The position numbers were made by a program, and so were the translations under genes. Positions 1 through 64,000 of a stretch of DNA of 64,000 nucleotides are shown here, one piece after another. How positions within the stretch are numbered: the first letter of the stretch is position 1; each line of letters begins with the position of its first letter. Under the pieces are notes generated by a model, which was given only the letters and a program-made list of their open reading frames with translations, did no database searches and had not been told where the DNA came from. This stretch comes from an uncultured Clostridia bacterium (GTDB lineage: Bacteria > Bacillota > Clostridia > UMGS1883 > UMGS1540): assembly GCA_937966555.1 (NCBI GenBank), contig CALCLY010000036.1, forward strand, positions 122,116 through 186,115, read 5' to 3'.

Positions 1-186
1 CATAATTTTCAATTAAATGCTTTTTATACTCCAAAACCTTTGCTTTTGAAAGCTCGCCCCCACAAAGCCACTCTGCAAAAGCTGTTAAATCACGAATATA
101 CTTTTCCGCCGTAGCTTTTGCTTTTTCCTCGCAAATAAGATACTCTTTGAATTTTTTTATTATTTTGTCTGTAATTTTTTTCATAG
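1..186 (-). CDS. tyrosine-type site-specific recombinase/integrase, N-terminal part only (gene runs off the left edge of the window)
   Basis: Minus-strand translation from the ATG at 184-186 gives MKKITDKIIKKFKEYLICEEKAKATAEKYIRDLTAFAEWL..., the pattern of the SAM-like core-binding domain of Xer/phage integrases. No stop occurs before position 1. An RBS-like run lies upstream. Confidence 0.45.
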
Positions 187-604
187 TCCGACAACTCCTT
201 TACTACTATTATTTTACCACTAACATAGTAATATCCCGTGAAGCTGTCAATAATTTGCCGTTTATAAATAAATTTCCGGTATAAAGTTTATTGAATAAGC
301 GGCAATTTGACAAATGTACGGATTTTCAGATATAAATTAATGTCTACTGAACAAATGGTTTTGCGAAACCATTTGTGTGAAACCTTCGGTTTCACACCTA
401 AAAACAGCATAAGAATGCCGTTTTTAGGTTCACAACATTGATTTAATTACTGTTTCAAGTCAACTGTCGGGGGACGACAGCCGACTTGAAAGTGCAAGAC
501 TTTTGGCAAAAAAGCACAAAATCCTTGCACTTGAACAATTACAAAATGCCGAAAAAATTAGTATATGAGTGCATTTTGTAATTGTTCAGCAGCCATTAAA
601 TTAA

Positions 605-650
605 GCCCGAATATGCAAGCTGACATTTGCTTGTATATTCGGGCTTTTTC
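605..650. terminator. GC-rich hairpin (GCCCGAATAT...ATATTCGGGC) followed by TTTTTC; putative intrinsic terminator
   Basis: A 10-bp perfect stem is read directly, with a T-run on the + strand and an A/T-rich tail on the - strand. It lies just after the stop of the sigma-factor gene on the minus strand. Confidence 0.5.
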
Positions 651-658
651 TGTTTGTG

Positions 659-1522
659 TCACCAATTACTTTTTATATATTTTCGCAATTTTTCATATGC
701 TCGGTTTACCTCATTTTCAGCAGTCTGTGCCGAGGTTAATTCGTTTTCAATTGCTATTTCCTGATATGTTTTCGACTTTTTCGTAAATCTCAGGCATTCC
801 GGGCATAAGCCGAGATGTGAATATATCATTTCCCGCTCTCTGTAACCGAGCTTTGCAAACGCTTCTTTCAGGAGCTTGTGTAATTCAATTCTCATAAGTA
901 TGTCAAGTGGTTCGGTGGTATAATCGGTAGTTACATCATCCTGTGTGTCATCATCTTCATCGGCATATTTTCTGTAAAAATCAACAATGTTTGTACTCTC
1001 AAGTCCTGCCGTAATAATTTCCGACACATATTGTTCCGAACGCTTGACTTCTTCTGTAATTTTAGATATTGCTTCATTACTGCTGCCGTACCGATAATAC
1101 AAATGCATTATTTTTCGTAAATTTCTGTATGTGGTTTGGCTGCTGCCCGAAAACCCGGTACGCATTGTGCGTATGTAATTATGCACCTCGTTCCACATTA
1201 TACGGACTTTATAGGTTATGAATTGCCCGTCTTTCGATTTATTATAGCTTTTTAGTGCTTTGTATATTCCGCTAACGCATTCCTGCTTTATATCCGCAAA
1301 ATGCCCGTACATAGCATATCTTTGAACAATGTCTGTTACAGTATCATTCAAAACTGGCTCATAATAATGCAAAAACCACATAAGATATTTTTCATCGTTT
1401 TCCGCAAAATATAAATCTATGTATTCCTGAAAATCATCTTTTTTCGGCGGTGCCGGACTCAAACGATAAATATATAGCTCTTTCTCCCATTCCTTCACGG
1501 CACTCACCTCTCTTTCAGCCAT
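659..1522 (-). CDS. sigma-70 family RNA polymerase sigma factor (mobile-element-type)
   Basis: 287-aa ORF. The C-terminal region has HTH character like sigma region 4 (EREMIYSHLGL...TYQEIAIENELTSAQTAENEVNRAYEKLRKYI) and the N-terminal region resembles sigma region 2. It sits in a mobile-element context. Confidence 0.6.
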   Translation of the reverse strand: MAEREVSAVKEWEKELYIYRLSPAPPKKDDFQEYIDLYFAENDEKYLMWFLHYYEPVLNDTVTDIVQRYAMYGHFADIKQECVSGIYKALKSYNKSKDGQFITYKVRIMWNEVHNYIRTMRTGFSGSSQTTYRNLRKIMHLYYRYGSSNEAISKITEEVKRSEQYVSEIITAGLESTNIVDFYRKYADEDDDTQDDVTTDYTTEPLDILMRIELHKLLKEAFAKLGYREREMIYSHLGLCPECLRFTKKSKTYQEIAIENELTSAQTAENEVNRAYEKLRKYIKSNW

Positions 1523-1524
1523 TT

Positions 1525-2748
1525 TTATACCGTAACACCTTTTTCGACCGCTTTATATAAATTGTGTTTCTCCATATCGTGCTCAAAATCTTCTGCCGTG
1601 TAATTATCGTCACGGCGAAATTTATGCTTTAAGTCCTTTGCCAGTCTTTTTGCTTTTTCCGCAAATTCCTCCGATATAACTCCCTGCGACTTTTCGGCAC
1701 GGATACAACTGCACCGCCTGTTATAAATATCCGTAATTTTATCATTTTTCGCAAGCTCCTTTTGGTTGTTCTTCGCCGCAAACTTTCTGCAAGTGATTCT
1801 TTCGCCGTCGGTAAGTTCAAGCGGCGCAAAACCCATACAATACTTTTGCTTTCTCGCATTTTCCATAAGGAAGTATGTTTCGCAAATTTCGCATTGCCTC
1901 GGATAATGTCCAAACAAAAGTCCTTCAAAGAAATCAGTTAGGATAAAGCTGTAAAATGTTTCAAAATGAAGCCTTTTTACCAACGCTTTCTTATTGCCCT
2001 TTGGAACGGCAATATATTCGGTTGTTATGTTAAATTGGGCTTTATCAAAAATTTTGTTTGCAAGTGTTAAAAGCTCACTTTCGTTGTAATGCTCCAAATC
2101 ATCCAAGCTCCAAACAAACTCCGTCAAATGTTCAAATGCTTTCATCATATCGTTACCGATATTTTCGTAAAATCTCAATATCCGTATTACAAATCCGATA
2201 AATTCGTTTGCCTTTTTTGAAAGCTCCGCATATCCGTCGGGTAGTATGTCAAGCAGCATTGCACCCTCATCTTGCGTGGATACCTTTGCTCTTTGCCTAT
2301 AATAGTCCAATATGAAGTCTGCATTTTCCTTTGTAAAGGTTTCGGATATTGTTTTTCTCTCGCTTTCAATATCCAGATAGCAGAACGGACTGAAATTTGG
2401 GAGTACATCAAGAATATACAAAATCTCTTTTCCAGTCCTTACAAATTCATAATCGTTTATATAACCTCTTTCCATTGAGGAGGACAATATGTGATTGTCA
2501 AAGGTCATTGCGGCTATCCTTGCACCGTTGTCATTTTCCTCATATCGGTTAAGAAAATCGACGGCAAAACTGCCGACAGTAAATTTATTTTTGTCTATGA
2601 AGGTAAACTTATCTCTGTAATCAACTGTGAAAAACTCTATTTTATCCGGCATATCGAACACCTCAAAACTTTTCAATTTTTTTTGCAAACTTTTATTGCG
2701 AAATATATTTCGTATATCTATTATACCATAACTTTGCTTGTATTTCAA
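1525..2748 (-). CDS. hypothetical protein with a C-terminal CxxC...YC...C motif (DUF6076-like by recollection); partner of the sigma factor
   Basis: 407-aa ORF with a 2-nt gap to the sigma gene, so probably co-transcribed. The Cys motif CEICETYF...YCMGF...CRKF recurs in the truncated paralog at 14295-15005. Confidence 0.4.
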   Translation of the reverse strand: MKYKQSYGIIDIRNIFRNKSLQKKLKSFEVFDMPDKIEFFTVDYRDKFTFIDKNKFTVGSFAVDFLNRYEENDNGARIAAMTFDNHILSSSMERGYINDYEFVRTGKEILYILDVLPNFSPFCYLDIESERKTISETFTKENADFILDYYRQRAKVSTQDEGAMLLDILPDGYAELSKKANEFIGFVIRILRFYENIGNDMMKAFEHLTEFVWSLDDLEHYNESELLTLANKIFDKAQFNITTEYIAVPKGNKKALVKRLHFETFYSFILTDFFEGLLFGHYPRQCEICETYFLMENARKQKYCMGFAPLELTDGERITCRKFAAKNNQKELAKNDKITDIYNRRCSCIRAEKSQGVISEEFAEKAKRLAKDLKHKFRRDDNYTAEDFEHDMEKHNLYKAVEKGVTV

Positions 2749-2940
2749 GGGGTTTAGCTGATTGCGGTTTTTATTTTAATACACTTTCGCAATACTTACC
2801 TTTTTGTAAAATCCCTTACATTCTATATATCGGAAGGGGACAAGACAAGCCCTTTCAAATCTTTGAAATGAGATGTGATGCCTATGATTGTATCAATCTG
2901 ACACGAACAATACTAATATGAAAAACGGAGGAATTTAATT

Positions 2941-3237
2941 ATGGGAGCTTATTCAAAAAGGCAGTTTGCAAGGTCAGATTTTGACAGAACGGGATACGAA
3001 TTTAACGAAACAGAGGGAGTGTTTTCCGGAACACTCGTATGTAAAGCTTGGGGTAAAAAGTGTAACATTGTTTGTTATGCGGATTTAGATGACGGGAGAA
3101 AAATAATTTGCACCGCTTATCAAAAGCCGGGCAACTATTTTGGACTACCTGATATCGAGGTCGGTACAAGAATAATTCTTGAGTTCAAAAGAAGCAAACA
3201 AGGTAAAATGCGACTCAATTCAGTACGGGCAGAATAA
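2941..3237 (+). CDS. hypothetical small protein (98 aa)
   Basis: Clean ORF with RBS AACGGAGGAA. It is divergent from the sigma operon. No family was recognised. Confidence 0.3.
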   Translation: MGAYSKRQFARSDFDRTGYEFNETEGVFSGTLVCKAWGKKCNIVCYADLDDGRKIICTAYQKPGNYFGLPDIEVGTRIILEFKRSKQGKMRLNSVRAE

Positions 3238-3376
3238 CTGTCCTGTACTGTAACGAGCAGGGAGCTTGTATTGCACAAACTCCGAAAACGGCGAGAGTTC
3301 TTAATGAACTCCCGCCGATGATTTTAGGGAGAACCCTAATACCCCGAACAAAATTTTAATAGCAGGAGATGATTTT

Positions 3377-3664
3377 ATGAATGAGAGAACAACCGCAATT
3401 TATGTGCGTGTTACCGAAAAAGAAAAATCACGCATAAAACAAAAAGCAGACAAGTGCGGTTTATCGCAATCGGAGTATTTAAGAAAGAGAGCTTTGGGAT
3501 ATTCGCCCAAAGCTCTTTTGCCGGAAAGCTTTTATGAATTTTCGAGTAAGCTCGGCGAAGTGTATGAGCAAATCAACAAGGAATATAACACAGAAGTTGA
3601 GGAAAAACTTTTATCCCTGCTTGATGAAATTCAGCTAAAGCTACTGACACCCGAAAACGAATAA
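3377..3664 (+). CDS. mobC: MobC-family plasmid mobilization relaxosome accessory protein (ribbon-helix-helix)
   Basis: 95 aa. The segment TAIYVRVTEKEKSRIKQKADKCGLSQSEYLRKRALG is typical of MobC RHH proteins. It lies immediately upstream of the relaxase. Confidence 0.6.
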   Translation: MNERTTAIYVRVTEKEKSRIKQKADKCGLSQSEYLRKRALGYSPKALLPESFYEFSSKLGEVYEQINKEYNTEVEEKLLSLLDEIQLKLLTPENE

Positions 3665-3671
3665 AGGAGGT

Positions 3672-5048
3672 ATGCGTGACGTGGCTACAACAGGATTTTG
3701 GCCCGTTAAGGGCAGTTTGAAAGATGTTGTAAATTATGCGGATAACCCCGATAAAACCACCAATTCGAAATACCTCAATAAAGATTTGGCAAACGCACTT
3801 AAATATGTCGAAAACGATAGTAAAACGGATATGAAAATGTTTGTAAGCGGAATCAACTGCCCGACGGTTAGGGCTTATGAACAGATGATGGTAACAAAAC
3901 GCCGTTACGGAAAACTTGGTGGAAATGTTGCATATCACGGTTATCAAAGCTTTAAATCAGGCGAAGTCACTCCCAAAGAAGCACATAAAATCGGCATTGA
4001 AACCGCAAAGCGTATGTGGGGCGGAAACTACGAAATCGTTGTCACAACGCACCTCAATACCGAAAATATCCATAATCATTTTGTAGTCAATTCAGTATCG
4101 TTTAAGACGGGTCGGAAATTTGAAAATCATATTTCAGATCATATCCGTCTGCGTGAAATTTCTGACGTGGTATGCAAGGAATTTAACAAATCGGTAATTG
4201 AAAACGCAAAATTTTATAACAGCGATAAAAAATCATATTGGATACACAAGCAAGGCAAGAAAACACATCGGGATATTTTGCGTGACGATGTGGATTTTGC
4301 GGTTAAAACCTCCGGAAATCTTATGGAATTTGAGCGGATAATGATAAATATGGGATATTCGTTTAATCGAAATATTATGTCGGCACACCCGTCTGTTATT
4401 GCTAAAGGCTGGCAAAGACCTGTTCGCATTGATAGCTTGGGAGAAGAATATTCAACCGAAGGGCTTGTAAAACGAATTGCGGATAACAAGATTTTTGTAA
4501 GCTCTTTCGCCAAAAGCGAGCGAGTACACAAAACAAAGCCAAAGCATACGCCGTTTGCGGAAATGGAATATCAACTGCGGCGGGTAAAATATATGGACAC
4601 ATTAGAGGCTATGTTTTATCTACTCTTAGAGTTGTTAAAACCGTCAAATCCTACCACTAATTACAAGCCACCTTTATCTCCGTTTATGCGTGAGGAAATA
4701 AGAAAGTTTGAACAATACCAAAAGCAGTTCAAGCTCTTGCACGATGAAAAAATCAACACCGTGTCGGAGCTTGAATTTTTTATATCCGACCTATCCAAAC
4801 AGATTAACGATTTGGAAAAGGAACGCTCAAATGCCGATAACAAACGCAGACGAGCCACAACAGATGCGGACAAGAAAATGTATAAGTCTGAAATCAGGGA
4901 TATATCCGCAAAGATAAAACCTATAAGAGAAAAACTGAAAATTGCCAAATCCACATTAGAGTCTGTGCCAAAAGTACAAGAACTGCTTAATATTGAGCGA
5001 GATATGGAAAACAAAATTTTACACAAAGAGAGGAGCAAAATACGATGA
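3672..5048 (+). CDS. relaxase/mobilization nuclease (MobA/VirD2 family)
   Basis: 458 aa. Histidine-triad motif HLNTENIHNHFVVN, an N-terminal relaxase-domain pattern and a C-terminal coiled-coil tail. Its end overlaps the next gene by 4 nt. Confidence 0.75.
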   Translation: MRDVATTGFWPVKGSLKDVVNYADNPDKTTNSKYLNKDLANALKYVENDSKTDMKMFVSGINCPTVRAYEQMMVTKRRYGKLGGNVAYHGYQSFKSGEVTPKEAHKIGIETAKRMWGGNYEIVVTTHLNTENIHNHFVVNSVSFKTGRKFENHISDHIRLREISDVVCKEFNKSVIENAKFYNSDKKSYWIHKQGKKTHRDILRDDVDFAVKTSGNLMEFERIMINMGYSFNRNIMSAHPSVIAKGWQRPVRIDSLGEEYSTEGLVKRIADNKIFVSSFAKSERVHKTKPKHTPFAEMEYQLRRVKYMDTLEAMFYLLLELLKPSNPTTNYKPPLSPFMREEIRKFEQYQKQFKLLHDEKINTVSELEFFISDLSKQINDLEKERSNADNKRRRATTDADKKMYKSEIRDISAKIKPIREKLKIAKSTLESVPKVQELLNIERDMENKILHKERSKIR

Positions 5049-5890
5049 AAAATATTACATATATAGAAATTGAAAAATTGAAACCATTTGAAAATCATCC
5101 TTATAAGGTTGTGGAGAATGAAGAAATGAACAATTTAACGCAAAGCATTAAAGAAAACGGAATTTTATCACCGTTTATTGTGCGACCTATCGAAAATGGC
5201 GAATATGAAATAGTATCGGGGCATCGCAGACTATTTGCAGGCAAACAGGCAGGACTTACGAAAATTCCGGCAATAGTATGTGAAATGGATAGAGATACTG
5301 CCGCTATTACATTGGTTGACAGCAATCTTCATAGAGAAAATATTTTACCAAGCGAAAAAGCATTCGCATATAAGCTGAAGGCAGAGGCTTTATCTCATCA
5401 AGGCAAACGCACAGATTTAACTTTGGAGCAAGTTGCACCGAAGTTAAGTACGGAAACAATCGGCGAAAGCGAAAATATAAGTAAGGATACCGTAAAGCGA
5501 TACATACGCTTGACCAAGCTTTTGCCAAAATTGTTGGAACTCGTTGATGAGGCGCGAATTGCTTTCACTCCGGCAGTCGAGCTTTCCTATCTAAATGACA
5601 TCGAGCAACAGGATTTAATTGAAATAATCGAAAGCGAGGATTGCACTCCGTCATTATCACAGGCGGTGCGTATGAAAAAGTTAAGTCAACAAGGACTACT
5701 TACAGACGATAAAATCCTTGAAATTATGTCGGAGGAAAAGGCAAATCAAAAGGAACGAATAAAAATTCCAACAGAGCGAGTGCGAAAATTCTTTCCCCAA
5801 AGTTACAGCACATCGCAAATTGAAGAAGCAATTATTAAACTGTGCGAAACGCATTATCGCAAAAAACAGCGGCAGCAACAAGAAAGGTAA
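5045..5890 (+). CDS. ParB/Srx N-terminal domain protein (ParB-like nuclease/partition protein)
   Basis: Motifs IEIEKLKPFENHPYKV ... YEIVSGHRRLFAGKQAGL are typical of the ParB N-terminal domain. Confidence 0.75.
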   Translation: MKNITYIEIEKLKPFENHPYKVVENEEMNNLTQSIKENGILSPFIVRPIENGEYEIVSGHRRLFAGKQAGLTKIPAIVCEMDRDTAAITLVDSNLHRENILPSEKAFAYKLKAEALSHQGKRTDLTLEQVAPKLSTETIGESENISKDTVKRYIRLTKLLPKLLELVDEARIAFTPAVELSYLNDIEQQDLIEIIESEDCTPSLSQAVRMKKLSQQGLLTDDKILEIMSEEKANQKERIKIPTERVRKFFPQSYSTSQIEEAIIKLCETHYRKKQRQQQER

Positions 5891-5902
5891 GGTGAGTTTT
5901 AT

Positions 5903-6085
5903 ATGACAAAACAAGCTAACAGTCTATACGAGTTTTTTTCTCCGACTTTAGATAAGGACAATTTGGATTTTGAATTAAAAATCGGCGGTACAACCTACGA
6001 GATATGCACTCGCTTTAATATCAATGGCAAACAAAGCATATTGGAGCAGTTCAAAAACTTGATTTTATCAGAAAATTTGATTTAA
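5903..6085 (+). CDS. small conserved hypothetical (60 aa), possibly a TnpW-type accessory protein of TnpX-like transposons
   Basis: A short ORF sits between the ParB-like gene and the serine recombinase. The motif IGGTTYEI resembles the IGNTTY of transposon-encoded TnpW proteins. This is recollection only. Confidence 0.3.
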   Translation: MTKQANSLYEFFSPTLDKDNLDFELKIGGTTYEICTRFNINGKQSILEQFKNLILSENLI

Positions 6086-6168
6086 TACATTCGACAATTT
6101 GTGTCGGGCATAGTAAAATAGCAATGAAGCCTTTGCTATGCCCGGTTGTCGGAAAGGAGAAACGAATT

Positions 6169-7860
6169 ATGACAACTCAAAATATTATAGGGCAAACAAC
6201 AGAAGAAATAACTGCATTGTACGGAAGATTATCACAAGATGACGGTTTGGAGGGCGAAAGCAACAGCATATTCAATCAAAAAGAAATTCTGATGAAATAT
6301 GCAAAAGAGCACAATCTGAAAAATCTGAGATTTTTTATTGATGACGGAATTTCAGGTACAACCTTTGAGCGAAGCGGCTTTAAGGAAATGCAAGCACTTG
6401 CAGAAGCCGGAATTGTAAAAACTATTGTGGTAAAAGATTTATCCCGTTTCGGCAGAAACTACATTGAAGTCGGCGAATATCTTGAAATCAAATATCCCAC
6501 TCTCGGCGTAAGGTTTATATCTATTCAGGAAAATGTTGACACAATGCAAAACACAGGTGCGGAAATGATGCCGTTTCATAATATATTTAATGAATGGTAC
6601 GCCGCACAGACAAGCAAGAAAATTCGTGCCGTATGGCAGATGAAAGCCTCAAGCGGAAAGCGTGTCGGCTCATCTGTCCCTTACGGATATATGAAATCTC
6701 CCGAAGATAAGGAAAAATGGATAATTGATGAAGAAGCCGCAGAGGTTGTCAGAAAGATATTTTCACTATCTCTCTCCGGGCGAGGTATTTCACAAATCGC
6801 CCGTCAATTAGAGCAAGAAAAAATACTTATTCCTACGGCATATAAAATAGAAAAAGGATTATCCGCATCGCACAAGTATCCCGAAAAACCCTATTATTGG
6901 GATTCATCAACCGTTGCAGGAATAATTGATAACAGACAGTATACGGGATGTACTGTAAATTTCAAAACAACAACAGTAAGCTACAAAGTTCATAGGGTTA
7001 TACGTAAATCCGAAGATGAGCAGCAAATAATTCCTAACACACAAGAACCGATTATAGATGAGGACTTGTGGTTACGAGTTCAAGAGCTTCGTCAGCATAA
7101 GAGAAGACCGACATCTACGGGAAGGACAAGCCTGTTTTCGGGTTTGGTTTATTGCCCCGATTGCGGAGCAAAATTGCATTTTGCCGCCGCTAAGAGTATG
7201 ACAAGACAGCAGGAGCATTTCAGATGTTCAAATTACAAGAGCGGTCGGGGTGAATGTCAAATACATTTCATAAGAGATGTAGTTCTTGAAAAAATAGTAT
7301 TTGAAGCCATAAGCAACTTATCTGATTTTGTCAGATGTTATGAATCGGTATTTTTGTACTTGATGGCAACAAAAAATCAAACGTCAAGAAAAAGTAAGCT
7401 TCAAAAACTGAAAAGCAAGGTGGAAAACGAAAAAAGACGAATATCCGAGCTTGATGTGATTATTTCACGCATTTACGAGGACAATATTTTAGGCAAGATA
7501 AGCGATGAAAGATATTCCCGAATGTCTGTTATGTACGAAAACGAGCAAAAAGAGCTTATAAAAACAGTTTCCGCCGAAGAAAAAGAATTGGAAACAGCCG
7601 AGCAAAAAAATGTTGATATGCGGCTGCTGCTAAAAACGCTGCGAGAATTGACCGATTTTAAGGAGCTTACTCCGACAATCGTTAATTCTTTGATACAACG
7701 GATAGAAGTTCACAACAACGATAAGTATGATGGTCATTGCCACGTAAAAGTCGATATTTACTTTACTGCCGTGGGAATGATTGATGTTCCTGATGAAAAA
7801 GAAATATTGGATATAATAAATAAAATCCAAGATAATCCACAGATGTACAAGGTTGGATAA
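6169..7860 (+). CDS. large serine recombinase (TnpX/TndX-like; resolvase N-domain, recombinase domain, zinc ribbon, C-terminal coiled coil)
   Basis: Catalytic motif YGRLSQDD near the N-terminus. Also DDGISGTTFERSGF, the zinc ribbon CPDCGAKLH...CSNYKSGRGEC, and a long C-terminal coiled coil. The RBS AAAGGAG lies 8 nt before the ATG at 6169; the longer ORF from 6124 is less likely. Confidence 0.85.
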   Translation: MTTQNIIGQTTEEITALYGRLSQDDGLEGESNSIFNQKEILMKYAKEHNLKNLRFFIDDGISGTTFERSGFKEMQALAEAGIVKTIVVKDLSRFGRNYIEVGEYLEIKYPTLGVRFISIQENVDTMQNTGAEMMPFHNIFNEWYAAQTSKKIRAVWQMKASSGKRVGSSVPYGYMKSPEDKEKWIIDEEAAEVVRKIFSLSLSGRGISQIARQLEQEKILIPTAYKIEKGLSASHKYPEKPYYWDSSTVAGIIDNRQYTGCTVNFKTTTVSYKVHRVIRKSEDEQQIIPNTQEPIIDEDLWLRVQELRQHKRRPTSTGRTSLFSGLVYCPDCGAKLHFAAAKSMTRQQEHFRCSNYKSGRGECQIHFIRDVVLEKIVFEAISNLSDFVRCYESVFLYLMATKNQTSRKSKLQKLKSKVENEKRRISELDVIISRIYEDNILGKISDERYSRMSVMYENEQKELIKTVSAEEKELETAEQKNVDMRLLLKTLRELTDFKELTPTIVNSLIQRIEVHNNDKYDGHCHVKVDIYFTAVGMIDVPDEKEILDIINKIQDNPQMYKVG

Positions 7861-7976
7861 CAAGGAAAATGGAGTAGCTCCTTGATTTTGGAACTACTCC
7901 ATAAAAAACTTCCTTATCTGGCGTTGGCAAACGTCAACCGACTTTTTAAACAGCCCCTTTTCGTTTTTTTTATTTA

Positions 7977-9179
7977 TTATTTATTTACTATTCTTAAAGT
8001 TTCCCTTGCTATGGCAAGCTCTTCGTTTGTGGGAAGGAGGAGAACTTTAACTTTCGAATCGGGTGCGGAAATTACGCGTCTTTCGCCTTTTACGTTATTT
8101 GCTTCGTCATCGATTTTAACACCGAGGTATCCGAGATAATCATCGCAAATAAGTTTGCGTGCTTTTATATCGTTTTCGCCGACACCTGCCGTAAATGCGA
8201 TAGCGTCAACACCATTCATTGCAGCGGCATATGCGCCGATGTATTTTGCAACTCTGTATCTGAAAGCTTCAAGAGCCGCTTCTGCCTGATGGTTACCAGC
8301 TGCCGCAGCTTTGTCAACATCGCGGAAGTCGGAAGAAATGCCGCCGCTCATGCCCAGGATACCGGACTTTTTGTTGAGTATATTGAGCATTTCGTTAATG
8401 TCGATTCCTTCATGATTGCAGATAAACTGAAGCGCAGCGGGGTCAATGTCGCCGGAGCGAGTTCCCATGATAAGTCCCTCCAAAGGAGTGAGACCCATTG
8501 ATGTGTCAACACATTTGCCGCCTATGGAAGCAGATATGCTCGCGCCGTTTCCGAGATGGCATACGATAACTTTAGCTTTGTCGGGATCAAGGTTTGCCAT
8601 TTTTATAGCTTCGCCCGAAACAAACATATGGCTTGTGCCATGGAAGCCATAGCGGCGGAGCTTGTATTTTTTATAATAATTATAGGGGATAGCATAAAGA
8701 TATGCTTTTTCTTCCATTGACATGCCGAACGCCGTGTCAAATACAGCAACGTTGGGCTTACCCGGCATTGCTGCTTCGCATGCTTCAATACCTATAAGGT
8801 TTGCGGGGTTGTGAAGCGGTCCCAAATCAAAACACTCACGGATGACTTTTTTAACGTCCTCGTCAACCTGAATTGATTCCGTATATGTATTTCCGCCGTG
8901 GAGTACACGGTGACCGATGGCATAAATATCGGAAGTGTCTGCGATAACACCGTGCTCTTTATCCGTGAGCGCATCAAGAACCAATTTTATTGCATCTTTG
9001 TGCGAGGGCATGGGTGTTTCGGTTTCGTATTTGTCCTTGCCTGTGGGCTTATGCGTGAGTTTCGAGCCGTTTATGCCGATTCTTTCGCAAAGACCTTTTG
9101 CAAGAACCTGTTCGCTTTCGCTGTCAATAAGCTGATACTTAAGCGAAGAACTTCCGCAGTTTACTATGAATATTTTCAT
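7977..9179 (-). CDS. ackA: acetate kinase
   Basis: MKIFIVNCGSSSLKYQLID... gives full-length AckA homology. The ATG at 9179 is preceded by AAGGAG. The tool ORF starts 15 nt upstream at a TTG. Confidence 0.9.
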   Translation of the reverse strand: MKIFIVNCGSSSLKYQLIDSESEQVLAKGLCERIGINGSKLTHKPTGKDKYETETPMPSHKDAIKLVLDALTDKEHGVIADTSDIYAIGHRVLHGGNTYTESIQVDEDVKKVIRECFDLGPLHNPANLIGIEACEAAMPGKPNVAVFDTAFGMSMEEKAYLYAIPYNYYKKYKLRRYGFHGTSHMFVSGEAIKMANLDPDKAKVIVCHLGNGASISASIGGKCVDTSMGLTPLEGLIMGTRSGDIDPAALQFICNHEGIDINEMLNILNKKSGILGMSGGISSDFRDVDKAAAAGNHQAEAALEAFRYRVAKYIGAYAAAMNGVDAIAFTAGVGENDIKARKLICDDYLGYLGVKIDDEANNVKGERRVISAPDSKVKVLLLPTNEELAIARETLRIVNK

Positions 9180-9197
9180 GTTTTTCTCCTTCAAAAA

Positions 9198-10205
9198 TTA
9201 TTTTTGTATCATCTGAGCCTGTACGCATGTGATTGCAACAACGCCTGCGATATCATCGGCGTTACAGCCTCTTGAAAGGTCGTTTACGGGAGCTGCTATA
9301 CCCTGGAGAACAGGACCGTATGCCTCAGCCTTTGCAAGACGCTGAACAAGCTTGTAGCCTATGTTGCCGGCATCAAGATTCGGGAATATAAGAACGTTTG
9401 CATGACCTGCAATAGCACTATCGGGAGCTTTTGCTTTGCCTATCTCGGGAACGATTGCAGCGTCAAGCTGAAGCTCGCCGTCAAGCTTTAATTCAGGAGC
9501 TTTTTCTTTTGCAAGACGTGTAGCTTCAACAACTTTTTCAACAAGCGTATGCTTTGCGGAACCGTAGCTTGAGTGAGAAAGCATTGCAACTTTCGGTTCT
9601 GCACCGAAAAGGTTCTTGAAGGACTGAGCCGAGGAAATTGCAATTTCAGAAAGCTCGTCTGCTGTGGGATCCTGGTTAAGACCGCAGTCGGCGAATACAA
9701 ATGCGCCGTTTTCGCCGTATTCGCAGTCCGGAACTATCATGGCAAAAAATGCCGATACAAGCTTTGTGCCGGGAGCTGTTTTGAGAATTTGAAGTGCGGG
9801 GCGCAAAACATTTGCCGTGGCGTTTATAGCACCTGCAACCATGCCGTCAGCGTCGCCGGACTTAACCATCATTGTGCCGAAATAAAGAACATTGTCAAGA
9901 GTTTCCAAAGCCTTTTCGGGCGTCATGCCTTTTGCTTTGCGAAGCTCATAAAACTTATCGGCATAAGCGGCTTTGTCGGGCGAAGTTTTGGGATTTATAA
10001 GCTTTGCGGCGCTGATATCAAGATTTTCACTTTCAGCCATTTTTTTGATTTCGGATTCATCACCCAAAATGATAATGTTGGCTATTTCATCTTTCAAAAC
10101 TTTTGCCGCAGCGCGGATTGTACGCATATCACTGCCTTCGGCAAGAACAACGGTTTTCTTGTCGCTCTTGGCTTTTGCAATGATTCCGTCCATAAATTTA
10201 CTCAT
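9198..10205 (-). CDS. pta: phosphate acetyltransferase
   Basis: 335 aa with Pta-family homology throughout (…TVVLAEGSD…RAAA…GMVAGA…). It forms an operon with ackA. Confidence 0.9.
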   Translation of the reverse strand: MSKFMDGIIAKAKSDKKTVVLAEGSDMRTIRAAAKVLKDEIANIIILGDESEIKKMAESENLDISAAKLINPKTSPDKAAYADKFYELRKAKGMTPEKALETLDNVLYFGTMMVKSGDADGMVAGAINATANVLRPALQILKTAPGTKLVSAFFAMIVPDCEYGENGAFVFADCGLNQDPTADELSEIAISSAQSFKNLFGAEPKVAMLSHSSYGSAKHTLVEKVVEATRLAKEKAPELKLDGELQLDAAIVPEIGKAKAPDSAIAGHANVLIFPNLDAGNIGYKLVQRLAKAEAYGPVLQGIAAPVNDLSRGCNADDIAGVVAITCVQAQMIQK

Positions 10206-10246
10206 ATAAAATCATCTCCAAATATTTATTTTGCTTTAACAGTATA

Positions 10247-10275
10247 ATTATACAACACTTGTTTGCAAAATTCAA
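10247..10275 (-). promoter_or_regulatory. putative sigma-A promoter of pta-ackA (-35 TTGAAT, 17 bp, -10 TATAAT on minus strand)
   Basis: Read from sequence. The -10 occupies 10247-10252 and the -35 occupies 10270-10275 on the reverse strand, about 40 nt upstream of the pta start. Confidence 0.4.
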
Positions 10276-10332
10276 GAGAAAAATGCATAATATGTCAAAA
10301 AATAAATTATTTTTTTATTTTTCAAAAAGGGG

Positions 10333-10361
10333 TTGACATAGCTTTGAGTATAGTGTAGAAT
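10333..10361 (+). promoter_or_regulatory. putative sigma-A promoter (TTGACA, 17 bp, TAGAAT) for the ABC exporter gene
   Basis: Consensus -35 at 10333-10338 and -10 at 10356-10361. The RBS GGAGGA precedes the ATG at 10394. Confidence 0.5.
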
Positions 10362-10393
10362 GTGGTTTAAGTAATATATAGGAGGAAAAATTT

Positions 10394-12652
10394 ATGGACG
10401 ACGTACCCCTTATATCAAACAAAAAAGTAAATGAAAAGGTGCTATCTTCCGCATCACGTATTATGAACGGCAAAAAACCTCTTTTTGCCGTTGTGGGCGA
10501 TCTCAGCCGCAACGCAAAATATTCCGAAAGCTGTCTGCTTTTCTTTGAAAGCGGATTACTTTTGTTTGAAAATAGCGAGAGCGATGGGAGAGCCTTTTAT
10601 TATTCGGAAATTACGGATATTTATACCAAACGTATGTACGGGAATGCATGTATTTTTATCTCAACCGAAAGCGAAAAGGATATGCTTTTGTTCAGATATA
10701 CTTATTCGCTTGCCGCCATTTGTGACGCTGCGGTAAATTTTGCGGACAGAGTGTGCAGCGGTGTGAATATTAAAGAAGAACTTGCGGTGGTTGAGGCTAC
10801 ATACGAAAAAGCTTTGAGTGTCTGCCCCAAATGCGGCAGAAATCTTATTCGCCCGGGTGCGGAGTGCATAATGTGCCGCTCGAAAAAGAAGATTGCCGGA
10901 AAGCTTTTAGAATATATTGCGCCGCAGAAATATGTGCTGATTTTTTGCAGCATACTGTCTCTTATAACAACGGCAATGTCGCTTTTGCCGCCTTATGTTA
11001 CGAAAATAATGGTTGACAAAATAATTCCGTCGGGAAACGAAAAAATGCTTGCGGCGGTTATCGGGGCGCTGCTTCTGTCATATATTATTCAGTACGGCAT
11101 AGGCATAATACGCAGCTATTATATGCGTGCCGCGGGTGACAAAACCGTGGAACTTCTGCGAAACGATATATACAGAAAAGCACAGTATCTGCCCATGAAG
11201 TTTTACGACAAAACGTCAACGGGTTCGGTTATAAACAGAATTGCGAGCGATTCGGCAACGCTTCAGCAATTTATGCTGAGGATAACGCAGGAGGTTGTCG
11301 TTCAGTTTTTCCTGCTTATAGGCATTGTGGTTATAATGTTTGTTTTAAACTGGAAGCTTACGCTGCTTTCGCTTCTCCCCGTACCGTTCGTTGTTATAGG
11401 TTCAAAAATTTTCGGCAAGAAAATTGCGCCGTATTACAAAAGAATCTGGAGAAGATGGTCTGCCGTTACATCTATTTTGGCGGATTCAATTCCGTGCGTG
11501 AGAATAATAAAGTCTTTTGCCGGAGAGGACAGAGCCGTTAAAAAATTTGAAAAATACAATAAAGAGTGGCTCGGGGTTGACTTAAAATCCGCAAAAATTT
11601 CAACCGCTTTTCCAAACATTGTTTCATTTATTATTACTTGCGGCTCGCTTGCAATATGGGCAATAGGCGGCGGAAGTGCCATAAGAAATCCTAATGGTGC
11701 GGTGTCGGTTGGTATGCTTGTGTCATTTATCTCATATACTACCATGTTTTACGGCCCTGTAAACTTTTTTGCAAATCTTAACGATTCTTATCAGAGTGCG
11801 CTTTCTTCAACGGAAAGAATACTTGATATATTGGAAGCGGAGCCCGAAAACGATGTTTCGGAGGGGTTGAAACCGCCGATGCTCCGCGGGAAAATAGAAT
11901 TTAAAAACGTTAATTTTTCGTTTGACAGAACCAAAAAGGTTCTAAACGATATAAATCTCACAATAGAGCCCGGAGATATTGTCGGAATAGTGGGTACAAC
12001 GGGTTCGGGCAAATCCACCCTTATAAACCTTCTTATGAGATTTTATGATAATTATGAAGGAGATATTTTGGTAGACGGTCAGAATATAAAGAATTTTGAC
12101 ATAGGAGCGTACCGCGCAAAAATCGGATACGTTCAGCAGGAACCGATGATGTTCAGCGATACGATATTCAATAATATTTCTTACGGCGTTCCGGAAGCTT
12201 CAGTTGAAGAAGTGATTCACGCGGCAGATGTTGCCAATGCACACGGATTCATAGCACGCCTCCCCGATGCGTACGATACGGTTTTGGGGGAGAGGGGAGT
12301 GGGCGTCTCCGGCGGTGAAAAGCAGAGACTTTCAATTGCACGTGCCGTTCTTAAAAATCCGAGTATAATGATATTTGACGAGGCGACCGCTGCTGTGGAT
12401 TCCGAAACCGAGAATCTTATACAGCAGGCGATTGACAAGCTTATAAGCGGCAGAACAACACTCATGATAGCACACAGACTTTCAACTTTGCGCAAGGCTA
12501 ACAAAATTGTGGTTGTTGATAAAGGCAAAATAATAGAATTCGGCTCGCCCGAAGAGCTTATGGCGCTCAAAGGCAAATACTATAAGCTTATAAAAATACA
12601 ATCCATGTCCGATGAAGTTAACAGAGAAAGGCAGGCGGAAAATTTTGAGTAG
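10394..12652 (+). CDS. ABC transporter ATP-binding/permease fusion (type I exporter) with a ~170-aa N-terminal PH-like + zinc-ribbon extension
   Basis: Six-TM exporter domain. Walker A GTTGSGKST, signature LSGGEKQR, Walker B IMIFDEATAAVD. The N-terminal extension contains CPKCGRN...CIMCRS. Confidence 0.85.
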   Translation: MDDVPLISNKKVNEKVLSSASRIMNGKKPLFAVVGDLSRNAKYSESCLLFFESGLLLFENSESDGRAFYYSEITDIYTKRMYGNACIFISTESEKDMLLFRYTYSLAAICDAAVNFADRVCSGVNIKEELAVVEATYEKALSVCPKCGRNLIRPGAECIMCRSKKKIAGKLLEYIAPQKYVLIFCSILSLITTAMSLLPPYVTKIMVDKIIPSGNEKMLAAVIGALLLSYIIQYGIGIIRSYYMRAAGDKTVELLRNDIYRKAQYLPMKFYDKTSTGSVINRIASDSATLQQFMLRITQEVVVQFFLLIGIVVIMFVLNWKLTLLSLLPVPFVVIGSKIFGKKIAPYYKRIWRRWSAVTSILADSIPCVRIIKSFAGEDRAVKKFEKYNKEWLGVDLKSAKISTAFPNIVSFIITCGSLAIWAIGGGSAIRNPNGAVSVGMLVSFISYTTMFYGPVNFFANLNDSYQSALSSTERILDILEAEPENDVSEGLKPPMLRGKIEFKNVNFSFDRTKKVLNDINLTIEPGDIVGIVGTTGSGKSTLINLLMRFYDNYEGDILVDGQNIKNFDIGAYRAKIGYVQQEPMMFSDTIFNNISYGVPEASVEEVIHAADVANAHGFIARLPDAYDTVLGERGVGVSGGEKQRLSIARAVLKNPSIMIFDEATAAVDSETENLIQQAIDKLISGRTTLMIAHRLSTLRKANKIVVVDKGKIIEFGSPEELMALKGKYYKLIKIQSMSDEVNRERQAENFE

Positions 12653-13133
12653 AATATACATAAACAGCGATGAAGTCCGTTTTACAAAGAACGGTTTAAA
12701 CCATGTTGATGCGGAATTCTATGACGGAACACGCATGTATGACCTTGAACCGCGCAGACTTTTTCCCGTCAGCGGACTTGACAAATATATCACTTTACTC
12801 GATGAAAACGGAGACGAAAAAGCGGTTATCAGAAATGTTTCGCACTTAATGCCGGAGTCACGCGATGTAATTAACGATTGCCTGCGCGAATATTATCTTA
12901 TACCAAAAATCACAAGACTTCTTGACAGCGACGAAAAATATGGTATAATAAAATGGAAGGTCGAAACAGACAGAGGCATTAAAGCTTTTGATATCAGAAA
13001 CAGACACCACGATATAAAGGTGTTGTTTGACGGACGTGTGCTTGTGAGGGACAGCAATGATAACAGATATGAAATTCCCGATTATAAAAAGCTTGACAAG
13101 CACAGCAGAAAACTTCTGATTTCGGAGCTTTGA
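12612..13133 (+). CDS. DUF1854-like protein (ABC-exporter-associated); start uncertain (TTG at 12645 possible)
   Basis: 173-aa ORF overlapping the end of the ABC gene. Family recall is that DUF1854 proteins are encoded next to such exporters. Confidence 0.45.
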   Translation: MKLTEKGRRKILSRIYINSDEVRFTKNGLNHVDAEFYDGTRMYDLEPRRLFPVSGLDKYITLLDENGDEKAVIRNVSHLMPESRDVINDCLREYYLIPKITRLLDSDEKYGIIKWKVETDRGIKAFDIRNRHHDIKVLFDGRVLVRDSNDNRYEIPDYKKLDKHSRKLLISEL

Positions 13134-13189
13134 TAAATGTCGCAGGGCTCGTGCGATGAAAAGAATTACAGAGCAGAAAGGGTTTTTAA

Positions 13190-13516
13190 ATGAAACTTGT
13201 ATTGGCAATTGTAAGTAACGATGATACCGGGGCGGTTGTTCCTGAACTTATTAAAGAAGGATATTCGGTTACCACGCTTTCAACCACAGGCGGGTTTTTG
13301 AGAGTGGGAAATACAACGCTTTTGGTTGTGACTGAAGATGAAAAGGTAACTCAGCTTCGCGATCTTTTTGCTAAATATTGCTCGTCAAGAAAAAAGGTAA
13401 ACCCCTCAACATCTTCTTTTGGAAAGAATATGCTGTCGGACAGTCCGGCTGAGGAAGTTTCCGTAGGCGGCGCAACATTTTTTGTTTTAAATGTTGATAA
13501 AATGGAAAAATTCTGA
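13190..13516 (+). CDS. darA: PII-like cyclic-di-AMP receptor (DarA/YaaQ family)
   Basis: 108 aa. MKLVLAIVSNDD...VTTLSTTGGFLRVGNTTLLVVTEDEKV...VGGATFFVLNVD matches the DarA/YaaQ pattern position by position. Confidence 0.6.
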   Translation: MKLVLAIVSNDDTGAVVPELIKEGYSVTTLSTTGGFLRVGNTTLLVVTEDEKVTQLRDLFAKYCSSRKKVNPSTSSFGKNMLSDSPAEEVSVGGATFFVLNVDKMEKF

Positions 13517-13591
13517 TTTTTTCAAAAAAACAATTGACTTAATTTGTTTTTTGTGATAAAATATAAGGCAGTGATTTTGTTGAATCAGTTT

Positions 13592-14017
13592 ATGAAACTT
13601 GCAATTGAAGAAGCGCGGATTGCCATGTGCGGGGGAGAGGTTCCTGTAGGCGCGGTGGTTACGAAAAACGGCGTTGTTGTGGCAAAAGCGCATAATTTGG
13701 TTGAAAAGCTTCATGATTCCACCGCACATGCAGAGATTCTTGCCATACGCAAGGCGGGAGAGGCATTGGGCAATTGGAGACTTACTGAATGCAGTTTGTA
13801 TGTCACGCTTGAGCCTTGTGCGATGTGTGCAGCGGCACTGTTGCGCGCCCGAATCGCTGCCCTTTATTTCGGCTCTTTTGACAGTGAGTTCGGAGCAGTG
13901 GAAAGCAACAGGCTGATTGTTAATCCGCGTTTGTCTGTGTATTGCGGCATAGAAGAGGATGAATGCAATAAAATCATCAGATGTTTTTTTGATAAAAAAC
14001 GTTTGAAATGCGAATAA
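13592..14017 (+). CDS. tadA: tRNA adenosine(34) deaminase
   Basis: CDA motifs HAEILAI and PCAMCAAAL. The start MKLAIEEARIA is more likely than the longer tool ORF from 13544. Confidence 0.85.
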   Translation: MKLAIEEARIAMCGGEVPVGAVVTKNGVVVAKAHNLVEKLHDSTAHAEILAIRKAGEALGNWRLTECSLYVTLEPCAMCAAALLRARIAALYFGSFDSEFGAVESNRLIVNPRLSVYCGIEEDECNKIIRCFFDKKRLKCE

Positions 14018-14109
14018 GGACGGGTATCGAAGTGGTCATAACGGGGCTGACTCGAAATCAGTTTGTCGGTAATACCGGCACGTGGGTTCGAATCCCACCC
14101 CGTCCGCCA
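14018..14109 (+). tRNA. tRNA-Ser (anticodon CGA), type II with long variable arm
   Basis: GGACGGG...CCCGTCC acceptor stem, T-arm GGTTCGAATCC, anticodon loop CTCGAAA, CCA encoded. Confidence 0.85.
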
Positions 14110-14294
14110 ATTATGCGGGTTTGCTTAACTTTTGCGAACCCGCATTTACTTTATGTTTTTTGCCCAATTTTGCCTTAAACCTCACCATTATTCGTTACCG
14201 TACAGTAATTCAAGCGGCTTGAAATACGGTATAATTATACTGCACACATTGTCGCGATAGCCGCTGTATGTAGTAAGCTGAATACTCGGTTTGA

Positions 14295-15005
14295 CGCGTT
14301 CAAGCCATTGCTGCATTTATCGAATACCTTGCCGAGGGAACAGATAAAGCTCTTGCGGAATTTACGGCGTTTATGGGCAGTGATTTTGCAGCGCCTCAAA
14401 AAGATTCGGCGCATTATATGATGAATTTTATCAATGCTATGACGGCAAGTATTGAGCAGAAAAAAGCTGAAATCAAGTTTTATATAAATGATATTATGAA
14501 AGATAAAAACGGTTCCCTTAATCAGCGTTTTGTAAACTGCGGAAAAGAGAGCAAACTGTTTGATTTTCAATTTGATTCGCATTTTGATTTTGAAAACGAT
14601 GTAATTATCTATCCTCTCGAAACTATGGATGATGTAATTCGCTTTGATATTATGCAGATGCTTGCAAATAAGATTAAATTCAAGCCGTGCAAATGCTGCG
14701 GTCATTATTTTGTGCCCGGCGGGCGCACGAACAGCGAATACTGCGACAGAATTATGCCCGGCGAAACAAGACCTTGCAATGAGTTCGGCGCACTTAAAAC
14801 ATTTGATATCACTCATAAAAACGACGATATTCATAAAGCCTATATCACCGCTTACCGCCGTATGGACTCACGCCAGCGCGCAAAGCTCATCACTAAAGAT
14901 GAATTCAAGCAGTTCGGCAAAATTGCCCGTGCCGAGCGTAAAAAATGCTATAACGGCGAAATAACTCTTGATCAGTTCAAAACTTGGCTTGATGATTTTA
15001 GATAA
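14295..15005 (+). pseudogene. 5'-truncated paralog of the element gene at 1525-2748 (DUF6076-like Cys-motif protein)
   Basis: The reading frame is open from 14295 with no start codon until 14373. The C-terminal motif CKCCGHYF...YCDRI...CNEF parallels CEICETYF...YCMGF...CRKF of ORF 1525-2748. It sits directly downstream of tRNA-Ser. Confidence 0.4.
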
Positions 15006-15049
15006 ATGTATAGCGAAAGCAGCAGATTGCGGTCTGCTGCTTTTGTGGA

Positions 15050-18000
15050 TTATACTCTGTTTGAAGTTCTATATGTTTCCTGTGCCAATGTAGCCATAAC
15101 CGTATCATAAAAGCGTTTATCCTCAAACAATTTTGAAAACGCCTTCATCTGTTCCATATAACAGTCCTGCGCAACCTGTTTGAACACTTCGGGAAATATT
15201 GACTTTGTATAAACTTCCTCATCATTTTTCTGTGCCTGACGGTTTAGTTTCTTATTTTCCTTTGCTCTGTTGTAAAGTGTTTCAACAATAACTCTGTCAC
15301 CCTCCGAAAAAATACCGTCAAACCGTTCATTTATTTTGCTGATAATTTCTTCAAGCAAAGCATCTTCTTCGGACATAAATCCGGCCGTTTTTAATGACTT
15401 CGGATTTTCGAGTGTTTTTGTTGCTTCCGTCGGTGCTAAACTAATATCTCCGTGAAAATCCTCTTGAATTTTATAGTATTCAAGTTTCAGCTTATCCTCC
15501 AAATCAACATTGCGTGTGTCGCTGACCGGCGGCAGCATTTTTTCAAGGTACTGCGTATATGTGTATTCCTCCTGCAAAGACCTGTCAAACATCCTGCTTA
15601 TCTGCGTAATATATGAATACCACTTATTAAAATTTTTAACCGTTTTCTTGACCTCAAATCTATCTTCCTCACTCATCGCCTCATATCTTGCCACAACGGG
15701 TTTTAAAAGGCTTGTGAGCTTTCCCAAATCGCTGTCATTTTGGTCTTTTTTTAAAAATATCTTTAAAAATTCCTGTATATCATTTTCGTCATATATTCCT
15801 TTTTGACGGAGAAGCTGTCTTGTATCGTAAATCATATTGACATTGATTTCTTCATCAAGATATGTAGCCTCGTAGTACGGCTCAAAGGCTTTTTGTATGT
15901 CCTCTGCTGTGTTTACAAAATCCAGTACAAATGTATCTGTTTTGCCCGGACAGGTTCGGTTAAGCCTTGAAAGGGTCTGCACGGCTTTGACATCTTTCAG
16001 TTTTTTATCGACAAACATTGTGTGCAGCAACGGCTCGTCAAATCCTGTCTGATATTTTTCCGCAACAACAAGCATTGCATATTCGTCTTTATTAAATTCG
16101 GACGGCAGCTGACTTTCTTTTATGGTCGTTCCGTCCTTTCGCTTGTTCAAGCCTTCTTCGGTGTACTCAAATTCGCCGTCTTTCACAACGCCCGAAAAGG
16201 CAACAAGAATTTCAACATCATCATATCCGTGACTTTCAATATAGCGTTTCATCTCGTGATAATATCTTATTGCGTGAAGCCGCGACGCCGTTACAACCAT
16301 TGCTTTTGCTCTGCCGTTTATTTTATTTTTTGTAACGCTTCTGTATGTTTCAATAATAATGGCGGTTTTCTGTGCAATGTTGTGAGGGTGCAGTTCCTTG
16401 TACCTCAAAACAGCCTTTACTGCTTTGTTTGCCGGCACTTCGGGGTTGTCCGGCGTTTGTTTTGCAATGCGATAACAGGTTTTATAGTGCATAAAATTTT
16501 TCAGTACATCTAAAATAAAGCCCTCTTCAATAGCTTGTTTCATAGAATAAATATGAAACGGTCTGAAACCTTTGCCATTTTCTCTTGGTGTGCCGAATAT
16601 TTCAAGCGTTTTTTCTTTCGGCGTGGCGGTGAAGGCAAAAAACGAAAGGTTTTTGTGTTTCCCGTGCGACAGCATTTCGTCAACAAGCTTGTCCTCTTGG
16701 TCTTTCACCTCATCTTCCGCAATACCTTCAAGCTCGGCATATTCTTTTAATGCGTCCTCTGTGTCGGCAAGAGCAGTTTTCAATTTTGCGGCATTTTTCC
16801 CTGTCTGCGAATTGTGAGCCTCATCAACTATAACTGCAAACCGCCTGTCTGTTGTGTCATCAATTTCATTGTATATATACGGAAATTTCTGAATTGTTGT
16901 TATAATAATTTTCTTTCCGTTGTTTATAGCCGCTTTTAAATCTGCTGAATGTTTGTCATCATCAATTTTTTCGACAACGCCTTTTGTATGGTCGAATCCG
17001 TAAATTGTGTTCTGTGTTTGGCGGTCAAGTACAGTACGATCATTGACAACTATAACAGATGTGAATATAGGTTTGTTGTCCTTATCGTGCAGTTCGGTAA
17101 GCTGATAGGCAAGCCAAGCAATGGAATTGCTCTTGCCGGAGCCGGCGGAGTGCTGAATAAGGTAATTATGCCCCGAACCGTTGTCCTTAACATCTGCGAC
17201 CAGCTTTGATACAACATCTAACTGATGAAATCGCGGAAATATCAGTTTAACCGATTTCTTTTTGACTTCTTTTCCGTTTGAATAGACAATCTTTTCTTCC
17301 TCAACTCTCTGCAAAAACCTTTGAAGTATATTTAAAAGACTGTCCTTTGTCAAAACCTTTTCCCAAAGGTAGCTTGTGGCGTACCCGTTTTTGTTTTCGG
17401 GGTTTCCTTTGCCGCCGACATTTCCGGCGCCGTTTGAGCCTTGATTAAACGGCAGAAAAAATGTTTTTTCTCCGTCGAGCTTTGTTGTCATTGCAACTTC
17501 GTATAAATCAACGGCGAAATATACAAGAAAACGGTTGTCAAAGCGAAAACAAAACTCTTTCGGATTTCTGTCCGTCATAAATTGCTTTTTTGCATTTGCA
17601 ACGCTTTGTCCCGTTAATTGGTCTTTCAGCTCCAAAGCAACAACAGGTATTCCGTTTACGGACAGCACCATATCAATAGAATTTTCATTTTCGGTTGAAT
17701 ATTTAAACTGCCTTGTGCAGGTTACAATGTTTGAATTGTAATCGGCAAGAACGGAATCGTTGAGCGTTGTGTTTTCTTTGAAAGAGACAATTTTTATTTT
17801 TGCACCCCTATCTTCAAAGCCGTGCTTTAAAACATAGGTCAATCCGAACGTGTCAACACATTCCTGAAAACGCTTGTATAATCTCTTTTCAGCGTCTGCA
17901 CCATAATTTCTTTCGTACTTTTGCCACTCTTTCGGCTGCGTTGCCTTTATGTATTGTATCAGTTTTGGCAGGTCAATGGAAGTTTCCCGGTTATATGTCG

Positions 18001-18082
18001 ATAAATCGCCCTTTGTATATCCGCCGCAGTTTAACATATAGCTTTCTATGTCCTGCTCAAAGCGTTTTTCTTTTATATTCAT
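15050..18082 (-). CDS. hsdR: Type I restriction enzyme R subunit
   Basis: 1010 aa. DEAH helicase motifs (AVIVDEAHNSQ), an N-terminal nuclease region and overall HsdR architecture. Confidence 0.9.
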   Translation of the reverse strand: MNIKEKRFEQDIESYMLNCGGYTKGDLSTYNRETSIDLPKLIQYIKATQPKEWQKYERNYGADAEKRLYKRFQECVDTFGLTYVLKHGFEDRGAKIKIVSFKENTTLNDSVLADYNSNIVTCTRQFKYSTENENSIDMVLSVNGIPVVALELKDQLTGQSVANAKKQFMTDRNPKEFCFRFDNRFLVYFAVDLYEVAMTTKLDGEKTFFLPFNQGSNGAGNVGGKGNPENKNGYATSYLWEKVLTKDSLLNILQRFLQRVEEEKIVYSNGKEVKKKSVKLIFPRFHQLDVVSKLVADVKDNGSGHNYLIQHSAGSGKSNSIAWLAYQLTELHDKDNKPIFTSVIVVNDRTVLDRQTQNTIYGFDHTKGVVEKIDDDKHSADLKAAINNGKKIIITTIQKFPYIYNEIDDTTDRRFAVIVDEAHNSQTGKNAAKLKTALADTEDALKEYAELEGIAEDEVKDQEDKLVDEMLSHGKHKNLSFFAFTATPKEKTLEIFGTPRENGKGFRPFHIYSMKQAIEEGFILDVLKNFMHYKTCYRIAKQTPDNPEVPANKAVKAVLRYKELHPHNIAQKTAIIIETYRSVTKNKINGRAKAMVVTASRLHAIRYYHEMKRYIESHGYDDVEILVAFSGVVKDGEFEYTEEGLNKRKDGTTIKESQLPSEFNKDEYAMLVVAEKYQTGFDEPLLHTMFVDKKLKDVKAVQTLSRLNRTCPGKTDTFVLDFVNTAEDIQKAFEPYYEATYLDEEINVNMIYDTRQLLRQKGIYDENDIQEFLKIFLKKDQNDSDLGKLTSLLKPVVARYEAMSEEDRFEVKKTVKNFNKWYSYITQISRMFDRSLQEEYTYTQYLEKMLPPVSDTRNVDLEDKLKLEYYKIQEDFHGDISLAPTEATKTLENPKSLKTAGFMSEEDALLEEIISKINERFDGIFSEGDRVIVETLYNRAKENKKLNRQAQKNDEEVYTKSIFPEVFKQVAQDCYMEQMKAFSKLFEDKRFYDTVMATLAQETYRTSNRV

Positions 18083-18085
18083 AGG

Positions 18086-20026
18086 TTAGACCTCCTTAAT
18101 AACTGTCTTTTTACCATAGCCTTTCGGAACAAGATTAAGTGCTCGCATTTTATCTATAGCACGGAGCCATACATCTTTACTAAATCTCCTTTTACTTTTG
18201 TGCCAATTATTAAGAATGTCATTTATTACATCATCATCTGTAAATGTTTTTTTATCAATCAAGAAATCATTCCAAGCCCCATACAAAGTGGCAATAATCT
18301 CTGCTTGGTCTGTGTCAAAATTATCAAAAATGGCTATAATTCGCTCGATTTCCGTATTGTAATTAGCAAAGTAATCATTATAATACTTTTTATATTTATT
18401 TACATTCTTTGTGGCTTTATAAGATACACCATAATTACTTGAAATGATATTAAACCACTTATTATTTTTGCTTATTATTGCTTCACAGCTGTAAAGAGAT
18501 TTATCAAAAGGACCTGCCGCTTCTCTGGTATATTCTGTTTCAAAATTAAATCCAATATGCTGCTCTATCACATAAAGCGTTTTTTCAAGTTTTACCCTGC
18601 CTTTATTATTATTTGATGTAGCAAGAATTTTACTCATAAGAACTGCTTGTGCAAATCTTGATTTTTTTGCATTATAAACAGCAGGATATATAGGAATAAC
18701 ACTTATGATGATATTATCATTATTCTTTGACATCAAAGCATCCTTTTTTCCTGTCACATATTCATAGATAAGTGACTTTTTGTATTCTTCCAAATTTGTA
18801 ATAAGTTTTTCTTTTTCTAAAATGATATTGTCTATTTCAGCACATTTACTATCAAGAAAAGCAATTATTTCCTTTTGTGTTGATATAGATGTATATATTA
18901 TTGGAGAATTTTTTATTGCATCAGCACTCATACCCTCTCTGTTACCGCCTGTTTGATACAAATTGACAGACATTTTTCCCAATGAAGATAACCAATAATA
19001 GTGCATATACTCCGGAAACATTATATCCTGTTTTAATCTTATAATACTGACATGCTGATTTACATTTGCCTTGCCATAAGATTTATCATATATACAACAT
19101 CTTCCAATAGATCCTCCGGTTATGTTTAAAAGTACATCTTTATCCATAACTCTTGTATTTTTCATTTCTTCGTCTATTTCTTCTGAAATGTAAGTGGGGT
19201 CGTCTAATACAAGTCCTGTATCATAAACATTTTGACTTCGCAAGAACAATACACCTTCACTTGAATAAACATCTCCACCGCCTTTTGGCGTTTTTCCGCT
19301 TCCAACTTTTGTAACACAAGACTTGATTTTTCCTAACCGCCAATCAACAGGTATTTCACCTATCCACTCAATGCCGCTATCTTTCATTGGCACATTTTTA
19401 TCAAGTCCTTTTGTGACGGCTTCTGTTATAACCGACTGCTTATACTCCTTGTAATTTTCAATACTTGCCTTTGTTTCGGAAATGATTTTATCTATTTCTG
19501 TAACCTTGCTGTCAAGGAAATCGGCTATTCTTTTCTGTTCGGGTAACAGCGGAACAGGTATATAGTAATTCATCAGCGTTTCTGTCGATAAAGTCCAGCG
19601 GTTATCATAAGAAACCCCCTTGCCGTGCGCAAAAAAAACCATTGCCCAATATTGTGTTTTAAAATAATAATCATAAAATACAGGGTAATAATTTTTGTTT
19701 GCTTTTAAGTTTATGTAGGCAGGACTAATAACGCCATAGACTTTGGATATACTGCAATTTGCACCACTGTATAAGTCCATAGGGTTTAAAAGTAAATCAA
19801 AAGGTTCCACAGGGTTGTAATTATAATAACTTTCCGCAATCTGACCTTCTCCTGTTGATACATCTCTAACTTTAACACCGCTTCTTGCAAGCGAAAGAAT
19901 AGTAGGCTCTTCTTGCTGTGCTTTTTCGTTTTTTCTGGTAAAAGCATTTTTTACCCTGCCTATTTTCCACTCACTCGGAATATCGCCTATCCACTCAACG
20001 CCGCTGTTTTTCATTTCTCTTGTCAT
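18086..20026 (-). CDS. hsdS: Type I R-M specificity subunit with two TRDs plus an unusual ~215-aa C-terminal extension (Panacea/DUF4065-like)
   Basis: Two TRDs, each followed by the conserved coiled-coil spacer (LPEQKRIADFLDSKVTEIDKII... and ...LEEYKKSLIYEYVTGKKD, the latter normally the C-terminus). A further 216 aa then contains KLEKTLYVIEQHIGFNFETEYTREAAGPFDKSLY. Confidence 0.85.
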   Translation of the reverse strand: MTREMKNSGVEWIGDIPSEWKIGRVKNAFTRKNEKAQQEEPTILSLARSGVKVRDVSTGEGQIAESYYNYNPVEPFDLLLNPMDLYSGANCSISKVYGVISPAYINLKANKNYYPVFYDYYFKTQYWAMVFFAHGKGVSYDNRWTLSTETLMNYYIPVPLLPEQKRIADFLDSKVTEIDKIISETKASIENYKEYKQSVITEAVTKGLDKNVPMKDSGIEWIGEIPVDWRLGKIKSCVTKVGSGKTPKGGGDVYSSEGVLFLRSQNVYDTGLVLDDPTYISEEIDEEMKNTRVMDKDVLLNITGGSIGRCCIYDKSYGKANVNQHVSIIRLKQDIMFPEYMHYYWLSSLGKMSVNLYQTGGNREGMSADAIKNSPIIYTSISTQKEIIAFLDSKCAEIDNIILEKEKLITNLEEYKKSLIYEYVTGKKDALMSKNNDNIIISVIPIYPAVYNAKKSRFAQAVLMSKILATSNNNKGRVKLEKTLYVIEQHIGFNFETEYTREAAGPFDKSLYSCEAIISKNNKWFNIISSNYGVSYKATKNVNKYKKYYNDYFANYNTEIERIIAIFDNFDTDQAEIIATLYGAWNDFLIDKKTFTDDDVINDILNNWHKSKRRFSKDVWLRAIDKMRALNLVPKGYGKKTVIKEV

Positions 20027-21795
20027 TTGCTTTCACGCTCCTCAAACAATGCTTTAAGCGAAGCAGTGATACTTGCCTCCTGCGAGCTTATAATTTCTGC
20101 GATTTCATCGGAACTTCTCGGAGCCTGATATTTATAAAAATATCTTGTAAAAGGTATTTCATAGCCAACCTTTGTTTTGCTTTTATCTATCCACGCCGCC
20201 GCATTATACGGTTTTACCTCTCTTGCAAAATAGCTGTCTATGTCCTCCACAAGCGGAACGTTTTCATAATCCCGTTTTGAAGTGTCGGGGACAGGCTGGT
20301 TTTTCTTGCCTTTGGTTACGATTTCTCCGTTTTCATCATACAGCGGGCTTTCAATTTGAATACGGTTAAAGCCGAAATCCTCATTATTGAAAATTTTGCT
20401 TTCACACACTTTTCCGTCAAAATCATATTCCTTTGTCCTGTAATCTCCGTAAACCTTAACGATAGCCTCACGGCATTTGTCGGTTATATCGTATCTTTTA
20501 TTTCCGATATTTTTTCTGCGCTGTTCCGCCATTTTGGACGCGTCTATAAGCTGAACCTTGCCCTGCCTATGCAGAGGTTTATTTTTTGAGATTATCCATA
20601 TATATGTTGTAATTCCCGTATTATAAAATACATCTGTTGAAAGCTGAATTATACAGTCGAGCCAGTCATTCTCTATCATATATCGGCGGATTTCGCTTTC
20701 GCCGCTTTCAGCCGCACCGGTAAAAAGCGACGAGCCGTTATGTATAATCGCCATTTTGCCGTCATCTTTCAATTTTGCAATTCCGTTTAAATCAAACAGC
20801 ATTTGCCCGTCGGATATTTTGGGCAAGCCGACGCCGAATCTGCCATTGTCGCCCAGAGCGTGCTCCGCTTCAACCTCTCTTTTTGCGGTTTTCCATTCGA
20901 TACCGAACGGCGGATTTGAGATGATATAATCAAATTTATAATTCGGAAATTTATCATCCGAAAGCGTATTGCCAAGCTTCATATTATCTGCATTGCTGCC
21001 ATGAATAAGCGCAGAGGACTTTGCAATAGCAAATGTTTCGGGATTTAACTCCTGCCCGAATGTTCTTACGTCAGCCTCGGAATCAAGAGCCTTTAACCGC
21101 TCCGTCATACAGGTGAGCATTTGAGAAGTACCCATTGTCATATCATAAACCGTCTTTGCAACGCCTTCTTCAATTAAAAGGTCTTTATCTTCGGAAATAA
21201 GAATATCGGTCATAAGATATATAATATCTCTCGATGTGAAATGCGCTCCGGCTTGTTCGTCATAACTTTCCGAAAATCTCTTTATCAAATCCTCAAAAAT
21301 ATATCCCATATCAACGGAAGTAATTTTATCTGCTCCCATATAGGCACTCGGTTTATTAAACGCCTCTATGACGAGGAATAAAAGACCGTTATTTGCAAGT
21401 TTTTTGATTTCGTTGTCAAATTCGTAATTTTCCAAAATGTCCTGCACATTTTCAGAATATCCCATTATATAATTGCGGAAATTATCTTCAATATGCGTTG
21501 CGTCTTCGGTCAGCTTCCCGAAATCATATTTGCTGATGTTGTAAAATGAGTAGCCGGCGGCACGCTCCAAAAAGCCGGATTTAACTTCAAGGTGTTTTAC
21601 ATTTTCGTATGTTTCCAAAACCTTATCCTTTGTCGGAATAAGGCAGTCGTTAAATCTTTTCAAGACGCAAAACGGCAAAATTACTTTTCCGTATTCGTGC
21701 GGTTTGTAATAATCACGCAACAGGTCAGCAACGCTCCAAATCAAGTTTGATTTTTCCTGTATATTTGTTGTGGTTTGTGTAAGTAATTCTGACAT
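20023..21795 (-). CDS. hsdM: Type I R-M DNA methyltransferase subunit (N6-adenine)
   Basis: 590 aa. NPPF motif (ISNPPFGIEW) and an N-terminal HsdM domain. It overlaps hsdS by 4 nt. Confidence 0.9.
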   Translation of the reverse strand: MSELLTQTTTNIQEKSNLIWSVADLLRDYYKPHEYGKVILPFCVLKRFNDCLIPTKDKVLETYENVKHLEVKSGFLERAAGYSFYNISKYDFGKLTEDATHIEDNFRNYIMGYSENVQDILENYEFDNEIKKLANNGLLFLVIEAFNKPSAYMGADKITSVDMGYIFEDLIKRFSESYDEQAGAHFTSRDIIYLMTDILISEDKDLLIEEGVAKTVYDMTMGTSQMLTCMTERLKALDSEADVRTFGQELNPETFAIAKSSALIHGSNADNMKLGNTLSDDKFPNYKFDYIISNPPFGIEWKTAKREVEAEHALGDNGRFGVGLPKISDGQMLFDLNGIAKLKDDGKMAIIHNGSSLFTGAAESGESEIRRYMIENDWLDCIIQLSTDVFYNTGITTYIWIISKNKPLHRQGKVQLIDASKMAEQRRKNIGNKRYDITDKCREAIVKVYGDYRTKEYDFDGKVCESKIFNNEDFGFNRIQIESPLYDENGEIVTKGKKNQPVPDTSKRDYENVPLVEDIDSYFAREVKPYNAAAWIDKSKTKVGYEIPFTRYFYKYQAPRSSDEIAEIISSQEASITASLKALFEERESK

Positions 21796-21820
21796 TGTAA
21801 ATTTCTCCTTTATTTATAGT

Positions 21821-23209
21821 TTAACGTATCATATCTCCATACTCGACCAAACTAACATTACCCATCTCACTTGCCTTATCTTCACAGCCTTTTGTAAAGC
21901 CTGATTTTGAGAACAGATAATAATATTTAGTTTTGTAATTGAACAGTTCGCTTCGTTTAACAAGTGTTTCCAACACGCCGAGATCGACCTTTTCGTTTGT
22001 CCATTTACATTCCGCAAAAAGGGCAGTGTTTTTGTCCTGCTCGCCCATAATGTCGATTTCTTCCTGACGCTTTTCTTTCGGATTATTGCCCCACCAACGA
22101 CCGAGAGCCGTAAACTCAACAGGGCAGTTGCCGGAAAGGAGCTGTTTCCACAGATACTGTTTACAGATTTCCTCAAAAACCTTGCCCATATAGTCCGAAA
22201 GCTGCGGCTCAATACGCTTATATGCCAAATCTGCGGCGCCGCGGGCGATGATTGAATTATTTTCAAACACGAACCGATACCAAAAGCGGAACATATTATC
22301 TTCAATCGAATAAACCGACTTTCGAGAAGCTTTTTCGCCGTACGGTGTTTCTTTCTGCACAATTCCCAAATTGATCAAATTTTTGAGATACATTGCGCAA
22401 ACATTGGTATCTTCGCCGACCTTGCCCGAAATCTCCGACATTCTCGACGCTCCCGTTGCAATAGCGGCAATTATCGCCGTATAGATTGCCGGTTCTCTGA
22501 CTTCCTGTTTCAAGAGGTTTATCGGCTCTTCATACAAGAATGAAACGGGGTTCAAAAATGTATCTTTGATATTATCCTCAACGCTCAATGCGTCATTAAT
22601 CTGCAATAGATACTGCGGAGTACCGCCGACAACCCCATAGATAAGCGCTTTATCTTCGGCAGTGAAATTTTTGAAGTAGCGGCAGGTTTCCTCAAAGTCG
22701 AACGGCAAAAGTTTTATTTGCGCCGTTCTTCTGCCATAAAGAGGTGCTTTATAGGCGAGAACGTGATCTTCCATATACGACATTGACGAACCGCAGAGAA
22801 TCAGCATCAGCTTTGATTTATCCTTATATTTATCAATCAAAAGTTGCAGGGTAGAGGCAAGACTCTTTGACGAGCGTGCAACATACGGGTATTCGTCGAT
22901 TGCAAGAATGATGCGTTCTTTTTCGGCAAGTCGGAACACATATTCGAGTGCCGATTGAAACGACGAGAATATGCTGTCAATCTCCGTACCGCTGACATAC
23001 TCCATAATGCTCTTTGAAAAATTTTCGAGATTTTGCTTTGCATTACTCTCAACACCCATAAAATAAATAGCATTTTTATCATCAATAAATTTGTTGATAA
23101 GTGCGGTTTTACCCACACGGCGTCTGCCATAGATAACCGCAAATTCAAATTTATCCGATTTGTATAATCTTTCAAGAGCTGAAAGCTCTCGCTGTCTGCC
23201 TATAAACAT
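21821..23209 (-). CDS. AAA+ ATPase (Arch-ATPase/DUF234-type), R-M-associated
   Basis: Walker A GRRRVGKT and Walker B ILAIDEYPY with an ATPase/DUF234-like layout. It is encoded 25 nt upstream of hsdM on the same strand. Confidence 0.7.
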   Translation of the reverse strand: MFIGRQRELSALERLYKSDKFEFAVIYGRRRVGKTALINKFIDDKNAIYFMGVESNAKQNLENFSKSIMEYVSGTEIDSIFSSFQSALEYVFRLAEKERIILAIDEYPYVARSSKSLASTLQLLIDKYKDKSKLMLILCGSSMSYMEDHVLAYKAPLYGRRTAQIKLLPFDFEETCRYFKNFTAEDKALIYGVVGGTPQYLLQINDALSVEDNIKDTFLNPVSFLYEEPINLLKQEVREPAIYTAIIAAIATGASRMSEISGKVGEDTNVCAMYLKNLINLGIVQKETPYGEKASRKSVYSIEDNMFRFWYRFVFENNSIIARGAADLAYKRIEPQLSDYMGKVFEEICKQYLWKQLLSGNCPVEFTALGRWWGNNPKEKRQEEIDIMGEQDKNTALFAECKWTNEKVDLGVLETLVKRSELFNYKTKYYYLFSKSGFTKGCEDKASEMGNVSLVEYGDMIR

Positions 23210-23334
23210 AATTCAACCTCCAATTCGAGTTATTATCATTATATCATAATTTTTATAAATAGTCAAGTGTAATTGAGTAACTTATAATTTGATAAATGTG
23301 TTTTACTTATAACTCCGAACACATCTCCAAACAT

Positions 23335-24030
23335 CTATTCAATATGCTCGCTGTTGATTTTTAATAACTGCGACTTTACAACCTCTCTTGAGAAATCATT
23401 TCCGGCGATGCGTACCGTTTTGGAATTACCGCATATAGTTTCCGCCATAACACTCACAAGTTCATCAAGTATATCGCCGCTGTACCTCTCGCAAAGAATG
23501 TCATAATCAATATTTTCTTTTATCCGATTCGTCATCGCATCTATCTCGTTTTCTGTGATTGATAGATTGATGTTGTTAAAAGAATTATTAATATTTTTAT
23601 TTATATATTGATTGGGTGCACACTGTTCACTGCGTGGTGCAGATATTTCACTACCCGGTAGTGAAGGCTGTTCATCAGGTGGTGAATTATATTAATTACC
23701 CTGTGGTGCAGGCATTTCACCGGGCAGAGAAAAATCAGGTATTCCGATAAGCACTTCATAGTCGTTAGCTGTATGATCACCCTTGCTGCTTCTTCGTTCA
23801 GTCTTTTTTATGCAGCCCAATGTCACAAGCTCGCTTATAATATCAATAACCTTTCGCCTGCTGATTCCGCTGTCATCAGCAATCGTCTGATAAGACGGAA
23901 AGGCAATATTACTGCTGTTTGAATAACTGCAAATTACGCTGAGAACCACCTTGTGCAGCGGCTTTAATGTATGGCTCCTCAAAATATTATTCGGCATTTG
24001 TGTAAATCCCGTATCGTATGTAATTTTCAT
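23335..24030 (-). pseudogene. HTH/replication-initiator-like mobile-element gene split by a single in-frame TAA (tool ORFs 23692-24030 and 23335-23535 share one frame)
   Basis: The stop at 23692-23694 is followed by 52 open codons in the same frame leading into the ATG at 23533-23535. The N-terminal part is a winged-HTH (…IAFPSYQTIADDSGISRRKVIDIISELVTLGCI…). Confidence 0.5.
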
Positions 24031-24245
24031 TCTCGCTCAACTCCTTCCGGGTAAACATATTCGGCAAGCACAAGTTCCTCCGCATAATGCCTTGCAAAAT
24101 TCATACGCCGAACCCATTCCATTTGGTCGGTGCAAGTCGAACCGATGCTTTTTCTGAATTTGCTTATGATGTCATCATAATAGTTTATGACTGCATAGTA
24201 CAGTCCTTTCTTCTCTCGTATAGTTCCTGTTACATTTTTGCTCAA
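24027..24245 (-). CDS. small hypothetical protein (72 aa), translationally coupled (ATGA overlap) to the HTH gene; possibly an integrase arm-binding-like fragment
   Basis: GTIREKKGLYYAVINYYDD resembles phage-integrase N-terminal arm-binding motifs. This is weak. Confidence 0.3.
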   Translation of the reverse strand: MSKNVTGTIREKKGLYYAVINYYDDIISKFRKSIGSTCTDQMEWVRRMNFARHYAEELVLAEYVYPEGVERE

Positions 24246-24336
24246 TTTTTAGACCTCCTTTGTTTTTTGAGAGAAAAAACAAACACCTATCATTGACATT
24301 ACTATTATATCAACAATAGGTACCAAACGCAAAAAA

Positions 24337-24528
24337 TCACGATGTTGTTTTATTTTTTCTCATCAAGAAATCAACTACACTGATTTTTGTTATACAATAC
24401 TCTCGACCGACTTTTATACTTTCGATTTTGTTTTCACGAAGTAATTTATATCCTGTTTTTGTACTTATACCGCCGAGAACTTCGCACATATCTTTAATTT
24501 TCAGCACATCGGGATAATTTTTCATCAT
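24337..24528 (-). CDS. excisionase-family/MerR-like HTH DNA-binding protein
   Basis: 63 aa. LKIKDMCEVLGGISTKTGYKLLRENKIESIKVGREYCITKISVVDFL fits the Xis-type HTH pattern. Confidence 0.5.
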   Translation of the reverse strand: MMKNYPDVLKIKDMCEVLGGISTKTGYKLLRENKIESIKVGREYCITKISVVDFLMRKNKTTS

Positions 24529-24796
24529 TGAAAGAAGGATGAAGTAGAAGCAAAAACTATCGTCTTGGCGTATCTGCCGCTTGGCTCGTCCATACCGGAA
24601 TGTATCTGTTGCCGTTATACTGCACCGCCGTTATCTTGCGTGCTTTCTTTGTAAAAAATTATATTGCGGTTTTGGGCATTGAAAACTTATTGATGATGTT
24701 GCTCGCAATGTTTTTCTCCGGCTGGTCGAGAGTGTCTATAATTTCAGTAAGCACTCTTTCTTCATCATAGGATAAATACCGGAAAACTCTGTTGTG

Positions 24797-25039
24797 TTAA
24801 GCCTCCATCAAGAATATTCCGCCGTTTACACCGCTTTTTACACGGATGGGAGCGTAACGACCTAAAAAGGTAATATCGTTATATACCGTGTTTTTATGTA
24901 CGGAATACCTTTTTGATAATTCGGACAAAGTAACTTTTTTTGAACTTATTATAAAAAACAGGATTTCTATCCGTCTTTCAAAGGTAGACAATTTACCTGT
25001 CACAGCCGTTACACCTCCTTCCAAAAAACATTCTAACAT
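24797..25039 (-). CDS. small HTH transcriptional regulator
   Basis: 80 aa. VTLSELSKRYSVHKNTVYNDITFL is HTH-like. Confidence 0.4.
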   Translation of the reverse strand: MLECFLEGGVTAVTGKLSTFERRIEILFFIISSKKVTLSELSKRYSVHKNTVYNDITFLGRYAPIRVKSGVNGGIFLMEA

Positions 25040-25362
25040 TTAATGTCACAAGCTCATTGTAACTTTCAAAAAATAATTTCATAATTTCACCCTTTTGTGT
25101 AAATTTTGTTGAATTTGCACAAGAGAGAGGCGGAGCACGGCTGTGATACGGTGGCGGTTTTCTGTGATGTTTTCCCGAAGATTTGCGGTTATGTCCTTTA
25201 GGCTTATGCTTTTTGCGCTTTGCTCTGTGCTTCATAAAGTGTCCTCCGTGCCGCAGGGCATATCCGACAAAAAGCATAATTTTGTCCTATGCAGGGCAAT
25301 TTTTTGTTTATGCGGTAATCGCTTTCGCTTCCTTTGCTTTGTAATATCATATAAAAAGGCAC

Positions 25363-25411
25363 AAAAAAAGCCGCCCGGCAATAAAGGCGTTTTGCCTCTA
25401 TACCGGGCGGC
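25363..25411 (-). terminator. intrinsic terminator of the SLH surface-protein gene (GCCGCCCGG...CCGGGCGGC followed by T7 on the minus strand)
   Basis: 9-bp GC stem with a nested inner hairpin. The A7 tract at 25363-25369 is a U-run on the minus strand, 60 nt after the stop at 25470. Confidence 0.6.
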
Positions 25412-25469
25412 CTGCTGTGCCGTCGTTTGTCCTCATTTTAAGAGAACGGTTTTAATATTAAGCTTTGTT

Positions 25470-28400
25470 TTATTTTAGGTTTTCCAGCACACGCATAAAT
25501 ACCGCGGCTGCCTGCGCTCTTGTCGTATTGGCCTTTGGTGCAAAGCTCCCATCCGTATTACCTGTCATAATGGACTTTTCCGCCGCCCATGTTACAGCGT
25601 CCTTCGCATAGTCTGAAATGTCGCTGTTGTCCATATAGGCTGTGCTGCCGCTTGTCGTTATATCATATCCCTTGAATGTTGCATAGCGATAGATCATTAC
25701 TACCATCTGCTCTCTGGTTATATTATCATTCGGAGCAAATTGATTTTCGGAAATTCCGAAGATTATACCGTTATTGCTTGCCCACGCAACAGCCTTTTCA
25801 TAATAGCTTCCGCTTTCTATGTCAATAAAGGCGGCTGCAGCTGTCTGCGGCTCATTTTCCATTCTGTAAAGAATTGTAACAAACATTGCCCTTGTAATAT
25901 CGCTTTGGGGTGCAAATTCCGTATTTGATACGCCTTTCATCAGACCGTTTTCGTATGCGTATTTCACCGAATCATAAAACCAGTCGTTTTTGTGAATGTC
26001 TGTAAACGGATTTTCCCATTCTGTCGGTTTTGGTGGGTCAACCGGATCAACAGGCTTTTCGTTTTCGTTCCACTTTGCATAAAGCGTAAAGTCCTTTGTA
26101 ACCTTGCTTGCAAAATCATATTTTGCAGTCAATTTTTCATCTGTGTACCAGCCGTCAAAGGTAAAACCTTCTTTTGCAGGAGCAGTCGGCTCTTTAACAA
26201 CACTATTTTTTGTTACGGAAGATGATGTAATTGCGTTTCCGCCGTTTGTTTCAAACTTAACTGTGTAGCGTGTTGTTCCGCCGCCGCCACCGCCGCCGCC
26301 ACCGCCGCCGGACGAATTAACAGTAAAGCGGATTGTCTTATCAATCGTGGTCAAATTGGTGGCTGTTACACGAACTGTTGCGGTGTAAGTGCCTGCGGCC
26401 AAGCCTGTGTTGGGCTTGATGGTGAAAGTTGTGGTGCCGGATGTTGCCAGATTCGTATTAAAACCCGTCTTATCCAGCGTGAAGCTGTCGGCATTGGCTC
26501 CGGTCAGGGTCACATCCAGAGAAGCAAGAGCACCGGTGCCGGTATTGGTGATCGTAAAGGTCTCTGCGGTCTGCTCGCCGTAGCCTACGGTCCGTGCAGC
26601 AAAAGTTTTACCGTCCGGTGTGACTGTTGCCGTATAAGTCAGGGGCACATCGTCTGCCGGGACGGTGACCGTAGTGGTTGCACCTGCAAAGTGTGTATCA
26701 GTTTCCGCTATGCGGACATAGTAGGTGCCTGCGGTAAGTCCGGTGATCTCGGTGCCGGAGCATACAGTACCTGCGGGGCTGGCAAAGTTAGAGTCGGTGC
26801 TGTACTCCATAGCTGTGGTTGTACCGGTTATCTTACCGTCGGAGCCGCCCAAAGTGGTGGGATTCACTCCGTTCAAACCGGTAGGAGCACCGGGACTGTC
26901 AGCCTTTTTAACCGCAGCGGTTGCGGCGCTGGTAAGTGTGCCGGTTTCCTCGCTGCTGGAAATCTCCACGGTGATGGTCGAGCCGATGTCGGCCTTAACC
27001 AGCGTGTAGGTGCTGTTCATTGCGCCGGAGATGTCGGAGCCATCACGCTTCCACTGATAGGACAGCGTGCCGGTATTATTGCCGCTTTCAAGAGATGCTG
27101 TCAGGGTCTGACCGAACTTAGCCGTACCGGTGATCGTGGCTGTGCCGGTCAGGGCGGGGTTCTCCGTCCAGCGCGCGTAATATTCGCTACTTGAATCTGT
27201 ATAAACTGTGTCCAGACTCAACAAAGTGCCGCCGCTTTCTGCTGTATACCACCCGGCAAAGATGTAGTGCTCTTTTGTCGGTGTCGGCACCTGTTCCGCG
27301 GTCAACTTGCCGTCCGTACCGGTAACAAGTTCCACACGATAACTTTCATCTCCGATTTTTCCGCCCTGCGTATAGAAGCCAACGATATATTTTGTAACGC
27401 CGCCGAGAGGACTCATAGAAAACGGAACGCCGTAAGAATATTTCACTTCGTCTATCGTATAGTTAGTATACACAACCCCCGGGTTATTGCCTCCCAAGGT
27501 GACATCTGTTTCATTCAGCTCTGCCAGTGCCAACCCGTCCTGTGCCTTGAAGTATATCCACAGAGTGTATTTAATCCCCGAAATGAACTGTGCAGAAAGC
27601 TTTGTTGCGTCAGAATAACTTCCGCCGGAGTCTGAGTATTGCCACTTATACGTGAATTCTACACCCGCCGTATTGCAGGTGACAACCGCATCCGCAACAT
27701 TTTCTCCCTCCGTATATCCGGTATAGGAAAATGAAACGCTGTCAATCGCTCCCCACAAGGCATATACCGTGGTTGCCTCGCTGAAAACCGTTGTCTCCGT
27801 TATCTTCATTCCTCCGCTTGCTGCGGTATACCATCCGTCGAAGGTGTAGCCCTCCCTTGTCGGAACCGGAAGTGATGCCAATTTACCTTTATCCGCCGCC
27901 GGTATCGTTATTGTATCCGTATCCTTGCCGTTTACCTTGCCGCCGTTTGCATCAAATGTTACATCAATGTCAACGGCGGGCACCCAGCGCGCGTAAAATT
28001 GGTTTCTTGGATCTGTATAAACTGTGTCCAGACTCAACAAAGTGCCGCCGCTTTCTGCTGTATACCACCCGGCAAAGATGTAGTGCTCTTTTGTCGGTGT
28101 CGGCACCTGTTCCGCGGTCAACTTGCCGTCCGTACCGGTAACAAGTTCCACACGATAACTTTCATCTCCGATTTTTCCGCCCTGCGTATAGAAGCCAACG
28201 ATATATTTTGTAACGCCGCCGAGAGGACTCATAGAAAACGGAACGCCGTAAGAATATTTCACTTCGTCTATCGTATAGTTAGTATACACAACCCCCGGGT
28301 TATTGCCTCCCAAGGTGACATCTGTTTCATTCAGCTCTGCCAGTGCCAACCCGTCCTGTGCCTTGAAGTATATCCACAGAGTGTATTTAATCCCCGAAAT

Positions 28401-28664
28401 GAACTGTGCAGAAAGCTTTGTTGCGTCAGAATAACTTCCGCCGGAGTCTGAGTATTGCCACTTATACGTGAATTCTACACCCGCCGTATTGCAGGTGACA
28501 ACCGCATCCGCAACATTTTCTCCCTCCGTATATCCGGTATAGGAAAATGAAACTGCTTCTATCTCTGTTCCCGCCGCACTCGCCGTCACGCCCATGGCGG
28601 GCACGAGGGAAAGCAGCATTGCCAGTGTCAGTAAAACAGAAAAAAATTGTCTTGTCTTTTTCAC
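25470..28664 (-). CDS. large S-layer-homology (SLH)-anchored cell-surface protein with Listeria-Bacteroides-type repeats, internal duplication and poly-Gly linker
   Basis: Likely start is the GTG at 28662-28664 (RBS AAAGGAGGA, signal peptide VKKTRQFFSVLLTLAMLLSLVPAMGVTASAAGT). Three C-terminal SLH repeats (…WFYDSVKYAYENGLMKG…, …YYEKAVAWASNNGIIFG…, …YAKDAVTWAAEKSIMTG…). GW-type repeats (GYTFDGWYTAASGG). Confidence 0.8.
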   Translation of the reverse strand: MKKTRQFFSVLLTLAMLLSLVPAMGVTASAAGTEIEAVSFSYTGYTEGENVADAVVTCNTAGVEFTYKWQYSDSGGSYSDATKLSAQFISGIKYTLWIYFKAQDGLALAELNETDVTLGGNNPGVVYTNYTIDEVKYSYGVPFSMSPLGGVTKYIVGFYTQGGKIGDESYRVELVTGTDGKLTAEQVPTPTKEHYIFAGWYTAESGGTLLSLDTVYTDPRNQFYARWVPAVDIDVTFDANGGKVNGKDTDTITIPAADKGKLASLPVPTREGYTFDGWYTAASGGMKITETTVFSEATTVYALWGAIDSVSFSYTGYTEGENVADAVVTCNTAGVEFTYKWQYSDSGGSYSDATKLSAQFISGIKYTLWIYFKAQDGLALAELNETDVTLGGNNPGVVYTNYTIDEVKYSYGVPFSMSPLGGVTKYIVGFYTQGGKIGDESYRVELVTGTDGKLTAEQVPTPTKEHYIFAGWYTAESGGTLLSLDTVYTDSSSEYYARWTENPALTGTATITGTAKFGQTLTASLESGNNTGTLSYQWKRDGSDISGAMNSTYTLVKADIGSTITVEISSSEETGTLTSAATAAVKKADSPGAPTGLNGVNPTTLGGSDGKITGTTTAMEYSTDSNFASPAGTVCSGTEITGLTAGTYYVRIAETDTHFAGATTTVTVPADDVPLTYTATVTPDGKTFAARTVGYGEQTAETFTITNTGTGALASLDVTLTGANADSFTLDKTGFNTNLATSGTTTFTIKPNTGLAAGTYTATVRVTATNLTTIDKTIRFTVNSSGGGGGGGGGGGTTRYTVKFETNGGNAITSSSVTKNSVVKEPTAPAKEGFTFDGWYTDEKLTAKYDFASKVTKDFTLYAKWNENEKPVDPVDPPKPTEWENPFTDIHKNDWFYDSVKYAYENGLMKGVSNTEFAPQSDITRAMFVTILYRMENEPQTAAAAFIDIESGSYYEKAVAWASNNGIIFGISENQFAPNDNITREQMVVMIYRYATFKGYDITTSGSTAYMDNSDISDYAKDAVTWAAEKSIMTGNTDGSFAPKANTTRAQAAAVFMRVLENLK
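26277..26309 (-). repeat. 11 consecutive glycine codons (GGC/GGT/GGA) encoding a poly-Gly linker
   Basis: + strand reads ccgccgccgccaccgccgccgccaccgccgccg. Protein reads SSGGGGGGGGGGGTT. Confidence 0.9.
27195..27737. repeat. copy 1 of a ~543-bp apparently identical intragenic direct repeat (copy 2 at 28011-28553, offset 816 bp)
   Basis: Identical nucleotide lines by inspection. The shadow ORFs 27267-27635 and 27999-28451 have identical translations. The protein carries an identical ~180-aa segment twice. Confidence 0.8.
28011..28553. repeat. copy 2 of the ~543-bp intragenic direct repeat
   Basis: See copy 1. Identity breaks at 28010/28011 and 28553/28554. Confidence 0.8.
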
Positions 28665-28692
28665 ATTTATATCCTCCTTTTGATGTGATGTT

Positions 28693-29274
28693 CTACTTGC
28701 CTCCGATATTCCGGCTTGAAATTGCATTACCGCAATACTCGCATTTGCCGGAGCTTCCGGCGCGAATTCTTGTTGTTCCGCTGCATTTTTCACACACAAT
28801 GTTAACAAAGCTTGTTTTACTGCCTTCTCTGCCCGAAAGAATCACGCAGGGCATGCCCTGCTTTTGCAGAGTGCAGTCACAGAATACTCCTTTGCCGAAA
28901 AGCTTCTCAAGCTCGGAAAGTACCTTGAACGGCGGTTTCCCCGATTGCTTTGCAAGCTCGTCAATTGTCACCATGCCGTCAGCATCACACATAAAGATTG
29001 AGTTGTAGCGATATGCAAGACCTGCCCTTCTGCCGTTTTTAATCCCGTTTAACAAAAGCAATCCGGACGGAACAACCATGACTATATTGGTAATCAAGTT
29101 ATCGCGAAGCTCTTCGTTATACCCGGTAACCCCGGAAATAATTCCAAACAGAAAAACCGCCGTGAAGAATCCGCCTATAATCATTTGTATGTGCTTTTTT
29201 AATGTAAGCCTTGCAATTGCCACTTTTGAAATATATGTTCCGCCACCCGAAAAGATTGTTTGATTCGTCTTCAT
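28693..29274 (-). CDS. membrane protein with C-terminal zinc ribbon (CEKCSG...CEYCGN)
   Basis: 193 aa from the ATG at 29274 (GGAGG 8 nt upstream). TM segment followed by CxxC...CxxC. Confidence 0.5.
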   Translation of the reverse strand: MKTNQTIFSGGGTYISKVAIARLTLKKHIQMIIGGFFTAVFLFGIISGVTGYNEELRDNLITNIVMVVPSGLLLLNGIKNGRRAGLAYRYNSIFMCDADGMVTIDELAKQSGKPPFKVLSELEKLFGKGVFCDCTLQKQGMPCVILSGREGSKTSFVNIVCEKCSGTTRIRAGSSGKCEYCGNAISSRNIGGK

Positions 29275-29276
29275 TT

Positions 29277-30119
29277 TCACTGCCTCCGAAATGCCATCAT
29301 TCCCACTCCGATGATTGCAAGCAATATACCGGTTACTATGCCGAAAATCGAGCCGCCGCGCACTCCTTTTTTGTTCTCCCCGGCAAATTCTTCTGCTGTC
29401 ATAATTCCCTTAACGGTTGTAACCGAATCCACATCCTCGGCTTCTATCAGGGTATCGCCTTTTTGTACGCCGACAATCGTATATTCGAGCGGATCGTCGG
29501 GCGAAACGATGCCGTAGGATATTTTTTGAGATCCGTATCCCGTCGATGAGTACATACCTGTTGATTTTTTCGGCAGCCAATTTTCTTTTGAAACGCAGTA
29601 GCTGCTTTCTCTTCCGCCCGAAAGCACCTTCCAGCCCGCATTGAGGCTCTTCTCGTCATATTGCGTAAATTCGGTGTTTCTTATAAGCGGATTGAGCAGC
29701 TTGCTTTCCACCTTAAATTCTCCGAGTAGGGTAGGTGCGGCGAGCATGGTTGATGTAAGTATCTCGGCGTTTATTCCAAAATTCGCCTTTTCGCTGTAGT
29801 CTGTATTCTCCGGATACCAGTCCCACACTTTTTCATCACCGCTGCCGGTATCCTGTTTATAAGTCCAAACCGTTCTTTTCGCCGTTACTCCGGGAAGCTT
29901 AACGCCCGTTATGGGATCCTGAAGCTGTTCGGCAGGTTTAAGAGTTCCCGAAACAACCACAAGCTTTCCCTCGTTTTCGGGAGTAAGCTTGCCGTCTTTA
30001 ATCGTTGGCGCAGCTTTGATTTTCTCATAGGACTGCGGTGCTGACACAAGAGCTTTTATGGCAAGCGAAGCAAAGAGCAAGCCTCCTATAATCAGTATAA
30101 CGCCGATTATTTTTTTCAT
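29277..30119 (-). CDS. membrane protein with N- and C-terminal TM helices flanking a large extracytoplasmic domain (TMEM43/DUF1625-like topology)
   Basis: 280 aa from MKKIIGVILIIGGLLFASLAI... to ...IFGIVTGILLAIIGVGMMAF. RBS GGAGG precedes it. Confidence 0.45.
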   Translation of the reverse strand: MKKIIGVILIIGGLLFASLAIKALVSAPQSYEKIKAAPTIKDGKLTPENEGKLVVVSGTLKPAEQLQDPITGVKLPGVTAKRTVWTYKQDTGSGDEKVWDWYPENTDYSEKANFGINAEILTSTMLAAPTLLGEFKVESKLLNPLIRNTEFTQYDEKSLNAGWKVLSGGRESSYCVSKENWLPKKSTGMYSSTGYGSQKISYGIVSPDDPLEYTIVGVQKGDTLIEAEDVDSVTTVKGIMTAEEFAGENKKGVRGGSIFGIVTGILLAIIGVGMMAFRRQ

Positions 30120-30140
30120 AGTCATTCCTCCGTTCTGTAG

Positions 30141-31313
30141 CTATTCAAGCTTATTCGCCTGATTTTTATATTCGTCCTGTATAAATTTCGCGTCCTTGTC
30201 GCTAAGTGCGTTTATAACCGTGCCGAGTGCGTCAAACTGCGCTCTTGTGCAGTGCACCGCAACAGGTTTGCAGGCATATCCGCGCGTCATACGTCCTAAA
30301 TTTTCGTTTTTTACAAGTCCGAGCATAACTTCATAAAGCTCATCCGTATTGAAATAGGTTGCTTTTGCCTTCCATGCGTCATAGTTCTCCTCGGATTTGT
30401 TGATAAAGCTTGTTACGGCTGCCCATGCGGGAACTTTGTCGCTGCCCGGTGTGGTTTTAAAGTAGTCCATCGTGGCTCTGTATGCCGCCTCGCTTGTGTT
30501 TTCGTGTGACGGATAATCATACCACAGCCAAACAAGACCTTTTACACCGCTTGAATGAAGGTCTGCGTCAGCCTCGTTTTTCAGCATTTCCGAGATAGGC
30601 GCAACCACCCTGTCATCACCGAGGAGACCGGCATACTCATACGCTGCCTTCCGAACATCGTTATCCGAATCTTTCATCAGCTCGATTTCCGCATCAACCG
30701 CTCCGTTAAGAGTCTTGTTCCATGTGCTTCCGAGAGCAACCGCCGCCTGCCTTCTTACAACTGCGTTTTCATTCTTTGCCGCATCAAGCAGGAATTTGCC
30801 GATTTCTGCATCCTTGCCGCCTTCATTTCCAAGAGCTTTTACCGCACATTTAATAACATAAGGCTCTTTTTCGGTTTTCAGAATCTCCTTTGCCGACGCT
30901 TTATGCGAATCACTTACCCCGAAAAATGTGGCGATGTTTGAAAAAGCATAGCCTCTTACCTGCGGTGCATCGCTTTTTAAAAGAGGCTCAACAAATTCCT
31001 TTGCCGCAGGGAGTGTTGCCTTGTTATCCTTAAGCTTTTTGATTGCTTTGTCTGTTATATTTTCATCAAGCTCAAGCTTATTGTTGATTGTTGCATATGA
31101 ATATGTGGAAGCAAGATTTACAAATTCGTCCAAGGTTATATTCTGCTCATCTTTAATAAACTCTTTTATCAGATCGTCCTCTGTCATATTTGCGTAGTCA
31201 ATCTTTTTGGTTTCCTGCTTTGTTTCGGTTTCTTTTCCGGTATTTTCACCGCCGCACGCAGCGAGCGAAAATACCATTCCTACAGCTAAAATGAACGCTA
31301 ATATTTTTTTCAT
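30141..31313 (-). CDS. HEAT-repeat lipoprotein
   Basis: Lipobox LAACGG. Repeated HEAT-like units (VRRQAAVALGS..., DNDVRKAAYEYAGLLGDDR). Confidence 0.55.
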   Translation of the reverse strand: MKKILAFILAVGMVFSLAACGGENTGKETETKQETKKIDYANMTEDDLIKEFIKDEQNITLDEFVNLASTYSYATINNKLELDENITDKAIKKLKDNKATLPAAKEFVEPLLKSDAPQVRGYAFSNIATFFGVSDSHKASAKEILKTEKEPYVIKCAVKALGNEGGKDAEIGKFLLDAAKNENAVVRRQAAVALGSTWNKTLNGAVDAEIELMKDSDNDVRKAAYEYAGLLGDDRVVAPISEMLKNEADADLHSSGVKGLVWLWYDYPSHENTSEAAYRATMDYFKTTPGSDKVPAWAAVTSFINKSEENYDAWKAKATYFNTDELYEVMLGLVKNENLGRMTRGYACKPVAVHCTRAQFDALGTVINALSDKDAKFIQDEYKNQANKLE

Positions 31314-31337
31314 AATATAAAATTCCTCCTGATTCTT

Positions 31338-32663
31338 TTATTGTTTATCATTATCGTCAAATATGTCGCCGCATTCAGGGCAGAATTTCGGCGGATTTTT
31401 GGGATCTTCAGGCTCCCAGCCGCATTTATCGCATTTATAGGTCGGTGCGCCCGCAGGTTTCGGATTCCCACAGTTTTGGCAGAACCTACCCTTGTTGACC
31501 GTTCCGCACGAACACGTCCAGCCGTCGGGCGATGCCTGCGGTTTTCCGCAATTCATACAGAATTTCCCGGTATTGCCCGTCTGACCGCATTCACAGCTCC
31601 AGCCTGCCGCTTGAGGCTGCTGTGCCTGCTGCTGAGACTGCTGTTGCTGCTGACCCATCGCAAAAAGATTGCCCGCATTCATACCGCCTGCATTCTGCGC
31701 CATACTCATTCCGAAAAAGCCGCCCATTGCGCCCATTCCGCCTTCGTTTGCCGCTGCCGTTCTCATAGCGTCTGTCTGCCCGCCGACTATGCGCGCCGCC
31801 GCAATATTCGGATTGGTTGTCATAACGTTTTCTTCCCATTCGGTAATCTTTTTTCTCTGGTCATCCGGGATAGATACACCGTTAATGCTTACGGCAAAGA
31901 GCTCGATTCCGCGCTTTTCCTTCCACTCAACTTTAAGCTCCTCGGAAAGAGCCTTTGTAACCTCTTTTGTATGTGCAGGAATTTCCGAATACATTATTTT
32001 CATTGCCGAAATCTGCGCAAATGCCGGTCTCAGAGCGTCCAAAAGCTCACTCTTTAACATTTCGTCAATTTCCGAACGGCTGTATACATATTCCACATTA
32101 CCGCTTACGTTTGTATAAAACATAACAGGGTCGGCTATTTTATAGGAATACACACCGTTACACCTTAAATCCACCGACAGCTTATAGTTCATCGATTCAT
32201 CTATAGTCACCCTGAATGGCACGGGAGAGGAGGTGCCGAATTTATTGCCGGTAATTTCCTTTGTGTTGAAATAATAAACCCTCTGATCCTTGCCCGGTTC
32301 GCCGCCGAAAGTAAAACGCTTGCCTACCTGCTGAAAGCTTTGTTTAATGCTTTCGCCTAAGTTGCCGCAAAAAATGCTCGGCTCGGTTGAATTATCATAA
32401 ACAAACTCACCCGCCTCGGCGCAAAATTCAACAATTTTGCCCGATTCCACGATAATCATGCTCTGTCCTTCGTTTACCGAAATGATAGAACCGTTTGAAA
32501 TAATGTTGTCGTCTCCCTTTTTGTTGGAGCTTCTTTTTCCCACTCGTTTTTCACCTTTTGCCACAAGTGTGTCGGCATCTAAACTTTCGCAGTAGAAAAA
32601 TTCTCTCCACTGGTCAGCCAAAACACCGCCAAGAGCGCCTGCGCCCGCTTTTAAAAGTCCCAT
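31338..32663 (-). CDS. SPFH-domain protein (COG4260/YdjI-like) with Gln-rich linker and three C-terminal zinc ribbons
   Basis: The N-terminal 300 aa follow a YdjI-like pattern (…YYFNTKEITGNKFGT…). The C-terminus reads CECGQ..CMNCG, CSCG..CQNCG, CDKCG..CPECG. Confidence 0.6.
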   Translation of the reverse strand: MGLLKAGAGALGGVLADQWREFFYCESLDADTLVAKGEKRVGKRSSNKKGDDNIISNGSIISVNEGQSMIIVESGKIVEFCAEAGEFVYDNSTEPSIFCGNLGESIKQSFQQVGKRFTFGGEPGKDQRVYYFNTKEITGNKFGTSSPVPFRVTIDESMNYKLSVDLRCNGVYSYKIADPVMFYTNVSGNVEYVYSRSEIDEMLKSELLDALRPAFAQISAMKIMYSEIPAHTKEVTKALSEELKVEWKEKRGIELFAVSINGVSIPDDQRKKITEWEENVMTTNPNIAAARIVGGQTDAMRTAAANEGGMGAMGGFFGMSMAQNAGGMNAGNLFAMGQQQQQSQQQAQQPQAAGWSCECGQTGNTGKFCMNCGKPQASPDGWTCSCGTVNKGRFCQNCGNPKPAGAPTYKCDKCGWEPEDPKNPPKFCPECGDIFDDNDKQ

Positions 32664-32687
32664 AATTCTGTTCTCCTCTCAAAATTT

Positions 32688-33236
32688 TTATTCTTTATAG
32701 TCTGTTATATCCCATATATCGGGTGTACATATCAGCCTGCCGTTTTCATCCGTATCAAGCGTGATTTTGTGTCCGCCGCGTATGACGATATAAATTTCAA
32801 CATTGCCGCCGCAGTTTATTATATACGGTGTGCCGTCATCTGCTTTTTGCAAATTTTTCTTATCGCCGTTTTGAATCAGCTCGTTTTCCTCTCCGTACCG
32901 CGGAATAACAAGATACCATTTTTCTCCGCCGTAATCATAATGACTGATTGCCCGGCGTTTTTCCTCGGAAAGCTCCGAAAAAAGCTTTTCTATATATTCA
33001 TTTGCCGTATTTTTGCCGGTTTCTCCCTCTCCGAGATATGCGACCGCCCAATAGGGATAGTCCTCGATTTCATCGAACGGAAGAGTATTTGCGTATTCTG
33101 TACGATGCTCACTGTCAACATACACCATGCCCGGTCCGTCCAGTATAAAAGGGTTTTCTCCGGGAGCCCTGCATCCGAAAAGACCGGCAATAACCGTAAA
33201 TATCGCAATTGCTTTCATCAGCCTTACCTTAATCAC
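32688..33236 (-). CDS. hypothetical lipoprotein (start may be the internal Met at 33218, MKAIAIFTVIAGLFGC)
   Basis: Signal peptide plus lipobox LFGC. No family recognised. Confidence 0.45.
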   Translation of the reverse strand: MIKVRLMKAIAIFTVIAGLFGCRAPGENPFILDGPGMVYVDSEHRTEYANTLPFDEIEDYPYWAVAYLGEGETGKNTANEYIEKLFSELSEEKRRAISHYDYGGEKWYLVIPRYGEENELIQNGDKKNLQKADDGTPYIINCGGNVEIYIVIRGGHKITLDTDENGRLICTPDIWDITDYKE

Positions 33237-34417
33237 CCTTTCGGCAATTCAATTCGCATATCGTAGCAAAGAATTCTCGAAATAAGAGCCGCCGCTTCAC
33301 TGCGTTTTACCTGTGAATCCGGATAGAACGCCATGTATTCATTGCTTCCCACTGCGATCCCTTTATTATAAAGATCCAAAATTTCATATGCGAAGGGCGT
33401 TGTGTCATAAACGTCCGGAATATCGGTTATCGGAACATCGTTTATAAAATACGGATTGACGTCGCACCGTGAAAACAGATATGCCATCTGTGCACGCGTT
33501 GCGTTTTTCTCCCAATCGAAGATAATATGATCTTCAAGTATTGCTTTGTCATAGCAATAATCCACATAAACATCATACCAGTTTTCACCGGTCATTTGGA
33601 ATTCAACTTCCTCTCCTTCGTATTGGCTTTTCTTGTGAATTACCGCGGCAATTTTGGCTGCCTCCGCGCAGGTAAGCCCTGCATTCGGGTCAAATTCTCT
33701 TTTGTTTTTCCCGTTTAAGATGCCAAAGCTGTACGCCGTCTGCACATAAGAATAGTACCATGCGTCCGGCGATATGTCCGCAAACGGCAGAGAGGTATTC
33801 TCCAGATATTTGCTTCCTTTAAAACCACAGTCCTCGCAGTATATCATGTTTTCACCGAAAATACCCTTTTCCGTCATACTCTCAACAAGCGCAGTATGCA
33901 TAAGTGAAAAACTAAAATTCCCGTCACCCTTTGCATCGGATATTTTTTCGTACATCACATGCTCATCTGCCGTGCACGGGATATAAAATTGTATAAATCC
34001 GGTTCCGGCAAACACATCAAAATCAAACGTTATTTCCTCTGAATTCAATGTAACCTCATTAAGATTTGCGCAGTTGGCAAAAGCGCGCTCACCAATATTT
34101 TTCACACTTGACGGAATATATGCACTTTCGGCATTGCAGCCTTCAAATGCATTTGTGTTTATCAATTCAATTCCTTCAGCAACGGATATGGCTTCAAGTC
34201 CTAAGTCAAAACAAGCCATAACACCGATTTCATTGATTTTTGTTCCGTCTATTTCTGCCGGGAAAAAGGCAAATTCATCACCGTAATAAGCGGTAATTAC
34301 TCCATCCTTTGTGTATTCATACATACCGTCTGCCGATTTGAATGTTTCCCATTCCGCACTGACAACAGTGCTGCTTAAGATCAGCAGTGCTGCAAGCAAT
34401 AACGATAGTTTTTTCAC
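33233..34417 (-). CDS. SLH-domain surface protein with BspA-type leucine-rich repeats
   Basis: GTG start at 34417 (GGAGG 8 nt upstream) gives signal peptide VKKLSLLLAALLILSSTVVSA. LRR_5-like repeats. SLH-like segments (…FADISPDAWYYSYVQTAYSFGILNG…, …YPDSQVKRSEAAALISRIL…). Confidence 0.6.
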   Translation of the reverse strand: MKKLSLLLAALLILSSTVVSAEWETFKSADGMYEYTKDGVITAYYGDEFAFFPAEIDGTKINEIGVMACFDLGLEAISVAEGIELINTNAFEGCNAESAYIPSSVKNIGERAFANCANLNEVTLNSEEITFDFDVFAGTGFIQFYIPCTADEHVMYEKISDAKGDGNFSFSLMHTALVESMTEKGIFGENMIYCEDCGFKGSKYLENTSLPFADISPDAWYYSYVQTAYSFGILNGKNKREFDPNAGLTCAEAAKIAAVIHKKSQYEGEEVEFQMTGENWYDVYVDYCYDKAILEDHIIFDWEKNATRAQMAYLFSRCDVNPYFINDVPITDIPDVYDTTPFAYEILDLYNKGIAVGSNEYMAFYPDSQVKRSEAAALISRILCYDMRIELPKG

Positions 34418-34432
34418 GTTTTGCACCTCCCG

Positions 34433-35302
34433 CTACTTTATTTTGGCTTCCGCATCGTCCGCGCGTCTTGTGTAAACCGCCATGCCGCCGGTCGCTGCGT
34501 CATTCATAGCATTTATGCCTTCCTTCAGTTTTTCTTTGTCTGCCTCCGTTATGGCTTCCTCACCTTTTGTTGCAGCCTTAAAAGCCGTTCCGAATGCCGC
34601 CGCCATTCCAATCGCTGCCGCATCCTCTCTTTTTTCCGCCTTGCTTCTGCCGAAGCCGAATAACCCTCTTTCGTCATCGTGAACGCCGAAAATATAGTCA
34701 AAATGCTGCTTTGCATTGTGCGCATATTGTACGTCTGAACGATTGTTCTTGCTGAAGCAGATTTTAAGCTCCTGCTTAATATAAGGGTGAGGACGCAGTC
34801 CTTTTTTGTTATCCGTATTCACCCTGCTCATATTTCCGCCCAACAGTTTGATTTTCAAGCCGCAGCCCTTAAACTCGGGCTGTTTGCCCGGCTCGGTTGC
34901 GGGTGTTTCATCTACATATTCCTCATAGCTTGCCACCTGATCGTAGCGGAAAAGCTCTTTCATCTTGCCTCTGCTCGTGTCGCTTCTGTATACAATTCTG
35001 AACATTCCCAGCTCGTCGCAAAATTCAATGCCCATATCATTAAGCGTGGACGGATATGTGCTTTTTTTGCCCTCCTTTGAGTAAACCTCTTCAAACAGTC
35101 TGTTCTGGCGCTTCATGTACTCAATGTGTCCCTTGATTTCGTCAAGCGTAAGCTCGCTTAAACGAATGTATTTTGAACACAGGTTTCCGCATTCGCTGCA
35201 GATAAATTCCTTGTTCTTGATTTTCGAGCGGTGCATCACGCCACACTCTTTGCCGCATAGTGCGCAGGTTTTTTTACCGAAAATATTTTTAAAGAATCCC
35301 AT
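34433..35302 (-). CDS. zinc-ribbon protein (N-terminal CALCGKEC...CSECGNLC) with C-terminal Ala/Gly-rich tail
   Basis: 289 aa. CxxC pairs at the N-terminus. No TM segment. Confidence 0.5.
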   Translation of the reverse strand: MGFFKNIFGKKTCALCGKECGVMHRSKIKNKEFICSECGNLCSKYIRLSELTLDEIKGHIEYMKRQNRLFEEVYSKEGKKSTYPSTLNDMGIEFCDELGMFRIVYRSDTSRGKMKELFRYDQVASYEEYVDETPATEPGKQPEFKGCGLKIKLLGGNMSRVNTDNKKGLRPHPYIKQELKICFSKNNRSDVQYAHNAKQHFDYIFGVHDDERGLFGFGRSKAEKREDAAAIGMAAAFGTAFKAATKGEEAITEADKEKLKEGINAMNDAATGGMAVYTRRADDAEAKIK

Positions 35303-35320
35303 TTTTCAACCTCCAATGAT

Positions 35321-36100
35321 TTAATAGCTTCCGCCCCTGCCGCCGTGGGTTTCGCCCGACGACGATGTGTGGGTTCCGGAATTGTTTTTTTGTTTTTCCG
35401 TTTTTGTGACCGTACTGTAAAGAAATATATCCCTTGAATCATGCATATTCATGCTTCCGGGCTTCATGTAATCGGACGCATAATCCTGTTTTACGGCTGT
35501 TTTCATTTTTTCCAGCTGCTTTTTCGTCATGTAATACGCCAGAAGCAGCGGAAGGAGCAGCGCTCCGCCGATTACGCAAAGAAGGTAGCCTAAGGTATAC
35601 TGTTTTTCGTTAAAGATATTGCCGCTGCTTGCCATGCCCAGAAGCTTTTCCGATTGTTCGAAAAACGCCTCTGCCGCGGCATCGAAGTTATCCTCCTTGA
35701 GAAAGGGCAAAACTTGTTTTTCCATATACGCCAAGCCGTTTTTATTAAAATATTTGATACCCTTGCCGTGTGTTGAGAAATGATACGCTCTCGGCATTTC
35801 GGAAATGTAAAGAATAATACCGTCTTTTTCCGCGCCGCAGCCGTAGCCGCCGTAGTCGAAAATATCGTCTGCGCGGCTTTCCGCATCATCGCCCGACATG
35901 TATTCCTCCGTGTATATCGCTACGTCAAAATTGTATTTGCTTCTTATTGCGTCGGCTTTTTTCGAGAGCTTGTCAAATTCGCTTTCCGACAAAAGCTCCG
36001 CCTCGTCCGTAATCGACGGATTTGCAAAATCCGCAAGGGCTCCGAAAGCCGACGTAAGCAAAAGAATAGCCGCCAAAAACGATAAAAGTATTTTTTTCAT
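35321..36100 (-). CDS. TPM-domain protein (YdjH-like), signal peptide and C-terminal TM
   Basis: ATG at 36100 with GAGGAGG RBS. Signal peptide MKKILLSFLAAILLLTSAFGALA. TPM-like core (ITDEAELLSESEFDKLSKKADAIRSKYNFDVAIYT). Confidence 0.6.
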   Translation of the reverse strand: MKKILLSFLAAILLLTSAFGALADFANPSITDEAELLSESEFDKLSKKADAIRSKYNFDVAIYTEEYMSGDDAESRADDIFDYGGYGCGAEKDGIILYISEMPRAYHFSTHGKGIKYFNKNGLAYMEKQVLPFLKEDNFDAAAEAFFEQSEKLLGMASSGNIFNEKQYTLGYLLCVIGGALLLPLLLAYYMTKKQLEKMKTAVKQDYASDYMKPGSMNMHDSRDIFLYSTVTKTEKQKNNSGTHTSSSGETHGGRGGSY

Positions 36101-36113
36101 GCCTGCCGCCTCC

Positions 36114-37193
36114 TCAGTGTAACAGGAAATATGCAATTACCGCCGCAGCAACGTACGCGATGCCTGCAATTTTCGCAAAATATATGTTTTTCTTCTTTTT
36201 GTCAACGGGGTATTCTCCCACCACCTTGCCCGTCTGCCCGTTTATGGCGAATTTGTACATTGTATTCATGTACTTGATGTTGAGCATCCACACCGGAAGC
36301 AGCGAATATCTGATTTTACCGCCTGAAAAGCTTATTCTCGTGCTTTCGGGAATTACCGCCGCATAGCCGCCCGTGGTTTCACGAAATACCGAAACCGTCG
36401 ATGCCTTGACGCGCTCGTTTGCTCTTTCTATGCTATCCTCCGCCGTAACGTCGTATTTGTCCGCCAGATATCCCGAAAGATACGCTCCGTTAAAAACGAC
36501 GGCGTCCTCGTAATTGAAGGGCTCGACAGCCTCCATATATGCGTTGTCCGCCTTTTTCGAGCCGTCAACGGGGATATTGGCAAAGCCGACGCTGCCGCTT
36601 CTGAAAAGTCTGTAATAATCGGTTTTTGTATAATTGTAGCTCGAATCGCTCCAGCTTGTAACCCTCTGCGCGCTGTATGTAATCGCCGCGTTGCAGTCGC
36701 AGTCAAACATCCAGAACGGTACGTAAACACCTGCCATTTCTTCTATTTTCTTTTTTACCTTAAATTCGTCCGGCAGAAACGGCGCATTTTTAAAATCATC
36801 TTCAAACGCCGCCGTTGCCGCTTTTTTATCCTTTTTGAACGGAATGATGTAATCGGGGCGGAGCGTTCCCTCAAACTGTCCCTTGATTACCGCGGCGTCG
36901 CCGCAATAAGGGCATACGGTAGAGCCCATGGTGTCATCGCCCGTTATTTCAGCGCCGCATGAAGGGCAGGTGTAGCTTGCAAGATCAATTTCTCCGTCCG
37001 CTTCATAATTTCTCGGCTCGTAGCTCTCCCAGTCATATTTTGATTCACCCTGCATTTCGGCGTTCGCATCGTCGATTTGCCGCATAGCGTCAAGCTCAAA
37101 ATTGTTTCCGCAGGAATCGCAGTGCAGCGATTCGTTTTTGAAAACCAGCGCAGCTCCGCAGCAGGGACATTTATAGCTTTGTACAGTTTCCAT
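36114..37193 (-). CDS. double zinc-ribbon protein with C-terminal TM anchor (YdjG-like)
   Basis: CPCCGA...CDSCGN and CPSCGA...CPYCGD, then a globular domain, then IAGIAYVAAAVIAYFLL TM. Confidence 0.5.
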   Translation of the reverse strand: METVQSYKCPCCGAALVFKNESLHCDSCGNNFELDAMRQIDDANAEMQGESKYDWESYEPRNYEADGEIDLASYTCPSCGAEITGDDTMGSTVCPYCGDAAVIKGQFEGTLRPDYIIPFKKDKKAATAAFEDDFKNAPFLPDEFKVKKKIEEMAGVYVPFWMFDCDCNAAITYSAQRVTSWSDSSYNYTKTDYYRLFRSGSVGFANIPVDGSKKADNAYMEAVEPFNYEDAVVFNGAYLSGYLADKYDVTAEDSIERANERVKASTVSVFRETTGGYAAVIPESTRISFSGGKIRYSLLPVWMLNIKYMNTMYKFAINGQTGKVVGEYPVDKKKKNIYFAKIAGIAYVAAAVIAYFLLH

Positions 37194-37197
37194 TGTT

Positions 37198-37240
37198 TCC
37201 CTCCTTTTTGCCCGGCCGCTCCCCGTGTCCGTTTTCGGGC
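37198..37240. other. 10-bp GC-rich stem-loop (GCCGCTCCCC...GGGGAGCGGC) between two co-oriented genes; possible attenuator or processing site
   Basis: Read directly. No U-run follows on the transcribed (minus) strand. It abuts the RBS of the next gene. Confidence 0.4.
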
Positions 37241-37263
37241 AGGGGAGCGGCTGACACTTTTGC

Positions 37264-37653
37264 CTATGCCTTGTTTTTTGCCGCTCCGATTATGTATAAA
37301 ATCGGAACAATCAAACCCGAGGCATAACTCATGATATTGAATTTGCTGCCGACTACGTTTGACATAACGTTTCCGGCTACGCTGAGCAGAGCCACAATAA
37401 CGCCCATAACAAGGCACGCCTGTGCCTTTTCCGGCTTCTCGCAGTTTTTCACGCCCATAATCCCCGCTATCAGCTGGAACACGGCGCCGGCGAGAATAAG
37501 AACACTTGCAAGCGTCAGAGTACCCGTGCTTGTGTCAAGCAGCGCCGCCATTGTTGCCACACTGACAAGAGCGACAATACCTCCGATGATACCGAACGCG
37601 CTGCCGATAATCATCAGAATTCCCGTGACCTTCAAAAATTGCTTTCCTTTCAT
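37264..37653 (-). CDS. small multi-pass membrane protein (129 aa)
   Basis: Four hydrophobic segments. RBS AAAGGAGG. Confidence 0.5.
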   Translation of the reverse strand: MKGKQFLKVTGILMIIGSAFGIIGGIVALVSVATMAALLDTSTGTLTLASVLILAGAVFQLIAGIMGVKNCEKPEKAQACLVMGVIVALLSVAGNVMSNVVGSKFNIMSYASGLIVPILYIIGAAKNKA

Positions 37654-37712
37654 ACCGAACCTCCTTTAAAAAATATTTATATCTGTTTTTTCAAAAAGAT
37701 ATGACAAACGTG

Positions 37713-40700
37713 TTATTCCACCGTTACGACATCGCAGAGCGGCTGCATACCTTGGCTTTCGTGTCCCCAGAGCATAAGCTTGTAAACGTATCCGTCGCCG
37801 GGAGTGCCTTTTAAATAGTAATCCTCCCGATTAACATATTTTATAAGGTAATTTACAAGATTTCCGTTTGCGTCATACTTGGCGCTGTGAAGCCTTGCGC
37901 TGCTGTCAGGTGCAAAGCCGATTACGGTGTTAAGCTCTTTGTTGTAGCTGATAAAGGCTGCGTCCTCCGGCGCAATCAGCGCATACCATGCGTTCGGCAC
38001 ATCGCCGGGGTCTGACATGACATACGACAAATCGCTGCTGTTTTTTGCTCCTACGACTTTCATGGGAGAATATTCGCTTTGCGTAAACATCTGCGTAAAT
38101 GCCTTAAAGCTTGTGCCGTTGTAATTTCCCCAATAAATTTCCGTTATGCCGTAAGCAAGCATCGTTTTGCCGTCAAACGCGGTTTTGCAGTCCCTCACGC
38201 TCAGCTTTTCGGCAAGATTTTCGATTTTCGTGGCTTTTATGCCCTTGTCATACGTCAGCTTGCCCGCACCATTGATTGTGAGTGTTCCGCTGCCGTAAAA
38301 AGAAACCTTGCCTCCGCACAGAATACCCACGGCATCTATAGTGTCCGCTTCGATGATACTGTTTCCCATAAGCTCTATGTCAAGGTCGCCGTTTGCATAA
38401 ATTCCGACAGATTCCGCCGTGGCGTAAATCGGATGCGTATCAATATGCGCATTGTTCAGCGTCAGCTTTGCGGGAGACATTGATGTTTCCGGAGTAAAGC
38501 TTACCGCTCCTCCAAACAGCGCCTCGGCATTGTCCTGCGTGATGCTTTCGCCACCCACCGTTATTATAGGTTCGGCAAATACCGCATAAAGCGAAAGCCC
38601 CATAGGTACGAAAACCTCATCTCCCGGCAGATAATCCACCGTTTTGCCGTTTCTGTCGACAGTCCAGCCCAAAAAGCTGTATCCGTTTTTTATCGGACGA
38701 ACATTGGGCAGAATTACTTTATTATACATTTTCATCCGTATGGTTTTATACGGCTGGCTGCCGGCTTCTCTTTTATCGAACAGGAAGAGAACCGTGCTGC
38801 TCTGCATATCGCTTTTTGTAAACGAATTGACAGCAGACGGCTGATATCCGCACTTGGCGCAGGTTTTGCGATACAGCCCGTCTACGGTGTCGGTTGCTTC
38901 TCTTAAAAGCTCATATTTGTAGATGTGTTCTTCGTCCTTCTTGTACGTCACGGTATTTCCGCTCTCATCCTCGTAGCTGCAGCGGCTGCATATAAGGCTG
39001 TGGTTTGTACCGTCCTTCGGGGTGCACGAATCAAATATATGCCTTACAGAGTGACTGACAAGGTTGCCGTTTACCCCTTTTGTAACTTCTTCGCCGTTTA
39101 CCTTTACAACGCATCTGTATGTTTCGCTTTCCGGCATCCTGTTTGTTATGACAAATCCCGGCGTCTCATAGCCGACAAACATGCCGACGCCTACCCCATA
39201 ATCAACAAGCTGTTTTATGCTGATAAACGCCGAATCCTGTTTAAGCTGCCAGTCATATGTAACCGTTGCCCCCTCGGGCGCGCACACCTTGATGTGGAAT
39301 GCGGCGCTCCTGTCACACTCCGTAACAACCTTGTCTGTAAGGTTTTCGATAAAGGGCGCGGTTTCCGTTCTCCCGATATGCACCGGAAGATATTTGCTCT
39401 CGTCGCCCGACGTCACCGTCAGCGTAAAGCTTTTTTCCTCCGTTGCCGCGGACGGGTAAACGCCGGTGATATAACGATTGCCTGTGATTGAAAGCCCGTA
39501 AGCTGCAAATTCCGCATCGCCCGTCACCGTATAGCTGTCGGCACAGCTTATATAATTTTTCAAATCAACATTGATGGAAGATCCCGAAACACCTGCCGGA
39601 ATTTCGACGGGCTTCAGGTTATATACTTTAAACTCCGAAGCTTCCGCGCAAGTATATTCACGTCCGATGTATATGTCCCTTGAAGGCTTGGAAAGATGAT
39701 TCTCAACGGAGACATCGTTTATATACAGCTTTGTTTCCGCCGTAAACCAGGCGTCACCCGTGGCTTTTTCATAGGCGCCGTATTCGTATACGGTATTTTC
39801 GGTATATTCCTCCAATAAGCTGTATTCGGCTTCTCCCGCAAACAGCGCGTTTTGTGCCTCATTGTCCGAAATAATATTCCCGTCATCGTCTTCATAACTC
39901 TGCATTACGGTATACTCCGATGTTCCGAGAGGATAAAAAACGGGTTTTCTGCCCGGCATCGGCTCGATATTGTAAAGCCGCAGCTCTTTTATTATCGGCT
40001 TCCATTGCGCGTAGATTGTCGTATCCTTATTATATACCCTGCCGAGGTCAACCCGTTCGCCGCCTTCGGGCTCGGTATACCAACCCTCAAGATAAAACCC
40101 TTCTCTGTTGATAACGGTGTGGTCATAATGTAAACTCATAATCGTTCCGTCAATCCCCGTCTGCATCTCAAGCGTTGCGGCGCCGGCAGCGCCCACAAAG
40201 CTGCCGCCGTTTGTGTCAAGCGTTATCGTGTTTGGCTTCGGACTTTTGATTGTGTATTCGAACGTAACGCTCGGTTTGTTCACTCCCACGGTGCTTTTTC
40301 TTATCGCTCTCGGCGGCGCGCCGTCCGTCAGCAGTATCTGAGTATTCCGACTCATGCCGAAGCCTTCCTCAAAATCAAACGTCACCGTCAGCGTGCAGCG
40401 GGTTGTGTTTTTAAAACTCGTTGCATTGACATAGCTTTTTTTAATGGGGTCATATACCTTCCATTTAATCCCCCATATGCTGTAAGGTCTGCCGGCAGAC
40501 ACCTTTACCGCCTGCGTCAGCTCCTCTACCGAGCTGTTTGGCCCGGGCTGCTGCACGCCCATAAGCTCAAGCGAATCCAAATAATTCTTCCTAACTCCTT
40601 CGGTGCACAGATTTTTTGTTTTTATATACAGATACCCGGCATAATAGTCTATGTTTTCTTGCGGCACAGGCTCATCGTCAATATAAAACGCGGTACTGCT

Positions 40701-41033
40701 GTTTACCACATAATTTCCGTTTTTGATGATCACTTTAAAACGGTAATAATACTCTGTGCCGCTGTCAAACGGGTCATAATTTGAACTCAGCTTTGCATCG
40801 TCGCAAGCCCTGTACCACTTTCCCTCATCAATCTTTAATATCTCGTCGGAACCGGGACAGGTTAATTTAACAGGCGCTGCTTTGACGCCTTTCTTAATGC
40901 TTACCTCGCTCATCCCCTCAAACCTCACTTCGGGTATAACGGTTTGAGCCGCAAGCGTTGTCTGCGGCAAAACGCCCAAAAGCACTGCCGCGCAAAGAAC
41001 AGCCGAAAAAAGCCTGCCCTTTTTTATTTTCAT
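37713..41033 (-). CDS. large secreted protein (~1106 aa) with Listeria-Bacteroides-type repeats and His/Cys motifs shared with the upstream Cys-rich giant
   Basis: ATG at 41033 (AAGGAG RBS). Signal peptide MKIKKGRLFSAVLCAAVLLGVLPQTTLAAQT. GW-type repeats (EGFYLEGWYTEP, NGYSFLGWTVD). H..C..C motifs (TNHSLICSRC, CAKCGY). Confidence 0.6.
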   Translation of the reverse strand: MKIKKGRLFSAVLCAAVLLGVLPQTTLAAQTVIPEVRFEGMSEVSIKKGVKAAPVKLTCPGSDEILKIDEGKWYRACDDAKLSSNYDPFDSGTEYYYRFKVIIKNGNYVVNSSTAFYIDDEPVPQENIDYYAGYLYIKTKNLCTEGVRKNYLDSLELMGVQQPGPNSSVEELTQAVKVSAGRPYSIWGIKWKVYDPIKKSYVNATSFKNTTRCTLTVTFDFEEGFGMSRNTQILLTDGAPPRAIRKSTVGVNKPSVTFEYTIKSPKPNTITLDTNGGSFVGAAGAATLEMQTGIDGTIMSLHYDHTVINREGFYLEGWYTEPEGGERVDLGRVYNKDTTIYAQWKPIIKELRLYNIEPMPGRKPVFYPLGTSEYTVMQSYEDDDGNIISDNEAQNALFAGEAEYSLLEEYTENTVYEYGAYEKATGDAWFTAETKLYINDVSVENHLSKPSRDIYIGREYTCAEASEFKVYNLKPVEIPAGVSGSSINVDLKNYISCADSYTVTGDAEFAAYGLSITGNRYITGVYPSAATEEKSFTLTVTSGDESKYLPVHIGRTETAPFIENLTDKVVTECDRSAAFHIKVCAPEGATVTYDWQLKQDSAFISIKQLVDYGVGVGMFVGYETPGFVITNRMPESETYRCVVKVNGEEVTKGVNGNLVSHSVRHIFDSCTPKDGTNHSLICSRCSYEDESGNTVTYKKDEEHIYKYELLREATDTVDGLYRKTCAKCGYQPSAVNSFTKSDMQSSTVLFLFDKREAGSQPYKTIRMKMYNKVILPNVRPIKNGYSFLGWTVDRNGKTVDYLPGDEVFVPMGLSLYAVFAEPIITVGGESITQDNAEALFGGAVSFTPETSMSPAKLTLNNAHIDTHPIYATAESVGIYANGDLDIELMGNSIIEADTIDAVGILCGGKVSFYGSGTLTINGAGKLTYDKGIKATKIENLAEKLSVRDCKTAFDGKTMLAYGITEIYWGNYNGTSFKAFTQMFTQSEYSPMKVVGAKNSSDLSYVMSDPGDVPNAWYALIAPEDAAFISYNKELNTVIGFAPDSSARLHSAKYDANGNLVNYLIKYVNREDYYLKGTPGDGYVYKLMLWGHESQGMQPLCDVVTVE

Positions 41034-41154
41034 ACAATTCAGCTCCTTTTTTCTTTCGGCGCGCGGCAGCTGCCGCGCTCCTACTGCTTTTTTTATGATT
41101 GTTTCTCCGTCGGCCGGGCCGCAAAATGCCGTAAGCCCGACTTGCATATTGGTT

Positions 41155-44100
41155 TTATGAGCCTGTTATTTTCAGTCTTGCCGAAGGCAAAAGAGGTTTT
41201 ATGTTCTTGTCATAGTTAAACATAAACGCTCTTATCTCATCCGCATCCGAAATATTCAGCTCAAGGGTGCCGACGGAAGCGTCGAGTACCGGCATATCCA
41301 TTTGGCGGATAAATTCTCTTTTTATGTCAATCATCCGTCCGTTTTTGTAGCTTGCTATCCAAATATAGGCAGAGAGTCCGCCGTTGGAAGCGTGGATGCA
41401 ATACTCACCGTTTTTCTCGAACAGCTGCAAGACAGGTTTTTCGGTAAGCTTCGGAAGCGTTACATCCTCTTCGTAAAGGCATACGGAGCAGACATGATGG
41501 CCGATTCCTTCCTCGGTCAAAGTCGGTTTTTTGGGAAATACCATCTGATTGTAGCGGTGAGGAATCACGCGGAGCTTTTCGGAGCAGTCCGGACTCTCGC
41601 ATTCCAGCCAGTGACTTGTTTCGTCGTGCTCATATGAACTGTTGACAAAGGAACAGACATGCGTCAACGCTGCTATCGGCGCGGTTTGTTCGTTCCAGCA
41701 GCCGGCTTGCGAGCAGATGCGTTTCTTAAGGCCCGGCGCAGCTGCTGTCGGTGCCGTAACGGTCACCCAGTCGCTGTATGTATGGCGAACATAGGAGTTG
41801 TCGGAACGTCCGCAAGCTTCGTCGGAGCAAGTATTCCAGTGCGCAATGTTGTCATGCGCCACCACGGTGAAGCTGTGCGTATGCGGTGCGGAAAGCTTGG
41901 GAATGCTCTGCTTCTGCCTTGTTAAGCCGCAGTCGGCACAGTAATAGGTCTGCTCGCCCTCGGCGTCAACCGTAGGCTCCTTGGTGGTTTTCCAATAACC
42001 CGGTGTGTGCGACTGCAAATAAAATTCTTCGTAACAGTTTTTGCACAGTACCATATGTCTGTCTGTCCGACTGCCTGTATATGCCACACTATTTCTGTAC
42101 TCATAAGACGAGGTGTCATGCTGAGGAATAATGCGAATCGGATTGGACTGCGCCGTGCCGCCGTCGCCGGTAACAACGCAGACAAACATGAATTCATCCT
42201 CATATCGCAAAACCTCGCCGCACATGGCGTCATACAGCCCAACGGTCAGCGTATCGGTTTTTGTGCCCGCATGACCGTTTTCGGGGTGTTCCTCTATGTC
42301 GGGAACTTTATACAACTTAACATCTCCGTTGGCATCGTAATAAGCGTTGTACCACTGATAAGTAAGATTGTTGCCGCGCGCCTTGACCGAAAGCTTTACG
42401 AAGTTGTCGTCGCGTCCGTGTCTGTAGGTCGGCTTTATTTCGGCAGGCGACTGCCATGTGATGCGCACGGGGCGGATCCTTCCGCAGGCAACGCAGGAGT
42501 CGCCGTGGCGCCAGTCGTGTGCGCCGATATTCACGCGCTTGCCGCCGTCGGGGCAATCAGAATTGGAGCAGATCTTCCAATGCTGCGTTTCGTTCATCTG
42601 CCACTCATCCGTTTCGTGCGGCAGGTTGATAAAGAACCGCACGTCGCTGTTGTAGTATGCCTCATAATTTCCAAGCTCGTTATGTGCGCGCAGGATAAAT
42701 TCGTATCTGCCGCACTGACCGTACAAGTGCTTGAACAGACGTTGGCACTGCGGCTCCTGTAAATCCAAAATAACGCTGTCTTTGGTATAGGTTACCAGCT
42801 GCTGGGCATACATATTCCAAAACGGCGTGCTCTGCTGCGGATTTATCTTCATCCCCGTTTCGGGGTCGATAATCGACATCTTTACATTTTCGCCGCATAG
42901 CAGCGTATATGGAATTACCAGTTTTTCACCGAATATCGCCGTAAATTCGTCCGCAGCGTAATATTTTTCTTTGCCGTTGACATATGTAACGTAGTCCCAT
43001 TCAAGATCTTTGCCGCCGACCGTATCAATTGCCGGCGCGGCAATTTTCTTATAATAACAGTTCAAAGCGCCGCAGGCATAGGGGTTCTTCGAGAAATCGT
43101 GCGTTGTTTTTGTGCTGGCTTTTACATCGCCGCAAAGGCTGCATTGCCTCCAGTGATGCGTTGCGTTATACGCCAGCACTTCACTGCCTTCGCACGTTCC
43201 GTTTACGCAGGCGGACGAAACACTGCTTGTTTTTCTCAAAAAGTATCCGCAGTCAAGGCAGTTGGAATGTATGATTGCAATAGGTTTTCCGAAAACTTCG
43301 GAAAAGTTTTCACGAACCCATTCTCCGAATCTGTGTCTGTTTTGGTTCATCGCCATACCGCAAATGGTACAGGTCTGATAATGTCTGTTGACGTCCCCCT
43401 GTACATAGGTGCTTCCCGGCGTATGCGTATGTGCGCCGTGGGAGCATTTCGAGAAGCAGGTTCCGTGCGATGTGCAATAGTGGTCGACCCATTTCGGGTC
43501 GCTCGGACATATGTCGTTTCCGCAGGAGCAGGGCGTTGCCGCCTTGCAGCAGACAAGGCACTTGCCGCAGTATTGGCACATCTCGCCGGGCGCAAAGCAC
43601 TTATTGCACGTTTTGCAGAAATGCTTGCTCCAGCCCGAGGAGCCCGGGCAAACGTGTGTATGCGTGCATTGCTCCTCCTCGCGCATCTGATTGCAGCAGC
43701 CGGCACAGCCGCCGCAGATGTTACACAAAACCTCTACACAGCCGCCGTGTTCCTCGCAGTAATGGCTTCTCCATTCGCTTCCTTCTATACATATGCCGTG
43801 TTCGCAGCCCAGAAAATCTGCGTTGCTTAAACAGCAATTCAGACAGTAGCCGCAGTCAGGGCAAAACTCATTATCCTCAAAACAGTTGCCGCAGTTGCCG
43901 CAGCGGTGGGTATCCGCGTCCCACTCCGTGCTTTCAACGCATATGCCGTGGTCGCAGCCATTCCTCTGACTTTCGTTAAGGCAGCACTCTGCGCAAAGGC
44001 TGCAGTCATCACACATCTCATCTTCTTCAAAGCAGTTTTCGCAGGATTGGCAGCGGTGAGAATAATCGTCCCAGTCGCTGCTTTCCACGCATATATCGTG

Positions 44101-45129
44101 GTAGCAGCCGTTTTCTTCGCTGGTTCTGCGGCAGCATTCCTCGCATTTTTCGCATTCGTAGCAGAAATTTTCGCACGAGCTGCAGTAATCTCCGCAATCA
44201 GAGCAAAGTATGTAGCCTTCGTAGTTACACTGATTACAGTTTTCACAAATCCACTCCCAGCACTTGTCGCAGTGATCCCCGTCCTCGCAGCGTCTGCCAT
44301 ATTCTTCGGGGCAAGCGCCGCAGTTGGGGCAAATATCGCTCGGCTCCCAGTCGCAGCAAAAGCCGCAGCTGCCGCAGCTTTGGCAGATTCTGTCGTCTTT
44401 TTCGGCGCAATTTTCGCACATTTCGCAGGTATCGTGGTATTCATATGCACAGCTGTTACATTCCGTACAGTGATCATCCAGCCAGCAATCCCTACACCTA
44501 TCGCATTCCCGGCAGATGACGCCGTCCGTAACACAGTTGTTGCACTTTTCGCAACCTTTACAGAAATCGTCCTCCGATTTACATTGGTTGCAGGCTGACA
44601 AACAATCCTGGCAAACGATTTCCAGACAGCAGCCGAGAGTTGCGCGGCAGGTCTTGCACATATCCTCCTCCTCAAACCCTCCGCTCCCGTAAAGGCAGGT
44701 CAGACACTCGTCGCAGTACGGGCACATGGCGCCGTTCGTCCGGCGGCAGTCTTCGCATACATTACAGCCGCTGCAAATGTCTCTGCCGCATTCTCCGCAA
44801 TACCTGCAGTGGTCGTTTTCGCCGCATTCGATACAATTCCAGCATTCGGTGCAGTATTGGTTTTCGCTCAAATCGTTAAAGCATGCGCCGCAGCTGTGGC
44901 AATGAGTGATTTCAAAACAGTCGCTTCTGCAGTCCTCCGTACAGCGGCCGCAGTTTCCGCAGCAATAGCTGTCCCAATGATAGTGACCGCAGCTTCCGCA
45001 GTTCTGACCGTCGGAATAGTCTGCAAATGCCGTAAAGCTGAAAATGGCTGCTAAAAGGACAACGGCAAAAAGAATAACGGCAAAAAGAACAACGGCATGT
45101 TTCACATGATTTCTTTTCATAATCTTCAT
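41155..45129 (-). CDS. giant secreted cysteine-rich protein (~1324 aa): signal peptide, ~500-aa tandem CxxCxxC(xxC) array, then repeated HxWxxCxxxxC modules
   Basis: ATG at 45127-45129 (GAGAGG upstream). Signal peptide KRNHVKHAVVLFAVILFAVVLLAAIFSFTAFA|DYSDG. The N-terminal half is saturated with CxxCxxCxxC units (CTECWNCIEC, CPYCDECLTC, CKGCEKCNNC, CRECDRCRDC...) and ~50-aa repeats (NGCYHDICVESSDW..HRCQSCENC...). Later motifs include HHWRQCSLCG, HWKICSNSDC, AHWNTCSDEAC and SHWLECESPDC. Confidence 0.6.
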   Translation of the reverse strand: MKIMKRNHVKHAVVLFAVILFAVVLLAAIFSFTAFADYSDGQNCGSCGHYHWDSYCCGNCGRCTEDCRSDCFEITHCHSCGACFNDLSENQYCTECWNCIECGENDHCRYCGECGRDICSGCNVCEDCRRTNGAMCPYCDECLTCLYGSGGFEEEDMCKTCRATLGCCLEIVCQDCLSACNQCKSEDDFCKGCEKCNNCVTDGVICRECDRCRDCWLDDHCTECNSCAYEYHDTCEMCENCAEKDDRICQSCGSCGFCCDWEPSDICPNCGACPEEYGRRCEDGDHCDKCWEWICENCNQCNYEGYILCSDCGDYCSSCENFCYECEKCEECCRRTSEENGCYHDICVESSDWDDYSHRCQSCENCFEEDEMCDDCSLCAECCLNESQRNGCDHGICVESTEWDADTHRCGNCGNCFEDNEFCPDCGYCLNCCLSNADFLGCEHGICIEGSEWRSHYCEEHGGCVEVLCNICGGCAGCCNQMREEEQCTHTHVCPGSSGWSKHFCKTCNKCFAPGEMCQYCGKCLVCCKAATPCSCGNDICPSDPKWVDHYCTSHGTCFSKCSHGAHTHTPGSTYVQGDVNRHYQTCTICGMAMNQNRHRFGEWVRENFSEVFGKPIAIIHSNCLDCGYFLRKTSSVSSACVNGTCEGSEVLAYNATHHWRQCSLCGDVKASTKTTHDFSKNPYACGALNCYYKKIAAPAIDTVGGKDLEWDYVTYVNGKEKYYAADEFTAIFGEKLVIPYTLLCGENVKMSIIDPETGMKINPQQSTPFWNMYAQQLVTYTKDSVILDLQEPQCQRLFKHLYGQCGRYEFILRAHNELGNYEAYYNSDVRFFINLPHETDEWQMNETQHWKICSNSDCPDGGKRVNIGAHDWRHGDSCVACGRIRPVRITWQSPAEIKPTYRHGRDDNFVKLSVKARGNNLTYQWYNAYYDANGDVKLYKVPDIEEHPENGHAGTKTDTLTVGLYDAMCGEVLRYEDEFMFVCVVTGDGGTAQSNPIRIIPQHDTSSYEYRNSVAYTGSRTDRHMVLCKNCYEEFYLQSHTPGYWKTTKEPTVDAEGEQTYYCADCGLTRQKQSIPKLSAPHTHSFTVVAHDNIAHWNTCSDEACGRSDNSYVRHTYSDWVTVTAPTAAAPGLKKRICSQAGCWNEQTAPIAALTHVCSFVNSSYEHDETSHWLECESPDCSEKLRVIPHRYNQMVFPKKPTLTEEGIGHHVCSVCLYEEDVTLPKLTEKPVLQLFEKNGEYCIHASNGGLSAYIWIASYKNGRMIDIKREFIRQMDMPVLDASVGTLELNISDADEIRAFMFNYDKNIKPLLPSARLKITGS

Positions 45130-45131
45130 AA

Positions 45132-45419
45132 TCAAATCGCCTCTCTTTCATGAATTTGCTTTGCTCCGCACATGGGGCAATACTCCGCATCATTAGGGAG
45201 AACATTTTCACATTTGGTGCAGCAACGATGCTTTGCTCTGTAAATATCAAAAACTGTTTCCTCCGGCAGTTTTGTCTGACAAACTTTGCAAAACTTGTTT
45301 TTTGCAGCCTGCGCATTTCCGCAGCACGGGCAGATTTTAAACCTTTTCATATTTTGGGTGCCAAAACCGAAATGCTCCAAAACATCTTTTCTTAACGGTC
45401 TATATCTCGTCACTCTCAT
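45132..45419 (-). CDS. double zinc-ribbon protein (~95-107 aa)
   Basis: CPCCGN...CKVCQ and CTKCEN...CPMCGA. The start is probably the ATG at 45419 (GGAGGAG 5 nt upstream). The stop lies 2 nt from the start of the giant gene. Confidence 0.45.
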   Translation of the reverse strand: MRVTRYRPLRKDVLEHFGFGTQNMKRFKICPCCGNAQAAKNKFCKVCQTKLPEETVFDIYRAKHRCCTKCENVLPNDAEYCPMCGAKQIHEREAI

Positions 45420-45783
45420 CAGCTCCTCCATATAATAGTTTTTTGCCGCATACAAAGCAAATTATATCTCCGTTTTTTGCTTTTGCGCCGCAGTGCTTGC
45501 AATACTTTGCTTCTTCCTCAAGAGGAGCACAATTCACGCACATAAGCATATCCGGATTATATACAATCGAATCAACCCATCTGCCGCACAAGTGGCATAA
45601 ATTAAAATTTTTCTTGCCCTCCGCTTCCCATGCCGCCGAAAGCTCTGCCTCGAAATCGTCTGCATAATACTTTCCTGTGGTACAGACAAGCTTTCCCGAC
45701 AATTCACAGAAAAAGCTGTAACGGTTTCCGCCATGTGACGGAATAATTTTGTATGCAGCCGTTTTATGCTTCTCATTTATCAT
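45400..45783 (-). CDS. zinc-ribbon protein (~127 aa from Met at 45783; longer TTG-initiated ORF to 45873 possible)
   Basis: CHLCGRW...CVNCAP and CKHCGA...CFVCGK. The RBS GAGGAGG lies 8 nt upstream of ATG 45783. Confidence 0.45.
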   Translation of the reverse strand: MINEKHKTAAYKIIPSHGGNRYSFFCELSGKLVCTTGKYYADDFEAELSAAWEAEGKKNFNLCHLCGRWVDSIVYNPDMLMCVNCAPLEEEAKYCKHCGAKAKNGDIICFVCGKKLLYGGADESDEI

Positions 45784-46087
45784 ACGCCTCGCCTCCTCTC
45801 TGAAAAACTTATAAACCCGTTTCTTTTGCACAAACCTACGCAAATTATCCGCAAGCCGTTGACTAATTGCCAAAAATGTGATATACTTGTGATGGATAAA
45901 TCTGCTAAAAAGGAACCCGTCTTTTTATTTAAGAAACTGCGATTACTTTATAATAGGTTGAAACACATACGTAAAAGAACGCCTCTTTATCTTTTTTTTG
46001 CAGATAATTCTTTCCGGTGCTGCAAATTGTTGTTTTTACATGTTTTCATTATACATAAAAATATCTTTTTGTCCCCATACTTTTTGC

Positions 46088-46158
46088 CAAAAGTATAGGA
46101 TGAATTTCAAAAAAATCAGGTTTTTTTAAAAAAGTAGGGGGAAAAGTATAGGAGAATT
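46088..46158 (+). promoter_or_regulatory. two direct repeats AAAGTATAGGA(T/G)GAAT spaced 52 bp apart upstream of the solute-binding-protein gene; candidate regulator binding sites
   Basis: caaaagtataggatgaat at 46088-46106 and gaaaagtataggagaatt at 46141-46158. Confidence 0.35.
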
Positions 46159-46235
46159 ACATTTATTGGTAATTTTTTGATGTAAAACCGAAGGACAGAA
46201 AAAATCATTAAAACATATTACGGAGGAATTTTTGT

Positions 46236-47558
46236 ATGCAACCTGTAAAAAAAATTTTTTTATTTTTACTCATTTTCAGCATATTGGTATGCTGTCTTTC
46301 CGGCTGCAAAAAATCGGAACTTGATAAAAACAAGCCCGTTACGCTTACAATGTGGCACGTTTACGGAGAACAAGCGGATTCGCCGATGAATCGGCTTATT
46401 GACGAATTTAACGAGACAGTTGGCATGGAAAAAGGCATTATTATCAATGTCACGGCAATGTCCAACGCCTCCAAAATAGGCGAAAAACTGCTTGACGCAC
46501 ATAATAAGATTCCCGGTTCCGCCGAAATGCCCGACCTTTTCTTTGCACACAAAAGCAACGCGCTGGAGCTTGGAACGGATTGTTTACTTGACTGGAACGA
46601 ATATTTTTCCGAAAAAGAGCTTTCGGCATACGTTCCGGGGTTTTTGGAGGACGGCACGGCAGACGGAAATCTGTCCGTGTTCCCGGTTTCCAAATCCACG
46701 CATCTTTTATTCATCGCCGGAGGTCAGTTTGAACGCTTTTCAGCCGATACGGGCGTTACATATGAAGCACTGTCCACATGGGATGGGTTTTTCGATGCTG
46801 CCGCGAAATATTATGACTGGTCGGGCGGAAAACCGTTCTGCGCTCTTGATTATCCGCTGCGCGCCATTGAGCTTGCGGCTACGGAAAGCGGCGCAGGAAA
46901 TATTTTTGCCGACAACGGATTCTATGACCCGTCAAACGTGATTTTTAAGCAAACCTTCATGAAATTTGCGGATTCGCTTGCAAAAGGGCATATTATGCTT
47001 TCAAATCTCTATTCAAACACACAGGTGATGACAGGCGATGTTGTAGCCGGCATAGGCTCGTCCGCCGCAATTCTTTACTATAATGATACCGTGACATATG
47101 AGGACGGAACGAGTGAGCCGATGGAGCTGGAGATACTGCCTCTGCCCGCTGAAAACGGAAAAAAGCCGTATATCACGCAAGCCGGAGTCGGTCTTTGCGC
47201 ATATAAAACATCAAGTCAAAAAGCAGAGGCTGCAGTGATTTTTGCCAAATGGCTCACCGAGCCGGAGAGAAATCTTGAGTTCGTATGCCAAACAGGTTAT
47301 ATGCCCGTTACAAACGGTGCATTTGACAAAATAGACGACTGCCATTTCAAGACAGCCGATTATGAAAAACTTTATGCAGCCCTAAAAAAAATTAAGGAAA
47401 GCTCGGAGGTTTTATCGGAACAGCAAAGTCCCGAATATTACAGCAGAGTTTACGCATTTTACGATTATTTAAGAAACGAACAGAAACAATTTATATTAAG
47501 CAACACGCCGCCCGAAGCACTTGCCAATGGACTTTGGCAAAAGCTCTGCGAAAAATAG
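46236..47558 (+). CDS. ABC-transporter-type extracellular solute-binding lipoprotein (family 1), orphan (no adjacent permease/ATPase)
   Basis: Lipobox LSGC. SBP_bac_1-like sequence (…VTLTMWHVYGEQ…). The next gene is a regulator, not a permease. Confidence 0.75.
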   Translation: MQPVKKIFLFLLIFSILVCCLSGCKKSELDKNKPVTLTMWHVYGEQADSPMNRLIDEFNETVGMEKGIIINVTAMSNASKIGEKLLDAHNKIPGSAEMPDLFFAHKSNALELGTDCLLDWNEYFSEKELSAYVPGFLEDGTADGNLSVFPVSKSTHLLFIAGGQFERFSADTGVTYEALSTWDGFFDAAAKYYDWSGGKPFCALDYPLRAIELAATESGAGNIFADNGFYDPSNVIFKQTFMKFADSLAKGHIMLSNLYSNTQVMTGDVVAGIGSSAAILYYNDTVTYEDGTSEPMELEILPLPAENGKKPYITQAGVGLCAYKTSSQKAEAAVIFAKWLTEPERNLEFVCQTGYMPVTNGAFDKIDDCHFKTADYEKLYAALKKIKESSEVLSEQQSPEYYSRVYAFYDYLRNEQKQFILSNTPPEALANGLWQKLCEK

Positions 47559-47571
47559 ACGGGGGATTATT

Positions 47572-49176
47572 ATGCAAATATCGGTAAGAAACAAAAGACA
47601 ATCTATGCAAAAAAAGCTGTTTGGATATATGTTTATCCTGGCTATCGTTTTATTGCTTATATTTGCGGCTTTTCTTTTCCTGTTCGGACGTTTTTCGACA
47701 ACCGAGGATAAAATATCGGATATATTAAGCCTTCAGATTGAGTTTTTCGACCGTGAAATGACGGCTTACTACAATAATATTACCTTGCGCGGCGCACAGC
47801 TTTCCGAAAAAGCCGCGCAGCTTACCGAGCAATATCTCAATTCGGAAAATACAGATTTTGGCGGCGTTCAAAATTCTTCTTTGCATATCAACGCTCTTGA
47901 GGAACGCTATATTGATTTATTGAAGAACGAGCTTTTAAAGGCAAGCTGTTCCGGCGCTTTTATTCTGATTAACGCATCTCAAACCGGCGAAAGCGGTTCA
48001 AAAGCAGGCGTGTACCTTAATCAGGATCTGTTCGGAACAACGGACAAGGAAACAATGCTTCTTTACAGGGGAAATGTGAAGGCTGCAATAAACAAAGGCA
48101 TTATGCCTCACCGAAAATGGCATTTGGAATTTGACACCGGGGGATTCCCAAATTTTGAAGAAGTTCTTTCGGATACCGCCGAGCCGATTGAAAAAGCCTC
48201 TCACATTTGTAATATTATAATGCTTCCCGGAACGTCGGAGCATGTTATGCTTGTAGCGCTTCCTATCAGAGGCGACGGCGGCCGCGTTTACGGCATCTGC
48301 GGCTTTGAAGTAAACGAAAGCGTTTTTAAGTCCGCACACGCACAGCCGTCCACGCTTCCGCACATAACCTGCATATTCTCCCGCTCGGACGATAAAGAAA
48401 TCAATATCAAAGAGGGATTAAGCTGCGGAGCAAAAAACGGATATTTTCTTGCACCTAAGGATTCCCTCAAAATCAAGCCGCTGAAAAAGGGTCTTGTCGC
48501 TTTAAAAAATGAATACGGCGCATATATTGGCATGACGAGAAACACAACTCTTTATTCCGAAAACACACCTTATTCGATTACGGTTATGATGCCGTATGCG
48601 GATTATTCCGAGCTGGAAACGAAAAACACCATACAGCTTATACTCATAATTCTGATTTTGGGATTTGCTGTTTTAAGCCTTAGCCTGTATTTTTCAAAAC
48701 GATTTATCCTTCCGATAAAAAAATCGCTTGACAAAATAAAGCAATCCGAAAAGACATATTCCGACGAAAGTCAAAGCGGTATTATGGAAATTGACGACCT
48801 TTTTGCATTTCTTGCCGGAAAGGATAACGAATATCAAAAAATCTTCGATGAGCATTCCGAAAAAAACGAGAGTCTGCAAAGCGAGATTGAACGCATCAGA
48901 ACCGAAAACAAGCGTCTGATGAAAGAGCATAAAAATATCATCATACAGGATGATTATGATCATTTCTGTTCTGGTTTACGCAGCCTTACTCCCAAGGAGA
49001 GAACAATATTTGACCTCTATCTGGAGGGAAAAACCGTTCCTGAAATTTTACAGATTGCAAAAGTTAAAGAGAGTACACTTAAATACCATAACGGCAATAT
49101 TTACAGCAAGCTCGGCGTTTCCTCAAAAAAGCAGCTTCTTAATTTTGCGGCACTGTATGCACAGGAAAAAAAATAA
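47572..49176 (+). CDS. membrane-anchored transcriptional regulator: two TM segments flanking an extracytoplasmic sensor domain, coiled coil, C-terminal LuxR/GerE-type HTH
   Basis: ATG at 47572 (GGGGGA RBS). TM LFGYMFILAIVLLLIFAAFLFLF and IQLILIILILGFAVLSLSLYF. C-terminal LTPKERTIFDLYLEGKTVPEILQIAKVKESTLKYHNGNIYSKLGV. Confidence 0.6.
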   Translation: MQISVRNKRQSMQKKLFGYMFILAIVLLLIFAAFLFLFGRFSTTEDKISDILSLQIEFFDREMTAYYNNITLRGAQLSEKAAQLTEQYLNSENTDFGGVQNSSLHINALEERYIDLLKNELLKASCSGAFILINASQTGESGSKAGVYLNQDLFGTTDKETMLLYRGNVKAAINKGIMPHRKWHLEFDTGGFPNFEEVLSDTAEPIEKASHICNIIMLPGTSEHVMLVALPIRGDGGRVYGICGFEVNESVFKSAHAQPSTLPHITCIFSRSDDKEINIKEGLSCGAKNGYFLAPKDSLKIKPLKKGLVALKNEYGAYIGMTRNTTLYSENTPYSITVMMPYADYSELETKNTIQLILIILILGFAVLSLSLYFSKRFILPIKKSLDKIKQSEKTYSDESQSGIMEIDDLFAFLAGKDNEYQKIFDEHSEKNESLQSEIERIRTENKRLMKEHKNIIIQDDYDHFCSGLRSLTPKERTIFDLYLEGKTVPEILQIAKVKESTLKYHNGNIYSKLGVSSKKQLLNFAALYAQEKK

Positions 49177-49185
49177 CAGAGCCAC

Positions 49186-49232
49186 ACAGCAGAGAATAAT
49201 TCTCGGTTGTGTGGTTCTTTCATACAGACAGC
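49186..49232 (+). terminator. long imperfect hairpin (AGAGCCACACAGCAGAGAAT/ATTCTCGGTTGTGTGGTTCT) followed by TTTC; putative terminator of the regulator gene
   Basis: Read directly from the sequence 10 nt after the stop codon. Confidence 0.45.
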
Positions 49233-49460
49233 GAAAGGCATATAGAAATGCTCCCCGCTGTCTTATGTTTTTAATAGCACCTCGGTCTTGCCGCAAAGCT
49301 CGCAAATACTGTTCGTTTCATTGAAATTCCTCTGTTTCAGTAGTTTATTTTCGGTATCTTTATTGTATCATCATATAAAAAGACCGTCAAAAAATTTTCT
49401 GAAACGAAAAAGACAACCCGTACAGGTTGCCTTAAAAGCCTGTTATAAAAACAGAAACTG

Positions 49461-49838
49461 TCAGCTTTTTTTCTTATGAGTTTTTAGTGCTGTTGCATCG
49501 TAACTCATATCCAAAAGCATTTTTATTGTATCATCATTTACACTTTTATCAAGTGCAACAGTAATCCAGCTTTCTTTATTCATATGATATGCAGGAAAAA
49601 ACCCTGCTTCCTTTAATAAAGAGCCAATCAGCAAAGGATCGCACTTGAAATTTACCACATCAATTATATCCGTTCCCGGCAATCCGAGTTTATTTTTAGG
49701 TATATCCATAATCAAAGCAAACCACTTACGGTTATTGCTATGCCGAAACACTTCGTAATTCGGATATTTAAGCCACGGATAATCTGATTCAGCGTTATAG
49801 TTTTCATTGATAAACTGTTCCAAATCATCACGGTTCAT
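49461..49838 (-). CDS. MmcQ/YjbR-family DNA-binding protein
   Basis: 125 aa with N-terminal …YPWLKYPNYEVFRHSNNRKWFALIM…, typical of the MmcQ/YjbR fold. Confidence 0.55.
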   Translation of the reverse strand: MNRDDLEQFINENYNAESDYPWLKYPNYEVFRHSNNRKWFALIMDIPKNKLGLPGTDIIDVVNFKCDPLLIGSLLKEAGFFPAYHMNKESWITVALDKSVNDDTIKMLLDMSYDATALKTHKKKS

Positions 49839-50126
49839 ATTGTTTCACCTACATATTCACATTTATCTTGCAAATATTATACCACAGAAACAGCGAGAAA
49901 GCAATGTTTCCGACTGCTTTCTCCCATTTGCACAAAGGTTTATTTTACCCAAGTTTCAGTGTTGTTTGCCGTGTTTACGCGCGAATACGCCGACATGATA
50001 GGCGCCGATTGCTATGCGCCCGATGCGCTTGCAACGGTTAATTACGCAAAGAAAGTGTTCGGAAGGTAATTATATTGAGTGTTTTCTGATTGTCTTCTGC
50101 TTAAAACGCAAGGTCTTTTGATAGAT

Positions 50127-51110
50127 TTAACGCACATAACTGCCGTTGCAGATAAACTCGTATTTACATTCAATATTGCAGGTTGCAAAATCGCGGGGAC
50201 AATTTCTCACTTCCTTAACGGCTCTTTTAAATTCGGTAGGAGTCATATGTATATATTTTCTGAAAACATCCCGAAAATGTTTTATATCTGAATATCCGAC
50301 GCTTTCCGCCACCGATTCGAGATTCAGAGGCGTTTCGGAAAAAAGAATACAGCTTTGAAAAATGCGCAGTTTCTGAATGTATTCGTGAAACTGCACCCCC
50401 GTTTTATGTGCAAATTCGCGCGAAAGCGCGGAAACGCTTATATTTAATGAATTTGCAATGTCCGAGAGAGAAATATTTTCCGAATAATTCTCATTTACAT
50501 AGTGTATAACGTAATTTATATGGTCATTGTCATCCGTGGTGTGTCTGCCTAAATATGTTTTTAAAATTTTTATCAAAATCAACGATAAAATGCATTTTAT
50601 TGCTTTTTTTGAAGTCACATCGGCGTCTTCGAATTCTTTGAGCATTTCTTCAAACATATATAAAACAGTCTTGTTTTCGTTATCGTGATAAATATATTCA
50701 TCAGTTAAATTGTGAGATCCGACAGGGGTGTAAAAGCAGTTCTGCATAAGCTCCTTCAGCGATGTTTTATATGTTAATCGGCTGTCAAGAAAGCCGGAGT
50801 GAAATGTGCATATAATCATATCAAGCTTTTCTTTTACATTTTGGAAGCTGTGTCTGCTGTTGCTTATAATGAAAAAATCACCGGCTTTAATCTTAAATAC
50901 TTTATCGTTAATTATTTGTTCCGCCTCGCCGGATATAATATAAGACAGCTCATATACTTGATTGTGAACATGACAATTTGTATTGTAATGCGAAGCTCTG
51001 TAGACACGCAGTGTGGAATTTGTAATATTAAAAAAAGGCGATTTCAACTCAGGCACAACAAAATACCCCCCTAATTCTAAAAATGTTCCTTCTTGTAAAG
51101 ATTGTATCAT
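50127..51110 (-). CDS. AraC-family transcriptional regulator (cupin N-domain + AraC HTH) with short Cys-containing C-terminal tail
   Basis: The HTH region …ISLSDIANSLNISVSALSREFAHKTGVQFHEYIQKLRIFQSC…TEFKRAVKE is canonical AraC. Confidence 0.8.
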   Translation of the reverse strand: MIQSLQEGTFLELGGYFVVPELKSPFFNITNSTLRVYRASHYNTNCHVHNQVYELSYIISGEAEQIINDKVFKIKAGDFFIISNSRHSFQNVKEKLDMIICTFHSGFLDSRLTYKTSLKELMQNCFYTPVGSHNLTDEYIYHDNENKTVLYMFEEMLKEFEDADVTSKKAIKCILSLILIKILKTYLGRHTTDDNDHINYVIHYVNENYSENISLSDIANSLNISVSALSREFAHKTGVQFHEYIQKLRIFQSCILFSETPLNLESVAESVGYSDIKHFRDVFRKYIHMTPTEFKRAVKEVRNCPRDFATCNIECKYEFICNGSYVR

Positions 51111-51412
51111 AATGTTATAATTAAATCAAGATATATTTAATATATTGACATGGTTTTGGTTAAAAAATAAGTTTTTAATTATGATTACAATTACTTTTTG
51201 AGTATTTTAATACCGTGGATGATAATAAGCCGGTCTGCTTTAAAGACAAATTATTTATATTGTTTTCATTCTGCTGATTATTTTTCTGCAAATATATCCC
51301 CTGTTTTTTTAGAAGACGGCAGGGAATATGGGAGGTGCGGTATCAAATGGTTAATTTGTAAAAAACAAAAGAACTCGGTCGGTATTAATTTTTTTGAAAG
51401 GATGTATTTTTT

Positions 51413-52915
51413 ATGAAAAAGATTTTATTGGCAGTATTTACGGCGGTGATTTGCATAACAACATCGGTAACGCCGATATGCGCAGCCAAAAATGAGGGCG
51501 TGAATGTACACGCCGTACATTATTATCAGAATGAAAAAGAAATCACAAAGCTGACGGAAAGCGGAGAAATTAACTGCAAGGTGGAATTTACTCCCGGCAG
51601 AGAATGGAGGGACAATTCCTTATGTATTATTCACGCTGCATATCGCGGAAATGTTTTGTCGGATGTATCGTTTGATAAGCTGACGGCTTTTTCACCCGAT
51701 TACGGCGCGGTAGACTATTATCGGACCGCGACGTCGGGACTGCCCGTGTCCGACGAGACAACTGAAGTGGCATCTTTTGTGTGGAGCGCAGACTATAAAC
51801 CGTTTGTAAAGGCAAAAACAATAAAAAAAGCTGCTTCAAACGATACAAGGATTTATTCGGCAGTCGTAACAATAGGAGAAAAAACTTACGAAGCGGATAT
51901 TGACAACACAAATAAAACGGTTACATTCAATGTTGACAGAATAATATATGAATCAAGCAAAAGCGTTGTATACGAAGTAAGTGATGAAATCTATAACAGT
52001 AATATAACTGCCCTTGCGCCATCCTTTGTATTGGGAGAGGGCGCCGATATTGCCGACAGGGAAGTGCCGCGAGATTTTACGGCGCCGCAGACATATACCG
52101 TTACGGCCGAGGACGGCAGCTCCGAAGAATATTTAGTTCTGATTGAGACCGTAGGAGTATATTACGATTATTGTTTTGACGCAAAAGAGGGCGATCCAAA
52201 CACTGAAATAGGCATAAGAAGAGGTGTTCCCGGCAGTGCTTTTTCGGTAAGCGGAGCAGATGTGACAAAGCTTGCCGATGATCCCGATACCGCAAATCAC
52301 AGCGGCGAAAAGGCTTACAGAATAAGCAAAACGGGAAATGAAAGCTGCAATATTGCATACAGCGGCAATCCGAACCTTCCGAAATGGAGCCCTCTTAAAG
52401 TGATTTGCGACTATGATGTGTATTTTAACTCCATTGACGCGGCACAGTTTTTTGTAGCCTTCCCCGTCGATGCGACAAGAAACGTTAAACCGACCTTTTA
52501 TTTTGCGAAAAGCAATACGGAAGGCTATGTTGACATTATTCCCACAAGACATTCAAGAACAAATCTTCCGAATGCGGGCACGGCAAGAAACTGGGTAACG
52601 GTTTGCAAAATTCCTTTGAATACATGGACAAATATCAGAATGATTTTTACAAATACGCAGGACGGCACATATACGGACGCAAGCGGAGAAACCAAACCGA
52701 TTTACAAAAAAGGTTATTCGCTTTATATTAACAACGAGCATGTGTACAGCGGAATGCTTGATATTGATCCCGACATGACAAATTTTGATTCATGGCAGAA
52801 TGATGCGATAAGACAGCTTGGTTTTTCTTTAAACAGCAATTTTATGGGCTCGGGCTCGGCAAGCGCAAAATTTGACATTTACTTTAAAAACATGTCATTA
52901 CTGTTTACAAAATAA
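51413..52915 (+). CDS. secreted hypothetical protein (500 aa)
   Basis: Signal peptide MKKILLAVFTAVICITTSVTPICAA. No family recognised. Confidence 0.45.
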   Translation: MKKILLAVFTAVICITTSVTPICAAKNEGVNVHAVHYYQNEKEITKLTESGEINCKVEFTPGREWRDNSLCIIHAAYRGNVLSDVSFDKLTAFSPDYGAVDYYRTATSGLPVSDETTEVASFVWSADYKPFVKAKTIKKAASNDTRIYSAVVTIGEKTYEADIDNTNKTVTFNVDRIIYESSKSVVYEVSDEIYNSNITALAPSFVLGEGADIADREVPRDFTAPQTYTVTAEDGSSEEYLVLIETVGVYYDYCFDAKEGDPNTEIGIRRGVPGSAFSVSGADVTKLADDPDTANHSGEKAYRISKTGNESCNIAYSGNPNLPKWSPLKVICDYDVYFNSIDAAQFFVAFPVDATRNVKPTFYFAKSNTEGYVDIIPTRHSRTNLPNAGTARNWVTVCKIPLNTWTNIRMIFTNTQDGTYTDASGETKPIYKKGYSLYINNEHVYSGMLDIDPDMTNFDSWQNDAIRQLGFSLNSNFMGSGSASAKFDIYFKNMSLLFTK

Positions 52916-52930
52916 AAAGGGGGCATACCG

Positions 52931-55267
52931 ATGACCGGATTTTTAAAAAAATTATTGGTAATTTTATTATCGGCAGCATTATTTATTCCATTCGGAAGCG
53001 GAAACAAAGCATTTGCGGAGGATGACGTTTCCGTGTATATCGATTATGTAAAGCTTGAAACGGACCAGCCGGCGATTATACTTAATTCCCGGACGATGGT
53101 GCCTCTCCGCGGGATTTTTGAGGCAATTAAGGCAAAGGTTACGTGGGATGACGAAACAAGAACGGTAACGGCTGTACGACGTGATACAACGGTAAAGCTT
53201 GAAATAGGCAAGAATATCGCTTTTATAAACGATAATGAATGCGTACTTGATGCTGTGCCCGTTATCCAAAACGGCAGAACACTTGTTCCGCTTCGTTTTA
53301 TAAGCGAGGCATTCGGCTTTGATGTTGGCTGGGACGCGGAAAGCAAAAAAGCAACGGTATATTATAAGACCACAAAGGAAATTCAGGAGGCTCTGAATGA
53401 ATATACGGAGTATATGCACAGCTTTAAAAGACTGCAATGGCTTGCGTCGCTGTACGATACGGAATCGGGCGGGTTTTATTATGCGGTAAGCTCAAGAGAC
53501 AACTATCCTTTTCTGCCCGATTTGGAAAGCACTTATCAGGCCTGCAGTCTGCTTGTAAACATGGGAGTCTTTAAAGATTTTGAGGATATGAAGGCAAGGC
53601 TGCCCAAGGAATTTTCCGAAAAAATGGTAAATTTTGCACGTGAAATGCAAAGTGAGGATGACGGATACTTTTATCATCCGCAATGGGGTAAGGATATTTC
53701 CGTTTCCAGACAGGGGCGTGATTTGGGACACGCAAAGAATATAATAAAAAAATTCGGTAACGGTGAGTTCAAATATCCTCTTCCCGAAGAAAGAAAAAAC
53801 CCTCAGGAAGCAAATAAAGCCGCGGCAGATAATTTAAAGTCCGGCGCCGAAGAATTTCTCAAAAGCGAAGAAAACTTTAAAGATTGGCTTCAAAATACAC
53901 TTTTGTGGGATACGGCACAGCATTGCTATGAGTCGTCAAATACGCTTGCGGCAACATATCAAAATATAAAAGCCGCAGGCTACTCTGACATAGCAATTGA
54001 TTTTTTAAAGTCAATTCAGAATCAGCAAACAGGTCTTTGGGGATCGGAAACGGGCAAGGATCTCACGACAATTAACAGTGACGCGGCAATGAAGGCTTGT
54101 CTTTGTTTTTATTATGCAAAGGTGCCTGTTCCGTTTTTTGAGAAAATATTTGACAGTGTGATGTATATTATCGAAAACTGCTCGCCGCGTTCAACGTCAA
54201 GCATGTATAATACATGGACGACGCTGACTGTCGCAAGAATGTCTTTGAGCTCTGACAGTGACGACTATTTGAAAAATGAAACATTTAAAAGTGTTTTGAA
54301 AAAGGTTCCGAAGCTGATTAGAAGCACCATGGAAAAAAACGAGGTGTTTGTCAAAGACGACGGCGGCTGCTCATACCTGCCCGACAAATCCTCTGCAGCC
54401 AGCCAGCAAGCAAGCGTTGGACTCGGTCTTGCCGAAGGGGATGTAAACGGCACAGGAACATGGTACAACGGCAGGCTGCAGGTATTTTATTTCCTAAACA
54501 TGGACGGTATTGAAATTCCGCCTGTATATACAGAGGAAGACAGGGACGCGTTTATAGAGCTTATAAAAAATGCAAAGCCTGTTCAGAAGAAAGGCGGAGT
54601 TCCTGCGGAAAAAAGCCTTACCCTGTCAAACGGCAGAACAATTGATTTTGAAGCTTATAAAATAGGCGAAGCCATTGATGACAATGCGCTCTATTCTCCG
54701 CTTGTAGCAGACAAAAGCAGTCTTGTCGAAATAAGCAAGGACCCTTATAACAAGAAAAACAAATGCCTGAAAATTTCACGGGTTCCGTCGGCAAAAACAT
54801 CAATAGAATTTAAAATCAATAATAAAAGCACCGTTAAACAGATATCCTTGGAGTACGATTTGATGATAGACGAATACAGCAATAACGGCGGAAAACCATT
54901 CTGGCTGTATCTTTCACCGTGTCAAAACTGGATTTACGATGCGAGAAATGACGGATTTACCCTCATTCAAAGAAATTGCGTTTCTCCGGAAAAGCTTACC
55001 GAAAAATTCGGCTTGATGGATTTCAGCGATTGGACACATTTTAAAATAGTCTATGAAGAGACGGATGAAACGGAAAGCGGCACGTGGGTTACATATTACA
55101 TTAACGGCAAAGAGGTGTATAAATCCGACGGTTATTTGGCGGAAAGCGACACTTCAACTACCAAACGCCTGCCGTCAAAGGTTACGCGTTTTACGGTAAC
55201 GGCGTCACCTCAATCAAAGGATGATGCGGTTCTGTACTTAGACAATATAAAGATTGAAACAAAATAG
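52931..55267 (+). CDS. secreted protein with two copper-amine-oxidase N-terminal-like (stalk) domains followed by an alpha/alpha-toroid-like and a lectin-like domain (possible polysaccharide-active enzyme)
   Basis: Signal peptide. Duplicated motif (…NSRTMVPLRGIFEAIKAKVTWDDETRTVT… / …NGRTLVPLRFISEAFGFDVGWDAESKKATV…). Confidence 0.5.
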   Translation: MTGFLKKLLVILLSAALFIPFGSGNKAFAEDDVSVYIDYVKLETDQPAIILNSRTMVPLRGIFEAIKAKVTWDDETRTVTAVRRDTTVKLEIGKNIAFINDNECVLDAVPVIQNGRTLVPLRFISEAFGFDVGWDAESKKATVYYKTTKEIQEALNEYTEYMHSFKRLQWLASLYDTESGGFYYAVSSRDNYPFLPDLESTYQACSLLVNMGVFKDFEDMKARLPKEFSEKMVNFAREMQSEDDGYFYHPQWGKDISVSRQGRDLGHAKNIIKKFGNGEFKYPLPEERKNPQEANKAAADNLKSGAEEFLKSEENFKDWLQNTLLWDTAQHCYESSNTLAATYQNIKAAGYSDIAIDFLKSIQNQQTGLWGSETGKDLTTINSDAAMKACLCFYYAKVPVPFFEKIFDSVMYIIENCSPRSTSSMYNTWTTLTVARMSLSSDSDDYLKNETFKSVLKKVPKLIRSTMEKNEVFVKDDGGCSYLPDKSSAASQQASVGLGLAEGDVNGTGTWYNGRLQVFYFLNMDGIEIPPVYTEEDRDAFIELIKNAKPVQKKGGVPAEKSLTLSNGRTIDFEAYKIGEAIDDNALYSPLVADKSSLVEISKDPYNKKNKCLKISRVPSAKTSIEFKINNKSTVKQISLEYDLMIDEYSNNGGKPFWLYLSPCQNWIYDARNDGFTLIQRNCVSPEKLTEKFGLMDFSDWTHFKIVYEETDETESGTWVTYYINGKEVYKSDGYLAESDTSTTKRLPSKVTRFTVTASPQSKDDAVLYLDNIKIETK

Positions 55268-55281
55268 AAGGGATACATAAA

Positions 55282-56340
55282 ATGAACAACAAGACAGTAA
55301 ATTTTGCCTTAATCGGCACAGGAGTAATAGGAAAAAATTATTTAAGATCGGTAAAAACTATCAATAATGCGGCAATCACAGCCGTTTGCGATACAAACGA
55401 GACTGCGCTGAAGGAGGCAATTTCAGGAACGCCCGGGATGTTCGGCACAACGGATTACAGAAAACTTTTAGAAAAAAGCGATATAGACGCTGTTATAGTT
55501 GCGACAAACGACCAGTCGCACAGAATGATTACGGTGGATGCATTAAAGGCGGGAAAACATGTGTTGTGCGAAAAACCCATGGCGTTGACGGACGAGGATT
55601 GCAGAGCGATGCTCGAGGCTGAGCGTAAAACAAAGGCAAAGCTTATGATAGGTCAGGTTTGCAGGTATACGCCGTCTTTTAAAAAAGCAAAGGAACTTGT
55701 TGAAAAAGGCGAAATCGGAGATTTGTTTTTTGTTGAAAGCGAATACGCACATGACTATTCCAAAATTCCCGGAATGAAGGGATGGAGAACGGATGAGGTG
55801 AATCTGAGAAATCCCGTCACGGGCGGCGGCTGTCATGCTGTTGATTTGCTGAGGTGGATTGCGGGAAACCCGACTGAGGTTTGCGCATATGCCAACAGAA
55901 AATCATTAACAGATTGGCCTGTGGACGATTGTACTGTTGCGATTATGAAATTCCCGAATAATGTTATAGGTAAGGTATTGACATCAATCGGCTGCCAGAG
56001 AGGCTATACTATGAGAACATGTCTTTACGGTACAAAAGGAACAATAATTGTCGAAAACCAGAAACCGCAGTTTACTGTTTTCAAAACAGAGTTTTGCGGC
56101 TGTGACCATGCATTTGACAGCAGTATGAAGGCTATTGAAATGAAGATTCCCGTGCAGGTTAACAATCACAATCTTGCGGCCGAGGTGAAAGAATTTGCCG
56201 AATGTATCGCAGAGGACAGACCTGTTGTAACGGACGGTGTGGAGGGAGCTACAACTGTTGCGGTCTGCAATGCTATTGTAAATTCGGCAAACAGCGGAGA
56301 AAAAGCGGAACCTGATTACTCCTTTTTTCAAAAAAAATAA
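55282..56340 (+). CDS. Gfo/Idh/MocA-family NAD(P)-dependent oxidoreductase
   Basis: Rossmann fold (FALIGTGVIGKNY) and EKPMAL motif. Confidence 0.85.
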   Translation: MNNKTVNFALIGTGVIGKNYLRSVKTINNAAITAVCDTNETALKEAISGTPGMFGTTDYRKLLEKSDIDAVIVATNDQSHRMITVDALKAGKHVLCEKPMALTDEDCRAMLEAERKTKAKLMIGQVCRYTPSFKKAKELVEKGEIGDLFFVESEYAHDYSKIPGMKGWRTDEVNLRNPVTGGGCHAVDLLRWIAGNPTEVCAYANRKSLTDWPVDDCTVAIMKFPNNVIGKVLTSIGCQRGYTMRTCLYGTKGTIIVENQKPQFTVFKTEFCGCDHAFDSSMKAIEMKIPVQVNNHNLAAEVKEFAECIAEDRPVVTDGVEGATTVAVCNAIVNSANSGEKAEPDYSFFQKK

Positions 56341-56355
56341 TAATAATTAAAAAAA

Positions 56356-56398
56356 CAGCGGGTTTGTATCAATTTTTTTATTTGATACAAACCCGCTG
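56356..56398. terminator. perfect 19-bp inverted repeat (CAGCGGGTTTGTATCAAAT t6 ATTTGATACAAACCCGCTG) flanked by an A-run; putative (bidirectional) terminator
   Basis: Read directly. It lies 15 nt after the stop of the oxidoreductase gene. Confidence 0.5.
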
Positions 56399-56412
56399 TG
56401 AGGACTGAGTAA

Positions 56413-58755
56413 ATGTTTGATATTGTCTTTAAACAAATGACAAATGAATATGAGCCATGCTATACATGGCTTTGGAATACAAAAATCACTCGATACGGAA
56501 TAAAAAAAAGAATTGATGAAATGCATGAAACAGGCATAAAATCATTTTACGTGTTGGGGGAACCGAAAAATTTCCGACCGCAAAAAAGAAAAACCTTCCT
56601 TGAGCCGGACTATTTGTCGGATGAATACATAGAATTGCTGCGCTATGCCATCGGGTATGCGAAGAAAAAAGGTATGCGCTGCTGGCTTTACAACGAAGGA
56701 GGATTCCCTTCGGGCATGGCGGCGGGGAAAATAGTCTCAACAGATCCAAGCCTGCGGAAAAAGGGGATTTCGGTACGGGAAACAAATGTAAGCAAGGGCG
56801 AAAAATACAAACCGCATGAAAGGCTTATCAGCGCTTTTTTTGAAAATTCAAGGATAAAGGAAGATTTTGTTTTTCCGCGCGACGGAGCCGTTTGTGAATA
56901 TACAGCCTGCGAAAAGCGAGAAATATCGGCATGGTGCGATGAGAAGCAGGCAGATATTGCAGATGAGAAAACAACCGCGCTGTTTTTGAAGGTCACGCAC
57001 GAAAGGCTTTTAAAGGGCTTGGGCGATGAGAATATGCGCCGCTGCCTTTATCTGTTTGACGATGAATCAAACATGGGCGGCTGGTCGGAGGGCTTTGAAG
57101 TCTTGTTTATGAACAAATACGGATATGACATTGCCGGTTTCATGCCATATATATGCGGAAAAAAGAAAAAAGGAAACGAAAATGATAAAAAGGCAAAAGC
57201 GGATTACGAAATGCTTTGCGGAGAGCTGCAAAACGTCAATTATTTCCTCAAAATGAAGCGGTGGCTCAATAAACACGGCATGAAAAGCGTCGGACACCTT
57301 GATAAGGATAACGAAACAGACGGCTTTATGCAGCTGCATTACGGCAATTCTCTTAAAATACTGAGAAGCTTTGATGTGCCCGGAATAGATGTTATATGGG
57401 GGCAGATAACATATCCGAAGGATGAAAAATGCTGCTTTGAAGGGTATGAATTCTTTCCGCTTATTGCGTCCTCGGCATCAAGGCAAAACGGAAGCAATGA
57501 AGCGCTGTCTGAAACCTTTGCGGTATACGGCTCGCAGCTTAATGCCGAGGAAATGCGCTTTGTTATTAATTATCAGGCGGTAAGAGGAATCAATATTTTT
57601 AATTTTATGACCATGTCATACGAAAAGAAGGGCATTTTGCCGTTTCAGTACAGACCGAGCTTTATCCCCGAAAACCCGGGCTGCGAATGCCTTTCGGAAA
57701 TAAACGGGTATACCGCAAGACTTTCATATCTCATGAGAAGCGGAAATGCCGTAATCGATACGGCGCTTTACTATCCCTTCAGAACAATATGCGCAGGGGG
57801 AGAAGAAGCCGAAAAAGCAAAAGAAAGCTTTGAAAAAAAGGGGCTTATGCTGGAAAGAGCGGGGATATGCTTTGACCTGGTCGACGAGGAATATCTTAAA
57901 AGCCCTAAAAAGCCCGTAGAATACAAAAATATATATGTTCCGTTTGCTCCGCTTGAAACAGATGAAACGAAGGCCTTGCTTTCAAAGTATAAGGCGTGTG
58001 CCGAGCCGCTGATAAAGTGCGAAAACTTCGTCAGATGCAGAGCGGTGGAAAACGGAGGCGAGAGACTTTATTTTGTCACAAACGAGAGCGGCGTGAGAAA
58101 GAAAACGGAAATTGTACTGCCCGAGAACAGAAACGTATACGAGATTAATTTGCGTGACGGCAAAATTTACGGCGTGAAGTGCAAAGCTGCGGATAACGGT
58201 GTAAAAATTACGATTGATGCTTACAGGGGAGAGGGAAAGATGTTTCTTTGTACCGACAGAAGCATAGATGCGGTGAATGTAAAAACAGAAGAACCCGTAA
58301 CCCTTATTTGCGGCAGCGCCCATATTTTAAGAAGATACACGGTTGAAAACGGAGCCGTAAACAAAAAAGTAAACGAAAAAACGGTATTGGGCTATGCTCC
58401 GAAGGATTTTTCGGGAGAAATAAAATATTCGCTTAAACTGCCCGGTGAAATTGAGGAGGGAGAGTATTATATAGAGCTTGATGAGCCGAGATATTTTGTT
58501 AAAGCATATAAAAACGGCGGAAAAATCGCAGAGGTAACAATGCCTCCTTATATAATTAAAACATTCTTAAAGCCGGGAGACGAGCTTGATTTCCTTGTAT
58601 CAAATACGGCTGCAAACGCCTGTGCGGCTACGGATTTTTTTGATAATATCCCGCCCGATAAGCTTGGCAGCTACAGTGCGGATATGATAAAGCGCGAAAG
58701 AAAAGCCCTGTGCGGAGGGTTTGGCGGCAGAGTTATGCTGTACAAAATCATTTAA
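56413..58755 (+). CDS. putative glycoside-hydrolase-like protein (780 aa, cytoplasmic)
   Basis: The N-terminal TIM-barrel-like pattern (…GIKSFYVLGEP…WLYNEGGFPSG…) is reminiscent of GH enzymes. The family is not resolved. Confidence 0.35.
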   Translation: MFDIVFKQMTNEYEPCYTWLWNTKITRYGIKKRIDEMHETGIKSFYVLGEPKNFRPQKRKTFLEPDYLSDEYIELLRYAIGYAKKKGMRCWLYNEGGFPSGMAAGKIVSTDPSLRKKGISVRETNVSKGEKYKPHERLISAFFENSRIKEDFVFPRDGAVCEYTACEKREISAWCDEKQADIADEKTTALFLKVTHERLLKGLGDENMRRCLYLFDDESNMGGWSEGFEVLFMNKYGYDIAGFMPYICGKKKKGNENDKKAKADYEMLCGELQNVNYFLKMKRWLNKHGMKSVGHLDKDNETDGFMQLHYGNSLKILRSFDVPGIDVIWGQITYPKDEKCCFEGYEFFPLIASSASRQNGSNEALSETFAVYGSQLNAEEMRFVINYQAVRGINIFNFMTMSYEKKGILPFQYRPSFIPENPGCECLSEINGYTARLSYLMRSGNAVIDTALYYPFRTICAGGEEAEKAKESFEKKGLMLERAGICFDLVDEEYLKSPKKPVEYKNIYVPFAPLETDETKALLSKYKACAEPLIKCENFVRCRAVENGGERLYFVTNESGVRKKTEIVLPENRNVYEINLRDGKIYGVKCKAADNGVKITIDAYRGEGKMFLCTDRSIDAVNVKTEEPVTLICGSAHILRRYTVENGAVNKKVNEKTVLGYAPKDFSGEIKYSLKLPGEIEEGEYYIELDEPRYFVKAYKNGGKIAEVTMPPYIIKTFLKPGDELDFLVSNTAANACAATDFFDNIPPDKLGSYSADMIKRERKALCGGFGGRVMLYKII

Positions 58756-58845
58756 ATACAGAAATTTCATTTTTAGCTTTAAATTAAAAGCATAAAGAGA
58801 GGGTGGTGCAAAACGAAATTGCAATCACCCTCTTTAATATATTTA

Positions 58846-58925
58846 TTATTTTTCGCTGACGATTCTTAAAGTTTCTCTTGCTATGGCAAGCTCCTCTTTT
58901 GTCAGAGAAAGAAGGAAAACGAATG
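58846..58925 (-). pseudogene. 3'-terminal fragment of an acetate kinase gene (…VFLLSLTKEELAIARETLRIVSEK*)
   Basis: 41-nt stretch 58862-58902 is 38/41 identical to ackA 3' end 7990-8030. The translated 22 aa align to the AckA C-terminus. No upstream gene body is present. Confidence 0.5.
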
Positions 58926-59008
58926 GCTGCAAAAATACAGACTTGCGCATCAAGCGTATGCCCCCTCGGGCAGGGGCGGGCAAACGAGATGTTCAAAACT
59001 GTATATCT

Positions 59009-59176
59009 GTAATCCTGAAATCAGTACACTCCGACAGAATAAAGGAAAATATTGATATTTTCGATTTTGTTCTTACAGATGAAGAAATGAGCGCACTTTT
59101 GGCGCTTGATACCGCAAAACCGATGATTGGAAAAGCCGAAAACTCCGAAACAACTGAATTTGCAATGACATGGTAA
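59009..59176 (+). pseudogene. 3'-terminal fragment of an aldo/keto reductase gene (…VILKSVHSDRIKENIDIFDFVLTDEEMSALLALDTAKPMIGKAENSETTEFAMTW*)
   Basis: This matches the conserved AKR C-terminus (IPKS..R..EN...FDF.L..EEM..L..L). The tool ORF 58883-59176 has an unrelated N-terminal part. Confidence 0.5.
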
Positions 59177-59411
59177 AATCTTTCTTTACTCTAAAACAAC
59201 TTGCCGATTGATAGCTTATCGTTTTTCGGCAGGTTACACGAGTTTTCTGTTCCAGGCGAAAAAGAAGTATGTTTGAATATTGTTATTGACTTAAAGATTC
59301 CCGGGTATGCCCCAAGTATGCTTTACAGTTCAAGCAAGACTTGAAAAACAGAGAAAAGGAAGATAAAAAGAAAAATACGAACAATCATAAAAATGAAAGT
59401 TCGTATTTAGA

Positions 59412-59503
59412 TGGCGGAGAAGGAGAGATTCGAACTCTCGCACCGGTTTCCCAGCCTACTCCCTTAGCAGGGGAGCCCCTTCGACCTACTTGGGTACTTC
59501 TCC
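59412..59503 (-). tRNA. tRNA-Ser (anticodon GCT), type II
   Basis: Reverse-complement sequence GGAGAAGTACCCAAGT...anticodon loop CTGCTAA...GGTTCGAATCTCTCCTTCTCCGCCA. Confidence 0.85.
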
Positions 59504-59531
59504 GTATGTGTTAAGTTTTAAAAGAGAATGT

Positions 59532-59618
59532 TTGGCGGAGAAGGTGGGATTCGAACCCACGGCTCTTTCGAGTCACTGGTTTTCAAGACCAGCTCCTTAA
59601 ACCGCTCGGACACCTCTC
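59532..59618 (-). tRNA. tRNA-Ser (anticodon TGA), type II
   Basis: Reverse-complement sequence GGAGAGGTGTCCGAGCGG...anticodon loop CTTGAAA...GGTTCGAATCCCACCTTCTCCGCCA. Confidence 0.85.
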
Positions 59619-59768
59619 CGCGTTGAGTTTAACAGCATATATTATTATAACAAAACGAAAACAGTTTGTCAAGAGTTTTTTAGAAAAAAATGCATTTTTC
59701 AAAAAAATAATATAAAAGAGTGTCATATACGCTTTACTTGCATATAATAAAAAAGGCGGTGATTAAAC

Positions 59769-60446
59769 ATGCGCAGGTACATACACAGACGGCGCAGATT
59801 GCGCACGGCGTTAATTTGCGCCGTGCTGTGCGTTTCGGTATTTGGGGTTTTGACGCTTTTTGAATTTCGTGTGAGACCCATAATAACTGAGGTAGCAGTT
59901 TCGCGTGCCAAAAATACGGCGGTGCGCGTTATATCGGACGTTGTTAACGATACAATGAGCAAGATTTCCGTAAATTATACCGACCTTGTACAATTCCAAA
60001 AAAACGGCTCGGAAAACATAACGGCGGTTACGGCAAATATTGTTGAAATCAACAAGCTTAAATCAACTTTGACATCTAAAATCGAGGAAAAAATATCCGA
60101 TATCGATTCCATGACGGCGAGAATTCCGCTCGGAAATCTTTTGGGGCAAAGCGCTCTTACAGGATTGGGGCCGAAAATAAAAATTAAGATGATTCCGGTC
60201 GGATATGCCGTGGTTAACATTCAAAATGAGTTCACGGAGGCAGGAATTAATCAGACAAAACATAAAATTTTTCTGAAAGCCGGCTGTACAATATCTGTGC
60301 TGCTTCCGATTTCGTCTTGTTCGGCATTTGTTGAAACCGAAATTCCGATTGCCGAAACAATAATTGTGGGAGCGGTTCCGGATACGTATACGCATGTTAC
60401 GGGGCAGGAGGATCCAAATGATTCCGTACTTAATATGCTGCCTTAA
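59769..60446 (+). CDS. yunB: sporulation protein YunB
   Basis: 225 aa with an N-terminal TM. YunB-family pattern (…IITEVAVSRAKNTAVRVISDVVND…GLGPKIKIKMIPVG…). The upstream sequence gtCATATAcgctttacttgCATATAAT resembles a SigE-type promoter. Confidence 0.6.
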   Translation: MRRYIHRRRRLRTALICAVLCVSVFGVLTLFEFRVRPIITEVAVSRAKNTAVRVISDVVNDTMSKISVNYTDLVQFQKNGSENITAVTANIVEINKLKSTLTSKIEEKISDIDSMTARIPLGNLLGQSALTGLGPKIKIKMIPVGYAVVNIQNEFTEAGINQTKHKIFLKAGCTISVLLPISSCSAFVETEIPIAETIIVGAVPDTYTHVTGQEDPNDSVLNMLP

Positions 60447-60638
60447 TTAAAGACCCGCTAAAATGAACGCTGCAACAAGAGGATGGCTGACCGTCTTTGA
60501 TACGGACGTGGATAGTCCAAGAAAGGAGTCGTCAGACCAATTACTCCTCTTATTGTAGCTTAGGCAAGAGACGGAGTAAAGCATATCCGGCTGATATGCT
60601 TTACCCACAAATATATTGTAACAGAAAAGGAGATATTT

Positions 60639-61910
60639 ATGCAGGAACTGAAACGAGGCGACAGAGGAGCATATGTGTATATGCTTCAGCTTGCACTGCA
60701 AAGAAGCGGATATTTAAGCGCGCGCAAGGACGGGATTTTCGGGCCTGTGACGGAAAATGCGCTGCGCGGATTTCAAAGCGCGTTTATGATTCCCGTAACG
60801 GGAACGGCGGACGAAAAAACATGGAGATATTTAAACGACTTTATTCGAGGTTATGTAAAATACCGCGTAAAGCCGGGAGATACTCTTTTTAAAATTGCGG
60901 AGAAAAACTTTACAACAGTAAAAAGCATTGTCACGGCAAATTCACTGAAAAATCCGGATATGATAGAGGCAGGACAAACGCTTGTCGTGCCGTTCCGTTT
61001 CGACGTTGTGCCGTTTGACGTACCGTATACTTATGAACTTACAAACCTTTTGTGCGAGGGAATCTCTGGGCGTTACTCGTTTGTTGAGCTGAAGGAAAGC
61101 GGAAGGAGCGTTGAGGGGAAGCGGCTTAATCTTTTTGAAATGGGCAAAAAGGGGAGAAGTGTGTTTGTTAACGCTTCGCACCATGCCAATGAGTGGATTA
61201 CAACGCCGCTGGTGCTGAAGTTTTTGGAAAGATATGCCGCTTCATATGCAAACAGTGACAGCATAGAAGGTTTTAATGCGTCGCGGCTTTTCGAAAACAG
61301 CCGCCTTTACATGATGCCGCTTGTAAATCCGGACGGGGTAGACCTTGTAAACGGCGTGGCGGATGGTACGTATTTGGCAAATGCATGCAAAATAGCCGAG
61401 GCTTATCCGAACATACGTTTTCCCGAAGGGTGGAAAGCCAATATAGAAGGGACGGATTTAAATCTGAATTATCCGGCAGAGTGGGAAAAAGCAAAGAGAA
61501 TAAAATACGGACTGGGCTTTAAAACGCCGGCGCCGCGTGATTTTGTGGGGGAAAACCCACTTTCTGCGCCCGAAAGCCGCAGCGTTTATAATCTCACAAA
61601 ATCGGAAAATTTTGTATTTACAATTTCATATCATACGCAGGGTGAGGAAATTTATTACACATTTCAGGGTCAAACACCGCCGGGCGGACGTTTTTATGGG
61701 GAAGAATTTGCACGCCTGAGCGGCTACCTACTGGCAGACGCTCCGTATAACTCTTCTTTTGCCGGATATAAGGACTGGGTGATTCAGGACTACAATGTGC
61801 CCTCTTATACGATTGAAGCCGGAAAGGGCGAAAATCCGCTTCCGCTTTCGGAACTTCCGCTTATGTATCGTGATAATGCGGGGATAATGGCATATGCATT
61901 GTCGCTTTGA
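60639..61910 (+). CDS. M14-family gamma-D-glutamyl-L-diamino-acid endopeptidase with N-terminal peptidoglycan-binding and LysM domains (YqgT-like)
   Basis: PG_binding_1 (RGDRGAYVYMLQLALQRSGYL), LysM (YRVKPGDTLFKIAEKNFTTVKSIVTAN), M14 zinc ligands (HHANEW...) and SYHTQGEEIYY. Confidence 0.7.
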   Translation: MQELKRGDRGAYVYMLQLALQRSGYLSARKDGIFGPVTENALRGFQSAFMIPVTGTADEKTWRYLNDFIRGYVKYRVKPGDTLFKIAEKNFTTVKSIVTANSLKNPDMIEAGQTLVVPFRFDVVPFDVPYTYELTNLLCEGISGRYSFVELKESGRSVEGKRLNLFEMGKKGRSVFVNASHHANEWITTPLVLKFLERYAASYANSDSIEGFNASRLFENSRLYMMPLVNPDGVDLVNGVADGTYLANACKIAEAYPNIRFPEGWKANIEGTDLNLNYPAEWEKAKRIKYGLGFKTPAPRDFVGENPLSAPESRSVYNLTKSENFVFTISYHTQGEEIYYTFQGQTPPGGRFYGEEFARLSGYLLADAPYNSSFAGYKDWVIQDYNVPSYTIEAGKGENPLPLSELPLMYRDNAGIMAYALSL

Positions 61911-61940
61911 TTTTGGGTTATAATATCTGCGGAGGTAGGT

Positions 61941-62096
61941 ATGGCTGAAATAAAAAAACACAAAAAGATACTGAAGGAAAACGAAACGCTTGCGCTTGCC
62001 GAGAGAAAGCATACGGACAAACGAAGCAAGGCTTCGCGCCCGTCGGAAGAAAATGTTGAAAATATGCGCGAGTGGTCAATAGAAAAAAAGCTGTGA
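61941..62096 (+). CDS. possible small basic protein (51 aa)
   Basis: ATG with a GGAGG RBS 7 nt upstream. The ORF is below the 60-aa tool cutoff. It is followed by a strong terminator. Confidence 0.25.
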   Translation: MAEIKKHKKILKENETLALAERKHTDKRSKASRPSEENVENMREWSIEKKL

Positions 62097-62238
62097 AAAA
62101 AGGGGATGTTAAAAAACTCCGGAACGCAAGCAAATTTCTCCTCTCGACGTACCCATGTACGCCTTCGGGTATCCCAAACTTTAGTTTTGGCTCAGTTTGC
62201 CGATTCCAAAGCTTTTTTCCTATCCCCTTGAAAAAATG

Positions 62239-62284
62239 GGCTGCTTAAAAAGTCAACCGACTTTTTAAACAGCCCGCTTTTTTA
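62239..62284. terminator. bidirectional intrinsic terminator: GGGCTG-cttAAAAAGTC-aacc-GACTTTTTaaa-CAGCCC + GCTTTTTT
   Basis: Nested perfect stems are read directly. T-runs occur on both strands. The last codons of the minus-strand DUF3815 gene lie within it. Confidence 0.7.
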
Positions 62285-62714
62285 TAAACTTGGATATTAT
62301 AAGATTAAATACAAGTTTTGAAACGACAAGACCTACGGCAATCGCGCCGCCTATTTTTACTGTATAAAGCAAATTGCTTAAAAAACTTGCGTTTTCACCG
62401 CGGAGAAAATCCTCCATGGTATAAAATATTCTTGCTCCCGGTACGAGCGGCACCATACCGATTATAAGATACAGCGTTACGGGAACTTTGCGCAGGCGCG
62501 CAAGTATTTCTGCCTGAAGACCGAGGGCCGCCGCAGCAAAAAGATATTGCATTATATCGGTTTCGAACATTCCGCCGAAAAGCAGATATACAAGCCACGA
62601 GAGCATTCCGCAAAGCCCGGAAAGAAATACATCAGCTCCTCTCACGTTAAAAAGAAAGCAAAAGCCGCATGAGCCGAAAAAAGCATAAAGACACGGCAAA
62701 ACAAATTCCTGCAT
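62265..62714 (-). CDS. threonine/serine exporter family protein, small subunit (DUF3815-type)
   Basis: 149 aa with four TM helices. Adjacent to a ThrE-type (DUF1212) gene. Confidence 0.55.
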   Translation of the reverse strand: MQEFVLPCLYAFFGSCGFCFLFNVRGADVFLSGLCGMLSWLVYLLFGGMFETDIMQYLFAAAALGLQAEILARLRKVPVTLYLIIGMVPLVPGARIFYTMEDFLRGENASFLSNLLYTVKIGGAIAVGLVVSKLVFNLIISKFIKKRAV

Positions 62715-62726
62715 AAAAAATCACCT

Positions 62727-63533
62727 CTACATAATAACGATTGCCGCCGCAACGCCCACAGCGATTGCGGTTGCGGTGACGAGTGCTTCCGTAAGCCGCA
62801 GAAAACCCGAGAGATAGTCCTTGGCAAGAAAATCGCGCATACTGTTTGTTATGGCGATGCCGGGCACCAGCGTCATCAAAACACCGATTATAATTTTTGT
62901 CCCGTCTATATAAGGAACACGCATTTCAACGGAAAACGATATAAGAGCCGTTACGGCGCTGCACACAATAATTCCTGTAAAGACTCCGCCGCCGATTCGC
63001 CGCAGAAGTATATCTATAATGCAAGTCAGAATTCCGACAAAGAATGCAACCACACCGGCAGGTGCATTTCCGCCGAAAAACATTGCAAACGAGGCGGAAA
63101 TTATTCCGTATCCGAATATGCGCATATACTGTGGATAAACGGGGCTTGTTTTTATTTTTTTGATTTCCTCTTCCACTTCCGCACGGGATGGGGTGCATAC
63201 GCATATTCGGCGTGAAAGTGAATTAAGCATGCATATTTTGTCGAAATCATAGCTGTAGCCTTTCACACGCCATGTTTCGGTACGGCTTTGCCCCGCTGTA
63301 TTGTATACGGTCACGGTTATATTTGAACCTATGGCAAAAACATGTGAGCCGTGAACGCCGTCATACGAAGCGCATATTCTTGAAATGGTGTCCTCAACGC
63401 GCTGAATTTCGGCACCGCAGCGAAGGAGATTAAATCCGACGCTCATGGCAATATAAAGCACATCATCGAGAACGGTAAGCTTTGTTTGTTCCATTTTTTT
63501 CTCCCAAATATAAATCTTTTTATATTTTAGCAC
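62727..63533 (-). CDS. threonine/serine exporter family protein (ThrE/DUF1212-type)
   Basis: 268 aa. An N-terminal cytoplasmic domain is followed by TM helices. The pattern …DDVLYIAMSVGFNLLRCGAEIQRVEDTISRI… is typical of the family. Confidence 0.6.
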   Translation of the reverse strand: MLKYKKIYIWEKKMEQTKLTVLDDVLYIAMSVGFNLLRCGAEIQRVEDTISRICASYDGVHGSHVFAIGSNITVTVYNTAGQSRTETWRVKGYSYDFDKICMLNSLSRRICVCTPSRAEVEEEIKKIKTSPVYPQYMRIFGYGIISASFAMFFGGNAPAGVVAFFVGILTCIIDILLRRIGGGVFTGIIVCSAVTALISFSVEMRVPYIDGTKIIIGVLMTLVPGIAITNSMRDFLAKDYLSGFLRLTEALVTATAIAVGVAAAIVIM

Positions 63534-63623
63534 ATTAAAGTGATTTTGGCAACATGTTTAAAATAAATTGAATAAAAAATTTATGTTTGGCTATACTTAT
63601 TGACAGAAAGGAAGGTGAAGAGA

Positions 63624-63806
63624 ATGACACCAAAAGAGCTTTTGTACGTGGAAGATTCTCTTAATATGGAAAGCCAGCTTGCAACAAAATGTAATGACTA
63701 TGCAAGCAAGGTCAGTGATACGGTATTAAAAACAACGCTTACGGAATTGGCGGCACAGCATGCACAGCATTATAATTTGCTGCTTTCGCAGCTTGGAAAA
63801 TGGTAG
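63624..63806 (+). CDS. small spore-coat-protein-like protein (CotF-associated), 60 aa from Met at 63624
   Basis: The RBS AAGGAAGG precedes ATG 63624. It is paired with the following CotF-like gene. Confidence 0.35.
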   Translation: MTPKELLYVEDSLNMESQLATKCNDYASKVSDTVLKTTLTELAAQHAQHYNLLLSQLGKW

Positions 63807-63819
63807 AAAGGGGTAAATT

Positions 63820-64000
63820 ATGAACGAAATAAAGCAGAATATGAGCGACAGGGAGTATATGGATGATATTCTTCTGACAAGTAAAACACTTTCGGCAATG
63901 TATCATTATGCAGTGCAGGAATCATCTACAAACGATGTACACACAAACTTTAAAAATATACTGAATGATTCTTTGGATATGCAGCACAGGATTTTTTCAC
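63820..64000 (+). CDS. spore coat protein, CotF-like (partial, continues past window end)
   Basis: MNEIKQNMSDREYMDDILLTSKTLSAMYHYAVQES...NFKNILNDSL matches the Coat-F domain pattern. Confidence 0.45.
   Translation, partial: MNEIKQNMSDREYMDDILLTSKTLSAMYHYAVQESSTNDVHTNFKNILNDSLDMQHRIFS

Follow-up and report, generated by a model that had tools for sequence, protein, structure and literature searches.

The question raised by this locus is whether two small zinc-ribbon genes (A and B) and the two giant secreted-protein genes next to them (C and D) form a system of their own, as the initial annotation proposed, or belong to something larger. In this work, the window, i.e., the whole 64-kb stretch of DNA analysed, was compared with related loci. 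The region makes up the 5′ part of a ~20 kb envelope operon (~45.8 to ~28.7 kb, minus strand) in an uncultured human-gut Clostridia lineage, and C and D are swappable cargo of this operon (Table 1). Taken as a whole, the reading as an envelope operon with variable cargo is, on balance, probable.

The four minus-strand genes of the initial annotation were all confirmed, and a separate metagenome gene call on the identical contig gave the same four products. Gene starts are preceded by GAGAGGAGG (A), GGAGGAG (B), and AAAAGGAG (D). The gaps, first described as 2–8 nt or short overlaps, are indeed tight for A/B (20-nt overlap) and B–C (2 nt), but C and D are 121 nt apart. From A onward, successive gaps are −20, 2, 121, 59, 70, 13, 18, 15, −4, 24, 24, 15, and −4 nt, with same-strand genes going on beyond D (gaps ≤70 nt) through the YdjG/TPM/Band-7 module. 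No intrinsic terminator was predicted in any intergenic gap of this run, a single tightly packed one. The C–D spacer carries a perfect 18-nt palindrome with no T-run behind it and a fold z-score of −1.1. An AT-rich inverted repeat ahead of the four-TM gene is conserved. The 121-nt gap and this repeat could hold internal promoters or attenuators.

Table 1. Coordinates of the features of the envelope operon and its divergent regulator genes in the window.
Feature	Position	Strand	Remarks
LuxR/GerE-type one-component regulator, membrane-bound	47521..49176	+	PF00196, E = 7e-11
SBP_bac_8 lipoprotein	46236..47558	+	Divergent from A; lipobox LSGC
Direct copies of putative operator half-site	46127..46152	-	Two further copies, CCTATACTTTT and CCCCTACTTTT
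Perfect 20-bp palindrome	46077..46096		ATACTTTT-N4-AAAAGTAT; overlaps -35 element of A promoter
A-operon promoter	46048..46075	-	GGGACA-16 nt-TATAAT; implied 5′ UTR ~258 nt
TG-extended promoter towards SBP/regulator genes	45859..45887	+	TTGACT-17 nt-TATACT, near-consensus
Gene A, 127 aa	45400..45783	-	Conserved N-terminal β3-α domain, two CxxC...CxxC zinc ribbons
Gene B, 95 aa	45132..45419	-	Double zinc ribbon (PF12773); start codon 20 nt inside A end
Gene C, secreted giant, 1324 aa	41155..45129	-	
C signal peptide	45022-45129	-	Cleavage between AFA and DY
C Cys-rich domain	43420-45021	-	aa 37-570
C repeats within Cys-rich domain	43450-44067	-	Four, ~50 aa each
C H...CxxC modules and Ig-like regions	41410-43419	-	
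C C-terminal tail	41158-41409	-	β-sandwich-like
C–D spacer, 121 nt	41034..41154	-	Palindrome GCGCGGCAGCTGCCGCGC at 41061-41078
Gene D, secreted protein, 1106 aa	37713..41033	-	
Four-TM membrane protein, 129 aa	37264..37653	-	Conserved right border of cargo slot
YdjG-like protein, 359 aa	36114..37193	-	Two N-terminal zinc ribbons, central domain, C-terminal TM helix
YdjH-like TPM-domain membrane protein	35321..36136	-	PF04536, E = 8e-21; signal/TM segment, second TM helix
DUF4428 protein	34433..35302	-	PF14471, 28.8 bits (cutoff 27.8); N-terminal zinc ribbon
Secreted LRR_5 (BspA-type) and SLH protein	33233..34426	-	Wall-anchored
YdjI-like SPFH/Band_7_1 protein	31338..32663	-	PF13421, E = 1.4e-17; C-terminal zinc ribbons
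Second SLH protein of the A-led run	25470-28808		

Downstream of the cargo slot, DUF4428 and SLH proteins accompany a PspA-less YdjG/YdjH(TPM)/YdjI(Band-7)-type membrane module; no pspA gene was found in the A-led run. The ydjGHI-like module proposed earlier is real at the level of the published domain architectures. The N-terminus of the YdjG-like protein, METVQSYKCPCC, can be compared with MIISYKCPNC, encoded by the B. subtilis ydjG cloning primer (PMC8581546), and B. subtilis YdjG likewise combines two zinc ribbons with a central domain and a TM helix at the C-terminus (PMC11237479). The CxxC pairs of the YdjI-like protein lie within residues 352–432. The absence of SLH domains noted in the initial annotation holds for C and D, but not for the gene run, which has the two SLH proteins of Table 1.

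A and B are the truly conserved pair. Among 70 species-level genome loci (denominators being the testable loci for each feature), they are adjacent in 66 of 68, and they are probably translationally coupled. B passes the gathering cut-off of Pfam DZR (34.3 against 27.3); A scores slightly under it (25.7), but none of the eight Cys in its four CxxC pairs varies among 23 homologues, in keeping with the earlier description of both as double zinc-ribbon proteins. Neither has a hydrophobic segment; a cytoplasmic location is thus plausible. The AlphaFold model of A is poor (pLDDT 62), and no structural homologue of A was found. A YdjG, TPM, DUF4428, or Band-7 gene lies ≤10 kb from A–B in 14 of 23 testable loci. 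Judged by this neighbourhood, A and B would serve the conserved part of the operon, probably being soluble zinc-ribbon adaptors for the YdjG/DUF4428/Band-7 complex below the membrane, itself rich in zinc ribbons, and would not be specific to the giants.

Divergent from A–B is the other part of the invariant core, a LuxR-type regulator, accompanied here by an SBP lipoprotein; the promoter and palindrome between the two sides are conserved across the whole family. Most distinct loci have a GGGACA-N16/17-TATAAT promoter 70–370 nt ahead of A, even where A identity is as low as 41%. The palindrome is the sole zero-mismatch copy within the window. At the same position, distant loci have the arms CCTATAC/GTATGGG, CCGTCC/GGACGG, CCCCACC/GGTGGGG, and CCCTAC/GTAGGG; the sequence shifts between lineages and complementarity is kept. 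From its position and symmetry, we propose that the palindrome is the operator for the divergent regulator. On the opposite strand, TTGAC(T)-17-TATAAT is kept at the position of the SBP/regulator promoter in 33 of the 71 loci scanned, across lineages, and the transcript from it would be antisense to ~150 nt of the A-operon leader. The SBP_bac_8 gene, whose product is proposed to be an extracellular co-sensor, is divergent upstream of A in 43/57 testable loci, and a LuxR-type HTH gene in 46/57. The regulator consists of a TM helix (residues 37–55), a ~315-aa extracytoplasmic domain, a second TM helix (residues 373–391), a coiled coil, and a C-terminal HTH; in some lineages it is swapped for a ~365-aa 7TM-LuxR protein with the same HTH. 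This membrane-bound neighbour probably controls the envelope operon. Its linkage to A–B, together with the promoter/operator region, is the tightest conserved one, which could also mean that A and B work with the LuxR-type protein in regulation (as a feedback anti-activator or co-activator pair, or as factors allowing transcription to proceed through the very long operon) and are not adaptors of the YdjGHI-like complex. The antisense overlap of the two 5′ UTRs, the invariable first place of A–B in the transcript, and the frequency of zinc ribbons in transcription factors point the same way. However, neither protein has a recognisable DNA-binding or RNA-polymerase-binding domain, A–B occur without an adjacent regulator in L024, L026, and L057 (the palindrome is still present in L024), and divergent regulator–target pairs are common without the target being a regulator. 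We consider a regulatory role of A and B possible but rather unlikely.

The slot between B and the membrane module varies by gain, exchange, and loss of giant secreted proteins; in the window it is occupied by C and D. Depending on the locus, what comes after B is a Cys-rich, a D-like, or another giant, or else the YdjG/TPM/Band-7 module itself; the first gene is a giant of any kind in only 13/36 loci and a Cys-rich one in 4/36, plus 5 truncated loci. Where A is 81–97% identical to that of the window, the slot after B contains C but not D in L014, L016, and L020, D but not C in L015, L019, and L021, and neither of them in L017 and L025. The D-only loci keep the signal-peptide codons of C, then a stop, then D, and the C–D spacer is the right-hand breakpoint of this deletion; in the loci with neither, only the last ~35 giant codons precede the four-TM gene. 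Because near-identical relatives show these scars for C or for both, the giants are accessory cargo and not dedicated partners of A–B. In more distant species, A–B abut non-Cys-rich giants or, in giant-free loci, YdjG (L038, L047, L049), Band-7 (L042, L044, L054), or DUF4428 genes (L010, L051, L057, L061). The cargo is also mosaic: C is ~80% identical in L087 and L031, yet A–B only ~57% and 46%, respectively. C followed by D is limited to the window's own lineage (L001, L085, L086). Conserved co-occurrence of the four genes in related genomes thus fails, as only A–B stay together.

These loci bear directly on the earlier proposal of a self-contained four-gene system, in which A–B would be dedicated cytoplasmic factors for the giants. 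Such factors might be zinc-handling holdases or export chaperones that hold the Cys-rich protein unfolded until Sec export. All 18 close C orthologues (at least 78% identical) directly follow A–B and are just as tightly spaced, the order A–B–Cys-rich giant turns up again in L058, an Anaerovoracaceae MAG of a distant family (A 44% identical), a Cys-rich giant lies farther along the A-led operon in L036 and L039, and CxxC motifs underlie A, B, and C alike. Given L058, there may be some preferential association of A–B with Cys-rich cargo. On the other hand, the majority of A–B loci are without any Cys-rich giant, loss of C, D, or both in relatives with near-identical A–B has left that pair intact, D is restricted to the window's own lineage, and A–B are absent upstream of all 31 distant Cys-rich giants examined (28 from metagenomes and 3 with contigs inspected). 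Such a dedicated role is improbable.

The Cys-rich domain of C (~22% cysteine) is undescribed: residues 37–570 have no counterpart among Pfam families, PDB sequences, or solved folds. C has 149 Cys, of which 116 are in this domain (21.7%). It contains 60 CxxC (24.9 ± 3.9 in composition-preserving shuffles; 2.4-fold over the composition-based expectation) and 32 CxxCxxC (5.3 ± 2.4 in shuffles). CPxCG-type knuckles occur, the domain is acidic (D+E 18.9%), and CxxCH, heme, and ferredoxin/Fe–S motifs are absent from it. The AlphaFold model (pLDDT 77), made without metals and not distinguishing zinc sites from disulfides, has almost no regular secondary structure, and the fold matches, all weak, are to RING, PHD, LIM, FYVE, and RanBP2 zinc fingers and no others. 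All 21 homologues bar one (N-terminally extended or truncated) begin with a signal peptide, and relatives end in an SLH, dockerin, or TM anchor; the domain is thus probably extracellular. Together, these features make a zinc-knuckle array most likely, with metal binding read from the sequence. With 116 Cys and 23 His in 534 residues, i.e., up to ~34 tetrahedral sites, and strong acidity, C might instead be chiefly an extracellular zinc (or iron) reservoir or scavenger, or a redox-active array, and not structural or adhesive; one distant relative (P0008) divergently adjoins a ZnuABC zinc-uptake operon. But that neighbourhood occurs in 0/46 further loci, relatives join the domain to adhesin-type modules or wall anchors (Big_2, Flg_new, CBM_X2, dockerin, SLH), the heme/Fe–S motifs are lacking, and near-identical strains freely lose gene C. 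A mainly metal-handling function is therefore improbable.

Export of both giants, as first claimed, is borne out by their N-terminal signal peptides, that of D being cleaved between LAA and Q. The His/Cys motifs said to be common to both were also found: D has TNHSLICSRC and CAKCGY and a short and a long H...CxxC module (38829–39056), and C repeats modules of this kind in its C-terminal half. The 'GW repeats' reported in D were rejected; they are the GW signature of Listeria–Bacteroides (Flg_new/List_Bact) repeats (PF09479, E = 3.4e-14), of which D has two, one at 40005–40229. Neither giant has a recognisable anchor (SLH, dockerin, LPxTG, or C-terminal TM helix). Both end in an unannotated C-terminal module common to other giants of this slot, and the tail of D ends ...KLMLWGHESQGMQPLCDVVTVE. 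Although G+C is 0.45–0.52 at ~26–46 kb against 0.37–0.42 in the flanks and the cargo spread is mosaic, an origin of the block by horizontal transfer, as a mobile, prophage, or defence island with incidental gene order, is very improbable, given a run without integrase, transposase, or phage genes, only weak zinc-ribbon matches from PADLOC and PHROGs, and a framework (regulator, A–B, YdjGHI-like module) syntenic over many species.

We hypothesize that the variable-cargo envelope operon works as follows. The regulator would sense an extracellular cue, bind the palindrome at ~−45, and activate a polycistronic transcript, from which A, B, and C may be translated in a coupled manner. The Sec pathway would export both giants, and C, once outside, would fold round many tetrahedral zinc sites in its CxxC knuckles and form a rod-like, acidic, distal surface domain. 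The place of the giants in the operon would give co-expression with envelope-maintenance functions, and strain-level surface selection could drive their variation.

Giardia variant-specific surface proteins form a CxxC-rich, zinc-binding surface coat. Like them, C is exported to the surface, has ~11–12% Cys overall, is CxxC-dominated, and is lineage-variable. However, the two are unrelated in sequence and fold, the organism here is bacterial, the Cys-rich part is the N-terminal domain of a multidomain giant, and the variation comes from genes entering or leaving a single operon slot, whereas Giardia switches expression within a gene family. In local geometry, C weakly resembles interleaved zinc fingers (RING, PHD, LIM, FYVE) and the DnaJ CxxCxGxG zinc centre, with paired CxxC knuckles and little regular secondary structure. 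Gut Clostridia have large multidomain surface proteins with Flg_new, He_PIG, Big_2, and SLH or dockerin modules; D, like C in its C-terminal half, is made up of such modules together with the recurrent H...W...CxxCG motif, but C and D have the unannotated C-terminal module in place of a recognisable anchor. LuxR-family activators work from a 'lux box', a palindrome of ~20 bp whose centre lies near −42.5. Here, a perfect 20-bp palindrome overlaps the −35 element of the divergent operon, with its centre ~45 bp ahead of the inferred transcription start, and the regulator encoded next to it has an HTH of the GerE/LuxR type. In contrast to those activators, this regulator is membrane-embedded (2-TM with extracytoplasmic domain and SBP lipoprotein; elsewhere 7TM) and without autoinducer-binding or receiver domain, and the palindrome is a candidate site. 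Another close system is the B. subtilis envelope-stress operon pspA-ydjGHI (PMC8581546; PMC11237479), whose three ydjGHI architectures recur in the window in the same order, including a TPM domain with TM helix as in YdjH and a Band_7_1/SPFH domain with C-terminal zinc ribbons as in YdjI. The window run differs in that it is without pspA, is led by the two extra small zinc-ribbon genes A and B, adds DUF4428, LRR-SLH, HEAT-repeat, and 4-TM genes, has a variable slot for giant secreted proteins, and is paired with a membrane-bound LuxR-type regulator, where B. subtilis uses sigma-W. The ydjGHI-type envelope operon is already known, and the one in the window is a variant form of it.

In this analysis, the four minus-strand genes described in the initial annotation, here called A and B (small zinc-ribbon proteins), C (a Cys-rich secreted giant) and D (a second secreted giant), were confirmed by ORF listing and junction reading, as were the quoted motifs and the tight spacing of A, B and C. 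The same gene calls were obtained on L001, an identical contig from a human-gut metagenome. A overlaps B by 20 nt, and the gap between B and C is 2 nt. However, gaps of 2-8 nt had been claimed for the whole set, and C and D are in fact separated by 121 nt. This gap contains a perfect palindrome that is not followed by a T-run, and its predicted folding was not unusual (z = -1.1). The idea of a terminator or structured RNA was rejected, since neither this gap nor the one between D and the following 4-TM gene, where the fold z was about 0, resembles a terminator. Past D, the same-strand run keeps gaps of at most 70 nt and encodes, in order, 4-TM, YdjG-like, TPM, DUF4428 and LRR-SLH proteins, a 182-aa lipoprotein-like protein, a Band_7_1 protein with C-terminal zinc ribbons, a HEAT-repeat lipoprotein and the products of further genes. 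A consensus scan of the gene strand revealed a terminator-like site in none of the intergenic gaps. Together with the module architectures, these data uphold the proposed operon and its ydjGHI-like downstream context. The G+C content of the envelope operon (window 26000-46000) is 0.45-0.52, compared with 0.33-0.43 in the flanking 20 kb on each side. At the far end of the run, one protein carries four Flg_new repeats (E = 4e-48) and three SLH domains (E = 2e-34), so the operon also encodes a classically wall-anchored giant. Furthermore, the spacer before the 4-TM gene contains an AT-rich inverted repeat whose arms change among lineages yet stay complementary (ATATCT...AGATAT in the window, ATATCCA...TGGATAT in relatives), with a -35-like TTGTCA/TTGACA before it and an A/T run after it. 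Since its predicted RNA folding was no better than that of shuffles, this repeat could be an operator acting as DNA, or else an internal promoter serving the membrane module.

Positions of the features discussed in the text (window coordinates unless a comparison locus, L, is named)
Feature	Position	Strand	Length	Details
A	45400-45783	minus	127 aa	ORF listing and junction reading; Shine-Dalgarno present
B	45132-45419	minus	95 aa	ORF listing and junction reading; Shine-Dalgarno present
C	41155-45129	minus	1324 aa	ORF listing and junction reading; Shine-Dalgarno present
D	37713-41033	minus	1106 aa	ORF listing and junction reading; Shine-Dalgarno present
Promoter of A	46075-46048	minus		GGGACA-16 nt-TATAAT; consensus scan
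Candidate operator	46077-46096		20 bp	perfect palindrome, arms ATACTTTT/AAAAGTAT; overlaps -35 element
Extra operator half-sites	46127-46152
SBP/regulator promoter	45859-45887	plus		near-consensus, TG-extended
Palindrome in C-D gap	41061-41078		18 nt
Spacer before 4-TM gene (carries inverted repeat)	37654-37712			also L014:14730-14790, L017:4330-4400
Flg_new/SLH giant	25470-28808	minus	1112 aa
C-terminal module of slot giants	41158-41409 (C), 37713-37940 (D)			also in the giants of L012 (4603-8475), L033, L088, L090, L091, L097, L099
Leader RNA of distant relatives	L036:2503-2648, L037:7876-8019, L039:3561-3706, L043:9750-9904, L044:4089-4243, L045:2626-2782, L046:9769-9928, L047:1060-1214, L049:9778-9921, L050:1728-1879, L055:9440-9590 and 9792-9942, L061:3529-3684
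Zinc/sortase neighbourhood of P0008	L006:4604-7707 and L006:14600-15463

The further claim that the four genes form a dedicated system failed in the co-occurrence check that the initial annotation had itself suggested, because close relatives keep A and B without C, D or both. Searched with an alignment of A, species-representative genomes yielded 70 loci. These come from MAGs of Clostridia (Oscillospiraceae, Acutalibacteraceae, Ruminococcus and others), from a single cultured relative, 'Acetivibrio sp. MSJd-27' (L024), and from one MAG chromosome that is complete; associations were counted by tblastn of all window proteins against these loci. B was adjacent to A in 66 of 68 cases, a LuxR-type HTH gene lay divergently upstream in 46 of 57, with an SBP_bac_8 gene upstream as well in 43 of 57, and YdjG, TPM, DUF4428 or Band-7 was present within 10 kb downstream in 14 of 23. 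The first gene past B encoded at least 700 aa at 13 of 36 loci and a Cys-rich protein at 4 of 36 (plus five truncated loci). Where A is 81-97% identical to that of the window, B is followed by C alone (L014, L016, L020), by D alone (L015, L019, L021) or by neither giant (L017, L025). In more distant genomes, it is followed directly by YdjG (L038, L047, L049), by Band-7 (L042, L044, L054), by DUF4428 (L010, L051, L057, L061) or by giants that are not Cys-rich (L012, L033, L035, L055). The order C then D was found only in L001, L085 and L086, the second position elsewhere being taken by He_PIG-type giants of 842-1342 aa or by nothing. Scanning metagenomes with the alignment of the Cys-rich region yielded 18 close orthologues of C (at least 78% identical), all with A-B upstream, and 28 distant relatives (28-37% identical), none with A-B upstream; three further distant relatives also lack the pair. 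In a distant lineage with A 44% identical (L058), A-B precede a 1399-aa giant with 21% Cys and a dockerin. Thus, the association recurs and is far from obligatory. Judged by their neighbourhoods, A and B are not dedicated to giants, and the tight spacing alone misled the first reading.

Nucleotide comparisons among relatives showed clean breakpoints where giants had been lost. In the loci with D alone, homology continues through B into the start of C, whose signal-peptide codons persist as a remnant ORF of 19-27 codons (e.g., MKKFLSLCIVFIMLMTLLPITAIAAH and stop), and it restarts at window positions 41057-41068, at the right half of the palindrome in the spacer and shortly ahead of D. In the loci with neither giant, all that stands between B and the 4-TM gene is the final ~35 codons of a giant (...DKIFLWENLKTLRPLCDAYTVNK and stop). 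At L087 and L031, C is about 80% identical, yet the A, B, SBP and regulator genes are only 46-68% identical, which indicates that cargo has been swapped between species at the B/C boundary. Moreover, a nearly uniform A-B pair, with A 44-45% identical to that of the window, was found at 21 loci (L062-L082) on short contigs from species-representative MAGs labelled Acutalibacteraceae, Eubacteriales, Clostridia, Oscillospiraceae and, once, Lentisphaeria. These contigs mostly stop within ~1.5 kb past B, which suggests that the cargo region is systematically hard to assemble, either repetitive or strain-variable.

Across the loci, the sequence comparisons show an invariant unit of the regulator, the candidate operator with the promoter, and A-B; the usual content downstream is a YdjGHI-like module, and the variable slot between B and this module holds giants predicted to be secreted. 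The regulator is a membrane-bound LuxR-type protein of 551 aa. Its extracytoplasmic domain of ~315 aa lies between two TM helices, and the second helix is followed by a coiled coil and, at the C-terminus, a GerE/LuxR HTH. In lineages without the pair of this gene and the SBP_bac_8 lipoprotein gene (SBP), the divergent gene encodes a ~365-aa 7TM protein with the same HTH. Most distinct loci have the promoter GGGACA-N16/17-TATAAT upstream of A, including loci where the identity of A has fallen to 41%. A lux box was taken to be a palindrome of ~20 bp that overlaps or abuts the -35 element and is bound by a GerE/LuxR HTH dimer, and as far as sequence can tell, the palindrome of the window fits this type in position, symmetry, uniqueness and preserved arm complementarity. 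It is the sole perfect copy in the window, and its arms vary by lineage and are still complementary (CCTATAC/GTATGGG, CCGTCC/GGACGG, CCCCACC/GGTGGGG, CCCTAC/GTAGGG). The position of this candidate operator, ~45 bp upstream of the inferred start, fits class II LuxR-type activation. The A operon has its promoter close to the SBP gene, and the SBP/regulator promoter is close to A, both positions being conserved across lineages; with this placement (45859-46075), the divergent transcripts would overlap antisense for ~150 nt of their 5' UTRs.

The window's own leader of A had no Rfam matches. In many distant relatives (A 44-56% identical), by contrast, the A-B leader forms a conserved, probably pseudoknotted RNA structure of ~150 nt that begins directly at the -10 box and has the invariant loops AAGGAGGGTATA and GCGCGCCAACGA; the leader in the window does not contain it. 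In its alignment, 87.8% of cells were paired, compared with 42-61% when the partners were slid, compensatory changes occurred in 12 pairs, and the covariation score was reached by 0 of 500 shuffles. Its covariance model found further copies (78 bits in L044 and 58 bits in L050), all on the A strand, and it had no Rfam match even at E ≤ 1. We regard this leader as a candidate new cis-regulatory (riboswitch-like) RNA.

B matched the Pfam family DZR (PF12773) over residues 42-97 with 34.3 bits (E = 2.7e-8). With a score of at least 27.3 bits (the gathering threshold) and two CxxC...CxxC ribbons as the criterion, B is a bona fide double zinc ribbon. The score of A against the same family was 25.7 bits, below the cutoff. 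Among 23 homologues of A, C63, C66, C82, C85, C95, C98, C109 and C112 are invariant, and the N-terminal domain (HKTAAYK...Y.FFC..SG) is invariant or nearly so. No hydrophobic segment was found in A or B, and their relatedness to the ribbons of YdjG, DUF4428 and Band-7 did not go beyond CxxC-level similarity. PADLOC and PHROGs gave only weak zinc-ribbon matches for A-D (E > 1e-4), and thus no hint of a defence or phage origin. The biochemical role of A and B is the weakest link of the overall picture.

C starts with a signal peptide, and its residues 37-570 are acidic (D+E 18.9%, K+R 6.4%) and contain 116 Cys (21.7%) and 23 His. CxxC occurs 60 times in this region, compared with 24.9 ± 3.9 in same-composition shuffles, and CxxCxxC 32 times, compared with 5.3 ± 2.4. 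Residues ~355-560 form four repeats of ~50 aa, CxxCxxC-x6-CxxCxxCxxCC-x8-CxHxxC, each with 10 Cys and 2 His as 12 ligands, and the C-terminal half carries at least seven short H[WY]xxCxxC knuckles and several longer H...W...CxxCG modules. Searches of Pfam, NCBIfam, PADLOC, PHROGs and PDB sequences with the Cys-rich region returned generic zinc-ribbon noise at most. A word-indexed protein search gave only five full-length homologues of C (84-29% identity) and 16 partial matches sharing its N-terminal region, and when 1.84 billion representatives of 50%-identity clusters were scanned in full with HMMER, 102 proteins had the domain at E ≤ 1e-3. Nearly all full-length HMMER matches are giants of 1000-3600 aa in which the domain is N-terminal or nearly so. 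With one exception, the homologues from the word-indexed search start with a signal peptide, and relatives of C terminate in SLH domains, dockerins or TM anchors, which places the domain outside the cell and distal to the anchor. Literature searches turned up no account of surface giants of this Cys-rich CxxC type from Clostridia or Ruminococcus. The family defined by the Cys-rich domain is real, rare and unannotated, and it is predicted to be extracellular.

The check for multiheme cytochromes and 4Fe-4S ferredoxins was negative: C and D contain zero CxxCH heme or CxxCxxCxxxCP ferredoxin motifs and gave no corresponding Pfam match. The domain is most likely an extracellular array of structural zinc sites. 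In arrays of this kind (Cys4/Cys3His), paired CxxC knuckles make up tetrahedral metal sites. The zinc-knuckle pattern of the domain (the 60 CxxC motifs, CPxCG knuckles and the 12-ligand repeat) and fold matches to zinc fingers only are consistent with this reading, which also takes into account the anaerobic lifestyle of the organism. A distant Cys-rich giant of 2156 aa (P0008, in L006) divergently adjoins a ZnuA/ABC/ABC-3 zinc-uptake operon; the gene of this giant is followed by a sortase gene. As a general association, the zinc-uptake link was rejected, because ZnuA, ABC-3 and the other L006 neighbours are absent from 46 further Cys-rich-giant loci. A more far-reaching reading, in which the N-terminal 530 aa of C are an undescribed class of extracellular poly-metal domain, metal-dependent and functionally linked to A-B, seems to us improbable as a whole. 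If it were true, strictly anaerobic gut Clostridia would display a rod of ~30 Cys4/Cys3His knuckle sites at the far end of giants associated with the wall. This rod could serve, for example, as a surface reservoir or scavenger of zinc/iron, or as a redox-sensitive surface structure unfolding upon oxygen exposure, and the occurrence of A-B before Cys-rich giants in two distant lineages would be a real metal-handling link.

The sole Pfam family found in D was Flg_new (PF09479, the Listeria-Bacteroides repeat; E = 3.4e-14), and the GW dipeptides sit inside its GYxFxGW signature. The 'GW repeats' of the initial annotation are thus Flg_new repeats, and GW modules of the Listeria InlB/Ami type (SH3-like, ~80 aa) were rejected because only Flg_new matched. 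The His/Cys motifs quoted for D proved to be its one short H[WY]xxCxxC knuckle and its one longer H...W...CxxCG module. Neither C nor D has an SLH domain, dockerin, LPxTG-like motif or C-terminal TM helix. The slot giants share a similar unannotated C-terminal module, ...YDxxGK/R(M/L)...GD(K/R)IFLWE(N/S)L(K/E)T(L/M)(R/K)P(L/M)C..., which is recognisable in D and weaker in C; what is shared with the other slot giants is only the loose motif ...YDxxGK/R...(F/L)(L/M)W...(K/R/Q)P(L/M)C. As BLAST between the tails of C and D was not significant, the idea that these two have a sorting domain in common at the C-terminus was rejected. The module of the slot giants could be a lineage-specific wall-association or sorting domain.

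We hypothesize that the regulator activates one long transcript, in which the translation of A, B and C would be coupled. C and D would leave the cell through the Sec pathway and be presented on the wall, and the head of C would fold around zinc. A and B may partner the zinc-ribbon-rich conserved complex under the membrane, or the regulator, and not the giants. Taking its observed and conjectural parts together, we lean slightly towards this overall picture. The locus provides a concrete, testable case of cell-surface diversification in uncultured gut Clostridia, in which a fixed framework (LuxR-type sensor, A-B and YdjGHI-like scaffold) has one hot spot where giants are inserted, swapped among species and lost between strains. 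This is relevant to strain-level differences in adhesion, phage receptors and host IgA recognition. The families that deserve annotation are the A-B pair, the Cys-rich extracellular domain and the membrane-bound LuxR regulator with its candidate operator, which is defined clearly enough to make the regulatory circuit directly testable.

The ydjFGHI operon of B. subtilis encodes YdjG with two zinc ribbons, an NTF2-like domain and a TM helix, YdjH with a TPM domain, and YdjI with a band-7 domain and a C-terminal zinc ribbon (PMC11237479). YdjG and YdjH anchor YdjI and PspA to the membrane, and under alkali stress cells lacking YdjG or YdjH show cell-shape defects and mislocalised cell-wall synthesis (PMC8581546). 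The module of the window matches this operon. The likeness to YdjG rests on the zinc ribbons and the TM helix, the protein of 359 aa having CxxC pairs at residues 9-29 and 76-98 and a TM helix at 340-358. The YdjH-like protein matches TPM (PF04536; E = 8e-21, 74.8 bits, cutoff 22.1) and has two hydrophobic segments, and the YdjI-like protein matches PF13421 (E = 1.4e-17) with CxxC pairs within residues 352-432. On the other hand, the window operon is without pspA, a Pfam scan of 18 run proteins having given no PspA/IM30 match, and its additions are the A-B pair, DUF4428 and SLH proteins. It also hosts the slot for giant cargo and is paired with a LuxR-type regulator, in contrast to sigma-W in B. 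subtilis. Thus, given the matching module and these four differences, the system as a whole is a variant of an envelope operon already known, and what is new here is the A-B family, the Cys-rich extracellular domain and a well-defined candidate operator.

What the first reader, a model, noticed from the sequence alone, without database searches (positions are those of the whole stretch)
41155..45129. Giant secreted protein made of ~80 CxxC-type motifs in tandem arrays, in an anaerobe cell-envelope operon
The 1324-aa product has a cleavable signal peptide (AFA|DYSDG). The N-terminal ~500 aa are almost pure CxxCxxCxxC units and ~50-aa Cys-rich repeats (NGC[YD]H[DG]ICVES[ST][DE]W...HRC.[SN]C.NCFE...C.DC..C..CC). 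These are followed by globular modules punctuated by H-x-W-x-x-C-x-x-x-x-C motifs. Extracytoplasmic cysteine-dense arrays are very unusual in Clostridia-type anaerobes, which generally avoid exported disulfide proteins. The spacing fits neither 4Fe-4S ferredoxin (CxxCxxCxxxCP) nor ordinary zinc ribbons. I recognise no described family. Candidate functions are a metal- or sulfide-binding surface matrix protein, a metallothionein-like sink, or a structural/adhesive protein. The GC-rich, Cys-codon-rich DNA generates many shadow ORFs, which explains the clutter in the six-frame track.
Basis: seen in the sequence. Interest (0 to 1): 0.85.

Follow-up and report, generated by a model that had tools for sequence, protein, structure and literature searches.

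The report
Exported array of zinc-finger-like modules
A gut anaerobe exports a 1324-residue surface protein whose outer 530 residues are a chain of tiny cysteine/histidine modules that look built to fold around about 34 metal ions (probably zinc) rather than disulfide bonds; the family matches no curated model, solved structure or paper that I could find.

Summary
A 1324-aa ORF lies on the minus strand (41155-45129) with a Sec signal peptide (AFA|DYSDG), 149 Cys and 67 overlapping CxxC motifs, not about 80. The identical protein occurs on 6 independent contigs. Intact orthologs are under purifying selection (dN/dS 0.09-0.3) and keep 147-148 of the 149 Cys.

Residues 37-565 hold two unit types. 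Type A is H-C-x2-C-x2-C-x6-C-x2-C-x2-C-x2-C. Type B is a ~48-aa repeat present 4.5 times.

Across 217 non-redundant type B repeats, Cys+His at ligand positions is exactly 12 in 154. The Cys count alone runs 8-11 with no even/odd preference. One ligand is supplied either by a terminal Cys or by a His of the next repeat (216 of 221 junctions). This fits three tetrahedral metal sites per repeat and argues against disulfides.

AlphaFold gives an ordered type B region (pLDDT 83). There is no Pfam, NCBIfam or PDB match, and the weak hits are nearly all zinc fingers.

About 100 clusters among 1.84 billion representatives share the repeat. Scanned relatives carry cell-surface attachment modules (SLH, dockerin, LPXTG, CWB2), C-terminal wherever positions were seen.

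Best reading: an exported, metal-stapled, very acidic module array. The metal and the physiological role are inferred, not shown.

The parts
41155..45129 (-). Whole gene: 1324-aa exported Cys/His-rich protein (stop codon at 41155-41157)
   Evidence: ORF and translation. The exact protein is on 6 contigs. Orthologs at 77-88% identity occur in 8 loci from species-representative genomes (two loci are halves of the same gene in one assembly). dN/dS is 0.09-0.3.
45022..45129 (-). Signal peptide, aa 1-36, with cleavage predicted at AFA|DY
   Evidence: Basic n-region, 22-residue hydrophobic core and an AxA site. The junction is conserved in homologs whose h-regions differ. None of 122 family N-termini has a twin-arginine motif.
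44125..45021 (-). Type A array, aa 37-335: 71 Cys and 8 His in units of the form H-C-x2-C-x2-C-x6-C-x2-C-x2-C-x2-C
   Evidence: Segmentation. The family consensus shows the same unit. 33 invariant columns, 32 of them Cys, across 13 homologs. The AlphaFold model has pLDDT 70, rising to 80-88 for model residues 20-110 and 200-250.
43435..44124 (-). Type B repeats, aa 336-565: 4.5 copies of G-C-x-H-x2-C-x-E-S-x-D-W-x2-H-x-C-x2-C-G-x-C-F-E-x3-x-C-x2-C-G-x-C-x2-C-C
   Evidence: HMM iteration. Ligand columns and junction covariation. AlphaFold pLDDT 83.3 and pTM 0.58.
41158..43434 (-). C-terminal 759 aa. It holds single H-W-x2-C-x(2,4)-C...H knuckles (aa 658, 850, 1097, 1173), CxxC...CxxC ribbon-like beads, an Ig-like segment (aa ~885-1003, with the YQWY...FVCVVTG motif) and a ~100-aa terminal domain with no recognised anchor.
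   Evidence: Motif positions. The same order of elements appears in the 28-protein family consensus. No Pfam hit reaches threshold.
45134..45349 (-). Small 71-aa double zinc-ribbon ORF. It has no signal peptide and its stop lies 4 nt before the giant's ATG.
   Evidence: Sequence. Pfam DZR scores 35.7 bits against a cutoff of 27.3. Conserved upstream of the giant in L001, L020, L024 and many metagenome loci.
45400..45873 (-). 157-aa zinc-ribbon protein, a conserved upstream neighbour within the query's lineage
   Evidence: Weak DZR/Zn_ribbon_3 hits. Synteny.
37713..41147 (-). 1144-aa secreted Flg_new-repeat protein, 7 nt downstream. It occupies a variable slot.
   Evidence: Pfam Flg_new. Absent from L001 and replaced by other DNA in L003 and L005. 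No similarity to the giant.
35321..37193 (-). A 359-aa protein (N-terminal zinc ribbons, C-terminal membrane helix) and a 271-aa TPM-domain protein
   Evidence: Pfam. The pair is also adjacent to the giant homologs P0004 and P0017 (46% and 32% identity).
46236..49176 (+). Divergently transcribed SBP_bac_8 lipoprotein (440 aa, lipobox LSGC) and a 551-aa membrane-bound LuxR/GerE-type regulator (two TM helices around a ~330-aa outside domain)
   Evidence: Pfam. Sequence features. Found beside giant homologs of two lineages at 25-40% identity.

Best explanation
The gene encodes a Sec-exported protein of about 140 kDa. The first ~530 residues of the mature protein form a chain of very small Cys/His modules with almost no hydrophobic core. 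Each module is folded around tetrahedrally coordinated metal ions, most likely Zn2+ acquired after export.

I count about 20 sites in the type A units (8 ligands per ~27 aa) and about 14 in the 4.5 type B repeats (12 ligands per ~48 aa). One ligand of each type B repeat bridges to the next repeat. Behind the array comes a stalk of beta-rich (Ig-like) segments separated by single His/Cys knuckles and zinc-ribbon-like beads.

Scanned relatives carry Gram-positive cell-surface attachment modules of several kinds, C-terminal wherever positions were seen, so there the array points away from the cell.

The proposed mechanism is a metal-stapled, strongly acidic (net -67) outer extension of the cell surface. 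It would stay folded in a reducing, protease-rich gut lumen where disulfides cannot be maintained. A neighbouring membrane LuxR-type regulator with a binding-protein lipoprotein probably switches it on.

Shown here: the ORF, the export signal, the repeat anatomy, family-wide ligand conservation, the Cys<->His exchanges and the ordered predicted structure. Inferred: the identity of the metal, loading outside the cell, and the shield or brush role.
For: 1. Ligand arithmetic. In 217 non-redundant type B repeats, Cys+His at ligand positions is 12 in 154 and 11 in 40. Cys alone is 8-11, with 115 odd and 102 even counts.

2. Cys<->His exchange at fixed columns. Column 6 has H 132 and C 74. Column 23 has C 265, H 7 and D 8.

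3. The twelfth ligand is either a terminal Cys (160 junctions) or a His just before the next repeat's first Cys (56). Only 3 junctions have neither and 2 have both (Fisher 4e-46).

4. The whole array has 116 C + 21 H = 137, or 34.25 x 4. Only 60 of 529 residues are I, L, V, M or F.

5. AlphaFold is confident without any hydrophobic core: pLDDT 83.3 for type B and 70 for type A.

6. Every weak structural or profile hit that has any pattern is a zinc domain: ZnF arrays, RBR, RING, LIM, PHD, FYVE-type, the RanBP2 ZnF of RBM10 and the DHHC Cys-rich domain.

7. All signal peptides are Sec-type, with no Tat motif in 122 N-termini. No Dsb, thioredoxin or radical-SAM gene lies in the window.

8. Purifying selection acts throughout, and 147-148 of 149 Cys are kept at about 85% overall identity.

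9. Surface location. The family's C-terminal anchors include SLH (6 of 28 scanned members), dockerin (5), CWB2, LPXTG, choline-binding repeats and a TM helix.
Against: No metal was measured, and AlphaFold does not model ions. I could not read model coordinates to check Cys geometry.

The repeats are phylogenetically related, so the Fisher p-value overstates independence. The two junction types could be two linker subtypes that differ for reasons unrelated to metal binding.

Zn(Cys)4 sites are anionic, and the array is already very acidic (net -67). That is unusual for structural zinc sites.

The query itself has no recognised cell-wall anchor, so its orientation and retention are inferred from relatives.

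A purely protective or spacer role does not explain why the array sits at the distal tip with nothing beyond it.
Confidence: 0.55

Rival explanations
1. High-capacity metal sink. The array is an exchangeable, metallothionein-like store or trap at the cell surface. It would either hoard zinc against host nutritional immunity or capture toxic thiophilic metals (Cu+, Cd2+, Hg2+) and sulfide-reactive species.
For: The evidence for metal ligands is the same as above. There are about 34 sites per molecule with an acidic surround. One distant homolog (P0008) lies divergently next to a ZnuA/ABC-3/ABC_tran metal-uptake operon.
Against: ZnuA adjacency was seen in 1 of about 25 sampled lineages. Fixed ligand columns, ordered AlphaFold models and conserved non-ligand residues (dN/dS 0.09-0.27) look like structural sites. 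CxC and clustered-thiolate patterns typical of metallothioneins are absent (one CxC), and no metallothionein Pfam family matches.
Confidence: 0.2
2. Ligand-binding head. The distal array is an adhesin or decoy that binds a host or dietary partner, for example cationic antimicrobial peptides, mucin or plant-fibre components. The metal sites would serve only as scaffolding.
For: The array is N-terminal while the identified attachment modules of relatives are C-terminal where positions were seen. Non-ligand residues are under purifying selection. The net charge is -67. Neighbours are regulators with extracellular sensing parts. Partner domains in relatives are typical of adhesins (LRR_5, Flg_new, Big_2, CBM_X2).
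Against: No recognisable binding domain or pocket is present. Repeat number varies widely between relatives, from about 300 to 800 aa of array, which is more typical of spacers or coats than of a specific receptor site. No partner is known.
Confidence: 0.15
3. Disulfide-stapled extracellular repeat, as in EGF-like or furin-like repeats or as often assumed for Giardia VSPs. The cysteines would pair with each other rather than bind metal.
For: The protein is extracellular and Cys-rich with regular spacing, which is the usual signature of disulfide-rich domains.
Against: The Cys count per repeat has no even preference (115 odd, 102 even), while Cys+His is constant at 12. Cys<->His swaps occur at fixed positions and across the repeat junction. 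The host is a strict anaerobe of the reducing gut lumen, and no Dsb-like gene lies in the window. There are no fold hits to disulfide-rich domains apart from isolated chance-level ones (wheat germ agglutinin, LRP2) among mostly zinc domains.
Confidence: 0.1
4. Iron-sulfur array. The CxxCxxC(xxC) runs would bind closely spaced Fe-S clusters, forming an extracellular redox chain.
For: There are 32 overlapping CxxCxxC and 11 CxxCxxCxxC motifs. The middle Cys of one triad is occasionally replaced by Asp or His, which I recall from some ferredoxins (my own knowledge). Ferredoxins appear in the profile search at E about 8.
Against: The ferredoxin CxxCxxCxxxCP motif occurs 0 times. No Fer4 Pfam hit appears even at E<=10. 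There are no ferredoxin fold hits. Export is by Sec, not Tat (0 of 122 N-termini), so clusters would have to assemble outside the cell. Three clusters per 48 residues would be denser than the two clusters per ~55 residues of clostridial-type ferredoxins (my own knowledge). Two conserved His per repeat fit zinc better.
Confidence: 0.04

Closest known systems
Giardia lamblia variant-specific surface proteins (VSPs) and high-cysteine membrane proteins
   Same: Both have a signal peptide and a long extracellular region rich in CxxC, about 11-12% Cys overall. Some relatives of the query share the C-terminal membrane anchor. Both belong to anaerobic gut-lumen organisms. Zinc binding by VSPs is reported in the literature (PMC2996952, citing Nash and Mowatt 1993).
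   Different: There is no sequence relationship: no Pfam hit of any kind, so no VSP-family match, and no CRGKA tail, GGCY or CxxCHxxCxxC motifs. CxxC density here is 17 per kb overall and far higher in the array, against a mean of 12.6 per kb in VSPs (PMC2996952). The query is a single conserved gene under purifying selection, not a large switching repertoire. It is bacterial.
Tandem eukaryotic zinc-finger and cross-brace zinc domains (C2H2 arrays, RING/RBR, LIM, PHD, RanBP2-type zinc ribbons)
   Same: Both are small modules without a hydrophobic core, held by 4 Cys/His ligands and strung in tandem. The centre of the type B repeat (W-x2-H-x-C-x2-C-G...C-x2-C-G) aligns weakly with the RanBP2-type finger of RBM10 (E 0.04). 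These are the only kinds of fold recovered, all at insignificant scores.
Bacterial zinc-ribbon domains (Pfam DZR, Zn_ribbon families), as in the flanking genes
   Same: CxxC...CxxC knuckle pairs. The C-terminal beads of the giant have this look.
   Different: The giant matches none of these models even at E<=10. The flanking zinc-ribbon proteins lack signal peptides and are cytoplasmic or membrane-anchored.
Large modular cell-surface proteins of Clostridia (SLH-, dockerin- or sortase-anchored, with Flg_new, Big_2 and LRR_5 modules)
   Same: Relatives have the same overall build of signal peptide, modular stalk and a C-terminal anchor. The window's neighbouring genes are of this kind.
   Different: None of the curated modules accounts for the N-terminal 530 residues, and the query has no recognised anchor.

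Membership tests
4Fe-4S ferredoxin-type domains (Pfam Fer4 clan) | CxxCxxCxxxCP cluster-binding motif | tested here: not met
   0 occurrences of C..C..C...CP. The 7 CxxCxxCxxxC strings are all by-products of CxxCxxCxxCC runs or irregular spacing.
4Fe-4S ferredoxin-type domains (Pfam Fer4 clan) | Profile match or ferredoxin fold | tested here: not met
4Fe-4S ferredoxin-type domains (Pfam Fer4 clan) | Tat export, as expected for an extracytoplasmic cofactor-loaded protein | tested here: not met
   None of 122 family N-termini has a twin-arginine motif.
Giardia VSP / HCMP | Pfam VSP profile; conserved C-terminal TM segment plus CRGKA tail; GGCY and CxxCHxxCxxC motifs | tested here: not met
   No Pfam hit. 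CRGKA 0, GGCY 0, CxxCHxxCxxC 0.
Metallothioneins | Short proteins with CxC, CC and CxxC clusters that form bridged thiolate clusters, with few or no His or aromatic residues | tested here: not met
   One CxC only. There are conserved His and Trp in each repeat. No Pfam hit. The predicted structure is ordered and modular.
Curated zinc-ribbon and zinc-finger families (DZR, Zn_ribbon_*, zf-RanBP, DnaJ CxxCxGxG, LIM, RING) | Profile match above the family threshold | tested here: not met
   0 families for the whole protein at E<=0.01 and for the array at E<=10. The DnaJ motif occurs 0 times. The best PDB profile hit is a RanBP2 finger at E 0.04.
Zinc-stapled Cys/His mini-domains (functional class, not a homology family) | A constant set of four-ligand groups in which Cys and His are interchangeable | tested here: met
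   12 Cys+His in 154 of 217 repeats. H/C is mixed at column 6. The junction ligand is Cys or His in 216 of 221 junctions.
Zinc-stapled Cys/His mini-domains (functional class, not a homology family) | Bound Zn2+ at the expected stoichiometry, with folding dependent on it | not testable with these tools
   This needs ICP-MS, a PAR assay or EXAFS on purified protein.
Anchored cell-surface (cell-wall or cellulosome-bound) proteins of Gram-positive bacteria | N-terminal Sec signal peptide | tested here: met
Anchored cell-surface (cell-wall or cellulosome-bound) proteins of Gram-positive bacteria | Recognised anchor (SLH, LPXTG, CWB2, choline-binding, dockerin, TM) | tested here: inconclusive
   The query has none. 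Relatives have SLH, dockerin, CWB2, LPXTG, choline-binding repeats or a TM helix.

The most novel reading that the evidence does not exclude
The array is a chain of about 34 closely spaced redox-active metal-thiolate or iron-sulfur centres on the outside of a Gram-positive gut anaerobe. It would act as an extracellular electron conduit or as a sacrificial redox buffer against oxygen and host oxidants, a non-haem counterpart of multihaem cytochrome wires.
Probability: 0.04. Interest if true: 0.95.

Novelty: new variant of a known kind. Interest (0 to 1): 0.66.

Why it matters
Extracellular proteins are normally stabilised by disulfides or by hydrophobic cores. I know of few structural Cys4 or Cys/His zinc sites outside cells, and I found no report of exported arrays of them in bacteria.

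If the model is right, strict anaerobes of the human gut have a different solution for building robust surface structures in a reducing, protease-rich lumen. They would staple a core-less chain with dozens of metal ions.

That would define a new domain family with no fold match in the PDB. It would add a large, previously uncounted zinc or thiophilic-metal demand at the cell surface of common Oscillospiraceae, which bears on competition with the host for zinc. It would also give a compact, repetitive, metal-dependent scaffold for protein engineering.

The family is small (about 100 clusters at 50% identity), but members of the query's lineage are frequent in human gut metagenomes: the two closest 90% clusters have 197 and 499 members.

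Tried and rejected
- A second word-indexed homolog search with alignment A2 returned only 5 fragments and added nothing.
I replaced it with a degenerate DNA pattern for H-x-C-x2-C-G-x-C-x6-C-x2-C-G-x-C-x2-C. Of the 87 loci returned, 28 were not family loci by the HMM screen; the six inspected were low-complexity GCGGC-type sequences or one unrelated Cys-rich ORF.
- Promoter and terminator consensus scans were uninformative.
- Five literature searches found no description of such bacterial proteins. The one promising preprint used 'cysteine-rich' only for CAP domains.
- Spore-coat or exosporium Cys-rich protein: rejected because of the signal peptide and the wall anchors in relatives.
- RiPP or radical-SAM precursor: rejected because the window holds no maturase gene and the protein is 1324 aa.
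- Horizontal acquisition as an explanation for the GC excess: not supported. Neighbouring surface-protein genes are also at 48-49% GC and the synteny is stable.
- A functional link to ZnuABC: seen once only and not in 59 further loci.
- A link to the 1144-aa downstream gene: rejected because that gene is absent or replaced in orthologous loci.

Full report
**1. The observation**

The ORF is real but lies on the minus strand. It runs 41155..45129, starts at the ATG at 45129 and encodes 1324 aa. A GAGAGG ribosome-binding site lies about 10 nt upstream.

The N-terminus (MKIMKRNHVKH, then a 22-residue hydrophobic stretch, then AFA|DYSDG) has the form of a Sec signal peptide. The cleavage junction is conserved in homologs whose hydrophobic cores differ.

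Residues 46-520 are 19-24% Cys. The median for long ORFs in the window is 1.8%.

There is no DNA-level tandem repeat. The identical protein is recorded on 6 contigs, the longest 361 kb, and its 90% cluster has 197 members. Intact full-length orthologs exist in other species-level MAGs. The single-ORF model is therefore sound.

Several MAG contigs break inside the gene (L004/L005, L006-L008). One 'complete' MAG (L003) has frameshifts in this gene and in its neighbours. These are assembly problems in those records, not in the window.

**2. Organism and surroundings**

Orthologs at 77-88% identity come from uncultured human-gut Clostridia and Oscillospiraceae MAGs. The window is chromosomal: it carries acetate kinase, phosphotransacetylase, YunB and ThrE. 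It also has a mobile element at its start and a type I restriction-modification system.

On the minus strand the gene order is as follows:
- a 157-aa zinc-ribbon protein;
- a 71-aa double zinc-ribbon ORF not in the ORF list at its true size, whose stop lies 4 nt before the giant's ATG;
- the giant;
- a 1144-aa Flg_new protein;
- a 129-aa membrane protein;
- a 359-aa zinc-ribbon/TM protein;
- a TPM-domain protein;
- DUF4428, LRR_5+SLH, SPFH, HEAT and a 1112-aa Flg_new+SLH protein.

A lipoprotein of the SBP_bac_8 type and a 551-aa LuxR/GerE regulator are transcribed divergently. The regulator has two membrane helices around a ~330-aa outside domain.

The 1144-aa gene occupies a variable slot. 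It is absent in L001 and replaced by other DNA in L003 and L005.

No Dsb or thioredoxin-like gene, radical-SAM gene or metal-transport gene lies in the window.

**3. Anatomy**

Residues 37-335 ('type A') are units of the form H-C-x2-C-x2-C-x6-C-x2-C-x2-C-x2-C. The same unit stands out in the consensus of 28 distant relatives. In an alignment of 13 homologs, 33 columns are invariant and 32 of them are Cys.

Residues 336-565 ('type B') are 4.5 copies of a ~48-aa repeat with this consensus:

G-C-x-H-x2-C-x-E-S-x-D-W-x2-H-x-C-x2-C-G-x-C-F-E-x4-C-x2-C-G-x-C-x2-C-C

The remaining 759 residues hold:
- four H-W-x2-C-x(2,4)-C...H knuckles;
- CxxC...CxxC beads of the form T...G.....C..CG.....IP.L..H.H;
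- an Ig-like segment (YQWY...FVCVVTG);
- a ~100-aa terminal domain.

None of these reaches a Pfam threshold.

The array has a net charge of -67, and only 60 of its 529 residues are I, L, V, M or F. It cannot have a conventional hydrophobic core.

**4. The family**

A profile of the type B repeat was run against 1.84 billion representative proteins. It found 103 clusters at E<=1e-3 and 26 at E<=1e-10. A minority of the hits are false positives that are RanBP2-type finger arrays.

True members are mostly 1100-2900 aa. They have a signal peptide followed by 300-800 aa at 20-29% Cys. Type B repeats always close the array.

Among 28 members scanned, the attachment modules found are SLH (6), dockerin (5), CWB2, LPXTG, choline-binding repeats and Cu_amine_oxidN1, next to Flg_new, Big_2 and LRR_5 modules. 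Where positions were reported they are C-terminal. Another subfamily ends in a membrane helix. In these relatives the array is the part farthest from the attachment module.

One subfamily (P0010, P0021) sits in Bacteroidota-like gene contexts with a TonB-dependent receptor, TamB, Omp85 and DUF4923. The family therefore crosses phyla.

**5. Evidence on how the array is held together**

(a) In 282 unique type B repeats the conserved positions are nine Cys columns, one His column (253 of 282) and one mixed column (H 132, C 74). The second Cys of the first triad is occasionally His (7) or Asp (8).

(b) A twelfth ligand is supplied in one of two mutually exclusive ways. Either a second Cys follows the last one (…C-C; 160 junctions), or a His stands immediately before the first Cys of the next repeat (…x2-4-H-C; 56 junctions). 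Only 3 junctions have neither and 2 have both. One of the three 'neither' cases has a His exactly where the extra Cys would be.

(c) Counting these positions in 217 non-redundant repeats, Cys+His is 12 in 154 and 11 in 40. Cys alone varies from 8 to 11 and is odd in 115 and even in 102. Disulfide-stapled domains should conserve an even number of Cys and should not accept His. Sets of four interchangeable Cys/His ligands are what metal sites look like.

(d) The array as a whole has 137 Cys+His, which is 34.25 x 4.

(e) AlphaFold2 used only 13-15 aligned homologs. It predicts an ordered chain of small hairpins, with one short helix per repeat on the C-x2-C-C segment. pLDDT is 83.3 and pTM 0.58 for type B. 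pLDDT is 70.3 for type A, with two long stretches at 80-88.

(g) Export is by Sec. None of 122 family N-termini has a twin-arginine motif. A cofactor that must be inserted in the cytoplasm, such as an Fe-S cluster, is therefore unlikely. Zn2+ can bind spontaneously after export; this last step is inference.

A tentative site assignment, which is inference only:
- C4/H6/C9/H18;
- C20/C23/C33/C36, a ribbon with RanBP2-like spacing;
- C26/C39/C42 plus C43 or the next repeat's His.

Caveats: the repeats are related by descent, so the statistics overstate independence. I had no access to model coordinates. No metal was measured.

**6. Selection and context**

Against the orthologs L001 and L002, dN/dS is 0.09-0.27 in the two array halves and 0.16-0.54 elsewhere. 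147-148 of the 149 Cys are retained at about 85% identity. This is a conserved, functional protein, not a fast-evolving antigen.

Neighbourhood sampling drew on 10 look-ups and on 59 metagenome loci that fall into 20 lineages. It shows three patterns:
- The two small zinc-ribbon genes, the 359-aa zinc-ribbon/TM protein and the TPM protein accompany the giant only in the query's lineage and in P0004, P0020 and P0017.
- The membrane LuxR regulator plus binding-protein lipoprotein recurs in a second lineage at 25-40% identity.
- A NarL-type response regulator with the same GerE helix-turn-helix sits next to giants of four further lineages.

Conditional expression under a LuxR-family regulator is thus the most general contextual feature.

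One homolog (P0008) is adjacent to a ZnuA-type metal-uptake operon and a sortase. I treat this single case as a lead only.

**7. Explanation**

The best-supported reading is an exported array of about 34 structural, probably zinc-binding, Cys/His sites. It would form a rigid, very acidic, disulfide-independent outer extension of a cell-surface protein, suited to a reducing and protease-rich gut lumen.

How the fold is held is reasonably supported. What it is for is not. I rank the roles in this order:
1. A protective or spacer 'brush', in analogy with Giardia VSPs, which are signal-peptide-bearing, CxxC-rich, membrane-anchored coat proteins reported to bind zinc (PMC2996952).
2. A metal store or trap.
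3. A binding head.

Disulfide stapling and Fe-S clusters are disfavoured by the tests above but are not excluded experimentally.

**8. Novelty**

No curated profile (Pfam, NCBIfam), solved structure, source annotation or searchable paper describes this module.

Mechanistically it belongs with zinc-stapled mini-domains. What differs is that it is bacterial, exported, arrayed by the dozen and uses a 12-ligand repeat with an inter-repeat ligand.

I rate it a new variant of a known kind, and an uncharacterised family with a predicted fold that has no match among solved structures.

Noticed in passing
window 45134-45349 (-): A 71-aa double zinc-ribbon ORF (Pfam DZR 35.7 bits) lies immediately upstream of the giant, with its stop 4 nt before the giant's ATG. 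It is hidden in the ORF list inside a longer TTG-started 107-aa ORF. It is conserved upstream of giant homologs down to about 29% identity (L020, L024).
   Followed up: partly
window 46236-49176 (+): An SBP_bac_8 lipoprotein (lipobox LSGC) is paired with a 551-aa LuxR/GerE regulator that has two TM helices around a ~330-aa extracellular domain. The pair looks like a one-component surface sensor. It is conserved beside giant homologs in two lineages, and NarL-type GerE response regulators flank giants of four other lineages.
   Followed up: partly
window 37713-41147 (-): A 1144-aa secreted Flg_new-repeat protein lies 7 nt downstream of the giant in a variable slot. It is absent in L001, and other ~4-kb inserts occupy the slot in L003 and L005.
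   Followed up: partly
L016 4604-7357 and 8001-15463 (NCBI GCA_028748505.1): The giant homolog P0008 (2156 aa) is divergent from a ZnuA + ABC_tran + ABC-3 metal-uptake operon and is followed by a sortase. YunB and ThrE lie nearby, as at window 59-63 kb. This is the only metal-transport link seen.
   Followed up: partly
L018/L019 and L009: The P0010/P0021 subfamily sits among Bacteroidota-type genes (TonB-dependent receptor, TamB, Omp85, DUF4923, DUF5041). After the signal peptide these proteins start with a W-rich motif (WDWEW). The family therefore seems to cross from Clostridia to Bacteroidota.
   Followed up: no
L012 4084-5976: In the membrane-anchored, 27-29% Cys subfamily (P0017), the 361-aa zinc-ribbon/TM protein and the TPM protein sit directly upstream of the giant instead of downstream. 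The trio is thus kept together despite the rearrangement.
   Followed up: partly
L003 (CP091729.1) 9842-13935 and flanks: This 'complete' MAG shows split alignments and frameshifts in the giant and in at least five neighbouring genes. They are probably indel errors of the assembly rather than pseudogenes.
   Followed up: no
window 1-7860 and 15050-23209: A mobile-element remnant (sigma-70-like gene, DUF6076, MobA/VirD2 relaxase, ParB-like gene, large serine recombinase) is followed, after ack-pta, by a type I restriction-modification system and an ATPase_2/DUF234 gene. Both regions have lower GC (33-40%) than the rest of the window.
   Followed up: no
window 26226-27191 (+): A 322-codon open frame with 10.6% Cys runs antisense to the 1112-aa Flg_new+SLH gene (25470-28808, -). 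It is most likely a shadow frame of a GC-rich gene, as with the shadow ORFs over the giant.
   Followed up: no
L034 1967-2041 and L041 804-878: The DNA pattern scan also picked up an unrelated Cys-rich ORF (…CGDCGTCTDCCHSCRRCGECTSS… repeated) on 79-89 kb metagenome contigs that does not match the type B profile. It may be another CxxC-repeat protein type.
   Followed up: no

Follow-up and report, generated by a model that had tools for sequence, protein, structure and literature searches.

Closest described systems

Gene ends without bodies are known in bacterial genomes as pseudogene scars from illegitimate or microhomology-mediated deletion, and short duplications of gene 3′ ends are known as the attL and attR copies of integrated elements. 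Homology-facilitated illegitimate recombination (HFIR) is an established route in transformable bacteria. The locus described here has a likeness to each of these. It lies at positions 58846-59176 of a 64,000-nucleotide stretch of DNA (hereafter, the window) from an uncultured Clostridia bacterium (contig CALCLY010000036.1 of assembly GCA_937966555.1), where the 3′ end of an acetate kinase gene (ackA) and that of an aldo/keto reductase (AKR) gene are joined. As in the pseudogene scars, the abutting 3′ ends have no bodies, few bases are shared at the join, small lesions followed later, and no conserved ORF is left. Unlike typical scars of that kind, the parent of the ackA piece (ackA′), a second or a relocated ackA, was not found, and the piece is an unusually sharp mosaic of identical and diverged sequence. 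What the locus has in common with att duplications is that a short part of a gene 3′ end is directly repeated amid active elements. HFIR would likewise leave the end of a foreign gene within a gene unrelated to it, but no anchor tract or pre-insertion allele was found here. In my estimation, the scar is probably a vestige of illegitimate (non-site-specific) recombination without function, for which one event may account.

Gene remnants and their junction

The window has a full-length acetate kinase gene on the minus strand at 7977..9194 (start at 9179 or 9194; PF00871, E=7e-147), with pta directly upstream at 9198..10205. It was found that 58862-58902 repeats 7990-8030, near the end of this gene, in direct orientation with 3 mismatches (38/41). 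This repeat had been reported in the first-pass annotation, and it was borne out by alignment and by shuffling, with no match in 100 dinucleotide shuffles. A search of the whole window for further copies of the 41-mer returned the two copies only. With a repeat finder, the ungapped repeat widens to 57 nt at 84% identity (58846-58902 against 7974-8030, the 3′ end of the real ackA, which the remnant resembles). The minus-strand reading of the remnant is ...TKEELAIARETLRIVSEK*, and the C-terminal reading of the real ackA is ...TNEELAIARETLRIVNK*. The ackA-derived stretch proper is about 48 nt in length (58846..58893, minus strand) and comprises 15 sense codons and a stop codon (ELAIARETLRIVSEK*); the last 9 nt of the 41-mer (58894-58902) are closer to AKR. 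Beyond the stop codon, the likeness to the 3′ flank of the real ackA (TAATAAATA) reaches about 58837.

The remnant is sharply mosaic. Over its core (58862-58893), it agrees at 32/32 positions with the ackA alleles of two conspecific loci, L032 and L036 (the retrieved loci are designated by L numbers), and the last five codons, that is, the final 15 nt, have 4 substitutions and one extra codon relative to ackA. Descent from an ackA 3′ end is thus indicated by the 38/41 match, the 57 nt at 84% and the 32/32 core. As for membership in the acetate kinase family, the full Acetokinase domain has about 390 residues, and the remnant has 15 sense codons and a stop codon only; the 45-aa minus-strand ORF over it has no Pfam match. 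Purifying selection on the tail was considered from the codon positions of the differences and was dropped, the count at third positions being 6/7 at first and 3/4 (p about 0.1) after removal of one within-species ackA polymorphism and of two AKR-derived bases at the junction.

The AKR remnant occupies 58894..59176 on the plus strand and corresponds to codons 162-281, the last 120 codons of a 281-codon gene. This extent was taken from a local alignment to the 843-nt AKR gene of L011, from its nt 484 (codon 162) through the stop codon. The plus-strand reading ends ...SDRIKENIDIFDFVLTDEEMSALLALDTAKPMIGKAENSETTEFAMTW*, with the stop codon at 59174-59176. The C-terminus matches PF00248 over positions 253-288 of 291 with E=0.005, which does not reach the gathering score. 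The DNA is 84-90% identical to the AKR gene of L011 and 80-83% to those of L012-15, and the protein is 81-99% identical to fragments annotated with PF00248. Thus, the earlier assignment of an AKR 3′ end on the opposite strand holds, and the descent of the piece from the 3′ part of an AKR gene is clear from the Pfam match and the identities. A complete (alpha/beta)8 barrel with the N-terminal catalytic Asp-Tyr-Lys-His region is lacking, as the remnant covers codons 162-281 only and is interrupted.

Two lesions were found in the AKR remnant. One is a 1-nt deletion near 58961-58962, and the frameshift that it causes is common to all strains. The other, which lies between the imperfect 12-nt repeats TGTTTGAAAATG and TGTTCAAAACTG, is a loss of 76 nt at 58989/58990. 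Because of the frameshift and the 76-nt deletion, the AKR reading crosses all three plus-strand frames. Missense changes are also present at conserved motifs (IPKS to ILKS, and QNG to QNC). The same two lesions had masked the beginning of the AKR piece, so that a gap of 100 nt between the fragments was assumed; in fact, the BLAST similarity to AKR genes opens at 58888-58894, and the AKR similarity, starting at 58894, abuts the ackA piece.

In relatives, an AKR gene of intact length is divergent to a gene for a merR-family regulator (L011, L012-15 and L016). The merR gene and the AKR 5′ part, which would mark a reciprocal junction, were sought throughout the window and were not found; thus, these parts were lost and not relocated within the window. 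The same AKR lineage is damaged in other relatives, by a 5′ truncation in L017 and an internal deletion in P0008. The merR-linked AKR gene of L011 has an in-frame TAG at a Gln position (L011:1333-1335) and those of L012, L013, L014 and L015 have an in-frame TAA at a Gln position (around L012:5962-5964), the ORFs being otherwise intact and conserved. These single stops, in two related organisms, are probably recent independent nonsense mutations. In another organism, P0057 (L059:554-913 and L060:292-651, two low-coverage contigs from different samples) joins the Arm DNA-binding domain from the N-terminus of a tyrosine integrase in frame to the tail of an AKR of the same family, its last ~47 residues, at ...RIKENIDIFDF. 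Since only short AKR homologues were retrieved, a conserved family of truncated AKR proteins was considered; it was dropped, as the search favours matches of the query length and did the same with an ackA query.

When the window was aligned jointly with the real ackA and with the AKR genes of L011 and L012, the junction zone came out as 58891..58902. The best-supported join is 58893/58894, because the window has the AKR base at both of the ackA mismatches within 58894-58902 (58894 and 58897). Around the join the parents read GCTC/TTCGTTTGT (ackA) and ACAT/CTTTTTTGT (AKR), which are patchily similar. The microhomology is weak, 1-3 nt if exact or 6/9 if patchy, and the joining mechanism is therefore not diagnostic; the parental arrangement was not recovered.

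The pieces are oriented head-to-head: the scar is bounded on the left by the ackA stop codon (58846-58848, minus strand) and on the right by the AKR stop codon (59174-59176, plus strand). Both are genuine gene remnants without bodies, as had been stated, but they are not arranged tail-to-tail: their truncated 5′ ends meet at 58893/58894 and their 3′ ends face outward. The argument that the missing bodies would overlap, and that at least two rearrangements occurred, was a geometric mistake. Since the remnants diverge, one deletion or one illegitimate join suffices.

Conservation of the scar among strains

The YunB, GH106, YjbR and AckA proteins of this species were found on hundreds of human-gut metagenome contigs. 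An identical ackA′/AKR junction is present in 10/10 retrieved loci covering the site, from 9 independent samples and several assemblers (MEGAHIT, SPAdes and others). The scar is fixed in the species and is neither a mis-assembly nor recent. That the fragments are an assembly chimera, or that the 41-mer is a generic motif common to many genes, has virtually no chance of being true. Two Logan contigs stop exactly within the 32-mer common to the real ackA, as a k=31 graph does at a repeat, which shows that such graphs are confused by it, and EELAIAR-type motifs are conserved at acetate kinase C-termini. However, an artefact is not compatible with a junction that was assembled through in 9 independent samples. 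The 41-mer has only two DNA copies in the window against 0 expected, and among the 120 acetate kinase C-termini retrieved, only those of this species end in ...ETLRIV.

The remnants vary slightly among strains. The 76 nt are present in L003, L006, L009, L010 and L022 and absent from the window, L002, L008, L050 and L051. Position 58848 is also polymorphic: this strain and L022 have TAA as the ackA′ stop codon, and most others have CAA in its place. This polymorphism occurs in both the 76-nt-present and the 76-nt-deleted backgrounds, a pattern which implies recombination among strains or recurrent deletion. The frameshift, the polymorphic 76-nt deletion and the polymorphic stop codon amount to neutral decay without a conserved reading frame, as in a deletion scar.

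Could the scar be a functional small element, either as a plus-strand antisense RNA against the ackA mRNA or as a new small protein from a chimeric 97-aa ORF? The 32/32 identity to real ackA alleles and the invariance of 58849-58893 across the 10 loci would agree with this, and an ORF is called by gene finders, of 97 aa in this genome and of 87 aa in other strains. However, at a strain diversity of only about 0.5-1%, 45 nt would be expected to stay unchanged even if no selection acted on them. Strong hairpin terminators insulate the ackA copy on both sides, and the sole promoter candidate facing it is a 9/12 match, which is within chance expectation. The 97-aa ORF has no Shine-Dalgarno sequence on direct reading. 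The 76-nt indel, not being a multiple of 3, switches the upstream frame that is joined to the AKR tail; thus, the ORF is 97 aa or 87 aa in length and no frame is conserved among strains. An Rfam scan of 58600-59760 found only the two tRNAs above threshold. A function is highly improbable, and nothing points to one.

Integrated elements around ackA and the tRNA-Ser genes

The tandem tRNA-Ser pair annotated about 240 nt downstream was confirmed. tRNA-Ser(GCT) (59412-59503, minus strand) lies 236 nt past the AKR stop codon and is accompanied by tRNA-Ser(TGA) (59533-59619, minus strand); the pair is driven by a perfect sigma-70-type promoter, TTGACA-17-TATAAT, at 59672-59644. Between the AKR stop codon and the pair is a hairpin at 59198..59235 (-17.5 kcal/mol, z=-4.25, on the plus strand; -14.8 kcal/mol, z=-3.05, on the minus strand). 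It is likely that this hairpin served as the terminator of the former AKR gene and that, on the minus strand, it stops transcripts running on from the tRNA-Ser operon.

In conspecific strains, integration takes place at the 3′ end of tRNA-Ser(GCT), with elements carrying a tyrosine integrase or a large serine recombinase at or next to it. The insert in L008, which is 4.8 kb in length and encodes both a tyrosine integrase and a serine recombinase, lies between 13-nt direct repeats of the tRNA-Ser(GCT) 3′ end (L008:818-830 and 5643-5655, corresponding to window 59412-59424). This is a genuine att duplication, 520 nt from the scar. In L001, L004 and L005, large-serine-recombinase elements stop 16-39 nt from tRNA-Ser(GCT). 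In the set of L001, L004, L005, L006 and L007, such elements end at the position equivalent to window 59396 or 59373, and L006 has a 1-kb replacement. Different integrase elements were also found in other strains beyond a third gene, tRNA-Ser(CGA) (14018-14109). In the region from there to about 45000, tyrosine-integrase elements are present in L039, L040, L044 and L045, and this genome has type I restriction-modification and DUF6076 genes. The cargo of the L040 element (Peptidase_M28/SLH, sigma-70 r4 and HTH_16 genes) is common to the L001 element at tRNA-Ser(GCT), and the recombinase differs.

Window 1-7925 is the right end of an integrative mobilizable element whose left end is beyond the window. 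It encodes a NikA-like protein and, as identified with Pfam, a relaxase (3672..5048), a ParB protein (5045..5890) and a terminal large serine recombinase (6124..7860, plus strand; the feature runs 6124..7925, to the right end of the element). Comparison with the empty-site strains L031 and L032 showed that the element interrupts the ackA terminator within its loop (junction at about 7905-7925), and the hairpin is thereby destroyed (z=-0.44, against an intact hairpin in the empty-site strains L031, L035 and L037). This element, not the scar, resembles IME_Rho_tet (PMC12904643) in having a relaxase and a terminal serine recombinase, as gut Bacillota IMEs do. The boundaries of IME_Rho_tet are 81-90 bp past the recombinase stop codon (PMC12904643), and that of the present element is 45-65 nt past it; the likeness is one of gene layout and boundary only.

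The DNA 3′ of ackA depends on the strain. L031, L035 and L037 have the empty site (ackA, terminator T1 and mreB), this genome has the NikA/relaxase/ParB/serine recombinase element in the T1 loop, as do L034 and L041 (100% identical), and L036 and L048, which stand for one strain, have a different sugar-utilisation island instead of mreB. In that strain, the ackA terminator has lost its loop, and there is also a second terminator, a homologue of window 58796-58835. The polysaccharide island (L036:6204-11203 and L048:6471-16470) encodes GFO_IDH_MocA, 896-aa, AraC, 707-aa and 971-aa heparinase-like proteins. Thus, three tRNA-Ser genes and the ackA terminator make the surrounding pan-genome a map of variable sites, at which integrase and serine-recombinase elements land.

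In the first-pass annotation, the scar was taken for the footprint of site-specific integration or of past excision. On this reading, an element targeting the ackA 3′ end would have supplied a replacement tail, the displaced or element-borne copy would remain as attL or attR, and the two copies would bound a 50.9-kb unit that had moved. The large serine recombinase/relaxase element immediately 3′ of ackA, and the integrase or serine-recombinase elements that other strains have at tRNA-Ser(GCT) and beyond tRNA-Ser(CGA), are in favour of such an origin. The tail differences are also biased toward the third codon position, but only in 3/4 substitutions after corrections (p about 0.1). Set against these points is the geometry. 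The second tail is 50.9 kb away on the 5′ side of the ackA body, while an insertion would leave a copy on the 3′ side (lower coordinates). Unlike att duplications, the ackA′ repeat is therefore on the wrong side of the gene; it is joined to a mid-gene AKR sequence without an inverted or direct att-like repeat, and no recombinase gene is next to the scar. In an att footprint, the copies bound an element that lies 3′ of the target and has its recombinase near one end; here, the recombinase (6124..7860) is outside the interval. At ackA, the junctions with elements were found 50-70 nt past the stop codon, in the terminator loop at 7905-7925, or past the terminator in L036, and none is in the coding tail.

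The strain comparison also argues against integration. The scar is fixed, with the same junction in 10/10 loci, while the elements vary by strain, and the empty/filled polymorphism of ackA maps to 7905-7925. No strain in which the two ackA tails had recombined was found among those retrieved. Nor is a move of the 50.9-kb interval as a unit supported: it includes the ackA body, pta and backbone genes, and strains differ in its inner part. An origin by site-specific integration is thus very improbable. The idea that the ackA 3′ end and the tRNA-Ser locus are recombination hot spots is correct for the neighbourhood, with elements at the tRNA-Ser(GCT) end and in the ackA terminator, and incorrect for the scar itself. 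The scar adjoins active integration sites and was not created by them.

Origin of the scar

The left neighbour of the scar is a gene for a GH106-like glycoside hydrolase (56413..58755, plus strand; 780 aa, PF17132 match). It is the final gene of a sugar cluster (AraC, p500, 778-aa, GFO_IDH_MocA and GH106 proteins), which is present in 10/10 strain contexts retrieved. Between the GH106 and ackA′ stop codons lies a bidirectional intrinsic-terminator hairpin with T-runs on both strands (58796..58835; designated T2′), with folding energies of -21.8 kcal/mol (z=-6.25) on the plus strand and -18.4 kcal/mol (z=-5.05) on the minus strand. T2′ sits 10 nt beyond the ackA′ stop codon and also serves the convergent GH106 gene. 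This spacing is as at a real gene end, which would support a former ackA end at this position. T2′ matches the terminator after the real ackA in L036 and L048 at 24/27 positions in its right half and about 38/45 overall; the motif was found nowhere else in the rest of the window and all fetched loci. In these two loci, a T2-type terminator lies beside the real ackA and a GFO island. Thus, this species does have an arrangement in which a sugar island and ackA converge on a T2 terminator, and the scar resembles what would be left of one.

The following account is proposed for the vestige. A full-length copy of the acetate kinase gene may once have ended here, convergent with GH106 and sharing the terminator at 58796-58835. 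A single deletion may then have taken the ackA body, the intervening DNA, merR and the first 57% of the AKR gene (161 codons). Alternatively, also in one step, a DNA end inside the ackA tail may have been joined illegitimately to the AKR gene at the patchily similar site. The AKR remnant would then have decayed by the 1-nt frameshift, seen in all strains, and by the 76-nt deletion, seen in some strains including this one. A simple history of duplication followed by deletion does not predict a 32/32 core beside a diverged tail.

In an alternative, ackA′ is an imported fragment that never was part of a full gene here. A segment ending in an ackA tail, from a strain or relative with an L036-like arrangement, would have hitch-hiked into the AKR gene with homology on one side and an illegitimate join on the other, replacing merR and the AKR 5′ part by homology-facilitated illegitimate recombination, the term used in PMC6382021. 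The T2/T2′ homology is in keeping with it, each terminator adjoining an ackA tail and a GFO-type island; in both places, a convergent sugar cluster with a GFO gene lies beyond the terminator. So is the step from the 32/32 core to the diverged last 5 codons, which resembles a recombination boundary, and so is the merely patchy microhomology at the join. However, every strain retrieved has both the scar and the AraC-to-GH106 cluster, and no pre-insertion allele was found that would support an import. The L036 island has just a GFO paralogue, 52% identical to that of the window cluster at the protein level, and a search for an import tract in the ackA-pta region of L036 found no raised divergence there. 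An imported end fragment is thus rather unlikely as the source of ackA′.

A broader form of this idea is that an ackA tail with a T2-type terminator is a recurrent docking end for sugar islands, with the ackA 3′ end as a homologous anchor, and that the scar is a misfired exchange into the AKR gene. If this were true, the 3′ end of a central-metabolism gene would act as an anchor for cassette exchange without a dedicated recombinase. I consider it very unlikely.

The ancestral arrangement was sought with several searches. A degenerate DNA pattern for ...EELAIARETLRIVSEK* had 0 matches in genome contigs. A relaxed pattern in metagenome contigs matched only the scar of this species and unrelated, 55%-identical ackA genes ending ...RIVTEK*. 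A protein search with the ackA C-terminus bearing the remnant tail gave 120 matches, none of which ends in SEK, and thus no acetate kinase ending ...RIVSEK* was found among them. No genome or contig with an intact ackA at the position of the scar was found in the collections searched. The nearest relatives in these collections are distant; outside this species, the best match to YunB has 64% identity and that to GH106 has 58%. A YunB-based synteny search of reference genomes found two distant loci (64% and 26%), with no tRNA-Ser, ackA, AKR or GH106 gene nearby, and ackA is not adjacent to the closest GH106 homologues (56-58% identity).

Annotation and minor observations

The scar is ordinary genome debris, which follows known principles throughout and matters little beyond annotation. 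The 97-aa and 87-aa ORF calls, as well as many AKR fragments in the protein databases, ought to be marked as parts of pseudogenes. Assemblies with k=31 break at the exact 32-nt repeat of ackA, a practical concern for the metagenome binning of this species.

Other repeats were found in the window. A 33-nt repeat (91%) at 7929-7961 and 62248-62280 belongs to a family of related terminator-hairpin or intergenic sequences. In the empty-site strains, the 148 nt that follow ackA have 86% identity to the DNA 3′ of the window ThrE_2 gene (L031:6224-6371 against window 62129-62275), and in some strains ~280 nt more are found there. A 300-nt direct repeat (98%) at 27168-27467 and 27984-28283 lies inside an ORF of 1112 aa (25470..28808). 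Two metagenome contigs of ERZ918356 jointly cover the window and break at this repeat (27168-28283).
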